Shown here piece by piece: positions 1 through 64,000 of a stretch of 64,000 bases of DNA (the first letter of the stretch is position 1; every line of letters begins with the position of its first letter). Below the pieces are notes generated by a model. That model made no database searches, was not told where the DNA came from, and saw nothing but the letters and a program-made list of their open reading frames with translations. This DNA is from Scenedesmus sp. PABB004. Lineage: Eukaryota. Made by a program: the position numbers and the translations under genes. Location: the NCBI GenBank assembly GCA_014905635.1, contig JABVCE010000039.1:1-64000 (forward strand). Direction: 5' to 3'.

Positions 1-92
1 TACCCTTAACATCCAGCCATACCGGCGCGGCAGCCACGCCGCGCCGCCGGCAGCAGCGTGCAGCAAGGCACGCGCGCGTGCCTGTTGTCACA

Positions 93-3000
93 GGATCTGA
101 ACAAGGCGGGCAGTGCCATCTTATCGCTTGCCTACGGCGACGGCGTGCTGTGGGCTGGCCTCTCCAGTGGCACGATCTGGCGGTGCGGCGCGCGCGCGCA
201 CACGCTCCTCTCTCGCGCACCGTAGTGACGCTGACCGCGTCCAACCGCCGCGCAGGTGCGACCCCAACACTCCCAACAGCTGCAAAGATTACAACAAAGC
301 GGGCAGCGGCATTCACTCGCTGCTGCTCACCAATGGAGTGTTGCTTGCTGGCCTTGGTAGCGGCACAATGTGGAAGTGAGCCAGTTGATGCTGAGAGAGG
401 CCCCGGAGGGGGGGGGGGGGGCAGGCCGGCCGCCGGCTGCGGTCAGGCTCAGGCGCTAGACGGACGCGCCGCTCTGCTGCACCTGGCTCCCCGTTGTTGT
501 ACCGCCGCTAACACCACCCGCGCCCTTACCAGGTGCTGCTGGACCGGCCCGACTCCTGCACCGACTTCAACAAGTTCGAGACGTGTGGCAGCTAATCCAG
601 ATGCCCAACGACGCCTCCAACATCTACGCCAGCACCGAAATCCATGTGTTTCGCTGCCCTGTGGCGTCGCGCGATAGCTGCGAGACCGTCGTCACCCCAA
701 CCACCTCAGCCGGCTGCTACTCGGGTCGCAGTCGTTCTTGTCAGTTGCTGATGGTGCGCGTGACGCGTTGCGCGCTATCAGCTTTTGGCCTTGCACGCGC
801 CCAGCCGTTGGGCACAGCTGCGTCGTTGCAGACGACACTGCCACAGCGGTCAACGAGCGCAAGCATGCCGCCTCCCGCGCGCAGGCACCACAATCTATGT
901 TGGCTGGGCCAGAATTGTGGCCAGGGTAGTGGTCACCCGCACGTGCGCGCAGTACTACTACTGGCTGATGGAAGACTGGGCGCACGGGTTACCCTATGAC
1001 TGCAGCCCGGCTCCAAGTACAACCCAAGCCAGGCGCCAAACCCCAACCCGAGCCAGCAGACGTGCTGCGTGAGTGTGAGTGGCGGCCGGGCGCAGCTGCG
1101 TTTGTGCTGCTGCGGTCTGCAGCTGCTGCGGCTGAGAGCTGCTGCGGCTGAGAGCTGCTGCGGCTGGCAGGACAGCCTGCCAGCGCGCCTGCACAACCAG
1201 CGCTCGTGCCGGCCCTGAGCTCACGCGCGTGTGCTGCTGCCGCCCTGCCGGCCGCCGCAGTCGGACGACGTGGACGTCTCCATTGTGAAGATCGGCCCCG
1301 GCGATCCGCAGCTGGTCGGCCGCGAGTTTGACTTCACGCTCGCGGTGCAAGTGAAGCAAGCAGGCAAGGGCGGCGTCAACGACGTCAACGTCACCGACAC
1401 GCTGCCCGCGGGCTAGTGCTGGTGTCCGCCGTGCCGGTGTCCGCCAGAACGGACCAGCCCGACAAGGGCAACTGCTCCTCCTCAGGTGCCAAAATCACCT
1501 GCAACATCGGCGCCATGTCGCTGTCTGAGACGATGTTTGTCATCGTGCGCGTCAAGGGCACCGCCGCGGGCTCGTGGACCAACGTCGCCACGGTCAACGC
1601 GACCGGCGACACCAACCCGAGCAACAACCAGGCCAACCGCACCGTGCAGGTTGCCTGCCTGTCATGCACAACTTGGGCTGGATGTGCGGCACCTTGAGTG
1701 ACGGCTGCGGCGGCACCATCAATTGCACCTGCCCGGCGAGCGCGCCGTACTGCCACCAGCGGCTGCCGGGGCGGGCGGGCTATTGCTCGATCGACCCCTT
1801 TACCAAGCTCAGTGTTGCGCTCCAAAAGACTGGCCCCGCGACAGACCAGATCGTGGGCGAAGCGTTCAACTTTGCACTGCGGGTCAGGATCGTGAGCGGC
1901 ACAAAGGGCGCCACCTCGGTCGTGCTCGTCGACACGCTGCCAACCGGCCTGGAGCTGGTGGAGGTCAAGCCGGGTGGGCAGCGCCCGGCGGCGGACGGGG
2001 CGCGTGGGCAGCGCAGGCGGCGGCCGCGCCGCCGCCGCCGCCAACCGGCGCGGGCGCGGCGCTTGCGCGGCGCGACTGCTGCCGCGCGCAGACACGGGCT
2101 GCACCGTGGACTACCCAAGCATTTCGTGCGAGCTGGGCCCAATGCTGCTGGGCGAGTCCAAGGTCGTCACCGTGACCGCCAAGACAGCACGGGTCGGCAC
2201 CTTCGACAACGCGGCTGCCGTGAGCGCCACCGACGGCTCTACCACCAGCAACGACACGTCGAAAGCCAGCGTGACGGTTGTTCGGGTGCGGGCGCTCGCC
2301 CCCAAAGCGCAGCCTCGCGCGCTGGGGCCTCACGCGCGGGCGCCCCTCGCGGCCGCACCGCATTGGATTCTGACGCACCTGCTGCCTCCGGCACTTGCAG
2401 GACCCCGCCAATGATGCCGACATGTCGATCGCCAAGAGCGTGTCGTCGCCGTCGGTGCTGATCAGCGGCCAGGTCAACTACACCATCACCGCCACCAACG
2501 TGGGCGCCGGCACCGCCACGGGCGTGATCGTGAACGACACGCTGCCGGCCGGTCTTGCGTTTGCCACGCCCCTGCCAGCAGGTGCGTCGGGTGGGGCGGG
2601 GGGCTCAGGCTTGTAATCCAGCCGCTGGCTGGGCCGCGCAGCGGCTGGGCGCGCGCGGCTGCCCGCCCGCCCCCCCACCCCACCCCCACCCCTCAGCGCG
2701 CAGCTTGCTGGTGCCAACCACCTGGCTGCCGGCGCTTACGGCGTGGCGCGCGCTGCTCGCGCACGCAGGCTGCTCCCAACGCACGCAGGTGCTCACGTGT
2801 GGTCCCAGCAGCGTGGCCGCTGGCGACAAGCTCACGTACCTGGTGCCGGTCAAGGCCGTTGCAGTGGGCAGCTGGAACAACTCTGCGCGTGTGTCTGCCG
2901 ACAACGATGTCAACCCATACAACAACGGCCCCGTGGTTGCGCCCTGCTCACAGTCACCCGCACGTGCGCGCAGTACTATGCAGACGGCAGCCGCTACGCC

Positions 3001-6000
3001 TGCAGCCCCGGCTCCAAGTACAACCAAGCCACCCAGGCGTCCAACCAACCCCAGCCAGCAGGCGTGCTGCGTGAGTGGCGGCCGGGCGCAGCTGCATTGT
3101 GCTGCTGCGGTCTGCTGCTGCGGTCGGCAGCTGCTGCGGCTGAGAGCTGCTGCGGCTGAGAGCTGTTGCGGCTGGCAGGACAGCCTGCTAGCGCGCCTGC
3201 ACAACCAGCGCTCGTGCCGGCCCTGAGCTCACGCGCGTGTGTGTGCTGCCGCCCTGCCGCGCCGCAGACGGACTGCAAAACGTGCTACGACTTCCCCGAC
3301 CTGTGCGGCTCCTACGACAACGGCTGCGGCACCATCATCACCTGCACGTGCCCGCCCGACAAGCCGTACTGCCACCAGACCGACCTGCTGCGCGGCAACT
3401 CGGACCCAGGCTTTTGCTCCGACAACCCCTTTGTCCCCAGCCGCGACCTGGACGTCTCCATTGCCAAGAGCGGCCCCACCGATCCGCAGCTGGTCGGTAC
3501 CGATTTGACTTCACGCTCACGGTGCGCGTGGAGAAGAGGGAGCAGGGCGCAACGCAACGACGTCAACGTCACCGACGCGCTGCCCGCGGGGCTAGTGCTG
3601 GTGTCCGCCAAGCCCGACAAGGGCAACTGCTTCTCCTCGGGCGCCACGATCACCTGCAACATCGGCGCCATGTCGCTGGCGGAGACGGTGTTTGTCAGCG
3701 TGCGCGTCAAGGGCACCGCCGCGGGCTCGTGGACCAACGTCGCCACGGTCAACGCGACCGGCGACACCAACCCGAGCAACGACCAGGCCAACAGCACCGT
3801 GCAGGTTGCCTGCCTGTCATGCACAACTTACGCTGAGCTGTGCGGCACCTTCAGCGACGGCTGCGGCGGCACCATCAATTGCACCTGCCCGGCGAGCGCG
3901 CCGTACTGTCACCAAACACAACCAAGCTGCTGCGTGCAGGGCTGTCGGGCTATTGCTCGGACCAGCCTATTAACCCCACAAACCTGGCGGACGTCGCGAT
4001 CTACAAAACAGGGCCCGCTATGACCCGGTGCAAGGCCATGAGTTCAACTTCCTGTTGACAGTGCGCGTGGTGGACGGCCTCGCGGGCGCCAAGAACGTTG
4101 TGGTCAAGGACACGCTGCCCGCCGGCCTCGAGCTGGTTGCGGTCATACCAGGTGCGCGCCGTGCGCGGCCGTGTGGCAGCCCGTCACACGGGCTGCCGCA
4201 GGCGCACGCACCGCCTGGGGCCAGGCCACCTGACCCAGGCTGCTGGCGGCCAGCGACAAAGACAAAGACAAAGATGGTTACATCTCAGGCTCGCGCCCAT
4301 TGATCCCGCGCGCCCTTCAGGGCGGTGTCCCGCATCTTGTAGATATCCATTACATAATCGGCCACCGAGTGCACTGCAGCGCCCTCCAGATCTGAGGCCT
4401 TGCTTGTCGCCCGCCCGCCGCGTCGCAGACACGGGCTGCACCGTGCAGTTCCCGCTCATCACTTGCCCTCTTGGCTCAATGAGCCTCGCTGAGACACGCT
4501 ACGTCAACATCCGCGTGAAAGGCAACGGGTACGGGACTTACACCAACCAGGCAGAGGTGTCAGCAACCAACGACCGCAATCCCGGCAACAACAAGAGCAA
4601 CGCAACAGTCACTATCATTCAGGTGTGAGGGCACATCGGAACCCATGCGCAGCGTGGCAGTCTGCCGCGCTGCGCAGAGGAGGCCGCTTGCACGCCGCTG
4701 CAGTGCAGCATGCACACATGTGTGCAACTGCCCTCTTGCGCTCAATGCCCCAACCATGATGCCCACAGAGTACGCCTTTCAGAGGCTCCGACATGTCGAT
4801 CGCCAAGAGCGTGTCGTCGCCGTCGGTGTGCTGATCAGCAGCCAGGTCAACTACATCACCACCAACGTGGGCGCCGGCCACCGCCGGCGGCGCGCGTGAT
4901 CGTGAACGACACGCTGCCGGCCGGTCTTGCGTTTGCCACGCCCCTGCCAGCAGGTGCGTCGGGTGGGGCGGGGGGCTCAGGCTTGTAATCCAGCCGCTGG
5001 CTGGGCCGCGCAGCGGCTGGGCGCGCGCGGCTGCCCGCCCGCCCCCCCCCCCCCCCCACCCCCCCCCCAGCGCGCAGCTTGCTGGCGCCAACCACCTGGC
5101 TGCCGGCGCTTACGGCGTGGCGCGCGCTGCTCGCGCACGCAGGCTGCTCCCAACGCACGCAGGTGCTCACGTGTGGTCCCAGCAGCGTGGCCGCTGGCGA
5201 CAAGCTCACGTACCTGGTGCCGGTCAAGGCCGTTGCAGTGGGCAGCTGGAACAACTCTGCGCGTGTGTCTGCCGACAACGATGTCAACCCATACAACAAC
5301 GGCCCCGTGGTTGCGCCCGTCACAGTCACCCGCACGTGCGCGCAGTACTATGCAGACGGCAGCCGCTACGCCTGCAGCCCCGGCTCCAAGTACAACCCAA
5401 GCCAGGCGTCCAACCCCAACCCCAGCCAGCAGGCGTGCTGCGTGAGTGGCGGCCGGGCGCAGCTGCATTGTGCTGCTGCGGTCTGCTGCTGCGGTCGGCA
5501 GCTGCTGCGGCTGAGAGCTGCTGCGGCTGAGAGCTGCTGCGGCTGGCAGGACAGCCTGCTAGCGCGCCTGCACAACCAGCGCTCGTGCCGGCCCTGAGCT
5601 CACGCGCGTGTGTCGCTGCCGCCCTGCCGCGCCGCAGACGGACTGCAAAACGTGCTACGACTTCCCCGACCTGTGCGGCTCCTACGACAACGGCTGCGGC
5701 ACCATCATCACCTGCACGTGCCCGCCCGACAAGCCGTACTGCCACCAGACCGACCTGCTGCGCGGCAACTCGGACCCAGGCTTTTGCTCCGACAACCCCT
5801 TTGTCCCCAGCCGCGACCTGGACGTCTCCATTGCCAAGAGCGGCCCCACCGATCCGCAGCTGGTCGGTACCGAGTTTGACTTCACGCTCACGGTGCGCGT
5901 GGAGAAGGGCAGCAGCGGCGCCAACGACGTCAACGTCACCGACGCGCTGCCCGCGGGGCTAGTGCTGGTGTCCGCCAAGCCCGACAAGGGCAACTGCTTC

Positions 6001-8606
6001 TCCTCGGGCGCCACGATCACCTGCAACATCGGCGCCATGTCGCTGGCGGAGACGGTGTTTGTCAGCGTGCGCGTCAAGGGCACCGCCGCGGGCTCGTGGA
6101 CCAACGTCGCCACGGTCAACGCGACCGGCGACACCAACCCGAGCAACGACCAGGCCAACAGCACCGTGCAGGTTGCCTGCCTGTCGTGCAACTCGTCCTA
6201 CGTCGGACTTTGCGGCACCTTCAGCGACGGCTGCGGCGGCTTCATCACCTGCACGTGCCCGCTCAGCAAGCCGGTCTGCAACAAGTTGCCGGGAGCACCA
6301 TCGGGCGTGTGCGCGGACCGGCCCATTGACCCCACCGCACTTGCAGACATTGCCATCACCGAAACTGGCCCCACCACCACCCAGGTGATCGGCCAGGTCT
6401 TTGACTTCAAGCTCACCGCCACCGTGGTCGACGGACTCGACGGCGCCAAAAACGTGGTCATCACAGACCGCCTGCCGGGCGGCCTCGAGCTTGTTGCCGT
6501 CAGGCCGGGTGCGCGCGCCGCGCGCCTGCGGGGCGCGGGCCGTGCAGCCAAGCCCTGGCCTTTGAGCACGGCCCTGGCAGCGCGCCACGCCTGGTCGCCC
6601 GCTGCCCCGGCGCCCGGCGGCGCGGCGCCTGCCGCCAATTGCCTCCGCTGCAACTGTGCTGTGCTGCCGCCGCCGTTGCTGCGCAGACACTGGGTGCACT
6701 ATTCGCTATCCTGTGATCACCTGTGCGGTCGGGGACCTAGCCTTTGCTGGGACCTACTCGCTGGCAGTCACGGTCAAGGCGGCGCGTGCGGGCAGCTTCA
6801 ACAACCGTGCCTCGGCCAACGCAACCAACGACCGCAACCAGGGCAACAGCAAAGCGGAAGCGCGTGTCACCGTGGTGCGCTGACCCGCGCGGGCGCGCGT
6901 GTGGCCGCGGCCAGTGGCTGGCGGACAGCCGCCCCAACTGTGTTGCTGGGGCGGGCGCGGCGCGGCGCGGCGCGGCGCAGCGCACCCTTGCTTGCTGCCC
7001 GGTCCATGCGCGCGCGCTGTGCTGCCGCTCACCCGCGGCGCCCGCCTGCCCCGCTCGTGCGTCCACAGGTTGGCGGCGCGTGCTGCACCAGCAGCGGGCG
7101 CTGCCTGGTGGTGTCCGAGTCGGCTTGCGTGGACGGCGTGTACAACCCTGGCCAGAACTGCGGGAGCGTGACGTGCGCGCGCAAGCCCACCATCGGCTCG
7201 TGCTGCGTGGGACAGGACTGCCGCAACAACTACACGCTCAACGCCTGCACCCAGGACGCGGGCAACTTTTACGCCAACCAGACCTGCAACTCAAAGACAT
7301 GTGGCAGCGACCCGCCAGTGGCCCCGCGCGGCGCGTGCTGCCAGCCGGCTCAGAGCAAGTGCACGCCTAACGCCACGGCGGCCTGGTGCCAGGCGCAGGG
7401 CGGTCAGTGGGCAAAGGACGAGGCCTGCACGGTCGCCACCTGCCCTGCCGCCATTGGCGCGTGCTGCGTGGGACAGGACTGCCGCAACAACTACACGCTC
7501 AACGCCTGCATCCAGGACGCGGGCAACTTTTACGCCAACCAGACCTGCAACTCAAAGACATGTGGCAGCGACCCGCCAGTGGCCCCGCGCGGCGCGTGCT
7601 GCCTGCCGGCTCAGAGCAAGTGCACGCCTAACGCCACGGCGGCCTGGTGCCAGGCGCAGGGCGGTCAGTGGGCAAAGGACGAGGCCTGCACGGTCGCCGC
7701 CTGCCCTGCTGCCATTGGCGCGTGCTGCCTCGCCAGCGGCGCGTGCGCGGAGGGCACTGCCAGAGTGTGCCGCGCCGACGACGGCACCTGGAACCGCGGC
7801 TTGACCTGCAGCCAGGTTGCCTGCCCCATCCTACCGGCGGCCACGGGCGCGTGCTGTGACTCAATCGCACGCAAGTGCACAGCGCCCGTGCGCGAGTCGG
7901 CTTGCGTCAACGGCACGTGGACGCAGAACGCGAACTGCACGGTGGACGTCTGCCCGGCGGCGGTGAGCGTCGGCGGCCTGCCGCGGGCTGCGCGCGCGCG
8001 CCGCCTCCCCAGCGCAGGTCGCGCGTGCCCGCCGCCGCTCGAGAACGCGCGCGCGCCGGCCCCCTACCGCTGCGCCGGCCCCCACCAGCGCTCACTTGCC
8101 CCGCCGCGCCGCCGACGCGGCCGCAGTTCTGCGTTCCCACCTGGCGGATGTGCGAGCCCTGCACGCTCCCCGGCTGCAACCCCTGCTGCGACAGCACGAG
8201 CGCGTGCAAGCCCGTCTACGGCATCCACACGTCGTGGTCCGCGTGCAAGCCGGGCGAGGGCTGCCGCCCCGAGGGCCAGCCCTGCGGCGAGTGCGGCGGC
8301 GGCGGCGTCTGCTGCGACGGCCTCACTTGCAAGTGGGACCACTACGGCAAGCGCGGCGTGTGCACCAAGCCGTTTGCGTGCAAGCAGATCGGCCAGGCGT
8401 GCGCCGTGCCGCGCGACTGCTGCCCCGGCTCCACCTGCGGCACGGACGGCAAGTGCCGTCCGTGCGACTGCAAGCGCAAGTGCCGCAAGCACGACCAGCG
8501 CTGCGCCGCGCAGCGTGAGGCGGAGTGCCAGATGCTCTCGGCCGCGGCCGCAAGCGCCGTGCTGACTGGGCCGAGCGGCGCGCTCATCCAGGTCGGCGGG
8601 CGCTGA
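93..8606 (+). CDS. Large multi-exon Cys-rich protein with DUF11 (OmcB-like conserved repeat) domains; 5' end not seen; apparent frameshifts in the early repeat copies
   Basis: Repeated D-x-SIAKS...F-FTLTV...A-DV-VTD-LPAGL-LVS...ITC-IG...G-WTN-A-V...D-NP-NN modules, CGxxxDGCGGxIxCTCP linkers, GACC repeats at 7070-7960 and a Cys-rich last exon ending TGA at 8604-8606; GT-AG introns separate the modules. Confidence 0.8.
925..6880. repeat. Intragenic tandem triplication of a 2.0-2.4 kb exon+intron unit
   Basis: 2419-3820 nearly identical to 4790-6185 (offset about 2370), introns included; 925-1765 similar to 2950-3915. Confidence 0.9.
4255..4400 (-). mobile_element. 3' fragment of a non-LTR retrotransposon inside an intron
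   Basis: Lower-GC block not seen in the paralogous introns; minus strand reads EGAAVHSVADYVMDIYKMRDTALKGARDQWARA-TGA, then TGTAA, then (TTTGTC)3; no clear target-site duplication. Confidence 0.6.
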
Positions 8607-8757
8607 GCGCGCCAGTTGTTCTTTGGGGTCGAGCGAGACGCGTCTGGGAACTGTCTATTTCAGATGCGTGCGAGCGGCGGATGCTCAGCAGCCAGGCAGG
8701 CGGGCCGCGGTCAGGGCTATCACGCGGCCCGCCTGCAGCTGGCGCACACGCACGTGA

Positions 8758-8842
8758 AGTTGTTGTTGTTACAGGGGGTTTGAGTAGGCCAGGGAATAAG
8801 CACTGCTAGTGCCAGGGGAGTACGCGCGAGTACGAGGCCCCC
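8758..8842 (-). mobile_element. Putative 85-bp retroposed insert
   Basis: Ends TGTAACAACAACAAC on the minus strand; flanked by direct repeat CACGTGA (8751-8757 and 8843-8849). Confidence 0.45.
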
Positions 8843-9069
8843 CACGTGAGAGGGGTGCGGCTGCTGCACCTGGGTGCGAGTGCAGCTCGCCGTGCCCAGC
8901 ACTTTGGGCTGGGACCTGCACGTGCCTGGGCCCTGGTGGGAGTGTGCGGCGCGCGCATCGCGGCGCCTCGCGGCCGCCGCCGCGACGTCAGCCCGGGAGG
9001 CAGTCGGAGCAGAGTGACGCTGCCTCATGTTGCGCACGCGTCAGGTAAAGGCGATCCTGGGCCTTAGCC

Positions 9070-9673
9070 TTAGGGACACTCCCAGCACCAGCACCAGCAC
9101 GTGGGCTTGACCCTGGTGCTGGAGAGGTCGGTGTCGTTGGCGTCGCCGTTGGCGACGGCGTCCAACACGTGTGCCACAGCAGCGCCCAGCAGCGCGCGCC
9201 GCCAGCCGGCGCTGGCGGCGACCTCGCCCTGGAAGTCGTCCACCTCGGACTTCAGGCTGGCCAAGTCCGCGGCGCTGTCGGCCGTGTGGCGCCCGCCCTG
9301 CTGGGCAAGCCGGCGGCCGTTGCTGTTGGCCAGGGAGGCCTTGGCCTCGGCGACCTCCGCCTTCAGCGCCGCCATCGACGGCATGTTGTCGTCGTCGCCA
9401 GCGTTGGCGGACGAGGCGCTCAGGGCGCGGCCTGCGCGCAGGAGAGTGCGCACGGCAGCAGCAGCGGCGGCGGCGAGTGAGTGAAGGTGCCTGGATCCAG
9501 ATCCAGGCGCGCGCTCAGAGCCCGAGCGCCACCGGCTGCGGCCGCTGGCGGCGGTCGGCACGCTGACCGCCCAGCCTCCCTGCCAGCCGCGCACCTTGCG
9601 CGCCGCGTGCGGCGGCCAGGAGGAGCAACAGGCTCATTGCCAGGGCGGTGGGCGCCTTGCGGGGGGAAGCCAT
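9070..9673 (-). CDS. 146-aa secreted prepropeptide-like protein (exons 9673-9595 and 9431-9070)
   Basis: Signal-like N-terminus MASPRKAPTALAMSLLLLLAAARGAQG; phase-1 GT-AG intron restores frame; RALS, RRLA and RRALL motifs; C-terminus CWCWCWECP-TAA. Confidence 0.7.
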
Positions 9674-10180
9674 GGTCGCTGCCGGCGCGTGGGTGGACGA
9701 CGCAGGGCGCGGGTGTGTGTGGCCCGGGGGAGCGCACCCGCCGCGCTTTTCAAGAGCAGGCGGGTGGAGTGACGTGGGAGAGTGAGTAGGGGCCTTGAGA
9801 GTCGCCCGTGTGCGACAGTCGCACACGGTCGCCAGGCGAGGACTCCCGCCACTCTTTTGCGCGAGACGAAGCCGCCGACGCGGCGACCTCGGGGGCTGAT
9901 CGGAAGCGGCCCGGCGCGTCGGCGGCCAGCGGGCGGGTGGCTGGGGCGAGCGAGTCACCGGCCGCCGCGAGTGAGCGCTGCTGTGATGGGTGGGGCCATC
10001 GCCGCCATCAAAAGCCGCGCAAACGATCGCGCGCCAACGTTACACGAGACGTCCCGCAGCAAATCAACAGCAACTGCCTCACTCACCGGCGCGCGCCGCG
10101 CACCGTCGCTGCTGCGCGCAAGCCACGCACGCAGCGCGCGAAGCTGCCTGCTCGCGCGCGGCTGCCCGCGCGCGCGCAGC

Positions 10181-10466
10181 TCACAGCTCCATGGCGGTGG
10201 CGGCGTCGCTGCCCCCGCCGCCCTCCCCCGCCACCGCGGCAGCGGCCGGCGCCGGCGCCGCGGGTGCCGCGTCGGCGTCGACGGGCATGGACGCCTCGCC
10301 GCCGCCGCTGGGCGGCACGCCCGATGCCGTGGGCTCCGCCTGCGAGCCGCCGGCTGCCGCGGCCGCCACGGACGACGACGGCCTCGCCGCCGCTGCGGCC
10401 GCCGCCCGCGCGCGGGCGCGAGCGGCCACGCGCGGGGGCTGCAGTTGAAGAGCAGCGCCTTGGTGA

Positions 10467-10508
<42 letters not shown>

Positions 10509-10697
10509 GAGGCAGGGCGGGTGCCCGAGGGCCGCGGGCCGCGCCCGCTGGCTGGCGGCGGGGTGGCTAGGCGGCGGCGCGCCGACGGCGCGGCCGCCTG
10601 GCAGCCAGCCAGCCAGCCGCGCCTGGTTGCTGAGGCGCTTGATCTGCTCCGTCAACAGCTTGGTCGTGTCACGGCAGATCTTGAGCAGCGGCCCCTC
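10181..10697 (-). pseudogene. CSN5: COP9 signalosome subunit 5 C-terminal fragment (truncated or low-quality sequence)
   Basis: EGPLLKICRDTTKLLTEQIKRLSNQ|VTKALLFN resembles the CSN5 tail (LxKITRDSxKxTxEQxxGLMSQVIKxxLFN); no MPN/JAMM part; in-frame TAGs just upstream; splice acceptor reads CCG rather than CAG. Confidence 0.7.
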
Positions 10698-10721
10698 CTA
10701 GCCCTTCTAGCGCTTACAGCC

Positions 10722-10786
10722 AAAACCCTAAACCTAAAACCTAAAAACATAAAAACCTAAAAAACTAAACCCTAAAACCTAAAACC
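10722..10786. repeat. Degenerate telomere-like (CCCTAAA/CCTAAAA) tract
   Basis: aaaaccctaaacctaaaacctaaaaacataaaaacctaaaaaactaaaccctaaaacctaaaacc. Confidence 0.85.
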
Positions 10787-11129
10787 GTAGCGCACGGGCC
10801 CCGCCCGCGCGGCGCAGCGAGCATCGCGGGCTCCCCTCGTGGGCCAGCCCAGCGGGTGGAGAGGCGTACGCGTGTAGGCTCTCAGCAGGGGTGCACACTT
10901 ACATTACAGCTCGCGCCCTCACGCACGCGCGGCATGTACCACTGATCGCCACACGCCGCACAAGCGTTGCGCGGCACACGGCAGCACATCTTGTGGCCCC
11001 TTGCTCAGCCGCGGCGGGGCGGCAGGGCCGCCCGCGTCAGCCGCATGACGCCAGCACGCGCGCGATGAACTCCACCGCCGGCGCGTCGGCGAGCGGTGGA
11101 GGCGCCCGCGCTAAGCCGCCCCCGGCCGC

Positions 11130-12293
11130 TCACACGAGCGTCCGCTGAATGAAGTTGGCAAACTTGGACGTGCTGCTATAGCTATACGCCACGTCCTGCT
11201 CCTGCAGCAACGCCTCCAGCCGCGCGCGCAGCGCCTCGGGCTTGTCCTGCGGCGGGCGCATGACGCAGCGGCGGCCCCGGGCTGACTCAGCGGTCGGTCA
11301 TGGCATGACAGGGCAGTGCCCGCAGCCACGCGCACCGTCTCCGCCTCGAGCTCGTAGAGGGTGCCCCACTCATAGCGCGTGGCGTCCAGCTCGAGCGTGA
11401 AGCCCTCCCACGCGACCTCCTGCCGCGTGTTCTCAAAGCCGCCCAACGAAACCAGCGCAGTCAGGCCGTACTGCCTGCGCGACGGCGGCGGCGGCAGGGC
11501 AAATCCAGAGCGAATCAGGCCGCCGCTCTGCCGCTGACTGGTGCGGGGTTGCGCACGCCGCGGCGCGCGACGCGAGCCCGCGGGCACGTCACGCCACGCC
11601 CGTCGGCGCGGGACGCCCCCGCCACTAGCTGAGCTAGCTGAGCTGCCTGCCGCACGCGCCGGCGCCGCGCCGGCGCCGCGCCAGGCGCACGCACCTCGCG
11701 AGGCGGCGTATGATGTCGCTGTCGAGGTCCAGCAGCGCCGAGGGCTGCACCAGGTACGCGCGCGCCGCGGCGGCGTCCGGCAGCGTCTCCTCCTCCTCGC
11801 TCGCGCGCGCAATGCCGTCCACAAGCACCTGCTCACCCTTGAGCGTCAACACGGCGCGCCTGTCGGCGTCGTAGAAGCGCAGCCGCAGCACCACGCGCCG
11901 GCTGTTGAGCTCGCCGCCCGGGCCGTCAAAGAAGTAGTTCTCCTGCGGGGCGCAGGGTTCAGGGCCGCTTCCGCAACCCCCGCCGCAGCCGCCGCGGTGG
12001 TCGCACAGAGCATGTGCAGCGCCCGCCGCACCGCCCGCAAACCTGCTGGTGCGTCGCGACCAAAAGCCCGGCGCCAGCAGCTGCTCCAGCTTGCTGTGGG
12101 CCTCCGGCCCCGGCAAGCGCAGCTTCACCTCAACCTGGGCCGTGGCGCGCGGCAGCCGCGCGACGGGCGGCGAGGCAATGAATGAGCGTGTCCCTCCAGC
12201 CGCCCGACGTGCACGCGCGCGCCCCTGCGCCTGAGCGGCCCCGCGCCCCTGCGAGCGCGCCTGCCGCCGGCGCTGCGTGCGGCGCACCTCCAT
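11130..12293 (-). CDS. TTM3: CYTH-domain triphosphate tunnel metalloenzyme 3
   Basis: ME|VEVKLRL (ExExK), QENYFFDG, LRLRFY, LTLKG, LELDATRY, YELEAET, ending SKFANFIQRTLV-TGA; two TGTAA signals at 10899-10908. Confidence 0.92.
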
Positions 12294-12322
12294 CGCGCCG
12301 CTGCCGGCCGCGGCCCCGGCCG

Positions 12323-12679
12323 CTACTTGCACAGGCCGATGCGCGCGTCCCGCGCCGCCTTGCTGCCCTGTGGCTTCTGCTGGCGGGGGCGCGCGCGGCG
12401 GTGCGCGCCTGACGACGCCGCTGCAAGGGCCGCCGCGCGCACCGCAGCGGCGCTGCCGCGGCCGCGCACCTGCGGGTCGCCCTGCACTGCGCCGCCTGGC
12501 TGCTGCTGCGCCAGGGCTTGCTGCCGCGTGAGCGCCTCGTACTGCGGCGGCGCGCAGCGGAGCAGACAGTTGGCAGCGAGCAGCGGACCCGCCATCCGCC
12601 TAGCCGGCTGGAGGCGCTGGCGCACCTCCTCCTTGTCCTCTGGCTTGAGCTCGATGCGGGTGGGCTTGCGTGGCAGCAT
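12323..12679 (-). CDS. CDC26: APC/C subunit CDC26, about 60 aa (exons 12679-12626, 12541-12470, 12379-12323)
   Basis: N-terminal MLPRKPTRIELKPEDKEE|YE matches the CDC26 motif MLRRKPTxIxLxxED; ends RDARIGLCK; lies directly upstream of TTM3, as in land plants. Confidence 0.88.
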   Translation of the reverse strand: MLPRKPTRIELKPEDKEEVRQRLQPARRMAGPLLAANCLLRCAPPQYEALTRQQALAQQQPGGAVQGDPQVRGRGSAAAVRAAALAAASSGAHRRARPRQQKPQGSKAARDARIGLCK

Positions 12680-12957
12680 CAGACAGCCGCATCAACCGGG
12701 TTGCCAGCGCGAGCAGCGGCGGCAGCAGCGGCGGCAGGAGCGGCGGCAGCGACGGCGGCGCAGCGGCGAGCGCCCGGCGCTGCGGCGGGGGCTAACCGAG
12801 ACGCGGCGCAGCGCGCGGTAGGCCGGCGGCTAGCCACAGGCTGTGGCCCACAGCATTGGCGCCAGAGAACCGCCGCCGGTTGACGAGCGGCGGCGCGGAG
12901 CACAGCCCGCAGCGCGGGTGTTTTTGACTGTGCGCCCGCGGAAGAAGTCCCGCCAAC

Positions 12958-14222
12958 ATGGAGGCTGATCGCCTGCTCGCGGCGGCCCTGCAGGTGCCGC
13001 GCGGCGGTTGGCAGCGGCACCGCCGCTGCCGGCGGCAGCGGCAGGCGGTGTCAGGCGGCAGCGCTGCCGCTTGGCGGCGGTGCGCGCCCCGGCGGCGGTG
13101 CTCGTGCCCCAGACACCGCCTGCCCCTGCCCCTGCCCCCGCAGGCCGAGGAGGACGCAGCGGCGGCGCGGGAGGCGGGCCGGCCGCCGGACGAGCAGGCA
13201 CGGCTCGTGGCGGAGCTCAACGCCGGCGTGGCCAAGGCGCTGTCTGTGCGTGCGGCCGCTGCGCGCAGCCGGCTGGCGCTGCCGGCGGCCCGCGCGCTGA
13301 GCGCCCCAACACCGGCGGCCTCCGCGCGCCAGGTGGAGGATGCGTCGGCGCGCGCAGCCGCGCTCGAGCTGATGCAGCTGGCAGAACTGCGCGCCGAGGC
13401 GGCGGCCACGGCGGCGCTGCATGCCCGCCTGGGCGAGCCGCTGCGCTGCAGCGAGGGCGACCTGGCGGTGCAGGGGCTGGCCGCGTGGTTCAAGGCCTCT
13501 TTCTTCACCTGGGTGCGCGGGCGGGGGCCGGACCACGGCACGCGGGCCACAGTGGGGGCCTCCTGCTGGGGGGGGGGGGGGGCGCCGCCGAACCGCCGCC
13601 CCCAACGTCAGGTCGACCAGCCGCCGTGCGAGGTGTGCGGCGGCGGCACCACGCACGCCGGCATGGCGGCGCCCACGCCGCAAGAGGCGGCGCACGGCGC
13701 GGGGCGCGTGGAGACCTACCGCTGCACCGTCTGCTCCCAGGCAAGGCCCAGCCACCGCTGCCGCCCCGCCGGCGCGCCGTGCCGCTGCGGGCTGCGGCGC
13801 CTCTCGCTGGCTAACGCGCCGGCGCTGTGCGGCGCGCTGCCCGCAGGTGACGCGCTTCCCGCGCTACACACACGCCGTCAAGCTGCTCAGCACGCGCCGC
13901 GGCAGGTGCGCGCGGCGTGGCGGCGCGGAGCTGCTGAACGCGCAGGGACCCTCGCGGTTCAGCTGCCGCGCCGCGCAGGTGCGGCGAATGGGCGCACACG
14001 TTCCTGTTGCTGCTGCGCGCGGCGGACTTTGAGGCGCGGCACGTCTCGGACTGCGCCGACCACGTGTGGTGTGAGTACTGGAGCGACGGGCTCGGGCGCT
14101 GGGTGCACGTGGACGCGTGCGAGCGCTCGTGGGATCAGCCGCTGCTCTATGAGGCGGGCTGGGGCAAGCGCATCGCGCACGCCTTTGCCGCGGGCAGGCA
14201 CGGCGTCGCGGACGTCACGCGG
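12958..14222 (+). CDS. PNG1: Peptide:N-glycanase (transglutaminase-like), 3' end missing
   Basis: WFKxxFFTWV, CEVC and CTVC zinc pairs, TRFPRY, LLSTRRGRCGEWA, DHVWCEYWS, RWVHVDACE, PLLYEAGWGK, DVTR. Confidence 0.9.
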
Positions 14223-14386
14223 TGCGCGCCGGCTGCCAGGGGGCGCGGCTGGGATGCAGCGTGGCGGCGGCACAACCGCCGAAGAGCCTAGCAGGTGTCT
14301 CCATGTGCCCTGTGGTAGCCTTGCCCTTAGCCTTGTTTGCGTCCATAGAGAGCAAAACGGAAAACGTCCCAGTGCTCAGCAAGTAT

Positions 14387-15577
14387 TCAAGGGGTTGCTG
14401 CTTGACAAGCATTGTTGACGCATGAAAAGGTTGCGCACTCAGTGGTATACGTGCAGACGTCGCCAGTCGCCTTGATACCCTACGTAGCAAGAAGAACACG
14501 GCATGTTGAGCGATTGGCACAACATACATAAGCTTGCGCAAATGTGACAGCAGCCAACGCGCCTGTTTACACAAGTAAGAGTTGTCAACTTGGACGTCGC
14601 AGTTTTGGCTTGCACAATCGGCATCGTCTTGGCATATCTCATTCAGAGCAGCTAAGCCCTGCGTGAGGAGCAACTTAGCGGTGGGTTGATGATGCTATTT
14701 TGAAACCAATGTTATAAACCCTAATCGCAAATAACCGATGCCCCAAACCGCAATTATCTAACTAGCTCAACTTTGTCGAACCCCAAACCCTTAGGGCCTA
14801 AACTCATAACCACCCCATAGCAACGCACCGACGCGACGCACTGCCCGTCTGCACAATTTGTAGAGGTGCAGTTGGCGTTGTCTGTGCAGCTGCCGCCGAC
14901 GTCCACAACGCCCTGCGCGCGGAGCGGCAGCGGGCGGCATAAGTGCAGTGTGGTGAGGTCGGCGCACGTGCACGCCGCATGCCGCGCGCCGGATATGCTG
15001 CCGCCCGCAAGGCGCGCGCACTCACCGTCGCATAGCACTTGCCGGCGATGCAGTTGGTGGTGGTGCAGTTGGCGTTGTCTGTGCAGCTGCCGCCGACGTC
15101 CACAACGCCCTGCGCGCGGAGCGGCAGCGGGCGGCATAAGTGCAGTGTGGTGAGGTCGGCGCACGTGCACGCCGCATGCCGCGCGCCGGATATGCTGCCG
15201 CCCGCAAGGCGCGCGCACTCACCGTCGCATAGCACTTGCCGGCGATGCAGTTGGTGTTGTTGTTGTTACACGCAGGCTCAGTCGGGATTCCCGACTCGGG
15301 GCAGGGCAAGAACGAAGGCGTTCTTGGGCGGTACGCTTGGTTAGTTGGTGGTGGTGCAGTTGGCGTTGTCTGTGCAGCTGCCGCCGACGTCCACAACGCC
15401 CTGCGCGCGGAGCGGCAGCGGGCGGCGTGGGTGCGGTGTGGTGAGGTCGGCGCACGTGCACGCCGCATGCCGCGCGCCGGATATGCTGCCACACGAAGGA
15501 CACACACACGCACCGTCGCATAGCACTTGCCAGCGATGCAGTTGGTGGTGGTGCAGTTGGCGTTGTCTGTGCAGCTG
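14387..15577 (-). CDS. Cys-rich repeat protein fragment with one 4-Cys repeat per exon; 5' end missing; one exon disrupted by an insert
   Basis: Phase-0 exons GVVDVGGSCTDNANCTTTNCIAGKCYAT on a 197-bp period, then GLAALNEICQDDADCASQNC..., last exon GIKATGDVCTYTTECATFSCVNNACQAATP-TGA. Confidence 0.7.
15257..15342 (-). mobile_element. 86-bp retroposed insert with 8-bp target-site duplication
   Basis: Absent from sister repeat copies; AGTTGGTG duplicated at 15249-15256 and 15343-15350; ends TGTAA(CAA)3; contains two perfect 8-bp inverted repeats. Confidence 0.8.
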
Positions 15578-15705
15578 CCCTAAACCTAAAACTAAAAACC
15601 TAAAAAACCTAAAACCCGAAAAACCTAAAACCCTAAAAACTTAAAAAAAAAACCTAAAACTCTAAAACCTAAAACCTATAAAACCTAAAATCCAAAACCT
15701 AACCC
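15578..15705. repeat. Degenerate telomere-like tract
   Basis: Irregular CCCTAAA/CCTAAAA units interrupting an exon mid-sequence. Confidence 0.85.
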
Positions 15706-15874
15706 CTTCGCTGACGGCCGCGCTGACCCGGCTTTCCGCGCTCAAGGCGCTCTGCCCAACGCCGCACCGCCCGGCGCGACCAGCTCTCTACTACGTTTCC
15801 CATGGCGGGCAGCACGGCCGACGCCACGCAGGCCGCACGACGCACGCGGCGGTCGCCGCGGCGCTGGCCGAGGT

Positions 15875-16160
15875 GCGCGGGCCCGCCGGCGCGCGCTGGC
15901 GCGTGCGCGGGGGACTCGTGTGGCCTTGGAACTGCATTGCCGTGGAGCTGCATTCCCTACGCTGACTTCCCTCCCGGTGCGCACCAAGGGCGCCGCTCCG
16001 TGTCGGCGGAGGCGCTCCACCGTAGCGTTCGTCCGTGGCGCGCGGGCCCGCCGGCGCGCGCCGGCGCGTGCGCGGGGGACTCGCGTGGCCTTGAACTGCA
16101 TTCCCTACGCTGACTTCCCTCCCGGTGCGCACCAGGGGCGCCACTCCGTGCCGGCGGCGG
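15875..16160. repeat. Imperfect direct duplication of an intron-like segment
   Basis: gcgcgggcccgccggcgcgcg...ctgcattccctacgctgacttccctcccggtgcgcacca occurs from 15875 and again from 16040. Confidence 0.75.
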
Positions 16161-16713
16161 CGCAGCAGCGTCGCGTTCGGGGCAGCGCGCTTTTGCGGCC
16201 GACGGTGACGCTGCCCTGCTTGCCGCTTGCGCCTGGCGACGTCGCAGCTCCCCACACGATATCCTCACGCACATCGCCCTGTCCGCGCCCGGCACCTGGG
16301 ACCCGCGCCTCCGCCCCCCGGCGCAGCAGCAGGTGCGGCTGGGGTCCTCCCGGCGGCAGTGGGTTAAGGCCGCGTTCGGCCTTAGGCCGCGTTCGTCGAG
16401 CCGGCGGGGCGCGCGTCGGGCGCACCTTTTGTTGCGCGAGGCAGCAGCGGCCCGCCAGGCGCCCGCCAGGCGCCTCCGGCTGCGCTGCGCCCGCCCCCGC
16501 GCGCGCCCCGGCCCCAGGACCGGCCAGGCTCCGTCGCCGGCGCAAGCGGGGGCGGCGCCCGATGCCCGCCGCGCCGCGCCTGCGCCCGCCGCTGCTGCTG
16601 CGCCCGCCGCGCGCCCACGCGTCCGCCGCCGCCGCCCCCTGCCGCCCGCGCAGGGCTCGCCCCGGCCCCCAGGCGCAGCAGCCGCGCGCGCCACAGCGGG
16701 AACAGCGGCAGCG

Positions 16714-17777
16714 ATGTCTGACAGCGGCGGCGAGGCGGCGCCGGCAACGCCCAAGAAGCGCGCCAGCGCCGCGCAGAGCGCGGTGGTTGCGGGCCTGATG
16801 GACTTTATGCGCGCGACGCTGAGCGAGCTGCTCAACCCCGAGGCGGTCGACGCGGCGATGAAGCGCGCGGCCAAGCTGCCGAGCGTCAAGGCGGCCATGG
16901 GCGCCAAGGCGGGCAAGGCGTTCAAGGGCCCCAAGGGCAGCGCGCCGATCCGCAGCAACTACAACGTCTTTGTGCAGGCCGCGATGCATGCGCTCAAGGA
17001 GGCGGGCGTCGAGTGCAGCCTCACCGAGGTCGGCGGCGTGTGGAAGGCGCTGCCCGAGGGCCAGAAGGAGGACCTCAACCGCCGCTACACCGCCGCGCGG
17101 TGAGCCCCCGCGCACGCCCGGGGGCCCAGCGGGGCGGCGGCCACGCCGACGGCGGCGGCCAGCGCCAGCGGTCAGCGCGGCGGCCGGCGAGGCGGCCATC
17201 GGCGCCGGGGCCAGCGCAGCAGGCGGCGCCGCGGGCGGCGCTTGGCCCGCTGCAGCCGCGCGCCCGCCGCGCGCCGCGCTGCCGCGTGACCCGCGCGCCC
17301 CGCGCGCTGTGCCGCAGCGAGGCCTACAACGCCAAGCTCGCGGACGGCACGCATGACATGCCCGTGTGGGAGGAGCTGGTCTCGGCGGGCCGCGCAGCGG
17401 GGCAGGCGCCGGTCGACTACGTGCGCATGTTCAACACCTACCGCGGCGCCGCGCCCGCCAACGGCGCCACGCCCCAGGCCAAGGCGCCCGCGGGCGACGC
17501 CAAGCGCGTCGCGGAGCCGGCGACGGAGCCCAAGTCGCACAAGAAGCACAAGAAGGACAAGGTGCGGCGCCGCGCGCGCGACGACGGCGGCGGCGGCGCG
17601 GCACGCAGCTGCGCAGCAGCGGCGGCGGCGGCGCCGCCGCCGGGGGGCGCTCGCCGCGGGGCTGGGGCGTGCGCGCCCGGGCCAACGCGGCGCGCGCGCC
17701 GTGCCGGTGGGCAGGAGAAGAAGGGGAAGAAGGAGAAGAAGGCCAAGGAGAAGAAGGAGCCCTCGGACAGCGAGTAG
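16714..17777 (+). CDS. HMG-box-like protein with Lys-rich tail (3 exons)
   Basis: PKGSAPIRSNYNVFVQ...LTEVGGVWKALPEGQKEDLNRRYTAAR|EAYN fits the HMG-box pattern; tail KKHKKDK|EKKGKKEKK. Confidence 0.75.
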
Positions 17778-18221
17778 CCGCGCCGCGGGGCGGGGCGACG
17801 GCCGGGCGCTCCTGGCGGGTGAGCAGCAGCGGCGTGGCAGCCGTGGTATGCAGGCCCCGCCGGCGCCGGCGCTGCTGCTGACATGCCGACGCGACGTCGT
17901 GTGTGTGTGCGCGGGGGCTGACGGCGCGGGCGTGCCGCTGACGCTCATCACAAACTGCATCTGACCTGACATGGTTGAGCTGGCGGCGGGGTTGTGCGCG
18001 TGTGTCCGACGCACAGGGGGGGTCTTGCGGTGTGCGCACTGGGGCCGGGCGGGAGGCGGCTCTGTGCAACCAACAGTTGAGCCCTGGGCTGCACACGCGC
18101 GGCGGCGGTCTCGCGTTTCCATCCTGCCTGCGCCGCGCTCGCCCGCCGCGACCAGATGGCGCGCCACGCCCGCGCCCCGCGCGCTCGCCGCGCCCCCGCC
18201 GCGTGCCTCCGAGGCCTAGGC

Positions 18222-21200
18222 CTAGTACTCCTCCTGCTCCACCCACTCGTCCTCGGCCAGCTTTTGCAGGCGCCGCAGGTACGCGTCGGTGAGGAAGCTC
18301 TTGGTCGCGCCGCCGGCGCCCGCCGCGGCGCCCTGGCCCACCTCCAGCCCCTCCGCGAGCCGCAGCGCGCGCTTGAGCAGCTGCTCCGCCGCCGCCTTGA
18401 CCTGGCTGTTTGGCTCGCGCTGCAGGATGGAGCAGATGCTCGGCAGCAGCGCGACCAGGTGCGGTTGCAGCGCGCCGTCGTCAGCCGCCGCGAGCTTGGA
18501 CAGGCTGACCATGGCCTGGCGCTGAACCTCGGAGCTCTGGTCAGGGCCCAGGAGCGTGGTCATGGCGCCCACCAGCGCCGGCCCGATGTTGCGGTGCGCG
18601 GCAAAGAGGCGCACAACCGCGCGCCCGCCAGCGGTCTTCACGCTCGCCTGCGGCGGCAGCGGCGGCGGCAGTGGCGGCGACGTCAGCGCAGCGCACGCTG
18701 CGCACAACATCCGACCAGGCCCTCCGCGTGCGCGCAGGGCTGCGGCGCCCCCGGTGCAGCGCCGCCGTGCCGCGCTGGTGCGTGACGCGTCACGCACCAG
18801 CTCGGCGTCGCGTGTGGCCTTGGCCGCCGCCTCCACCGCGGCGCGCAGCACGCCGGCCTCCTCCATGCTCGGTGCCGCAGCACTGGCCACTGCGGCCAGC
18901 AGCATGGCCGCCAGCTCGCGCGCCTCCTTGCTGCCGCTGATGCCCGCTGCCGAGAGCGGGCCGGCGCTGAGCAGCTGCGACAGCCTGCTGTGCCCCGCGA
19001 CCGCCGCAAACTGCGCCATCGCGCTGACCAGCGCCGCGGCCTGCGGATCTACGCCCCCGCTCGTGGCGCCGGGGCGGCCCGACAGCACCTTGTACAACTC
19101 CAGCAGCTGGCCCTGCACCTTGTCCAGCGTGGGCTGCGTGAGGCGGTCGCCGCTGGCGCGCAGCGCGCCGCGCAGCGCCACGAGGTATGCGGCGCTGGTC
19201 TCGGGGTCCGCCGCGCTCGCCGCGTTGGCGGCCAGGTCCCCCACCAGCGCCTCCACGCGCGCGCTCAGCCGCGTGAGCTCGCCCAGGTTGTCCGCCGCTG
19301 TCATGCGCACAGCGTCGGCCTGCGTCGCGCGGCAGCGGCGCGGGGCGTCAACGCATCAGCGCGGGCGCACTCGCGGCGGGCTGCAGCGCGCCCGGGCGAC
19401 AGCGCGCGGCGCGCCGCGCCACGGGGCGCGCCTGGTCGTTGAGGCACTTGAGGAAGGTCGTCTGCAGCTGGGGCACAAAGGGCTTGAGCCCTGCGCTTGC
19501 GCGGCGGATGAGGAGGCCGAGCGTGACGAGGATGGCCGCCTTGGTGGCGGGCGGGAAGCGGTCGCCGATGATGCGGATGAGCGGCCCCGTGATGGCCACC
19601 ACAAACGGCTTCAGCCCCTCCTCGCTCGTCAGCACGATCAGCTCGCCCAGGCCCTCCGCCGCCACCTCGCGCACCTCGGGCGAGGAGCCCTGCGCAGCGC
19701 GGCGCGCGGGCGGGGGTGAGCGGGGGCCAGGGCGTCAGAGGCCGCAGGGGCAGGGGGCCTGCGCCGCAGCCCCGCCACCAGGGCGCGCGCCGCGCGCTGG
19801 CGCAGCATCGCACCTGCAGCACGCCCTGCAGGTAGATCGGCACAAACGGCGCAAGCGCCTTGGGCGGCAGCAGCAGCCCCCGCAGCTGCAGCGGCCCGCC
19901 GCGCCGCTTGCGGCGCTCCTTCTCGCGCGCGCCCGCGATGGCGTCCTTGAGCCCCGCCACGTGCCCCGGCGCGTCCTCCTTCGGGATGCTGCCCGCCAGC
20001 GCCTCGCAAGCCTCCCACGCCGCCAGCACCAGCACGTCGTCGTCTTCGGCTAGCAGCAGCACCAGCGCCTGCGCACGGCGGCGGCCGGGGCGGCGGCCAA
20101 GGGCGTGGGGCGCGGCGCGGCGCGGTTGCGGGCGGCAGGCGGCAGGGGCACGCGCGCCCCCGCTGGGCATCGGATGGATCCGTAACAGGTTTTCCACACC
20201 GGCTCCAGTGTCGAGCTGGATTCAGATCGGCAAAATGGTATCGTCACCTGCCCTTGGAGCGCGGTGCGCGCGCGCGCGCTGCTGCCGCGCGCTCCCGCGC
20301 CGCACCGTGAGCAGCTCGTCGACGTAGGGCGTGAGGCTGTGCTTGGTGCTGCGTGCGTACGCCGCCAGTAGCCGCGCCGCGCCCAGCGCGCGGCCCGCCA
20401 CGTCCTCCAGGCCCTTGAGCAGCTCCGACACCAGCACGCGCACGCTCTCCTCGTCCGTCGCCAGCGCCACCGCCAGCGCGGCCTCGCTCGCCGCCTCCTC
20501 GCGCGGGTCGTGCGGCGCGTCGGCGCCGTTGGCCTGGCCCGCCGGAGCGTGGCCGCTGGCGAGCGCGAGGCAGGTGGCCATGATGGCGGGGATATGGTGC
20601 ATCAGCACCGACGCTGCGCGCGCGGGCGGGCGGGCGGTGCAGGGGCGGCGGGGTGAGCGCAGGCAGGCGGCAGCATGGCGTGAGCAGAGGGCGAGGGCGC
20701 GGCACCCGGCTGGCGTCAGCTGTGTTGTTGTTGTTGAATTTGTCGGCAGGTGGCGCCAGGCGCCCGCTGGGATTGTTGCAGTTGATAAGCCATCACGCGC
20801 CAGCGCCAGGCGGCGCGCCGCCAAAGCACGCGGCGCGCAGCAAGCAGCGTGCGTGCCGCGCCGTGCGACCGCCCACTCACATGCTGTGCCGGCGAGCTGC
20901 CCGATGGAGCGCAGGCCCGCGCTGCTGGTCGGCGGCTTCAGGAGCTTGGGCACGATGCCGTTGAAGACCTGGGGCCGCACGCTCAGGATGACGCGCAGGC
21001 CCTCCATGCTCTGCGCCGCGTGCGCGGGAGAGTCGAGGCCGTGCAGCAGGCTGGGCACCACGCTCTCCACCGCGCCGTGCGCGCCGCCCTTGAAGAGTAC
21101 GCCAAACGCGGCGCCCGCCGCCTCGCGCACGGCGGGGTCAGCGTCGCACAGCGCGCTCTGGATGGGCGGGAGGATGTCGGACAGGTGCTCGCCCAGCTGG

Positions 21201-24200
21201 TGCCGCGTCACGTTCTCCAGCAGCTGCGAGGTGCGTGGCGGGCGGCGCGCGAGGCGGCGCGCGAGGCGGCGCGCGAGGCGGCGCGCGGCATCGGCGTGCT
21301 GCATCGGCGCGGTGTCGGCGGCGATAAGTCGGCGCGCCTGGCAGGCACGCGGCGGGGCGCGAGCCGCGAGCGCGGGCGCACCTCCTTGAGCCCGGTGCAC
21401 ACGCCCTGGCGCGTCGCGGCGTCGGGGCTGGCCATGGTGTCGCGCAGGATGGGCAGCATGCGGTGCAGCACGCGCTCGCCCATCTTGCGCACGAGCTCGC
21501 CCAGGCAGCGCGCGGCGCCAGAGCGCCGGTCCTCGCCTGCGGGCGGCGGCGGGCGGCAGGGTCTGCAGGGGCGCGCGCGCAGGCAGGGGCGCTCACACAC
21601 AGCAACGACACACACAAGGGGGCGCTGGGCATCGGATGGATCCGTAACAGGTTTTCCACACCGGCTCCAGTGTCGAGCTGGATTCAGATCGGCAAAATGG
21701 TCTCGTCACCTGCCGCGCGCCACACACACATGCCTGTCACAGCACACAGCACGCAGGCAGCACGCGCGGGTCACGCGGCTCTGCTGGCGTCAGAGATAAG
21801 GGAAGTGAAGTTTGCATCACCGGCGCGGCCGAGGGGCCGTGCTCAAAGGATAGATTTGCCATCACGCGCCAGCAGAACCGCGCGGCGGGGCGGCGCGCAC
21901 CACGCAGCACCCCCCCCCTCCCCTCCCCGAAAGGCCCCAGCTCGCGCCGCGCACCCGGGGCGGCGAGGGCGCGGATGACCTCAGCCATGAGCGCGGGCAG
22001 GATCTCCTGCAGCGTGCGGGGCGTGTTGACGACGATGGTCTTCCAGATGTGCAGACCCGTGTTGCGAACGACGTACTGCACGTCGCTGCGCGCGACGTAG
22101 AGCTTGGACAGCACCTCCGCGTTGCGCTCCCGCCCGAGTGCCTCCTGGATCGACACGCCGTACGTCTCGCACGCCGCGCCCTCGTCGTCGCTGCCGCCGT
22201 CGAGCTTCACCTTGCCGCTCGTGCCCGCGACCTGCCCGGGCGGCGGCGAGGGGGGGGGGGGCGTCAGGGGGCCGCACCCCATCCAGGCAGCAGCGGCGCA
22301 TACCCTGAGCAGTTGCCGCGCAGGGCGCGCGGCGCGGCGGCTGGTCGCGCCTTAAACAGCAGTTCGCCGCACAGCTCCAGGCTGGACTGGCGGATGCGCC
22401 AGTTGTCGCCGTCCAGGCCGGCCTCCACCGCGGGCAGCAGCAGCGGCAGGCAGCTGCGCGCGTACGCCTCCACGAAGCACCGCCCCGCCGCCAGCGCGGC
22501 GTCGCGCACGCCCTCCACCTGCGCGCACGCGACCGGGGCGGCGCTCGGCGGGGCGCCACCGCTGCGCGCCGTGCGCGCGCGGGCGCCGCCCCCGCGCGGG
22601 GTGTGTGGTTCACCTCGTCGCTGAGTCCGTCGAGGATGAGGGGCAGCACCTCGCCCAGGTGGTCCTGGAAGGGCGCCTCCATGGTGAGGGGGAGGTACCT
22701 GAACAGCGTGAGGTGGCCCTCGCGCACAAACGGATTCTTGCTGCCCGCGCTCGCCTCCAGCTCCGGCAGCAGCTCGCCCAGGTGCGCCTCGCCCATGACC
22801 GCCAGCACCTCGGCCAGGCCCTGCGCCGCGCCCGAGCGCTCCACGCTGCTGCCCTCGCTGCGCAGCGTTGCGAGGAGCCAGGGCAGCAGGTCCCCCAGCG
22901 CCGCGGGGCCCATGCCCTTGAGCAGGCTGCCCATCGCCCGCGCCGCGGTGGCGCGGACCTCGGGCAGCGGGTCCAGCAGCGCCTTTTGCAGCTCCGGCAT
23001 GAGCAGCGGAACGTACGGCGTCATGTCCTGGATGGGGGGGGGGGCAGGGCAGGGCGGGGGTCGGGGCAAGGGGCGGCGGCGCGCGCAGCGCGCGGGCAGC
23101 CTCGGCTGCCGCGCCCGCGCGCCCGCGCCCCCGCCCGCGCCCCCGCCCGCGCCCGCGCCCGTGGCCGCGCGGCTCGCCTTGGGGTCGTTGGTGAGGCTGC
23201 ACATGTTGCCCACGATGCGCGCGGCGCGCTTCTTGGTGTCGCCGCTGCGGTCGCGCAGGCCGCGGTGCACCACGGGCACCAGCAGCGCCAGGCTGGGCGC
23301 GTCGATGGTGTGGATAAACGTCGTGCCCAGCAGCGTGTCCAGGCAGGGTCGCGTCGAGGCGTTGGGCTCCGCGATGGCCGCCATGAGCCCCGGCACCAGC
23401 GCCGCCATCTCGGGCGACCGGATCACGCTGCCGACCTGCACCGCGCGCACGGCGGGCGGCGGTGCCGGGGCGCCGACCACGCGCGCGCGCGCAGCGTCGC
23501 CGCTGCCTGCAGGCGCGGCCGCCTGGCGCCAGCGCAGCGCCCTGCGCCCCTCGCTCACCTCGCCCAGCGCCTCCTTGGCGGCGGCCTGCACCTTGGGGTG
23601 CGCGTCGCTGAGCACGCTGCTGAGGCGCGGCACGATGGTGGGCAGGCAGCTGCCGAGCTGCTTGGGCGCGCAGTGCGCCATGGCGCCCAGCAGCTGGATC
23701 GAGCCCTGCTTGGTGCGCCACGCGCTGTCCTCCAGACCCTTCAGCAGCGCCGGCAGCACGAGCTTCACGCCGCTCGCGCTCAGCTGGCCCATGATCGACC
23801 GCGCCGCATCCTCGGCCGCCGCACGCACCTGCGGGCCGGGCCGGGCCGCGGCGGCGGCGCGCGGGCGGGGGCTCAGCAACCCCGGGCGCGGGCGTGATGG
23901 TGCGCGCATGGGCGCGGGTTTGCCTACCTGGGGCGACGCGTCGCCGAAGCACTGCAGGAGGAGTGGGAGGATGTGGATGACGTACGGCTCAAACAGGCGG
24001 CCCAGCTTCTCGCACAGGCACTCAAATGCCTGCAGCGCGCCCTCGCGGCCCTCGGGGTCGCGCTTGTCCTCCACGCGCGCCTTGAGCGCCTCCAGCAGGC
24101 CGTAGCCCTTCAGGCTCGACATGCCCAGCCCCTTTACCGCGCCCGCCAGCCCGTACGCGGCGCCGCGGCGCAGCCCGTACCCCGCCTGCCCGCCCAGGCG

Positions 24201-27200
24201 CAGGCCCTCCAGCAGGCGGTCAAGCAGGCCCTCCACGTAGGCCTTGTCCTCAGCCAGCGGCGCCACGAGGCGCGGCAGGCAGTTGGACACCGCGCGCTGC
24301 ACCGCCTCGCTCGGCGTGGACAGCACCTCCAGCAGCAGCCCGATGATGGAGCGGCGCTGCGCGCGCGCGGCGCGGGCAGGCAACGGGGGGCAGCTCGGGC
24401 ACTGCCTGGCTGGTGCAGCCCACTCGCAGGTCACGCAGCACACCGCACGCAGGCGGGGCGCGCGGCGCGCGCGGCTCTGCTGGCGTCAGAGATAAGGGAA
24501 GTGAAGTTTGCATCACCGGCGCGGCCGAGGGGCCGCGCTCAAAGGATAGATTTGCCATCACGCGCCAGCAGAGCCGTGCGGCGGGGCGGTGCACAGACCC
24601 GTCTACCCTGCCGAGGCTCCCCGTGGTGCGGCGCCGCACCTTGTCGTCGCCCGGCGCGAGGTGCCCCGCCATCATGCCCAGCAGCACCACCACGCCCTCC
24701 CGCACGAGGTCGTAACGCGCCTCGTCCACGCCCAGCCGCGCCGCCGCGCCGGGCTCGAGGTAACCCTCAAACTGCGGCAGCAGCGCCTGCGACAGGCTGT
24801 CGCCCCGGCTCTCCACCAGCGCAACGCCTGATGTGGCGGGGGCAGGCCGCGGGCAGCGCACGCGTCGGCCGGCCGCGCCGCAGCAGTGGTGCAGCAGCAG
24901 CGGCGGGCGCAGCAGCCGGCGCGGCCTGCCGCCGTGGTCCTGCCGCGCCGCTCACCTGCCGCCACCATGGCCTCCCGAATGTCGTCGCGCGGCTCCGCCA
25001 GGCCCCGCGTCACCAGGAAGTGCAGCGCGCCGCGCACCTCGTCGGAGCCCAGCACGCCCGCGAGCGCCTCCAGCCCCGACGCCACCCCCCGCCGCGCGTT
25101 GGCCTGCGCGTCGCGCGCGGCGTCCCGCGCCGCGCGCTCCGCGTCGTCGAGCAGCACCGCCGCGGCCACCTCGTCGTCGGGCTCCAGGTCGTCGCCGTAC
25201 AGCGCCAGCACCGCCTCCAGGCACGACGGCGTACACGCGGGCGCCGCGCGCAGCGCGTCCGCCAGCGCCGCCGCCGCCGCGCCGCGCGTGTCGGGCTGGT
25301 CCGAGGTGATGTGCCGCACCAGCAGGGCGATGACGTCCGGCCCGAGGCTGCACCCCGCCTGAGGCGGCGGGGCGGGGGGCGGCGGCGCGGCAGCGGCGGC
25401 GGCGTCAGCGCGGCGGCTCCAGCACGCGCACCGCGCACACGCACGCACGCTCTTGCCTGCCGTAGCGCACCTGCGCCCACAGCTCCTGCGCCGCCGTCGC
25501 GTTGGTCTCGTCGGAGTCGTGCCGCGCGAGCGCCAGCACCGCAAGCGCCTCGCCGCTCTCCGGCTGCACGCCCTCCGCCAGCGTGGGCACCGACGGCAGC
25601 GCGGCGAGTGCGCACGCGCGCACCGCGGGCGAGCCCGCCAGCAGGCCGCTGACGGCGGGCATGAGCTCTGGCTCCCCCACGCCCGCGCACAGGCTGCGCA
25701 GCAGCGGCGCGACGCGGTCACGGAAGGCTGGGATGCGGCCGAGCACGGCGTAGCAGAGCTCCAGGCTCTCGCCGCGCGGGATGTCCTGCTCAGGCGACAC
25801 GTGCAGCCCCAGCACGCGCAGCGCGTCGTCGTGGAGCGGGCTGATCACGGGGCAGCTCAGCACCGCCGCCAGCACGGGGAAGACGAGCGCGTAGCTCGGC
25901 CCCGGCAGCGGCCGGCGCGGCGCCACGGTGGCCGCGCACAGCGCGGCCAGCACGTCGGCGACGCCCGGCGCAGAGGGGAAGGTCTCGTAGCTCACGCCGT
26001 CGCCGCGCCGCGCCGCGAGGCCCACCAGGCGCAGGCAGCCCGCGAGCAGCAGGCTGCGCCCGCCCAGCGGCGGCGGCATGCACCGCGCCAGGCTGCGCAC
26101 CGCCGCAAACGCGGCGTCGCCGCAGATGGGGCTGCCCAGCAGCGGCTGGCAGAGCGCGCCGAGCTCGCGCAGGTGGCTGGCCGCGAAGGCCGTGTTGCCC
26201 TCCACCGCCGCGCGCAGCGCCGCGAGGCCGGTGTCGAGCCGCGCCTGGAGGCACACCACGCCGCGCCGCACCTCCGCCTCCTCCTCCAGCTTGCGCGCGC
26301 GGAACTCGGCCTGCCGCGCCGCAGCGTCCTTGGGGCCCTTGCCCGACACGGCGCCGCCGCCGCGCGCGCCGCCACGCCCGCCGGCGCCGACGGCCGACGG
26401 GCGCGCCGCGGCTGCGGGCTTGGCCGGCGCGGGCTCGTCGTCGTCGTCGTCGTCGTCGTCCGCCGTGGCAAACGCGCGGTTGTCGCTCTGCGGGCGCGCG
26501 GTGCCGGCGTCAGTGCGCGGGCGCGGCCGCGCCGGCGGCTGCAGCCCGGGCACGCCTCGGCGCACCACGCGCGCGCGCGCGCTGGCGTGCAAGCGCGCAC
26601 TCACCCTGAACCGGCCTCGCGCCTTGCGCACGTTCTTGCTGACGACCACCTCGGGCACGTAGACGCCCTCCGGCACGACCTCGGACGCCAGCAGGCCCTC
26701 GGGCGTGCGCCAGACCGCAATGTCGTCGTCGCTCACCGCGTCGTGGCGCGACCGGTCAAGCCAGCCCGCCAGGCCCGCCAGCAGCGGGTCCAGGCACCCG
26801 CCCGGCGCGGCGGCCATCGCCGAGCCCAGCGCGAGCTGCGCCGCCGCGACGTCGCCGGGGCAGGGGCTGCCCAGGCCGCCGTCGCCCAGCAGCACGGCCA
26901 GCACGCCCGGCGCGCCGCTCTTGAGCGCCGCGGGCACCGTGCCGAGCAGGCGCCGGCAGGCCGCCGCCCAGGTGGCGTGCTTGTTCGCCACGCCCGCGGT
27001 GATGGCGGGGTGGTGCGCCATGAGAAGCAGCTCGGCCAGGCCACGACCCTCCAGCGCGGCGGCGCAGGCCGCGGTGTGGTGCGCGGGCGCGTAGCCCGGC
27101 GCGGCGCGCTCCGTGAAGGGCAGCAGCGCCAGCAGCGCGCGCGCAAAGGCGTGCGAGTAGGTGCCCGCCGCGTCGCTGACCGCCTCACCCGGCTCCGCCA

Positions 27201-29415
27201 GGACCAGCGCCTCGGTCGGCGCGTTGGCCCAGTGGCGCAGGCCCGCCAGCAGCGGGCCCAGCAGCGCCGGCGCGCCGGCCATGAGCGGCCGGCCAGCCGC
27301 GACGCCGCGGCGCCGCACCTCCAGGCTGTGGTGCAGCAGGCACAGCGCGAGCAGCTGGCAGACCGCGGCGTGGCTGGCGGGCTGCAGACGGTCCCCGTGG
27401 CACGCCAGCAGCGTCTGCGCCAGCTCCGCCGCGGGCGCCGCGTCGGCGGGCGCCAGCTTGGCCAGGGTGGCGGCCGACAGCAGCGGCGAGTCGGCTGCCA
27501 GCGGCGCGTCCCACACGCCCGCCTTGGCCAGTGCCGCGGCGGCGCCCGCGTCTGCGGCCGCCACCTGCGCCGCAAGGAGCAGCGCCGCGATGCCGTTGCC
27601 GCGCGCCACCGCCTTGGCGCAGCCCTCGGTCACCAGCTTGGCCAGCGGCGCGGCCAGCGGAGCCAGCCCGGAGGCCAGGCCCGGCGCGTCACGCACGGCC
27701 GCCATCGCCGCGACCAGGGCGGTGCGCCGGACCGAGTCCTTGGCGTCGCCCAGCGCGCCCGCCAGGCCCGTCGCCACGGGCGTGGGCACCTCGGCACAGC
27801 GCGGCAGCCACTCGGCCAGGGCGGCCAGCAGCGCCAGCTTCACCTCCTCAACGGCTGCGGCCGCGCGCAGGAGGGGTAGGCGGGGGGGGGGGGGGGGCAG
27901 GCAGAGCGGTCAGCAACACGGGCGAGCGTGGCGAGTGCAGACGCCACCGCCGCCGCGCTCCCCCCCTCCCTGCCCGCACGCCACTCACGCTCGTCCTTGA
28001 CGGCGCCAGCGCAGAAGGTGGCCGCGCCTGCCGCCACGGCCGCCATGTCGGGTGTGCGGGGCAGGGCGCTGAGGCTGGCCAGCGCGGCGGCGAGCGCGGC
28101 GCGCTCGCCCGCGAGCTTGATCTTGCCCTCCGCGCTGCCGTCCAGGACGCCCGTGACCTTGGCCACCAGCGCGCCGGCCACGCCCGCGTCCTGCACGCGC
28201 GCCGCGAGCGCGGCCAGCGCCGTGCCCGCGACGCCGCGCACCGCCTCCTTGGCGCGCAGCTGCTGCAGCAGCAGGGCCACCAGCTCCGGCGCGGCGGTGC
28301 TGAGGTTGAGGGTCATCAGCTCCAGCGCCCCGCCCAGCGCCGCGATGGCGGGCTCGGGCGTGCGCCGCGCGGCGCGGCTGACCGCGGGCAGCACCTTGTC
28401 CGCAACCTGCTCCGGCGTCAGCGCGCGCAGCAGCGGCGCAAACGCCGAGAGCAGCGCGGCCGAGGGCCGCTCCGGCGCCGCCAGCACGCGGTCGCACAGC
28501 ACCGGCAGCAGCGCCGCGACCGCCGCCTCGGCGCCGGGCGGCAGCTGCTGCGGCTCGCCCTGCTGCTGCTGCTGCTGCTGCGCCGCACCCGCCCGGCGCG
28601 GCAGCGCCGCCTGCAGCGCGATGCGCACGAGGCCGGGGCTGCCGCTGGCCGCGGCGGCCGCCTGGTAGTCGGCCGCGAGGCCCGGCCGCGCGCGCAGCAG
28701 CCGCAGCACCGCGCGCTGCGCCGCCGACCAGTGGTGCGCCGCGCCGCGCCGCGCGCCGCGGCCCGTCGCCGCGAGCGGGTGCGTGTCGGCCGCGTGCAGC
28801 GCGTCGAGCAGGCCGCCCTGCGCCTCCAGCAGCTTCGCCGCCGCCTTGGCGCTGCCCTCGGGCGGCAGCGCCTCCAGCAGCATGCAGCTCCACTCCAGCA
28901 GCCTGAACGCCGCCTGCGGCGCCTGCTTGCTCGCTGCCGCGCGCAGCAGCGCCGCGGCAAAGGCCTTGACGTACGCCTCGTGGCCCAGCGCGGCGCGCAC
29001 GAGCCGGTTCACCGCGCGCTGCTGCGAGCGAGCCTCGTAGGCGGGCAGTGTGTCCAGCACCAGGGCCGCCACCTCGCCGGCCCGCGCCTCCAGGAAGCCT
29101 GCGGCGGGCGGGCGGCGCGCTCTCCAACCGGCAGCGGCGGCTGCGCCCGCCGGCGGCCATGGCGGCCACGCTTGGTCCCGCAGCTGGCGCAGGAGATGCT
29201 ACACCCCAGAACGCACGCGCAGCGATCGGTGCCGCGCCCTGGCGTCGCGCAGGCTGGGCGCGGCGGGGCCGCATCACTCCCTGCCCCGGGCGCGGCCCAC
29301 CTGGCTCATTGTCGATGAGCGTCAGCAGCGAGGTCTGCCAGATCAGGCGCTCCTTGCCGCCCCGCGCCTCGGCCCAGGCGGCCGCGCGCAGGAGCGCGTC
29401 CGCGTCGTCGGCCAT
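18222..29415 (-). CDS. GCN1: GCN1/ILITHYIA HEAT-repeat activator of the eIF2-alpha kinase GCN2
   Basis: LEVLSTPSEAVQRAVSNCL, RRGAAYGLAG, WRTKQGSIQLLGAMAHCAPKQL, IDAPSLALLVPVVHRGL, DNWRIRQSSLELCGELLFK, IWKTIVVNTPRTL, ITGPLIRIIGDRF. Confidence 0.97.
20165..20253 (-). ncRNA. Intronic box C/D snoRNA, family A copy 1
   Basis: GGGCA/TGCCC terminal stem; box C GTGACGA, D' CTGA, D CCGA; guides CCATTTTGCCGA and GTTACGGATCCAT antisense to conserved LSU rRNA (sequence from memory). Confidence 0.8.
20709..20804 (-). ncRNA. Intronic box C/D snoRNA candidate, family C
   Basis: GCTGGCG/CGCCAGC terminal stem; box C GTGATGG; box D CTGA; AACTGCAACAA antisense to SSU rRNA TTGTTGCAGTT (from memory). Confidence 0.65.
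21628..21714 (-). ncRNA. Intronic box C/D snoRNA, family A copy 2
   Basis: Near-identical to 20165-20253 (one internal substitution seen) within otherwise unrelated intron sequence. Confidence 0.8.
21777..21879 (-). ncRNA. Intronic box C/D snoRNA, family B copy 1
   Basis: Long terminal stem; C GTGATGG, D' TTGA, C' GTGATGC, D CTGA; guide ACTTCCCTTATCT antisense to LSU rRNA AGATAAGGGAAGT. Confidence 0.85.
24472..24576 (-). ncRNA. Intronic box C/D snoRNA, family B copy 2
   Basis: Near-identical to 21777-21879; terminal stem GGCTCTGCTGGCG/CGCCAGCAGAGCC. Confidence 0.85.
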
Positions 29416-29630
29416 GTCTGCGTGCGCCGTGCCGGCGGCTACTGTTCGCTGCGCATTGAGGGCGATGCTGCGTCGCTGCCTCGGCCAGAACAGACTGCCA
29501 CGGCCTCGTCGGGCGCCGGCGGGCCTGCGCCGCCGCGCCGCGGTGCAGTCCGGCGGCGCACGCCGCGCGCGCCCGTCGCTACAGCGCGTGGCGGCGTTGG
29601 GGCGGCTGCTCGGTTACACGGCGGTGCGCG

Positions 29631-32600
29631 TCAGAGGTCGCCGTAGTCGAGCACGGCGCGGTTGTTTGCGGGCGCGTCGAGGTCGTAGTACCCCCGCCCG
29701 CCCGGCGGCCCGCCGCGCCCGCGCCCGCGCGGCCCGCCGCGAAGCCCGCCGCGCAGGCCGCGGCCGGGTCCGGGGATGAAGAGCGGCATGCCGCCCATGT
29801 CCCCCGGCAGCATCATGTCCGGCCCCAGCACGATCGGCCCCGGCAGCCCGCCGGGGCCCATCATCGGCAGCGGCATGCCCGGCCCGGGCATGATGATCGG
29901 CCCCGGCAGGCCGCCCAGCATCATGCCCGGGTCGAGCACCGGCAACCCGCCCAGCAGCGGGCCCCGCCCCGCCATGCGCCCGCCGCGCCCGCGCATCGGG
30001 CCCATGCGCCCCGGCCCGCGCCCGCCGCCCTCGTAGCCCTCCTGCGCGGCGCGGCGCGGCGCACGGGTCGGCGCGCGGCACACGGGTCGGCGCGCGGCAC
30101 ACGGGTCGGCGCGCGGCACACAGGTCGGTGCGCGGCAAGCCGACGCGCAGCGCACGCAGCACTCGCGCGGCGCGCCGCCCCGCCCCCGCGCGGCGCGCGC
30201 CTGCCACTCTGCGTCCGCCATGGCGACGTCGCCCGCGCGTGCCGCGTCGCGCGCCTGCGCGGCGGCGCGCGCGGCGGCGTGGCGCGCCCTGTTGTCTGCC
30301 TCGTAGGCGCGCCAGAAGAGGTCGTCGCGGATGACGTCGCGCTGCTCGTCGAGGCGGCCGCCGTGCTTGTTGTACACGTGCTTCACCACAAAGCGCTTCT
30401 CCAGGAAGTACTTGTTGCTGAACGTGCTGCCCCACCTGCGGCGCGGCGCGCAGCGCGCGGGGCAGGGCGGCGGCGCGCGCGGGCCGTCGGTGCGCGCGGC
30501 GCGCGGCGCGGGGCGGCGCCGGGTGCCGCGCGTCGCCCCAGCCGGCGCCTCTCTCTGTGACCAGCAGACCTCGCGGCGCCCCGGGCGGCACGCTGCAGCG
30601 GCTGCGCGAGCTAGGGAGCACGGCCGACAAACACGCGCGCACACGCTGCGGTCGGCGCCGCTGCCGCTGCCGCCGCTGCAAGGGTTCAGTGGGGGCTCGA
30701 GGTGCGAGGTAGGGTTGGGCAGGAGCGGGGCGCGCTGCTGTCGCTCAAGAGGTGCGCGAGGGTGTGTGTCGGGGCGGTGCTGCCGGCGGTACTCGCAGCC
30801 GCTGGCCGCCCTGGCGTAGGCGGGCGCGCGCGCCGGCTCCCGCCTCTCCACGCCAGCCCCGCCGGAGAGGTCTGGCTGTCGCCGCTCCCGCTAGTGCACA
30901 GCAGAACCCGGCAGGCGTGCGAGCAAACGAGGCTGCCCAAGCGGCGCTTGGGTGGTGGGGCGGCGAGGCAAGCTCTCTCGAGGTGGTAGGGTGGTGGGGT
31001 GGGCCGGGGGCCGTGCGAGCTGGCCGCAGCAGCGCCGCGTGCGTTCGGGGCAACATGCTGTGCGCGGGCGCGCCCGCGCCCGCGCTGGAGGCTGTGCGCG
31101 TGCCCTGTGAGCGGCGGGAGCAGGCCGCCCCGCAGGCGCGCGCGCGCGCGCGCCCCCAGCCCCACGCACTTTTTGTCGCTCTCCATCTTGATCTGTGACT
31201 CCACGTACTCGTCCAGCCGCTTCTCAATCTGCGCCCGGCAGCAGCGCGCACGGTCGGCGCGCGAGGGGCGCGAGGGCGCGCCGCGCGGCGCAGCGGCGGC
31301 CAGCAGCACCGCCGCCAGCCGCCGCACCTCCTCGCGCTGGCAGCCGGCCAGCAGCGGGTCCGGGCCCTCCAGGCGCGCCGCCCAGACCTTGTCCACGCGC
31401 TCCGCGAGGTCAGCCAGGTCAGCCTTGGCTGCGGGGTTTAGGCGGCGGCGGCGCGCTCAGCAGCCAGCGCGCCCCAGCGCGCGGCGCGCGCGGGGCGCCG
31501 CGGCACGCTCCCAGCGCGCTGCCCTCGCCGTCCCCGCTGGGCACGCACCCTCCGCCTCATCCTGCTCCTCGCCCTCCTCCGGGCGCGCGCCGCGCAGCGT
31601 GCGGGCCGCCGCGCCGCGGTCCATGTAGTCCGCCTCCTGCAGCAGCTCCCGGCCGCCGTAGTAGTCGACGCCGTGCACACGCCACAGCCACACCAGCAGC
31701 AGGTCCAGCGCGGCGAGGCGCTCCGCCAGCGCGTCCTCGCCCTCGCACGACACCTCCTCGCCCTCCACCTCCGCCAGCACGGCCGCCAGCGCCGCGTCGG
31801 CCTTGCCGTCGCCGCCCTCGCCGCCGTCTGCGGGTGCCCGCAGGCGGAGCAGCGCCCCGCTCGACGCTTGGCCGGCGCGGCGGCGGCGCTGCCGCGCGGC
31901 ACAACACAGCAGCACTGCTGGCAGCCACCCCCCCCCCCGGCGCCACGTACCTTTCTCGGCCTCGGCCTCGCCCTCGCCCTCGCCCGCGGCGGCCGCGGGC
32001 GGCGCGGGCAGCAGGGGGTTGTCCGCCAGGCGCAGCCCGCGCTGGCTGTCCAGCAGCGCCACCAGGCGGCGCGCGGTCTTGTAGTCGGCCGCGACGCGCT
32101 CCGGCTTCCACAGGCACACGGGGCCCTCGCGCGCGGCGGGCGCCGCGCCGCCGTCGTCGCCGTCGTCGCGCGGCGGCGCGCCCTGGTTGAAGTCGGGCGC
32201 CGCCGGGTCGAGCGCGCCGGACCGGATGTCGCCCGCGAGCGCCGCCGCCGCGGCCGCCGCCTCCTCCTTGTGCCGCGCGAGGGACGACTCAAACGCGGCG
32301 GGGTGGTACATCGCGCGCACGCTGCTGACGTTCTTGTCCTGCTCAAACTTGGCGCGCAGCTGGTCCCCAAAGTGCGCGGTCAGGTACGCCTCGTACAGCG
32401 CCTGCGCCTCCGCGGGCGACACGCTGTCGGGGACGTCCATCAGGAAGCGCTTGAAGCTGCGCGGCTCGCCGCCGCGCTCGGGGCTGCGCTCGCGCCTGCG
32501 GCGGCGAGGGGCGCGCGCGGGCGCGCGCGTCGGGGCGGGCCCGGGGCGCGCTGGCCGGCGCGGCGGCGTGCCGCGCGAGCGGCCGCCGCGCCGCCGCCGC

Positions 32601-33119
32601 CGCCGTCGCCGCCGCCGCGCGGCGCACCCCCGGGGCGGCGGCGGGGGGTGGTGGTAGTCGCCGTAGGGCGGCGCGTCGTAGCCGCGGCGGTGGTAGTCGG
32701 GCGGCGAGTGCCCGCGCCGCGGCGGCGGGCTGCCGTAGCGGTCGCTGCGGGCGGCGGCGGCGGCGACCGCGGCGCGCTGAGCCGCCGACGCGCCGCGCCC
32801 GCTACCGGGCGCCGGCAGCGCTGCGCGGTTGGGCCTGCGCGCGCGCGCGCCGGCGGCGGCGCGCTGGAGCAGCGCAGCAGCGGCGGCCGCGCGCGCACTG
32901 GCGCTCGTAGTAGTCGTCGTCGCGCCGGTGCCGCTTGCTGTAGGACGGCGGGCTGCGGCCGCGCGGCGGGGAGGGGCTGCGCCGCCGGCGTGCGGGCAGC
33001 GGCGGGCCGCGGCCGCGCTCCCCGGGCGCATCGCGGCCGTAGGGCGGTGGCGAGGCGCGCGAGCCGGCCTTGGGCTCGCGGGGAGGCGGCAGCGGGCTGT
33101 GCCCGCGGCGCCTGTCCAT
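29631..33119 (-). CDS. SE: SERRATE/Ars2 RNA effector homolog
   Basis: Arg/Pro/Ser-rich N-terminus, SFKRFL, YEAYL...MYHP, LDLLLVWLWRVHGVDYYG, FVVKHVYNKH, YYDLDAP...VLDYGDL. Confidence 0.9.
30054..30138. repeat. 19-bp minisatellite (about 4 copies) in an intron
   Basis: cgcggcacacgggtcggcg repeated. Confidence 0.85.
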
Positions 33120-33493
33120 CGCACGCCCTCGCGCGGCGCGGGGCTGGCGCGGGACCGCTGATTCGCCTGCGGCTGCTGCTGCTGCTCTGCTGCGTGCGGC
33201 GCGTCGCCTCCACGCCGCCGCACTGCTGCTGGAGCGTTCACAGGAGGCACGATCATGAGCACTTGAAGCGGGGTTAGGCTCGCGTTCATAACAGCGGCGG
33301 CGGCGGCGCTGCTGCTCCCTCGCGCGCCGCGGCGGTCAGTGCAGGGAGCCAGCTGCACGCCCTCCAGTCGGCCGCATCGCTCTTCGTTCGCGTCGCTCCC
33401 CGCCGCGCACAACCCACGCCCACACGCGCTGCGCGGGTGCGGCGGCGTCGCGCGCTGCTGTCTCGCCCGGGGCCGTCCGCCTGAGGGGGGCCG

Positions 33494-34775
33494 ATGTCGG
33501 ACATCTGGCGCACCGTCACGCCGCCACCGGAGCTGGACGAGGATGACGCAGGCGCGGCGGCGCGCAGGCGCGCGCGCGGGCGCGGCGCCGCCGCACGACA
33601 ACCGACCGCTGCCCGGGCGCGCGGCGCGCAGACTGGGACGCCGGCAGCGACTCGGACGACGAGCCGGCGGCCAGGGCGGCCAAGAGGCGGCGGGGCGCGC
33701 CGCCCTTGCAACAGCAGGTGCGGCGGGCGCGCAGGCCGCGGCGACCGCGCCGGCATCGGCGGCTGGGCTGGCGTAGCGTTCGCAGGACGGCGGTCAGCTC
33801 GCGTGTGCCGTGTCGCCTGCCGCCGCGCCGCAGGCGCCGCCGTCGGACGACCTGGACGCTGCAGGGCCCGGCGCCGGGCAGGAGAGCGAGGAGGGGGACG
33901 AGGTGATCGCCGCGTGCGTGGCGGCGGCGGCGCGGCAGGCGGCGCGCACCCGCAACGGGGCGCAAGCGCGGTGCAGCAAGTCGCCGGTGCTTCTCTTGGA
34001 CAGCGACGAAGCGGCGGACGAGCAGCAGCAGCAGCGGCCGTCGTCACAGCAGGCCGGTGGGGAGCTGGAGCCGGCGCCCGCGCCGCAGGGGCAGGGCAGC
34101 AGGCGGCTGCTCGCGGGCCTGCAGCAGCAGCACGCGAGCACGGACGTGCTCAGCTCTGCCGCGCGCGCGGAGGCCGAGCGCATGCGCCGCATGCGGGAGC
34201 AGCTGGAGCAGGCGCGGCGCGCAGCCGAAGAAGCAGACGAGGAGGAGGACGACGACGACGTGCAGCTGGCGGGTGAGGTGTCGCCCGGCAGCGCACGCTG
34301 GCAGTGCAGCCGCGCGGCGGCGGAGGGCGGCAGCCGTCCCGCGCTCACGGCCGCCGCCCGCCGTCTTGTCGTCTGGCACCGCTGCCGCGCAGCCGCGCCT
34401 GTGGCGGCGGGCCCCCCGCCGAGCGGTGGCGCGGTCGACGACCTTGTGTTGCTGGGCGACCTGGACGCGTGGGTGGGCGCCGCCGACGCCGGGGGTGGCG
34501 CGGCGCCCGCCGACGCCGGCGCCGGCGCCGGCGCCGGCGACGGGCGGCTGGCGCTGCGCTTTGTGGTTCAGGGCCAGGAGGACGTCACGGTGCGCATCCG
34601 CCCGGCCGAGCCGCTGCGCGCGGCGATGGAGCGGTTCACGCGCTTCGCGGCGGAGCAGGGCTGGGGCGACGTCACCCGCTTTGAGACGGCCGAGGGCGAC
34701 CAGCTGACGGGCGCCGAGACCGCGGCGGGGCTGGAGCTGGACGAGGACGACATCATTGAGGTCCACCTCGCCTGA
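33494..34775 (+). CDS. Protein with a C-terminal SUMO-like domain (Rad60/Esc2/NIP45-like)
   Basis: Disordered acidic N-terminus; RLALRFVVQGQEDVTVRIRPAEPL...FETAEGDQLTGAETAAGLELDEDDIIEVHLA with no di-Gly. Confidence 0.65.
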
Positions 34776-35000
34776 CCCCCGCGCCGCCGCCACGCGGGCG
34801 CGCGCTGCGGGGCGAGCCCGCCCTGGATGGGGACGTGATCGTGCGGCCGCGTGCTCGGACCCAGCTGGCCCGCACGCAGGGCGGTGTAAGCGCCGGCGCG
34901 GCAGGCCGGCGGGCGGGCGGGGGCGCGCGCGGTTACCAGCAGCGCTCCGCACGTGCCGCGCCGTGCCGCGCCGCGCCGCCGCGGGCCGCTGCGGGCCGCG

Positions 35001-36845
35001 TCAGAGGTAGCGGCGCCGGATCTCGTCGCGCAGCTCGCGCATCGCCGCGATCTTCCACGGCGTGTTGTCCTCGCCGCCGGCGCCCATGCGCGCGCTCGCG
35101 GCAGCGTTCATCGCGTCGTACGCGCGTAGCGTGCCCTCCAGCACCGCGTAGAGGCGCGCGGGCGTGCTGAAGAGGTAGTCGTGGCTGTCGGTGTACCGCG
35201 TCGGCCCGGGCGTGACCGCGGCGTCGAGCTGGCGGCTGCGCTCGCCGCGGTCGCGCATCGACACGAGGTACTCGAGGATGCGCTTCTCCTTGGGCTGCTG
35301 GCGGTCAAAGTAGTCGCGCGCGCGCACGTACAGGCGGTACGACACCCACTTGGCCTCGTCGAGCGTCATGTTTGTGTCGCGCGCCGCGCCGTACGCGCGC
35401 GCGCTGATCTGCAGGAACGCGGGGTCGATCTTGCCCGCCTCCGCCAGCGCAGCCATCTTGGCGTCCGCGTCCTCCACGCTGCTGATCTGCGCGGCCGGGC
35501 GCACGCACGCGGGCGGGCGCGTGGGCGGGCGCGCGGGGGGTGCGCGGGCCGGCGCGCGCCGCGCCGCTGTGCCGCGCGCGGCGCTGCCGTGTGTCACGGC
35601 GCGGCGCGCGGCGCGGCGCGCGCACGCTCGAGAGCAGGTCACGGTAGACCTCCGCCGCGGCCTCCAGCTTCTCCGTGTCCGCCGCGACCGAGTCGTGCGC
35701 GGTCACGAGCGCGAGCAGGCGCGTGTTGATGAGCACCAGCTCCTCCTTGCGCGCCTTGTCGTCCTTGGCCGCCGCGACAAGGCACTGCGCGGCGCGGGGG
35801 CGCGGCGCCGCGCATTGGCGCGTGCCGAGCGCCCGCCGCCCCCGCCCGCGCAGCCGCCGCCCGCGCGCTGAGTCCACCGCGCTGCGTCCGCGCGCGGCTG
35901 GTGCGCGCGCCTGGAGGTGCTGGAAGAAGGGCTTCTGCAGGTCGCCGCGGTAGACCGCGACCACGGCCTCCCACTCCTCCTGCTGCGCGGCCAGGAACTT
36001 GGCGAGCACGTCGTTGTAGCGGCTCACCTCCTCGTCCACGCCCTGCAGCGAGCGGAAGAGCCGGCGCAGGCGCATCTTCTTGTCGACGTCGGCCTCGCCG
36101 TCGGCGAGCGACCGGATTCTGCGACCAGCGGCGGCGGCGGCGGCGCTGAGCGCGCGCAGACGAGCGTGGCAGCGCCGCGCCCCCGCCATGCGATGCTTGA
36201 GCGGCGCGGTCACGCGCCGCCGCGCCGGCGCCGCCGCGCCGCTGCGCGCGCCTGTCGAGCACGCCCGACTTGTGCTGGCCCCACTGCTTGCTGAACACGA
36301 TGAGCTTCTTCCAGTCGTCCCGCGGGCGCTCCTGGAAGATGGCGATGAGGCGGTCGTAGATCTCCCGGTACTGCGCCGCGCTCAGCGTCGCCTCGGCCTT
36401 GGGGCTCACCAGCGGCTGCTCGCTCACGCCGCTCGGCGCCGGCGCTGGCGGCGCCACGCCTGCGGCGGCGGCCACCGCTGCTGCGGCGGCGCTGGTGCTG
36501 CTGCTGCTGCTGCTGCTGCTGGCGGCTGCGGCGCCCTCTGCCGGCGGCGCCGCCGCCGCAGGCTGCGGCGGCTCGGCTGCTGCTGCCGGCGCGGCGCCGC
36601 TGCTGCCGCTGGGAGCCTGGGCGGCCGCGCGCGCCCGACGGTGGCCTGCGTCGTCGCGTCGCGGGCGGCGTGGGCGGCGGACGGGAGCATGCGAGAGCGC
36701 CGCACGCGGCACGGCAGCGGCGGCCGCCGAGCGGCCCACCTGGCGCCGCGCCCACGCAGCGCTGCCGCGGCGCGGCCACAGGAACGATCGCGGAAGGACG
36801 CGGGCACGCCGCTGCCCGCCGGGCCAGCGGCAGGGCGCCGCGCAT
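35001..36845 (-). CDS. At4g37920-like chloroplast protein
   Basis: Transit-peptide-like start; DRLIAIF...DDWKKLIVFSKQW, KIDPAFLQISARAY, PKEKRILEYLVS, LFSTPARL. Confidence 0.8.
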
Positions 36846-37118
36846 GGCTGGCGGCGAGCGTGCGCTCGACGCGGCACGTGTGGTGGCGCCCCGGCTGCAG
36901 GTGCGGCGGGGTGAGCTCGGATGTGCTTCTGGTGTCGGCGGCCACTCAACGCAGCGGTGGCGCGGCGGAGGTGAGCGCGGCGGCCGGTCGTCAAAAAGGT
37001 TCAGCGGCCGCCGCCGCGCGCCGCCCCGCGCTCGCCCTCTCACTGTACAGCGCTGCGCCGGCGTGATGCTATTGTACAACTCGCCCCCGCCCCCACAGCC
37101 ACACGGCTCACGCACGCC

Positions 37119-38507
37119 TCAGCCGCTCGCGGGCACGCGCGCCGGCTCCGCGCGCGCGGGCAGGGCCCCGTCAAAGGCGATGCCGTCCTCGTAGGTGCGG
37201 CCCGCGTCGCCCCAGCGCGTGGCGGCCAGGAACTGGTCAAATGTGAGCAGCCCCGGGAAGTCGCGGCGGCACGCGGCGACGTCGGCCTCAAACCCCGTGT
37301 CGCGCAGGAACGTGGTGATGCGCCACAGGTCCCTGCGAGGCCGCGTCGCGTCGGCTCGGGTTGAACACGGCGGCGGCGTCGGCGGGCGGCGGAGCGAGCC
37401 GCGCGGCTGCGCGCGCGGCCGCCCCCATGCCCCGCGCGCGCCTGCTGAGGAACCAGAACAGCCATGCGGGCGGGCAGCTGTGCTTGACGGGCGCGCCGCC
37501 CTGCGCGCGCGAGAAGGCCTCGCACATCTGGCGCGGCGTGAGCTCGTCGCCCGCGAGCGCGATCTTGCGCCCCGCCCACGCGCCCGGGTCGGCGCTCGTC
37601 AGCGCGGTCGCCGCCGCGAGGCCCACGTCGCGCGCCGCCACGAGCTGCAGCGGGCGGTCGCCTGCGGCGCGGCGGCGCTGCCCTGTGGCGCTTGCTGCGC
37701 CGGGCCGCGCGCCTGTGGCGTCCATGCGCCGCCGCACCCGGGAGGCTGAAGGTGAAGGTCTGCCGCCCGACGAGGCCGGGGCGGGTGTAGCGCTTCCAAA
37801 ACTCCTCCATGAACATCGTCGCGCCGAGCATGACCCCCGGCGCGCCGCTCCCGAGCAGCACGTCCTCGACCGCGTGCTTCTGGTCCATCTGGCTGATGCC
37901 CGCCCCCGCGCCGCGCCCCGCGGAGCTGTTGTACGCGACCAGCGCCAGCCGCCCCCCCGCCGCGGCCAGCAGGCCCGCGAGCGCGCGCGCGCGCACGAGC
38001 TCCGCGGGGTCGGCGCTCGCCGCGTCGCCGGAGAGGGCGTGGACGTACACGCCCCGCGCGGCGGCCAGGTGCGGCGCCAGGCTGGCGGGCGCGTCGAGGT
38101 CGCCGGCCACCACCTCGACGCCCCGCGCCGCCACCGCGCGCGCCGCCGCGCCGCCCGGGTTGCGGCTGACCGCGACCAGCTGCGACGGACGCAGCCCGCC
38201 CGCGAGCAGGCCCTCCAGCGCGCACCTGCGCCGCGCGCCAGCCGCGCGCGTCAGCGGCAACAGCGGCGAACGCCGCGCGCCGCGCCGCCGTGTCGCGCAC
38301 GCGGACGTCCGCACACCTGCCCGTCACGCCCGTGATGCCCAGCAGCAGCACCTTGTCGTCCTCAGACAGCGGCGCGCCCGGCGACGCCGCGGCGCGGGCG
38401 GGGGACGCCGCCATGCTGCGCCGGCGCCGCGCGGCCGGGGCGGGGCGCGGCGCAGGGCTGCTGCGGCACGCCTGACCGGGCGGGGCCAGGCGCTGGCGGA
38501 CGAGCAT
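37119..38507 (-). CDS. NmrA-like NAD(P)-binding Rossmann protein
   Basis: VLLLGITGVTG, VSRNP, GVEVVAGDL, DQKHAVE, TMFMEEF, LQLVAARDVG, IALAGDELT. Confidence 0.88.
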
Positions 38508-39225
38508 GCTTGGCGCAGCGTTCGGCGCCCGCCGTCGTCGCCGTTCGCGGCGGTTGCGAGCAGCGATCGCGGCGCCGCAGGTGCGTAGCAGGTGGCGGGA
38601 AGCTGCTGACGAGCTCTGGGCAGGCACACGCTCTCGGTGGGCACCGTGCGGCGGCGGCGGCGGCGGCGGGGCGCTGTGCGCCGTGCAGCGCTAGGGCCAG
38701 GCGCCGCGCTGCCAGGGCGCGTGCGGCGATCCCAGCGACGGTGGAGGGCGCTCGCCCACGCATTCTCCCAGCCCGCTCCGCGCCTGCCGTGCAGCCCGCA
38801 CACGCGTTCGCGGGGCCAGGCTGCTGCGCACGGCGCCGCCAGCGCTCGGCGCTCTTGCAGGCGCCCGCCCACACGACGCCTGTGGCGCACAGCCGCGACC
38901 GCGCCGCGCCCAGGCCGCCGCGACCCGGGAGCGCCGCGGCGGCGCGCTGCGAGCAGCGGCGAGCCGGACGGCGGCGGCAGCTTAGGCAGGCAAAAGCAGG
39001 AGCACCCGCTGCAGCGCGCGTCCAAGCCCGCCGGTGCGCCCGGATCCACACGGCCCGGCCGCCGCCGCTGCCGCGCCGGCGCCTCGTGTGCATGCGCTCG
39101 CCCCTGAGCGGCCGCTGCCGGCGCCGCGCGCAGGGGCCTGGCTGACTGACGCCCGCAGCGGCGGCGGCGCGCTGCCCCGCCCGCCGGGCGCGGGCGCGGG
39201 CCGCGCGCAGCGGCGCGGGGGCGCG

Positions 39226-40808
39226 ATGGCAGCGCCCGAGGTCGAGCTCGAGGACGCGGTGTTTGTGCGGGGGCGCAGCACGTACGCGCGGCCGACCTCG
39301 ATCCACCACTGGCAGCTGCGCGACCTCATCTCCGCGGGCGAGGGCGAGGACGAGTTCCTGTGCGTCCACCACCAGCGCCTCTACGCCTACAACGCGGCGC
39401 GCCGCCAGAGCGCCGCGATCAGCAGCCTCGAGTTTGCTGCCAACAGCATGACCGCGCGCCACGGCTTCCTCGCAGCGGGCGGCCTGCACGGAGAGGTGCA
39501 GCCGCGCGCCCGCCCGCCCGCCCCGGCGCGCGCGCAGCGCGGCGCGCGCCGTGGCGCCGCCGCCCACGCCGCTGGCGCCGCGCAGCTCGAGGTGCGCGAC
39601 CTCGCGGGCGGCAACGCGCTGTGCTTCAAGGGCTGCGTCGGCAGCACCGTCAACAACGCGCTGCACATCGCCAAGCACAGCGACGGTGGGCCGCCGCGCG
39701 CCGCGCCGGGCACCGCGGGCGCGCAGCACCGGCCGGCCCACGCCCCCGCGCCCGCGCCGCGCCGCAGGCGAGGCGCGCCTGTTTGTGTGCTGCAACGACA
39801 GCAGCATCAAGGTCTTCCGACTGCCCAGCATGGACGGCGTCACCGTCGTGCGGTGCGCCACGTGCGGCCGCTCCGCCGCGCACGCGCGCGCGCCCGAGCC
39901 GCCCGAGCCGCCCGAGCCGCCCGAGCCGCCCGAGCCGCCTGAGCCGCCCGAGCCGCCCGCCGCCCCGCCCCCGCGCGGCGCGCAGGTGTCCCTGCCCCAT
40001 CAACTACGCCGCGCTGAGCCCGGACGGCGCCTACCTGGTGGCGGTGGGGGACTGCGAGCCGACGCTGCTGTACCAGGCGACGCCCACAGGTGCGCGGCGC
40101 CTGCGCGCGCCCCGCATCGGCGGGCTGCGCGCCCGCGCAGCACCGAGTCCGCACCAAGGCCGCCCCGCGCCCGCCCTCACCCCCGCTCGCCGCGCGCGCG
40201 GCGCCAGGCTACACGCTGCTGAGCTCCTTCACGGAGGCCGTGGACGTGGGCATGTGCGCCGCGTGGAACGCGCACGGCTCGCTGCTCGCGTCGTGCCACC
40301 AGGACGGCACCGTCGCGGTGTGGGAGCAGCGCAGCGGCGCGTGCGTCGCGCGGCTCGCGCTGCACACCGCAGCGCGGTGCCTCAAGTTCAGCGCGCCGCC
40401 GCTCGACCTGCTCGCGGTGAGCGAGCACGAGGAGCGCGTGAGCCTCGTCGACGCGCGGCGCTGGGACAGGCGCCAGGTGCTGCGCCTCAGCGGCGCCAGC
40501 CCGGGCGCGAGCCCCGGCCGCGGCGGGCGCGCGCTGGACGTGAGCGGCCTCGCGTTCAGCCCCTCGGTGAGCCGCCGGCGCGGCAGGCGGGGCGCAGCGC
40601 GCGCGCGGACGCGCGCGCGGGCCGGCGGCCGCGCGCGCGCCGCGGGCGCAGCCCCAGGGACGCGCCGCCACGCTGAGCCGCCGCCGCCCGGCCGCCGCGG
40701 GCGGGGGCGCAGGGCGCGCGGCTGTGGGTGGGGCTGGAGGAGTGCGTCATGGGGTACGACGTGGACAGCCTCACACGGCGCACGTTTGGCACGGCCGACA
40801 TACTCTGA
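39226..40808 (+). CDS. DUF2415-type WD40 repeat protein (Gid11/YLR149C-like)
   Basis: SIHHWQLRDLI, LAAGGLHGE, VNNALHI, CNDSSIK, INYAALSPDG, HQDGTVAVWE, KFS...DLLAVSEH, VSGLAFSP. Confidence 0.85.
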
Positions 40809-41044
40809 CGCGCCGCGGGGCACACCGCGCACGGCGCGGGCCGCTGGCCTGGCCAGCCGTTGGGTTACCGCTCCCGCCGCGACGGCGACGCCCGCGAGGC
40901 GGCCCCCGCGCGGCCGGCGCAAAGTGTGCTCTTGTACGTCAGGTCAGCAGCGCGCCCCGGTCAGCCCACGCGTGTTGTTTGCCCAGGAGTTGCGGTCAGG
41001 TTGTGGCAGCTTGACAGGCTCTGCTCGCCCCCATCGGCGCGGCG

Positions 41045-41289
41045 TCAGTGCTTGAGGATGATGTAGAAGGCGTGGATGACGCCGGGGATCCAGATCAGCA
41101 GCGTGAGCAGGATGTTGATGCAGAGGTCGCGCCCGCACCCCACCTGCAGACGGCGGCAGCAGCGCGTCAGCGGCCGTTCCGCCAGCGCTCGCCGGCGGCG
41201 CTGCAGGCGCTCACCTCGAGGAAGACCCCGAGCGGCGGAAGAAAGACCGCACAGATCATCTTGCAGATGTCGGAGCACGTGAACGCCAT
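41045..41289 (-). CDS. PMP3/RCI2-family small hydrophobic membrane protein (2 exons)
   Basis: MAFTCSDICKMICAVFLPPLGVFLE|VGCGRDLCINILLTLLIWIPGVIHAFYIILKH. Confidence 0.95.
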
Positions 41290-41909
41290 CGTGGCGGGGC
41301 GAGCCGGGGCGAGCCGGAGATGCTTGCGACAAGCTGGTGGTGGCGAGGGCGTCGGTGGGCGTCCGGCAGCTGATGTCCTGGCTCGGGCGCGCGCGTGGGA
41401 GCTCGGGGGAGCGGGCAGGGGGGCGCGCTGTGCCGCGCCAGGGCACTGTGCGACCCAGTCGCATCAACGCGCACTCAGCTCTGGCTGAGGTGGCATCATC
41501 AGCTGCCGAGCTCTTTGGCGCGCTCGTGCCGGCTTAGACTCGCGCGTCAGCTGCTTCCCAGCCTCGAGGGGGCTGCTGCAGAGTGTCACCAGCCGCCGCA
41601 CGCTGCTTGCACCGCACGCTCTCGCCCGCGCCGTCGTCGCAGGCGCTGCCACGCTCTCACACACGAGGGGGGCCAGAAACGGTCATGCAGCCAAGGCCAG
41701 CCCTTGACGGCAGGGCGCGGCCAGCCCGCCGTCAGTCCACGCGTCAAGAAAGTCGGTCGCCGGTCAGCACCCTTTGCCGGTCAGGAGCCCCCCCCCCTCC
41801 CCGCTCGCGCCTCACCCACGCCCGATGGTCAGTGCTCGCCTAAGGCCTACACGCGCGCCCCCTCCCGCGTCGTCGTTCAGTGTACAAGAGCGCCCCACGC
41901 CCGCGCGCC

Positions 41910-43513
41910 TCACCACGCGGGCTTGGTGACGGCTGCCCGGCCCTGCGTGCCCCAGGGGTCGCTGCTGCCGCCCGCCAGCACCTGCGGCTCGCTCAGCCCG
42001 CGCACGCCAAACGCGCCGCCGCCCGCCGACGTGCGGGCGCCGTCGGCGCCGCCCGACAGGCTGTACACCGCGGGGTTGACGTGCCCCCCGCCGCCGCCAC
42101 CGGGCGGCATGCTGGCCGCCGGCTGCGGCAGCAGCGCCGGCGGCGCGTGGAAGGGCTCCTGCGCGGCCGGGCCGGGCAGCGGGTTGAGGGGCGCGCGGCT
42201 GAGCGGCGCGCGGCGGCGCCGCAGCGCGCAGGCGCCCTGCGCGCCGCCGCGGCGCGCGCCTCACCATGCCCACTACCGGCAGCGGCAGCACGGCCGCGCC
42301 GGGCACGCCCGCGGGCAGGCCGGAGGTCGTGGCGACGGTGCGCGAGAGGTGCTCCAGCTCGCGCACGTACTTGCCGTTGCTGATGCCCACGCGCTTGGCC
42401 ATCTCGCTGAGCGCGCCGCAGAGCATGAGGATGGCGTGGTTGCTGAATCCCACCTGCTCGCTCACCAGGCCCACCTTGCCGCCCACGAGCGCGAGCTCGC
42501 TGCCCAGCGCGCCCTGCGCCTCCAGCAGCTCCTCCTGCTTGCCGCCCAGCACCGCCATGCGCTCCAGCAGGTCCGCCGCGCGCGCCTCAAACTGCGCGCG
42601 CACCGTGTCCATGCCTGCGGGCGCGAGGAGGGCGGCGCCGGCGCCGTGAGCCGCCAGGCCGGCCGCGGCGCGCGGGCGGGCGGCGCGCGCGGGCGGCGCG
42701 GCGGTGCGGGTGCGCCGCACCCTGCTTCATCGACTCGCTCACGCTCTGCAGCGACGCGCGCGTGACGTACATGAGGTCGGCCAGGCGCCAGCCCTTCACG
42801 TAGCGCAGGTACAGCGCGACGCCGCCAGCGACCAGCACCACGCCGCCCGCCGTGCCCAACCTGCGCGCGGCGCGGGGCCGGCGTGCCGCAGCGGCGGCGC
42901 GTGGCAGCGTCGGCAGCCCGCCTGCTGCGGTGCGGAGAGGGGGGAGGGGCGCGGGCGCGGGCGCCGCGCGCCCGCTGCTGCTGCTGCCCCCGCGCGCTCT
43001 CGCTCGCGTGGAGCTGCCGCGCGCGCCGGCGCCGCCGCAGCGGCACCGGAGCGCCGGTCGCGGTGCACCCGCACCCCGATTTGCCGTTGCCGCCCGCCAC
43101 GATGACCGTGGGCTGCTGGCGGTCGTGCAGCGTCTTCAGCAGCGCGTTCTGCAGGTCGTCCACGTTCCTCTGCAGCCGCGACACCTGCGTCGGCGTGAGC
43201 CGGGTCCTGGGCGCGCCGGAGGCGGGCGCCCGGGCGCGGCGCGCGCGCGCGGGCGGCGTAGGAGGGCGAGGGCGATGGCCACCCACCTCGGCCAGGTTGC
43301 TGGCGCCCTTCTTGGCCCAGTAGTCGTACAGGCCCGACGCCAGGTCCTTGGAGCTGAGTATGGCGTCGCTGTCGCGGTAGGCCGTGTACGCGGCCGCGCC
43401 TGCGGCATGGGCCGGCCCCGCGTCGGCCCCCGCGCCGCATGGGCCCTCCCACGCGCGGCCGCGTGCGCCCGCTCACCCGCGGCGCCGCCCAGGAGGCCCT
43501 TGAACATCGCCAT
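41910..43513 (-). CDS. DUF1664-family membrane/coiled-coil protein
   Basis: Transmembrane segment followed by YLRYVKGWRLADLMYVTRASL, a coiled coil, then FSNHAILMLC. Confidence 0.75.
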
Positions 43514-43934
43514 GCCGCCCACGCGGGGGTCTGCTGCTGCTGCTGCTCCGGCTCACGCGCGCATCGCCGGGGCCGCGAGAGTGGGCCGACGGGCCAGGGG
43601 GGCGCGAGCCTGCCTGCTGCGAAGTGGCGCGGGATCAGCTGTGGCTCCGGCACAGCAGCGGCGTGCCGCGGGCGTCGCCGGCGGTTTGGCGCGCGTGACG
43701 CCTCGCACGCGCAGCCGCCGGGCCCGCCGCCGCTCGCGAGGGCGGCCGCCGTTCACCCCCGCGCTGCCGCTGGCCGCGCTGCGCGCGCCGCCGCCGTGGC
43801 ACGCGCGCGCGCCCCGGCGCGCGCCAGGCTGCGCGCGCAGAGCCAGAGTCGCGGGCGGCCGCTCGTCACACGCCGCCGCCGCTCTCTCCGCCCTCCCTCA
43901 AGCCCACTCTCTCCAGGCAGCAGGGCCTCCCCAC

Positions 43935-46900
43935 TCACGCGCGGCCGTCGCTGTTGAACTGCAGCAGCACCGACGGCTGCAGGCGCAGGCCGCGCTGCTG
44001 CACGAGCAGGCGCAGCTGGCGGCTGAGCGCGAGGCTCAGCCGCACCTCGGTCCCCGGCTCGCCGCCGTCGCTGGGCGCGGCGGGCATGTTGTGGCTGAGC
44101 GCCGCGACGAGGCGCCGCCCGAGCGCGAGCTCGACCTCCGTGCCGAGCGCGAGGCTGCGCAGCAGGCGCGCGCCCGAGTCGCCCGCGCCGCCCTTGGCGC
44201 CCGAGGCCTGCGGGTCGGCGCTCGAGAGCAGGCCGGGCAGGCTCGGCGCGCTCACGAGGCGCCAGCGCGCCGCGCCGAGCTGGCCCTGCGTCTCAATCTT
44301 GGGCAGCAGGCTGCCCAGCGTGTTGCCCGCGAGCACGCCCAGGCTGAGGCTGCCGTCCTCGCCCAGCAGCGCCTCGGACAGGCGGCCCTCAAACACGCGC
44401 GCGACCGCGCGCCCGCCCAGCGCGTCGCCGGCGAGGCCCTCCAGCGCGCCCTCGCGCCCGCCGGCGCCGCCGCCGCCGCCGACGCCGGCGCCGCCGGCGA
44501 CGCCGCCGGCACCGGCGCCGCCGACGGCGCCGCCCGCGCCGGTCGCGGTGAGCGTGAGGTGCTCCTGCCAGGCCGACGCGCGGCCGCTGATGGCGGCGCG
44601 CAGCTCGCTGCTCGCGAGCGCGACCTCGACCACCGGGTCGCCCAGGCCGCCCTCGGGCGTGAAGGTCAGCGCGTTGGGCGCCTCGCGCTCGAGCCGGAAC
44701 TGCGTGGCCACCAGGTTGAGCACGCCGCCCTCGAGCCGCAGCACGCCCGCGGGGCGCAGCCCGGCGGGGGACGTGGGGTCGCCGCTGAGCGAGAGCCGCC
44801 CCGACACGCCGACGTTGAGCACGACCGGGAAGACCGCGCGCAGCTCGGGGCCGAGCACCACCTCCAGCCCCGCCAGCACCACGCGCGGCGCGCCGGCGCC
44901 GCCGGGCGCGGGCAGCAGGAACGGCGGCGGCGCGCCCGCGCCGCCCGCGGCCGCGGCCGCGCCCGCGCCGCCGCCGCCCGGCGCGTGGTAGTGCGGCTCG
45001 AGCGCCGCGCGCGCGCGGCCGGCCTTGAGCGCCGCAAACGCGGTGCGCACGAGCTCCGCCTGGCTGGCGCCCGCGGGCGCCGCGGGCGCGGGCACGTCGG
45101 GGCCGGCGCCGCCCGCGGGCGGCACCAGGTACACGGTGCCCCGGCTCAGGCTCACGCTCCCGCCCAGCGCCGGCGCGTCCAGCCCGCCGCGCAGCGCGAG
45201 CGCCGCGTCGAGGCTGCCGCTGTAGAGCCCCCGCACGCGCAGCTCCAGGCCCGACACCGCGAGGCTCAGGCCCGCCGCCTCGCCCGCGCCGCCGCCCGCC
45301 GGCGCCGGCGCCGGCGCCACGCGCAGCGGCAGGCCCCCGGCGAGGGAGATGGTGCCCTTGGGCCCCGACCGCGCCTCCAGCCCCGACACGGTCAGGCGCT
45401 CTCCGTCGAGCGCGAGGCTGCCGCTCAGCTGCGTGAGCGGGTGCCGCAGCGCCGCGGTCGAGAGGCTGCCCTTGGAGAACGCGGCGCGCCCGGTCAGCAG
45501 CGGCGCGGCGGCGGGGCCGGTCGCCGCGAGCGACACGCTCGCGCCGCCGCCGCCCCAGGTCACGCCCGGCGCGAGGCCCGCCAGCAGCGCCATGCCGCCG
45601 TCCTTCACGCTCAGCGCCAGCTCCAGCTGCGGCTCAGACCCGCCGCCCGGCGGACTCGCGGGCGCGGCCGCCGCGCCGCCGGCCTGCTCCGCCGCCCGCG
45701 CCGCAGCCTGCTCAGCCGCCTGCGCGGCCCTCTGCGCCGCGCGCTGCGCCTTGCGCCCGGCCCTGCCGCCCTTGCTGCCGCTGGCGCCCGAGCCGCCGCC
45801 GGCGCCGCCGGCCTCGCCGTCGGCGGCGCTGCCAGCCGCTGGTTCCGGCGGCTCAGGCGCGGGCGTGTCGCCGCTCGCCGCGGCCGGCGCCTCGCCGCCC
45901 GCCGTTGCCGCCGCGGCCGCCGCGTCGGCGCTCGCGGCAGCGCTGTCACCCAGGAGGTCGACGCTGCCGGCGAGGCGGATGTGGCCGTGGCTGTCCGCGG
46001 GCGCCAGCTCCACGTCCATGGCCAGCTGCTGCGCGGAGTTGAGCGCGAGGCTCGCGGTGGCGCGCGCGAGGCGCTGCCGCCCCAGCGCGCCGTCCAGCAG
46101 GCGCAGCGAGATGACGCCCGTCGGCGCCGACGCGCTGCCGCCGAGCGCGCCGCGCACATTGAGCAGGCCAGACACGGGGCTGCCTGCGCGCGGCGGCGGC
46201 GGCAGCGGTCAGCGGGGCGCCCCCCTCGCCGCCGCGCCGGAACGCCAGGCCGCCGCAGGCCTGCCCCCCCCCCCCCCCAACCCTCCCCGCTATTGTGCTG
46301 CGCGGGGCTCACTGAGGAAGGGCTCCAGGGGGTCCGCCTGCTCGCGCGCCGCGGGCGAGGGCAGCTTCAGGCCCAGCCCCGCGAGCCGCGCCTCCAGGCG
46401 CGCGCCCAGGCCCGACAGCGCGGTCGAGCCCGGCAGCAGCAGCCCGCCCATGCCGCGCTCGTGCGGCGGCCGCCCGCCCGCGGCGGCGCGCGCGTCCAGC
46501 GCGGGCGCCGCGTGCTGCGGGCGCGCGCGGCGGCAGGCGCGGCGACAGGGTGAGCGGGCGCCCGAGCGGGCCGCAGCAGCCCCCTCGGACCGCGAGCGCC
46601 CCTCCCCGCCCCGCCCCGCCCCGCCCCGCCCCGCCCCGCCCCGCCCCGCCCCGCCCCGCCCCGCCCCGCCCCGCCCCGCCCCGCCCCGCCCGCCCGCGCG
46701 CGTGCCGCCGCACCTGCAGCGCCGGCAGCGCCGCAAAGAGCGGCTGCAGCAGCACGGCGGGAAAGTCGGTCAGCGCGAACGACGCGTCCTGCGCCTGCCC
46801 CAGCAGGCAGCCGCGCGCGTGCAGCGTCGCGCCGCCCACGACGAGGCGCAGCTCCTCCAGGTTGATGCCCTCGCTGCCGTCCGCGGAGCCGCGCAGCAGC

Positions 46901-48419
46901 AGCTGCGGCGCCGCACGCGCGCGCGCGGCGGCGGCGGCTGGGCGCGGGAGGCGCCCCGCGCCCCGGCGCGCGCGCCCGCGCGGCCCGGCGCGCGCGCCGG
47001 CCCTCTCCCCTCCCCGCCACGGGCGGGCGGGCTGGCGGGCGGGCGGGCGGGCGCACCTGGTCGAGCGTGTACGGCCCCGCGCGCCACGCGCCGCCGGTGA
47101 GGTCATACTCCAGCCGCGCCCCCGCGCCGCCGCCGCCCACAGCCGAGAGCTTGCCACTCCAGGTGCCGCGCAGCTCCTGCAGCCCCGGCAGGCTCGGCAG
47201 GCTGCTGCCGGCGGCGCCGCCGGTGATGCCCGCCGGCGCGGCGCCGCCCGAGGTCGCGGCGGCGGCGGCCGCGGCCGCCGCGGCGGCCTCCGCGAGCGCT
47301 GCGACCTGGGCGGCAAACTCGTCGCCCGCCGCGAGGATGCCCGCGCGCGAGAGGCCCGCCAGGAAGGAGGCCTTGGCCTCGCCGTAGTCGCGCCCTGCAG
47401 TCGCGCCCGCGCGGCGCAGCAGCTGACCCGCCGGCAGCAGCTCCTCCACCGCCGCGTGCGGCACGACCAGCTCCAGCCGCCAGCGCCCGCCCTCGGCCGA
47501 CGCCGGCGCCGGCGGCGCCTGCTCCTCTTCCTGCGCGGCGCCGGCCGCGCCGTCGCGCCCGCCGGCGTGCCGGCGGTGGTGCCTGTGCCCGTGGTGGCCG
47601 TGGCCGTGGCCATGGTGGTGGTGCCCGCCGTGGTGGTGCCCGCCCGCTGCCGCGGCGCGCGGCTCGGGCGCGTCCGCCGCCGCGGCGGCCTGCGCCTGCG
47701 CGAGGCTCGCGGGCAGCACAAAGCCGGGGGGCAGCACGTACTCCGCGGCCAGCTCGTAGCGCGACCCCGGCTGCGTGAGCGTGGCGCGCTCAAGCTGCAC
47801 GATGTCGCGCTCCCACCTGGGTTGGGGTTGAGGGTTGAAAGGGGGAGGGTGAGTGCGGCGCTGGCGGGGGCGCGGTGCCCGCGGCGGCGCGGCGGCGCGG
47901 CGGCGCGGGTCACCGTGCGTGCGCGCTGAGGCTGGTGCCGGCGAGGCCGCTGAAGCGCGGGCTGGCCAGCGCCGCGCTGAGGCGGCCCGCCGCCGCGGCG
48001 AGGTCGACGTCGAGCACCCCCGACACGAGCTGCCCGCGCAGGCTGCCCAGCTCGAGCTCGTCCAGGGGAAGGTGCTCCACCGCCGCGCCAAACGCGGTCC
48101 CGCTCGCGTTGACCTGCGCCCGGCGGTCAGCGCGCCGCACTCGATCTAGGGTTTAGAGAGAGTGCACGCGCACACCTCTGCTCGCGCACGCGCGGCCGCG
48201 CCAGCAGCCGCCGCCGCGCCGCGCCGCGCCGCGCGCCCCGCGCCGCGCACCGTGGACGAGATGTGCAGGTCGCCGCGCCGCAGCAGCACGTGGCTCACGC
48301 GCTGCGCGTCGGCCGCCGCGGCCGCCGCCGCGGCCTCCGCGGCCGCCGCCGCGCTGCGGGCCGCCGCGCCGGCGTCGCCGCCCGCGCCCCACGCCGCGCC
48401 CAGGGGCGGCTCCGCGCCG

Positions 48420-48454
<35 letters not shown>

Positions 48455-51400
48455 CTCACCCTGCGCGGCGGCCGAATCGCCGGCGGCCGCTGCGGAGGCG
48501 GCGCCGCCGTGCGACGCGCCCGCGCCCGCCGGCAGCGCGCCGGCCGCGCCGCGCGGCGCGCCCGCCGGCGGCGGGTCAAAGCCCGGCGGGAAGTACAGCT
48601 GCGGCACCAACACGCCGTCGGGCCCGGGGCCAAGCGCCGCGGCGCCCGGGTGCGGCGGCGGCAGCGCGAGGTCCAGCTCCAGCAGCTCCTCGCCGCCCCG
48701 CCCCGGCCCGCGGCCGCGCAGCAGCAGGCGCGGCCCCGTGAGCACGACGTCGCCGCTGAGGGCGCGCGCGAGGGAGAGCTGGTTGAGGCGCAGGCCCTCC
48801 AGGGTCAGCGGGCCTGCGCGGCGCGCGCGCGCGGGCGGCGCTCAGCGCGGGCGGCGGCGCGCGGCGCGGCTGCCGCTGTACCGCTGCGCTCGGTGTGCCC
48901 CCTGCCCCTCCCTCGCCTCGGTGCGCGCGCGGCGCGGCGGTGCCCCCCCCCCCCTCTTACCCCCTCACCCCCCCCCCCCCTCACCCGTGAAGAGGTAGCC
49001 TCCGTCCCCCGCCAGCCCCGCCTGGCGCCGCGCGGCGGGCGCGTCGTCACGCGTGCCGCTCAGCTTGAGCGCCCCCGCCATGCGCAGCCGCACGGGCGAG
49101 CCGTCCACGAGCGCGGGCGGCGCGCTGTCGCCGCCGCCGCCCAGCGGCGGCGGCGGCGCGCCGGGTGCGCCGGGGGCGGCGCGGCGGCGGTGGTGGTGGT
49201 GTGTGGCGCTGGGCGGCGCGAGGTGCATGAGGTCGACGCCGCTGCAGCGCCCCTCGAGGCTGAAGCCCTCCACGCGCGGCAGGCCGTAGTAGGTGGCCTC
49301 AGCCTTGAGGGAGGGGGGGGGGGGGGGGGGAGGCGCGGGGGGCATGCGATGTGGGCCGCCAGCGGCGCGGCGCGCGCGCGCGAGCTGGCGCGCCGCCCGA
49401 GAGCTGGCGTGCCGCAGCGCGCACGCGCACACACAAACAGAGGCACGCACCTGGGTGTTGGCGGCGCGCGCGCGCTCGGCGTTGGGCGTGCTCGTCGCGG
49501 CGCTCGCGCGCAGGCTGAACGCCGGCCCCGCCGCCGCGGCGGTCACGGCGGTGGGGCTGACGGACGCGGAGCCGCTCAGCCCGCTCGCCGGCGCCGCCCA
49601 CTCGACGCGCGTCGTCGGCGCGAGGTGGCTGCCCGTGAGGCTACCGCGCATGTTGACCGGCCCCGCGCCCGCCAGCACCGCCGCGGGGCCGCCGCCGCCG
49701 GCGCCGCCGCCGCCGGCGCCTCCCGGGTCCAGCCCGAGGTACCCGGCCGCGAGGCCCGCCGCGCTGAGGCCGCTGCCGCCCGCCTCCATCGCGATCGCGC
49801 GCGGGTCAGCCTCCGCCGCGGGCGCGACCCACATCTTGCCCGCCGCCTGCAGCAGCCCGCCGCCCGACGGCACCGCCTGCGCGCTGTGCAGCACAAACAT
49901 CTGCGTCGCCGTGTCGAGCGTGAACACGCCGCTCGCCGCGCTCGCGGGCAGCCGGTCCGCGACCGCAACGGCGCCGGGGTGCGCGAGCAGCACGTCCAGC
50001 GCGGGCGTCGCCTCGACGCCGACGAGCAGCGCCGGCGGCGGCCGCACCGCGGCGGCGCTGCCGCTGAAGATCGGCCGCTCGAGCGGGCCCGTCACGGCCA
50101 GCACGCCGCGCGCGGCGCCGGCGACGGGGAAGGGCAGCGGCCGCACGCCCAGGCTCGCGCGCGCGGCGTTGACCTCGGCCGGGCCCGCCGCCGCCTGCAG
50201 GCGGTACTGCCCGCTCACGGGGCACAGGTCGAGGTCGCCTGGCGCGTGGCGCGGCGCGGGGCGGCGCGCAAGGGGCGGCGCGCGGCGCTCAGCTCAGCGA
50301 CGCGCAGCCCTGCTTCCCCCCTGCCCGCGCGCCCGCCCGCCCCCGTGCGCCGTCCCCGTGCGCCGCCGCCGCACCCGACACGCGCAGCGGTATGGCGCCG
50401 TACGCGCCGACCGCGTTGTGGAGGTACACGTGGTCGCGCTCAAACAGGAGCTCCATGTCGGCGCCGAGGATGTCGTCGGGCGCGTCCCAAAAGTGAAGGT
50501 CCACGCCTGCCCGACGACGCAGAGAGAGGCGGCGGCGCGCGTGTGCGCGCGTGCTGCGCCCGGCCGCGCGCGGCGTACGCGAGCACAGCCCGCGCGTCGC
50601 GCCTCACCGCGCGCCGCGAGCTTGCCGGTGATGGCGGGGAACTCCCACGTCGCGTCGTCGTGCGCGGCCACGGTGATGTTGCCGTCGACCACGCCGCTGC
50701 TGATGTCCATGGGCAGCTCCAGCAGGCGCTCGATCAGCGGCGCGCCCAGGGAACGCCCCGCGACCGTCAGCGTCAGCGCGTCGCGCCCCTCGCCGGGGCG
50801 CGCCCAGCGGTGCAGCACGCGCACGCTCAGGTGGCCGCCGCCTGTGCGGCCGCGCGCGCGAGGGACGAGTGCGCGCAGGGGGGCGGGCGGGCGGGCGGGT
50901 GTCGGCGGGCGCGCGGGCCGCGCGGTCCCGCGCGGCGCCGCGCAGGTGGAGGCAGCGCCCGGCCCAACCTGTCTGGCGCGGCGCGCCGTCGGCAAACGGC
51001 GCCAGCTCGAGCTCCCGGCCCTCAAACTCCTCGGGCAGCAGGAAGTGCACGTGGCTGGGCACCGCGAGCTGCCCCGACGGCAGGTGCAGCGTCGCCAGCG
51101 GCAGCTGCGAGCCCGGCGACGGCGGCGGCACACCCGCTGCCTGCGCCGGCGGCAACGCCGCCTGTCCATGCTGGCCGCCGCCCGCTGCGGCCGCGCCGGC
51201 GCCGTCGAGCTGCCGCTGCAGCTCCGGCTGCTGCAGCAACTGCTCTTGCTGTTGCGACAGCGGCAGCGGCTGCCGCTCCGGCTCCTGCTGCTGCGGCGCG
51301 GCCGGGTCGGCGGGCGCATCTGGCACGGGCAGCACGTCGCATGCGAAGCGCCGCAGCCGGCCCGCCTGGGGCCCCGCGGCGCCGGGCGTGACGTGGCGCA

Positions 51401-53897
51401 GGTGGCGCTTGGCGGCGGGGTCGATGGTCGTGCACTTGACGCTGGCGGGGTGCCGCGGCGCGGCGTCGCCCTCCACCGCAATGTCCAGGGTCTCGTAGTC
51501 GCGCCCCAGCGTCAGCGCCATGCGCACGCCCGACACCTGCCGCGGCAGCGGCTCGCCCCACACCGCCACGTCCAGTTCGCCGTCACGTATCGTCACGCTG
51601 CGCAGCGCCGGCGGCGGCAGCGACACGCGCAGCTGCAGGCGCGAGCCGAGCTGCGACGCCGCGTGGCGCAGCACGGAGCCGCCCGCGCGCAGCAGCGCGC
51701 CGGCCGCCGACTGGCAGTGCCCCAGCAGCCACTGCCGCGCGGACGACAGCAGCCCCCCGGCGACCGCCGCCTGCTGCTGCTGCGGCGGCAGCGCAGGCAC
51801 AGCCTCGACACGCTCGCTCGCGTCACCGGCGCTGCCGCTGCCGCTGGTCGCGCCAGTGGAGCTCTCCAGCTCGTCCGAGGTGAGCTGGCTGCTGCCGCCG
51901 TCGCTGCTGCTGCCCTCGCCGCCCTCGTCCGAGTACGTGGGCTCTGCGCCGGCGCTGCTGCCGCTGGCGGCAGCTGCCTGGCCCGCCAGCTCATCGCTGC
52001 TCGCGGCGCCGCCCTCGCCGCCCAGGGGGTCGCCGGGCGGGCCCTGCCGGCTGAGCTGCACAGAGGGCGCAGCGTCGCCGGTCCCGGCTGTGTCTGACTG
52101 CTCTGCCGTTTCGCTGGCGGGGGGCTGCCCCCGCTGCGTCGCGGCCTGCCCGCCGCCGTTTTTGCGCCGAGGCGCGCGCGAGTGGCGGCGGCCGCCCCCC
52201 TCGTCGCTGCCGCTGCTGCTGCTGGCATGGCCATGCGACGCACGGCGCTCCTGCAGCTGCTGCAGCAGCGCCTCTCTCGCCGCAGCCTGCTGCTGCTGCT
52301 GCGGGGTCTGGCCGTCCCGGCCGGCGCCGCCTGCGGCGGACAACGACGCAAATGGCGGCGGCCGCGGCGAGCCGGGCTGCACGGCCTGTGGCCCCCAGGC
52401 CGCGGCTGCGCGGCTGCTCGTCGCCCCGCTGGCGCTGCTGACGCTGCTGCCGCGGCTGCTGCCGGGCCCCGCGCCTGCCGCTGCGGGCGGCCAGGCCTCA
52501 CCGCCGTCGCTGCCGCTGTCGGTGGGCCCCCAGTCGCCCTCCTCGCTCGGCGCCTGCAGCGCGGCCGCCTGCTCGGCGGCGGCGCGCTGCGTGAGGCCGG
52601 GCAGCAGGTCCCTGCTGCTGGGCGTCGTGTCGGCTGGGTAGCCGAGCCAGCTGAAGTTGGAGCCCTGCACCGCGCGCACGCGGGGCGACGCCAGCGCGAC
52701 CTGCAGCTGCACCTGCCGCGCCGCCAGCGACGCGCCGGGCAGCACGCTCAGCGTGACCTCGGGCACCTGCGGCGCGCGTGCGGCGCGCGGCGCGCGATCG
52801 CGGCAGCGCCAGGTGAGCGGTGGGCGGGGCGGCCGGTGCGCTGGGCGCCGCGCCGCGCCGGCCGGCGGCGAGAGGCCGCGGCGGGGCCTCACCTCGGCGC
52901 TGCTCCGCTCCACGGGGCCCGGCCCGACCGCCAGGTCGCGCAGCGTGACCAGCGGGCCGAGGCCGAGCAGGCCCGGCAGCGACACGCTGCTCACGCCACC
53001 GAGGCGCACCTGCGAGCGAGGGGCGGGCGCGCCGGCGCTGGGTCGCTGCGCAGCAGCGCGCCCGCGCCGCCGCCGACGCGCCGGCCCCGCTCCCCCGCAC
53101 GCACGCACCTCTCTGAGCGTGAGCTGCTGCGCCTCGTCCAGCAGGCCCGGCAGCAGCCGCGCGTTGACCAGCGGCAGCGCCACGCGGTTGATCAGCAGGT
53201 GCAGCGCCAGCAGGCCCACGCCCGTGGCCACGCCCGCGCGCACGAGCCACCGCCGCAGCCACGCCTGCAGCAGCGCCGCGACGCCCAGCAGCAGCGCGCC
53301 GAGCGGCGCGATGGCGGCGCCCAGCGAGAACGGCGGCAGCCCCCGCTCCGCCCCCGGTGGCGCCAGCCTGCCCGCTGCCGCCAGCGCCGACGCAGACGCC
53401 GCGTCGTGCGGCGCGTCAGTGCTGGCGCCCGGCTGCGGCAGCGACGCCGGCTGCGGCGCCGCCTGCTGCTGCTGCTGCTGATGCTGCTGCTGCGGAGGCG
53501 GCTCCTGCCAATCAGGCGGGCCCCCACCAACGGCGCCAGCCTCCGGCTGCGGGCCATCGCCCTCGGGCGGCGGCGGCACCGCGCGCACTGCGGGGGGCGG
53601 GCGCGCGCGGCGTGGGTCGCCGTGCCCGCGGGCGGCCGAGCGCGCGCGCGCGCCACGACAGCAGTGCACTGCCCCCCCACCTGTCACCTCCGGCCTGCAC
53701 CGGCGCGCCAGACGGCCTGCGCGCGCGGCGGCGGGGCGGGTTGCGTGCGCCGCTGCCTCGACAACGGCGCGGCGCAGGCAGCGGCGGCTCTCACCGCCGG
53801 GCCACGAAGTTCCGCTCGGGCGTGCGGTGAGCCGGCCGCGCGGCAGCGCCCGGGCCGGCACCCAGGGCGCGCCCGGGAGGGCGGAGCAGTGCGGCAT
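43935..53897 (-). CDS. TIC236: TIC236 (TamB/DUF490-related plastid envelope protein)
   Basis: N-terminal transit and transmembrane region, EVRLG-V, GPGPVERSSAEV, LHFWDAP, DELELGSLRG, RWERDIVQLE, GVLNLVATQF, LLPKIETQGQLGAARWRLVSAP. Confidence 0.85.
46604..46690. repeat. (CCCCG)n microsatellite in an intron
   Basis: About 17 perfect pentamers. Confidence 0.9.
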
Positions 53898-54382
53898 GTG
53901 CTGGCGCCAGCCGGCCCTCTCCCTCACGCGCCCGCCTCGCGCCTCCGGGGTCCCGCAGGTGAGCCCGCCCACATCACGCACGGGCTGGCTGCCTGCTGGG
54001 CTGCTGGGTGCGCCGCGGGCGTTGGCCCGCTTCGCCGCCGCTGCCGTCGGCGTCGGCGTCGCCGGCGGCGCCCGGGTTCGCGTGCGGGCCCAGGTCAGGG
54101 TTCAGGCGTGCGTGCTGTGACGCCGGCGAGCAGGGCGCGAGCGGCCACCAGCGGCGGCCGACCGCGTCAAACGCGGCACGTGACGGGGAGCCGCCCTCCA
54201 CGCCCTGGCGCGCCGCGGCGGCCACGGCCACCGCCCTTGTGGGTGGGCTGTCACAGCTCCCCTCCACAGCTGCCCTCCAACGCGCCCGCCACGTCGTGCG
54301 CCCACCACACGCAGCAAGCACACGCTGCGAGCTCGGCCCGCGCCCGCCGCCGCCGCTGCGCCGCTCCCCGCGAGCTGCCAGC

Positions 54383-54960
54383 ATGCATCCGCCGCTCATC
54401 CCCGCCAAGCACCCGCTCTGCGCCGAGGTGGGCCGCCGCAGGGGCAGCGCGCTCGGCGCCGCCGCGGCGCGCTCGGCGCCGCCCCGACGCGCCGGCGGCC
54501 CGCGGCGGGGCGGCGCACCTCCGGGCGCGTGGCGGAGGCTGTGGCCCACCCGCCGCGACCCGCGGCGCAGGCGATGGAGGCGCTGGTGGCGTGCCACCGG
54601 GAGCGCAGCGTCGCCAAGTGGTGGGGCGCCTGCAACGACGTCAAGCTGGCCCTCAGCAAGTGCCTGACGGAGGAGAAGACGGCCATGCGGTGCGCGTTGC
54701 TGCGGCGCAGCGCGTGATGGCGCGCGCCTGCGCGGCGCGGCGCGGGCCAGCAGCAGCAGCGCGGTCGCGCCGCTGCCCATGGCGGCGGCGCCGTGGGGGG
54801 TCGCCGCACCGGCCGAGCCCGGCTTTTCCGCCGTCTGACACGCAGGGCGGAGCGCCAGGAGCGCGCGCGGCAGCGGCACCGCGACGCGCAGCGGCAGCGC
54901 GAGCAGCGCGCGGCGGCTGCGGCAGACGCGCCGCCGGCGCCCGACGCGGCCGCGCAGTGA
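54383..54960 (+). CDS. CMC2: Twin CX9C cytochrome c oxidase assembly protein, CMC2-like (3 exons)
   Basis: MHPPLIPAKHPLCAE|AMEALVACH...KWWGACNDVKLALSKCLTEEK. Confidence 0.85.
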
Positions 54961-55669
54961 GCGCAGGCGCGCCGCGCACCCTGGCCCACCCCACCACGCA
55001 GCTGCTGGCCGGCCATCGTCGGCAGCAGCTGGCGGCACGCATTGCTTGCGGCACAGCCGCGCCGGGCGCGGTCAGCCCCGGGCCTGGGCCCAGGCCCCCA
55101 GGGCCCGCGACCACAGCGCCTGCAGGCGCCGGCCAGCTGGCCGGCGAGCACGTCCCCCCGCCGCCGCGCCCGCCGGTGGGTCGCCCCTCCGGCAGGATTG
55201 ACCGCGCCCTGCGAGAGCAACGCCAACTGCAGGCCTGCAGTTGGCTGCGACACGCCTGCTGGCCCACCGCCGACCCTGCGCAGGCCGCTGAGCAAGCGGC
55301 CCGCGCATGGTGGGCTTCGTTTGTCTCCAAAACACAGCAGCACAGGTGCTGCACGTGTGCTGGTGCCAGGTTTCAGCGGCGACGTGCGTCGTCGTCGTTG
55401 ACGAGTAACGCCCTCGCCTCGGGCAACGGCTCCCGCGATCGCCGCCCCCACGCCCACAACGCCCGCGCCAGCACCCCCGCGGCCGCACCACCCTGCTCCA
55501 CCCGGCACCGCGGCCCACACGCGCCCGCCGCCGCTGCTGCTCCGAGCACCGCTGCTCGCCGCCGCGAGCGCTCGAGGCGCGCAGGCCTGCAGCCCCCACG
55601 CAGGCCCCCCACCGGTGTCCCAGCAGCGCATGAGCGAGGCCGGCGCCTGAGGGGGCGCGGGGAGGCGCC

Positions 55670-57265
55670 ATGGCCGCCGCTGCGGCGGCCGACGTGCCGA
55701 TCGAGGGCAAGACGGTGAAGATGCTCACGCTCAACAGCGCCAAGCGCACCTACGAGCTCTTCTCGACCGACGCGCTGTCGGCGCCCGGCCTGGACCCGGA
55801 GAGGTGCGCGGGGCGGCGCGCTGGGGGGCGCGGCAGGATGCGCTGCTGCCGCGCCGCCCCGCCGCGCGCCCCGGCCCCCGCGCGCCGTGCCGAGCCCGTC
55901 CCCGCACCGCTGCGGCCTCGCCCCACAGCCAGCGCATCAAGCTGGCCTGCAAGATCAAGGACGAGTACGCAGCGGCGCAGCACTTCGATGCCGCCTCCCT
56001 CGCCGCCCGCGCGCGCGCGGGCGCGGCGCCCGGCGCCGAGCCGCCAGCACCGGCGCCGGCGGCCAAGCCGGGCTCCAAAACGGCGCTGGGAAAGCTCATA
56101 GACAGCATCCCGGTGGAGCCGCGGTGCGCGGCGCGCGACGGCAGCAGCGGCGGCGGCGCGGCGGCAGCGGCTGCGGCGCGCGCGCCCCCGCCTCTCCGAC
56201 CGTCCGCCCTGCCGCACCGCCGCACGCCGCCGCGCCCGCGCCGGACCCGCGCAGGCAAGCCGCCGGCGGCAGCGGCGCCGCGCCGGGCGGCGCGGGCGCG
56301 GGCGCCGGCGCGCTCATACCCTTTGCGCCAACCGGCACCGCGCCGGAGGGCGGCGTGGGCGCGCCCGGCGGCGTCGCGCCGGCGGCGGGTCAGAAGGCGA
56401 TCATGGCGGTCATCGCCGACAAGGGCACCGGCAGCGCGGCGGTCTCGCGGCGGCTCGCGAGCAAGTGGCCCCGCCCCGACTGGCACGCGCCCTGGAAGCT
56501 CTATCGCGTCATCAGCGGGCACCTCGGGTGCGGCGGCGCGGTCACCAGCGGGGCGGCGCGCGCGCGGGCGGCGCACGCGCGGGCGGGGCGGCGTGCGCGC
56601 GGGCGGGCAGCGCGTGCGCCGACGCGCGCGGCCGTGCCGCCGCGCGCCGCGTGGTGCGCAGGTGGGTGCGGTCGATCGCGTTTGACCCCAGCAACGAATG
56701 GTTTGCGACCGGCTCGGGCGACCGCACCATCAAGCTGTGGGACACGGGCACGGGCCAGCTCAAGCTCACGCTCACGGGGCACATCGAGCAGGCGCGGCGC
56801 GCTGGGCGCGGGGCGCGGGGCGCGGGGCGGGGCGGCGGCACCGCGAGCCAGCCGAGGTCGCTGGCGGCGGCGGCGGCAGCAGCAGCGGCAGCAGCGGCTG
56901 CAGCAGCGGCGGCAGTGCCAGGCGCCGCGGCGGCGCCGCCGGCCACGCCGACCGCGCCGCGGCGCCGCGCGCAGGTGACGGGCTTGGCCGTGAGCGCGCG
57001 GCACCCCTACATGTTCTCCTGCTCCCTCGACAAGGAGGTCAAGTGCTGGGACCTGGAGCACAACAAGGTGCGCTCGCGCTGGCCGCCCGCCGGCGGGACC
57101 GGGAGCGCGCGGCGCGGCGGCGGGGCTGGCTGCCGGGGTGCCGCCGCGCGGCCCGCGCAGCGATCGGCGCGCCGGCGCGCGTGCGCGGGGCGCGCCCGCC
57201 CCGGCGCGCCCTGCGGCCCCGCACCACGCCCTCACGCCACCACACCCGCTGCCCACAAACACACG

Positions 57266-57312
<47 letters not shown>

Positions 57313-58157
57313 GCGCAGGTGATCCGCAACTACCACGGCCACCTGAGCGGCGTGTACTGCCTCGCGCTGCACCCCACGCTCGACCTCATCATGACCGGCG
57401 GCCGCGACAGCACCTGCCGCGTGTGGGACATGCGCACCAAGACCCAGGTCTACGCGCTCAGCGGGCACACCAACACCGTCGCCGCGGTGCTCGCGCAGCC
57501 GACAGACCCCCAGGTCATCACCGGCAGCCACGACGCCACGATCCGGCTCTGGGACCTGCGCCGCGGCACCACGGCCGCGACGCTCACGTACCACAAGAAG
57601 AGCGTGCGCGCGCTCGCGGCGCACCCGAGCGAGCACACCTTTGCGAGCGGCGGCGCGGACAACATCAAAAAGTTCAAGCTCCCCGCCGTGCGCGCCGCGC
57701 GCGCCGCGCGCGCCGGCGCCCGCCCGCGCGCCGCCCGCAGCCGGCGGCGGCGGCTGAGCCGGGGATCCCCCCCACACACACACACTCACACGCACACCCG
57801 CCCCCGCCGCGGTGTCAGGGCGAGTTCCTGCACAACATGCTGCAGCAGCAGCGCGCGATCATCAACAGCATGGCCATCAACGCCGACGGCGTCATGGCCA
57901 GCGGCGGCGACAACGGCAGCCTCTGGTTCTGGGACTGGCGCAGCGGCAACGCGTTCCAGACCGCCGAGACGATCGTGCAGCCGGGCAGCCTCGACAGCGA
58001 GGCGGGCATCTACGCGCTGTCCTTTGACGGCAGCGGCAGCCGCCTCGTGACGTGCGAGGCGGACAAGACCATCAAGATGTGGAAGGAGGACGACACCGCG
58101 ACGCCGGAGACGCACCCCATCAACTTCAGGCCGCCAAAGGACATCCGCCGCTTCTGA
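55670..58157 (+). CDS. PRL1: Pleiotropic regulator 1 / Prp46 WD40 spliceosomal protein
   Basis: [74 protein letters not shown]. Confidence 0.97.
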
Positions 58158-58262
58158 CGCGCCGCCGCGGCGCGGCGCGGCGCGCGGGGGGACGGGCCCA
58201 GCAGGCGCCGCGGCGTCGGCGGCCTGCTGCGGGCGGGCCGGACGGGGACGGCGAGGCTGCAG

Positions 58263-58276
58263 TTACAGCTTTGTAA
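58263..58276. terminator. Back-to-back TGTAA poly(A) signals for two convergent genes
   Basis: TTACA (58263-58267) and TGTAA (58272-58276) between the PRL1 stop and the 58386 stop. Confidence 0.6.
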
Positions 58277-58385
58277 GCGCAACGCAACGCCTGCACGGTG
58301 CGGCCACGCGGCAGCGGCCAGCTCAGCGCCGCGGCGCGCCTCTCCTCATGAGAGAGGCGCGGCTGATCAGCCGCGCCGTCGCAGC

Positions 58386-59186
58386 TCAAAACTCCATGTC
58401 GCACGCGCCCTCCTCTGGCGGGTGCTGCGGCTGCGGCGGCGGCTGCTGCGCCGCGCCGCCTGCAGGCGCCGCGCCGTCTGGCGGCGCGTCCGCATCGGCC
58501 ATGTCTGCCATGTCGGCGTCGCTGGCGCCGCTGCCCGCCGGGCCGCCCGCGTGCGCGGGGCTGCCGCCGCCGTCCTCCGGCAGCTCCTCCACCACGCAGC
58601 CGTTGCGCGGCGCCGCGGCGCCGTCGGCGCTGGCTGCCGGGAGCTTGGGCAGCAGCCCCGTGAGGTGCAACTCATCGCGCAGCGCCTGCCAGAGCCCCTG
58701 CTGCAGGCTGCGCCGCTGCGGGGGTGTCAGGCTGCGCAGCAGCGCGGCCAGGGCCTTGGGCTGCGCCGCCGCGCCCAGCTCGATGGAGCTGGCCAGCGCC
58801 GCCGCCGCCAGCGCCGCGGCGGTCGCGTCCAGCGCTGGCTGCGGGCGGAACAGCACGATGTCGGTGCAGCTGCTGCTGCCACCGCTGCTGCCACCGCTGC
58901 CGCCGCCGCCGCCGACGCTGTGCGGCGCCGCCGGCTGCGCCGCCGCTGCCGCGGAATGCGCCGGCGCATGCGCTGCCGCTGCTGCTGCTGCCAGCCCGGC
59001 CGCTGGCTCGGCCACGGCGGCTGCCATGCTGGCGTCGTGCTGGCCCTGCTGCTGCTCGTCGTCGTCCTGCACCTCGGTGATGATCACGGGCGGCGGCGGC
59101 ACCAGCGCTGCGAGAGCGTCGAAGCGCTTCGCCGGCCGCAGCCACGCGGCGTCCTCCAGCGACGCCGCCTTGCGCTTGTGGCTCAT
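58386..59186 (-). CDS. Hypothetical low-complexity protein, single exon
   Basis: Open frame MSHKRKAASLEDAAWLRPAKRF...CDMEF with possible bipartite NLS; downstream TGTAA. Confidence 0.6.
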   Translation of the reverse strand: MSHKRKAASLEDAAWLRPAKRFDALAALVPPPPVIITEVQDDDEQQQGQHDASMAAAVAEPAAGLAAAAAAAHAPAHSAAAAAQPAAPHSVGGGGGSGGSSGGSSSCTDIVLFRPQPALDATAAALAAAALASSIELGAAAQPKALAALLRSLTPPQRRSLQQGLWQALRDELHLTGLLPKLPAASADGAAAPRNGCVVEELPEDGGGSPAHAGGPAGSGASDADMADMADADAPPDGAAPAGGAAQQPPPQPQHPPEEGACDMEF

Positions 59187-60439
59187 CGTGGCTAGGTGAT
59201 GACTGTGGGCGGTCAGCGGCACGCCGGCGCACGCCAGGGCGAGCATGGGCAGCAGCGGCACCGGCAGCAGCGGCGCCGGCAGCGGCGGCAGCGTTGGTGG
59301 GCGGCGCAAGAGCGGGGCGGAGCGTGGGGCGGGAGGTGCGGTGAGCTAACTCTCCGCGGCGCGGCGTGGGTCGCTGGACCGCGATCGAGAGGCTTCGGGG
59401 AGCATCGCGCCGATTCGACGACCTTGCCAGCGCGGGCCCGCCCCCAGCAGCTCCAGCACAGCTCTCAGACGTCGCGTACAGGTGACTCGGAGCGGCGCGG
59501 CACCCACGCCTGCTCCGGGGGCCTGCAGGCGGCGGCGTCGGGGCTGGCTCGCGAGCTGCTCAGCGGCGGCTGCACACCCCCGGGGCTCCGCCGCCGGCCG
59601 CTGGGCGCAGCGCAGGCCGGCGTGCCGCCACCAGGAGGCTCATCCCGGAGCTGCCAGGGACGGCGGCGCCGCGCGGGAGGGCGGCCAGCGCGCCGAGCTG
59701 CCCAGCGTCGCGTGTGCGCGTGGGCAGGTTGCAAGCGGGCTCCACACACGGATCGGAGCAGCAGACCATCATCAAGAGCAGGTATTTGATCATACGCCGC
59801 CTGCTGCTGGCGCTACTCGACTGCTGCGCCGTCTGGTCAGCCCTCCGGCGCACCTCACGCGCCTCGCCTCGCGCACGCGGCCGACGCGCCACGTCGCACC
59901 AGCCCCAGCCCCGAGCCCCCAGTCGGCGCATACCGGCTCCGTGCTCCAAACCCCAAACAAGCAGGACGGCCCGATCACGCCGTCAGGCGCCCCCTGATGC
60001 ATGCGCAGCACCGCCCCGTCCGCCCTGAACCGAGGATGAGTCACAGCAGCGCGACGCGTGCGACACAGATGTACGATAGGAAACCCCAACCTTGAGATTT
60101 TTCCTTCCTTGAGATTGGGTGGCCCGGATCAACCCGCCCGGACAGAGTTGCGACAGACATGCATGTGCGTGACGCGCGCGTGTGACACGGATCTGCGTTG
60201 GGAGACCCCGGCGAGAGTTGGGAGCTGAACAGAGAGCATGCGCCACACACGCTGACGAGCTCGTTCGCGCGCCGCCAGCGCACAGGAGAGAGCAGCCGCC
60301 GGCGGGCCCCGCATGGCGCGGCGGCCGCGCCGGGAAGAAAAATTGCCCGCCGCGGCTGGGTCACGCCCCCGACAGACAGCGCACCGCATGAAACGAACAG
60401 CCATCTGGGATTGTGAAACAACCAATCTGAGATCACAGT

Positions 60440-63400
60440 TCACCTGCCGGGGAGCTGCCCCGCGCAGGTCTTGGTCTTGGGGATGCAGCGGTTGCGGCAG
60501 AGCTTCTGGTTGGCGCGGGGGCAGCCGCACTTGCCGCCCGCCTTGCCCTTCTTCTTCACGCACTTTGTCGCGCCGCCCTTGGTGCAGTCGCCGTCGTCGC
60601 AGCACTGGTTCTCCGGGATGCACTCGTCGTTGCAGGGCTTGGTGCCGTCGGGGCAGGTGCACCTGCGCGGCGGCGGCGCGGGGCCGCGCGTGTGGCGCCG
60701 CCCGGGGCTGCGTGGGGCCGCGCAGAGCTGCTAGCTCCGGTCAGGCCGCACGCACGCCGTATAGTCGCCCTGGCACACGGGCAGGCTGTCGGGGCAGCCC
60801 GTCCCTTCGGGGTTTGACAGGCAGCAGATGTGGAGCCCGTCATAGTTGGGGTCGTAGCAGGCGCCCTCGCACCACTTCCAGCCCTCGGACTCGCACGGCC
60901 GCTCGCAGGTCCCGCCGGGCTCAAGACAGTAGGCACCGTATCCACAGGTGTCGGGCGAGTCGCAGCAGGTGCCCTCGGGGATGCACTGCCCTGCGGCACG
61001 CGGCGCCACCCCGCGCGTGACGCCGCCGCGCTGGGGGGGGGGGGGGGCTGAGGGCGCGGGGCGCGCGCGCCGCACCGCTGCAGTAGGTCGTGCCGTCGCT
61101 GCAGCACGCCTCGGGGGTGGCGGGGTCGGCTGAGCAGGTGCAGTAGCTGGGCTGGGGCACGCCCTCGGCGTCCCTGTTATCAAAGGCGGGGCTGCGGGGC
61201 GCCGGCGGGGGCGGCGGGCGCGCGTGCGGGGTGGGCGGCGCGCCGCGCGGCGGGGCGTGGCGGCGTCGCTGGCGCGCCTGTGCTGCCCAGCCTGGCGGCG
61301 CGGCGTGCCCGCGCACCAGGCAAACCCGTTGTCGGTGCTGCACTCATTGTAGCCCTCCAGCGGGCAGCAGGAGCCGTCCGGGACGCACCAAGACTCTGCG
61401 CACCCGGGGGCGCGCTGAGCGCCTGCTGCGCAGCGGCACGGCGCGCGCGCACGCAATGCCAGCGCGCGCGGCGCAGGCGCGCTGCTGCGCGGCTGCGCAC
61501 CGTTGTCGTCGGCGCACAGGCGGGAGCCCTCTTCGCACAGGGGCTGGCACCCGCTGCTGCCATCACCGTCGCAGTAGCTGTCGGCCGGGCAGCTGTCAGG
61601 CTCGGTGCAGCAGCTGGCCTCTTCAATGCTGCGCGGTGGCGGCAGAGCAGGGGGTGATGGGGGGGGGGGGCACGCGCCGAGCCCCGCAGCTTCGGCCGTG
61701 TGTCGCGCCGCCGCGCCGCCCCGCACCAGGTGTTGCCGCAGGCCTTGAAGTTATCGGGGCAGCCGCGGCACTCTTCCTCGGTGCCCGCGCACTCGCAGGC
61801 CTCGCCCGACTTTGCGCAGCGGAAGGGACTCGGGCAGTCGGATGAGCTGGAGATGCAGCAGGTGTCCCGGGCCACGCAGAACGCCTCCCCGCCCTCCAGG
61901 CAGTACTTTGAGTCGTCGCTGCGAGCGGCCGGGCGGCAGGCCGGCAGGGCGCGCTCGTGCGGCGGCGGCGGCGGCGGCGGTCGCCCCGCGGTCCCGCGCG
62001 CGCTGGCGCCTGGGCCCGGGCGCCCCGCGCCCCGGCTCACTCGCAGAGGTTGCCGCACTGGCGGCTCGTCGCGTTGCACGCCTGCCCGAGCGGGCAGTCG
62101 TCGGGGTCCGCGCAGCAGTCGTCGTCGTTGATGCACCGCGTGCCGCAGCGCTTCTTGCCGGCCTTGCAGCCGTCGTCGGGTGGCGTCGCGCCGGGCTCAC
62201 CCCGGTACGCCGCCATGCGCTCAGCCGACTCGGCAAAACGGCGGGCGCAGTGCGCCGTTGCCGCGTCGCCTGCGGGCTCGCCGCGGTAGGTGACGTCGGG
62301 GGACGAGTAGAGGTTGGCCAGCGTCGGCGGCTGCTCAACGTCGCAGTTGCCGTAGCTGCGCGCACGCCGCGGGCAGGGGCGAGCGCGGGCGGGGGCGGGC
62401 GGGGCGGGCGGGGGCGGGCGGGGGCGGCAGGCGGCCGGTTTGGGCGCGCCGTGTCTGCGCCCCGCGGCCCCGCCGGCCCAGCGCGGGGCGGCCCCTCCCT
62501 CCCCCGGGGCCCTCGCGCGCCGCCGCACCTCATGATCGTGTAAAACGGCGCCTCCGGGTCGCACCTGCGGCGCGGCGCGGCGCGGCACGCGGGGGGCGCG
62601 AGCGCGCGCTCAGCACGCGCCGCTCCGGCATGCAGCAGCGCGGCGCGCGTGTGCGCCCCTGCTCGCTCACCACTTGTAGCCAAACGCGTACTCATCCATG
62701 TAGGTGCGGCGGGACTCCCAGTCGATGTCGTGGTCGTGGTTGCACCCCGCCACGTGGCCGGCCTCGTGCGCGAGCGTGGCGCCATAGAAGCACCCGCGCA
62801 TGACTGCGAAATAGCCCCAGTAGTCCTCGGGCGCCGCGTAGTTGCCGGGCGCGTTGGCTATGCCGCACACCGTGTTGTCGCCGTTCAGCAGGGCCACCAG
62901 GTCGGCGCCGAGCTGCGGGGCGCGCGGCGCGTCGGGCGCGACGGCGGCGCGCGCGCCGGGCGCGGCGGCGGCGCGCGCGCCGCGGCGGCGGCGGCGGCGC
63001 GCGCGTGGCTGCGCGCACTGTGCCGGCCGCACCTCGTCGCGCCACTCAAACACGCCCGGGATCTTGCCGCTCTCGAGGTCCTCCGACACCTGGTTCGCGC
63101 TGGACAGGGACCCCGCCGTGACGTTGGGCTCGGTGTAGAAGACCTTGCGGAAGCCCACCGTGCGCACGGCCACGTTGACGCCCGAGTCGGCCAGCGCTTT
63201 GTTCATCAGCCCCACCGCCGCGTCCGACTGGCGCGCGAGCTCCTCCTCGCCGTTGGCCGCGTCCGCGGCGGCCTCGGTGAAGACCAGCAGCAGCGTGATC
63301 TCGGTCGGGCCGTCGTCCAACAGCCGCCGCGCGCCCGACGACCCGCGCGCGGGCGCCGCGACGCGCAGGGGCTTGACCGCCGGCGCGGCGGCGGCGCGCG

Positions 63401-64000
63401 GCGCCGCGCCGGGCGCCCTGATCGCGGTGCGGCCGGTCGGCGCGGGGCCTGCGTGCGCCTGCCCGCGGCGCGTGGGGCGCACGGCGGTGGCGGCCTTCGG
63501 GGGCGCGCGCTTGGAGGGCTTGACGTGCGCGGCCACGGCGGCCTGGAGCGGCGGGGGAGAGGCGTGGGGGCGGTCGGGCGTGCCGAGGTGCTCCACCACC
63601 ATCGTCGCGGCGCGCCCGCCGGCCGCCGCGGCGGCGGACGCCTCGCCGCCGCCGGCGCGCCACTTGGCGGGCGCGATCTGCGCGGCGCGGGGCGGCGCGG
63701 CGCGTAACGGCGGGGGCGGCAGCGCGTGAGCGGGGCGCGTGAGCGGCGCATGGGTCGCGGAGCGGCGCGGGCGCGGCCCGCGCCGCGCGGAGACCCGCCC
63801 CGCACCAGGAAGTGGCGCCACGCGGCGGGCGTCGCGCCGTGGTCGACAAACTGCACGGAGCCGTGCACGGTTGGGCTGTCGGCGTCAAACATGAGCGCCA
63901 CAAAGCTCTCGGGCGGCGCCAAGCCCTTCAGCTCGCCCAGCCACATGTGGGCGGGCGCCGGGACGTCGGAGCGGCGGACCGCCTCGACGGGGCCCTCCAC
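60440..64000 (-). CDS. Zinc metalloprotease (reprolysin-like / peptidyl-Asp type) with Cys-rich C-terminal repeats; 5' end outside window
   Basis: GADLVALL, CGIA, HEAGHVAGCNHD, Met-turn FYTIM|SY, YSSPDVTYRGEPAG, then multiple CxxxxxxC...CIxxxxCC exons; TGA at 60440-60442. Confidence 0.88.

Follow-up and report, generated by a model that had tools for sequence, protein, structure and literature searches.

Do the duplicated elements in the introns of a green-algal GCN1 gene make up a dedicated system for one stretch of rRNA, or are they an ordinary group of intronic snoRNA genes? In the window (the whole 64-kb stretch of DNA that was analysed), we find five snoRNA units, A1, C, A2, B1 and B2, distributed over four GCN1 introns and all on the strand of the gene (Table 1). 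We consider it probable that these units are box C/D snoRNA genes forming an intronic cluster of the ordinary green-algal type. This reading rests on the anatomy of the units, their intronic position on the sense strand, the in-register complementarity of their guides to rRNA and the guides that they have in common with Chlamydomonas snoRNAs. The arrangement is normal for green algae and not a new kind of system.

Host gene and snoRNA units

The proteins matching the host exon at 23928-24356 on the minus strand are named GCN1, ILITYHIA or eIF-2-alpha kinase activator GCN1 at source, the best match being an unnamed protein with 78% identity. Alignments of three homologues by tblastn cover the minus strand from 28199 down to 18225, and the N-terminal open reading frame probably extends to 29198. 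The exon downstream of the A1 intron begins where the tblastn alignment starts (20065), the exons flanking the intron with B1 and A2 align with GCN1 homologues, and the exon 3' of the B2 intron (24356-23928) is the one that gives the GCN1 matches. In Chlamydomonas and plants, PMC7671301 describes several snoRNAs, often duplicated isoforms, in the introns of one host, sometimes two per intron. The present locus resembles such clusters in its multi-snoRNA host, its duplicated isoforms and the two units in one intron, and differs from them in the host, which here is GCN1; in the literature searched, no paper was found on GCN1 as a snoRNA host.

Table 1. Positions of the host gene, introns and snoRNA units in the window.
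Feature	Position	Strand	Details
Host gene, GCN1/ILITYHIA homologue	18225..29198 (approximate extent)	-	Protein matches and tblastn
Intron with A1	20069..20305	-	GT 20305-20304, AG 20070-20069; boundaries predicted from sequence and reading frame
Intron with C	20614..20880	-	Boundaries predicted from GT-AG and frame
Intron with B1 and A2	21537..21954	-	GT-AG and frame
Intron with B2	24357..24639	-	Donor 24639, alternative donor 24606; acceptor CAG 24359-24357
snoRNA A1	20165..20253	-	C box GUGACGA 20241-20247; D' guide 20226-20238; D' box CUGA 20222-20225
snoRNA A1, 3' part		-	Hairpin 20204-20220; D guide 20174-20186; D box CCGA 20170-20173
snoRNA C	20709..20804	-	C box 20790-20796; 5' guide 20772-20786
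snoRNA C, 3' part		-	3' guide 20720-20738; D box CUGA 20716-20719
snoRNA A2	21623..21714	-	C box 21703-21709; D' guide 21688-21700; D' box 21684-21687
snoRNA A2, 3' part		-	D guide 21636-21648; D box CCGA 21632-21635
snoRNA B1	21772..21884	-	C box GUGAUGG 21859-21865; C' box GUGAUGC 21814-21820
snoRNA B1, 3' part		-	D guide 21794-21806; D box CUGA 21790-21793
snoRNA B2	24472..24576	-	C box 24555-24561; C' box 24510-24516; D guide 24490-24502; D box 24486-24489

Two repeats underlie the A and B units. The A repeat (92 nt, 20161-20252 and 21623-21714) is 99% identical between its copies and the B repeat (160 nt, 21740-21899 and 24436-24595) 93% identical. The likeness of A1 to A2 ends exactly at the borders of the snoRNA unit, with unrelated flanks, and that of B1 to B2 runs beyond the unit, by about 25 nt upstream and about 40 nt downstream. 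A preliminary description of this DNA had proposed intronic C/D snoRNAs in GCN1, and two duplicated elements in different introns with C/D boxes and terminal stems; the GT-AG introns, the sense strand and the GCN1 homologue matches bear out the former, and the analysis of repeats and anatomy the latter. Element C, a fifth snoRNA, was absent from that description. The window is 76% G+C, and the guides stand out as A+T-rich islands within it. Both strands of the 64 kb were also searched, in a crude way, for C/D units with a stem of at least 5 bp. Of the six candidates, four have an inner G+C under 0.62, and these four, A1, C, B1 and B2, all lie inside GCN1 introns and on the gene's strand; A2, with a stem of only 4 bp, was not picked up.

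The B units consist of a 9-bp core stem, C box GUGAUGG, internal C' box GUGAUGC, a 13-nt guide and D box CUGA, with a doubtful D' box (UUGA). Their stems extend, G-U pairs included, to 18 bp in B1 and 14 bp in B2, and their fold z-scores are -6.2 and -6.75, respectively. C agrees with B in its terminal stem and C box (CUGGCGC GUGAUGG), the stem of C measuring 7 bp; in both, GUGAUGG agrees with RUGAUGA at 6 of 7 positions and the D box is CUGA. The A units run from stem GGCA(G) through C box GUGACGA, a 13-nt guide, D' box CUGA, a hairpin and a weak C' box (UGUGGAA) to a second 13-nt guide, D box CCGA and stem UGCC(C), the terminal stem measuring 5 bp in A1 and 4 bp in A2. The C box GUGACGA likewise agrees with RUGAUGA at 6 of 7 positions, and this variant occurs also in the conserved land-plant snoRNA family snoR32; the D box is CCGA, not CUGA, in both copies, which differ at one position in 92, just 3' of the C box.

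The order of boxes, stems and guides is canonical, which favors the C/D reading. Counting against it are the non-canonical boxes, weak C' and 4-5-bp stem of A, whose fold is no better than that of shuffled sequence (z -0.46 and -0.76), and the LSU fragments examined, in which neither the D' half of B nor the 3' guide of C has a target. Rfam at gathering scores likewise gave no match in the whole window, and at E up to 10 in 19500-25500 its one weak hit (E 0.67) was to an unrelated family of bacterial sRNAs. The sequencing runs matching the locus were two low-share freshwater-metagenome DNA runs of one study, with no RNA run among them. The contigs of these runs over the locus are short and of low depth; one of 169 nt covers B2, and the differences listed for it include deletions at 24444 and 24456, both outside the snoRNA unit.

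Guides and their rRNA segment

When the window is compared with three eukaryotic LSU fragments, exact A+T-rich matches of at least 12 nt occur only at three plus-strand strings, ATGGATCCGTAAC, TCGGCAAAATGG and AGATAAGGGAAGT; the remaining matches of 11-16 nt are G+C-rich throughout. The three strings correspond to three guides (13, 12 and 13 nt) that lie directly upstream of D or D' boxes, with complementarity, to the rRNA of other eukaryotes and not of the host, of 13 nt in B and, in A, of 12 nt plus one G-U pair (D') and 13 nt (D). Joined, they form a 33-mer that is exact and contiguous in all three of the LSU fragments retrieved (contigs scored LSU_rRNA_eukarya by Rfam), one of which shares only 84% identity with the rest. 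The guides cover positions 1-13, 12/13-24 and 21-33 of the 33-mer, so neighboring duplexes overlap by little, 1-2 nt in one case and 4 nt in the other. The earlier proposal that the guides tile a contiguous LSU segment thus holds in three independent eukaryotic fragments. A 29-mer of this rRNA had no match in viral contigs.

The 33-mer was placed at Arabidopsis 25S 1885-1917, the start of domain IV, because nine of nine listed modification sites then have the right base; 21 offsets were tried, and no other matched more than four of the nine. The predicted ribose-methylation sites are A1889, G1900 and A1909 in this numbering, and it counts against them that the Arabidopsis list of 25S sites, mapped or predicted, includes none of the three. 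By the structure line of the Rfam LSU model, the first site belongs to a long-range helix, in the 3' portion of one of its strands, the second falls in a single-stranded linker and the third on the 5' strand of a hairpin just before a large variable region; we take the elements of this neighborhood to be H61, H62 and ES27.

In the mechanism that we propose, the snoRNAs would be transcribed with the GCN1 host pre-mRNA and probably released by splicing and subsequent exonucleolytic trimming to the terminal stem and box C/D core, after which the snoRNPs would direct fibrillarin to the 2'-OH of the rRNA nucleotide that pairs with the fifth guide nucleotide before D or D'. The D guide of B would then specify the A in AGAU[A]AGGG, the D' guide of A the second G in UCG[G]CAAA, and the D guide of A the A in UGG[A]UCC; counting to the fifth nucleotide ourselves, we arrive at the three sites named in the preliminary description. 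Expression, processing, snoRNP assembly and methylation we infer from sequence. For C, there was no good target within LSU model positions 776-2242, and its 5' guide is presumably antisense to a conserved stretch of 18S rRNA.

Relation to known snoRNAs

The snoRNA CrCD75 of Chlamydomonas reinhardtii reportedly goes back to Chen et al. 2008. Its sequence, in the PMC5122169 supplement, has in common with B the D guide ACUUCCCUUAUCU, the CUGA box and the terminal-stem C/D form. By eye, the 13-nt guide and CUGA of B are identical, over 17 nt, to those of CrCD75 and of a metagenomic locus, L005, and since guide and box are the same, the predicted target of CrCD75 is that of B. In this comparison the terminal stems differ in sequence yet pair (GAGUCU/AGACUC versus CUGGCG/CGCCAG). 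The D' half and internal region of CrCD75 also differ, the long extended stem is particular to B, and CrCD75 has a host locus on a separate scaffold of its own. The B-type pattern was found at two loci in metagenome contigs. L005 is a genuine B-type orthologue; its host gene matches U3snoRNP10 (UTP10-like), shows no similarity to GCN1 and contains other, unrelated snoRNA candidates. The other locus (41% G+C, no terminal stem seen) was rejected as an orthologue and taken as a chance match.

The guide UUACGGAUCCAU of CrCD04, as given in that supplement, has the same target as the D guide of A. However, CrCD04 carries it in the 5' (D') half, beside an AUGA box, and has an unrelated second guide and canonical boxes, whereas A carries it in the 3' (D) half, together with the G-site guide, and has non-canonical boxes. 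We regard the two as functionally analogous but not clearly orthologous, and A was rejected as a member of the CrCD04 family on the grounds of guide position and unrelated second guide. C and CrCD16, as listed there, have a 13-nt 5' guide in common, AACUGCAACAAUC (AACTGCAACAATC), whereas the 3' guide of CrCD16 is U24-like (ACCACCAAG) and that of C is CAA-rich, with no identified target. The Chlamydomonas snoRNAs for which coordinates are given there, CrCD75 and CrCD16, occupy three different scaffolds. U24 (Arabidopsis 25S C1439, A1451/G1452) is, like A, a single snoRNA family with sites about 10 nt apart, but the two target duplexes of A overlap by 4 nt.

A guide to the G site was not among the Chlamydomonas sequences listed in the available portion of the PMC5122169 supplement, which is weak evidence, and the O. 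tauri snoRNA supplement contains none of the three guide strings. The O. tauri table gives other predicted sites nearby, 25S A1767 and A1780, which by their offset from two shared sites would correspond to Arabidopsis 1881 and 1894. The dual-guide pattern of A had no match in metagenome contigs.

Alternative readings and meaning

The preliminary description had gone further and read the locus as a co-expressed module for a single region. Of this, co-transcription with the host is a fair inference. A dedicated module, in which A and B act in fixed order on the 33-nt segment or chaperone its junction and GCN1 ties them to ribosome-stress sensing, is very unlikely, although the three guides do cover one contiguous rRNA segment from a single host gene, B1 and A2 sit within one intron, and both types are duplicated. 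Such a module is unsupported because C, in the same gene, has the guide of CrCD16 and finds no match in the LSU fragments of the segment. Nor is co-hosting conserved, as CrCD75 and CrCD16 lie on different Chlamydomonas scaffolds and the orthologue of B, the one instance of a related alga's guide in an unrelated host gene, lies in the UTP10-like gene with its unrelated candidates. The overlaps between duplexes are short, and the ordered binding that had been drawn from them is already a well-accepted general notion for snoRNPs whose pairings overlap (PMC4288182), with nothing particular to this locus. Nothing links the stress-sensor role of GCN1 to the guides, and no paper in the literature searched combined 'GCN1' with 'snoRNA host gene'.

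Turning to the individual elements, the A units might be decaying or non-functional copies with drifted boxes, leaving only B, and perhaps C, to make a working snoRNP. Their CCGA in place of CUGA, the C at position 5 of the C box, the weak C', the short stem, a fold indistinguishable from shuffles and the lack of a dual-guide match in metagenome contigs would fit such decay, but we think it unlikely: the copies are nearly identical despite unrelated flanks, both guides still match perfectly, over 12-13 nt and in register, and a conserved land-plant family has GUGACGA as its C box. Moreover, in the kink-turn of box C/D RNAs the U altered in the D box stands opposite the one altered in the C box, so that the two U-to-C changes may compensate for each other. 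Quite unlikely is the more ambitious reading in which A is a lineage-specific dual-guide snoRNA with a compensated C-C kink-turn pair for U-U and overlapping adjacent targets (33-mer positions 12-24 and 21-33, which span the linker and the hairpin's 5' strand ahead of the large variable region). One snoRNP would then act twice in succession, or would keep the junction open during early domain IV folding, and the G site would be a ribose methylation not yet described. That simple intronic repeats happen to match rRNA has a negligible probability. The Rfam result and the absence of an RNA run among the matching runs would agree with chance, but three independent A+T-rich matches of 12-13 nt abut D or D' boxes and fall in one 33-nt rRNA stretch, in a window of 76% G+C, and one guide with its box is identical in CrCD75 and L005.

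The ordinary intronic cluster leaves the understanding of snoRNAs or of GCN1 unchanged, and its main value is annotation: five snoRNA genes with predicted targets in an unannotated, extremely G+C-rich green alga. PMC5122169 reports 131 snoRNA families found in Chlamydomonas only. The guide specificities of CrCD75 and of CrCD04 (GG[A]UCC), filed as Chlamydomonas-only, now occur in a second alga, which argues for real, conserved chlorophyte methylation at the Arabidopsis-equivalent A1889 and A1909. Minor novelties are the G-site guide, the dual-guide layout of A and its boxes GUGACGA and CCGA; the G1900 guide and this pair of boxes offer small leads for studies of kink-turn tolerance in snoRNPs.

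Duplicated box C/D elements in the introns of a GCN1 homologue

On the minus strand of the window, which has a G+C content of 76%, a homologue of GCN1/ILITYHIA extends from about 29.2 kb down to about 18.2 kb. Three GCN1 homologues used in tblastn searches tile this strand from 28199 to 18225, and exon 23928–24356 (−) matches proteins named by their sources as translational activator GCN1, ILITYHIA, or eIF-2-alpha kinase activator GCN1. The best match of this exon is an unnamed protein (78% identity), and the named ones include, among the matches listed, those of Chlorella variabilis (62%) and Dunaliella (60%). With intron borders inferred from the reading frame and splice motifs, four GT-AG introns of the gene were found to contain five short elements, all on the gene's strand: two copies each of the box C/D snoRNA candidates A and B, and a fifth candidate, C. 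The preliminary description had reported duplicated C/D elements in GCN1 introns, and the boxes, the terminal stems, and the identity between copies (A1 and A2, 99% across 92 nt; B1 and B2, 93% across 160 nt) confirm this; its inventory was correct for A and B, but did not mention C. The likeness of the A copies stops exactly at the unit borders, with flanks that do not align, and that of the B copies extends about 25 nt upstream and about 40 nt downstream of the unit.

Positions of the snoRNA host introns and of other features (window coordinates unless L005, a metagenome contig, is named)
Feature	Position	Strand	Content
GCN1 intron	20069–20305	−	A1, 20165–20253
GCN1 intron	20614–20880	−	C, 20709–20804
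GCN1 intron	21537–21954	−	A2, 21623–21714; B1, 21772–21884
GCN1 intron	24357–24639	−	B2, 24472–24576
U3snoRNP10-matching gene (UTP10/HEATR1-like)	L005 6392–6685, 7938–8019, 12475–12598, 13597–13694	+	CrCD75/B orthologue
GTTGTTGTTGTT-containing motif	8751–8776, 15245–15274, 20716–20748	+	three copies
Interstitial arrays	10722–10786, 15582–15702		degenerate 7–8-nt units (AAACCTAA / AAAACCT)
Relatively A+T-rich stretch	~14330–14900
Tandem duplication	2519–6190		~2.37 kb, copies 95–100% identical
Third copy of the duplication	~1037–1668		73–81% identical
Exact tandem repeat	14865–15256		197 nt × 2, 100% identical
Tandem repeat	7187–7708		261 nt × 2, 98% identical

Candidate A consists, in order, of a stem, GUGACGA, a 13-nt guide, CUGA, a hairpin, a weak C' box, a second 13-nt guide, CCGA, and the closing stem, and B of a long stem, GUGAUGG, a 5' half, a hairpin, GUGAUGC, a 13-nt guide, CUGA, and the closing stem. 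C, whose intron lies between the one hosting A1 and the one hosting A2 and B1, has a stem and C box identical to those of B; for the 3' guide, rich in CAA, no target was found in the LSU rRNA fragments compared. The complement of this guide is the third copy of the GTTGTTGTTGTT-containing motif, and clear C/D anatomy was not seen at the other two copies. When both strands of the whole 64-kb window were scanned in a simple way for C and D boxes together with a stem of at least 5 bp, six candidates emerged. A1, C, B1, and B2 are the four whose interior falls below 62% G+C; A2 is absent because its stem is 4 bp. Compared with shuffled sequence, B1 and B2 fold far better (z = −6.2 and −6.75), and A and C no better (z = −0.4 to −0.8), which is what one would expect of snoRNAs whose structure depends largely on protein.

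One LSU rRNA segment covered by three guides

The complements of three A and B guides join into a contiguous 33-mer, as had been proposed, and this 33-mer was found exactly in three contigs from prokaryote assemblies, which are not the alga's own 25S rRNA. Rfam calls all three LSU_rRNA_eukarya (790, 1569, and 726 bits), and they are therefore eukaryotic contaminants, short LSU rRNA contigs in assemblies titled Kocuria, Pyrinomonadaceae MAG, and Streptomyces. As one of them shares just 84% identity with the others, the 33-mer is common to at least two organisms; the Rfam LSU consensus carries a nearly identical sequence. By the Rfam structure line, the 33-mer begins in one strand of a long-range helix (first third), passes through an unpaired linker (middle), and ends in the 5' strand of a hairpin preceding a large variable region (last third), elements that we take to be H61, H62, and ES27. 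Among the exact matches of at least 12 nt between the window and the three LSU fragments, only the guide complements are A+T-rich.

For Arabidopsis numbering, a modification list (supplementary table 2, PMC8351944) was slid along the three fragments at 21 offsets. Offset 1885 placed the correct base at 9/9 listed sites in all three fragments, and the remaining offsets at no more than 4/9, so the 33-mer corresponds to Arabidopsis 25S 1885–1917. The predicted targets are thus AGAU[A]AGGG for the D guide of B (equivalent to A1889), UCG[G]CAAA for the D' guide of A (G1900), and UGG[A]UCC for the D guide of A (A1909). Tabulated nearby are U1882 (U34), pseudouridine 1897, G1913 (predicted), and U1918; none of the three predicted sites is in this Arabidopsis table. 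Since human and yeast sites appear in it only alongside an Arabidopsis one, their absence is uninformative for those two species (PMC8351944).

The B duplex (33-mer positions 1–13) overlaps the A D' duplex (12/13–24) by 1–2 nt, and A's own two duplexes overlap by 4 nt; the three guides therefore cannot all pair fully at once. Overlapping snoRNA pairing demands that association and release be sequential (PMC4288182). Sequential binding is a general snoRNA feature and nothing special to the GCN1 locus, and the earlier interpretation is supported in part, for the intronic guides directed at one LSU segment.

Relatives of the elements and their host genes

The Chlamydomonas reinhardtii snoRNAs of Chen et al. 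(2008) are reprinted in the supplement of PMC5122169, part of which was available. There, CrCD75 is identical to B in the 13-nt D guide and the CUGA box, CrCD16 and C have 13 nt of the 5' guide in common, and the GG[A]UCC guide of A also occurs in CrCD04-1 and CrCD04-2, but in their 5' half beside an AUGA box. Among the entries listed in that part, these three families hold Chlamydomonas sequences only; the paper itself puts the number of families confined to Chlamydomonas at 131 (PMC5122169). The land-plant family snoR32 has the same C box as A, GUGACGA (PMC5122169).

In metagenome contigs the dual-guide pattern of A had no match, and the B-type pattern matched two loci. One of these (L004, 41% G+C) looks like chance. 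The other (L005, 66% G+C) is a clean B orthologue with the stem GAGUCU/AGACUC and CUGAUGG, identical to B in guide and D box and unrelated in the 5' half. No GCN1 similarity was found across 16 kb of L005 (tblastn, three GCN1 proteins), and the adjoining plus-strand ORF matches Pfam U3snoRNP10 (E = 8e-8, just below the curated cut-off). Conservation therefore does not extend to the host gene. In Chlamydomonas, too, CrCD75 and CrCD16 are on different scaffolds. Besides the B orthologue, the U3snoRNP10-matching gene of this algal contig contains, in the same orientation, two or more further good box C/D candidates. L005 thus seems to have an intronic cluster of snoRNAs as well, hosted by a gene for ribosome biogenesis.

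Nature of the locus and other repeats

Overall, this is an intronic snoRNA cluster of the kind ordinary in green algae, and it adds new members to known families. The anatomy of its elements and the guides that they have in common with published snoRNAs are plain from the sequences, and the elements are most likely standard methylation guides. The snoRNAs would be co-transcribed with GCN1, released from the spliced introns, then joined by the box C/D core proteins, and would guide ribose methylation at the three predicted sites during early pre-60S assembly. Beyond the known families, one guide and one box variant are of minor interest. The layout of A is mildly unusual in joining a G-site guide (D') to an A-site guide with overlapping targets, and no counterpart of the G-site guide was found among the snoRNA sequences compared, including those listed in the available part of the PMC5122169 supplement. 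Both copies of A also keep two U-to-C changes, at position 5 of the C box and position 2 of the D box. These positions face each other in the kink-turn as a U-U pair, and the paired changes could be compensation or decay.

Elsewhere in the window, the tandem duplication has a more diverged third copy, and the two interstitial arrays, whose units are similar to the telomere repeat of the Chlamydomonas type in its complementary form, flank the relatively A+T-rich stretch.
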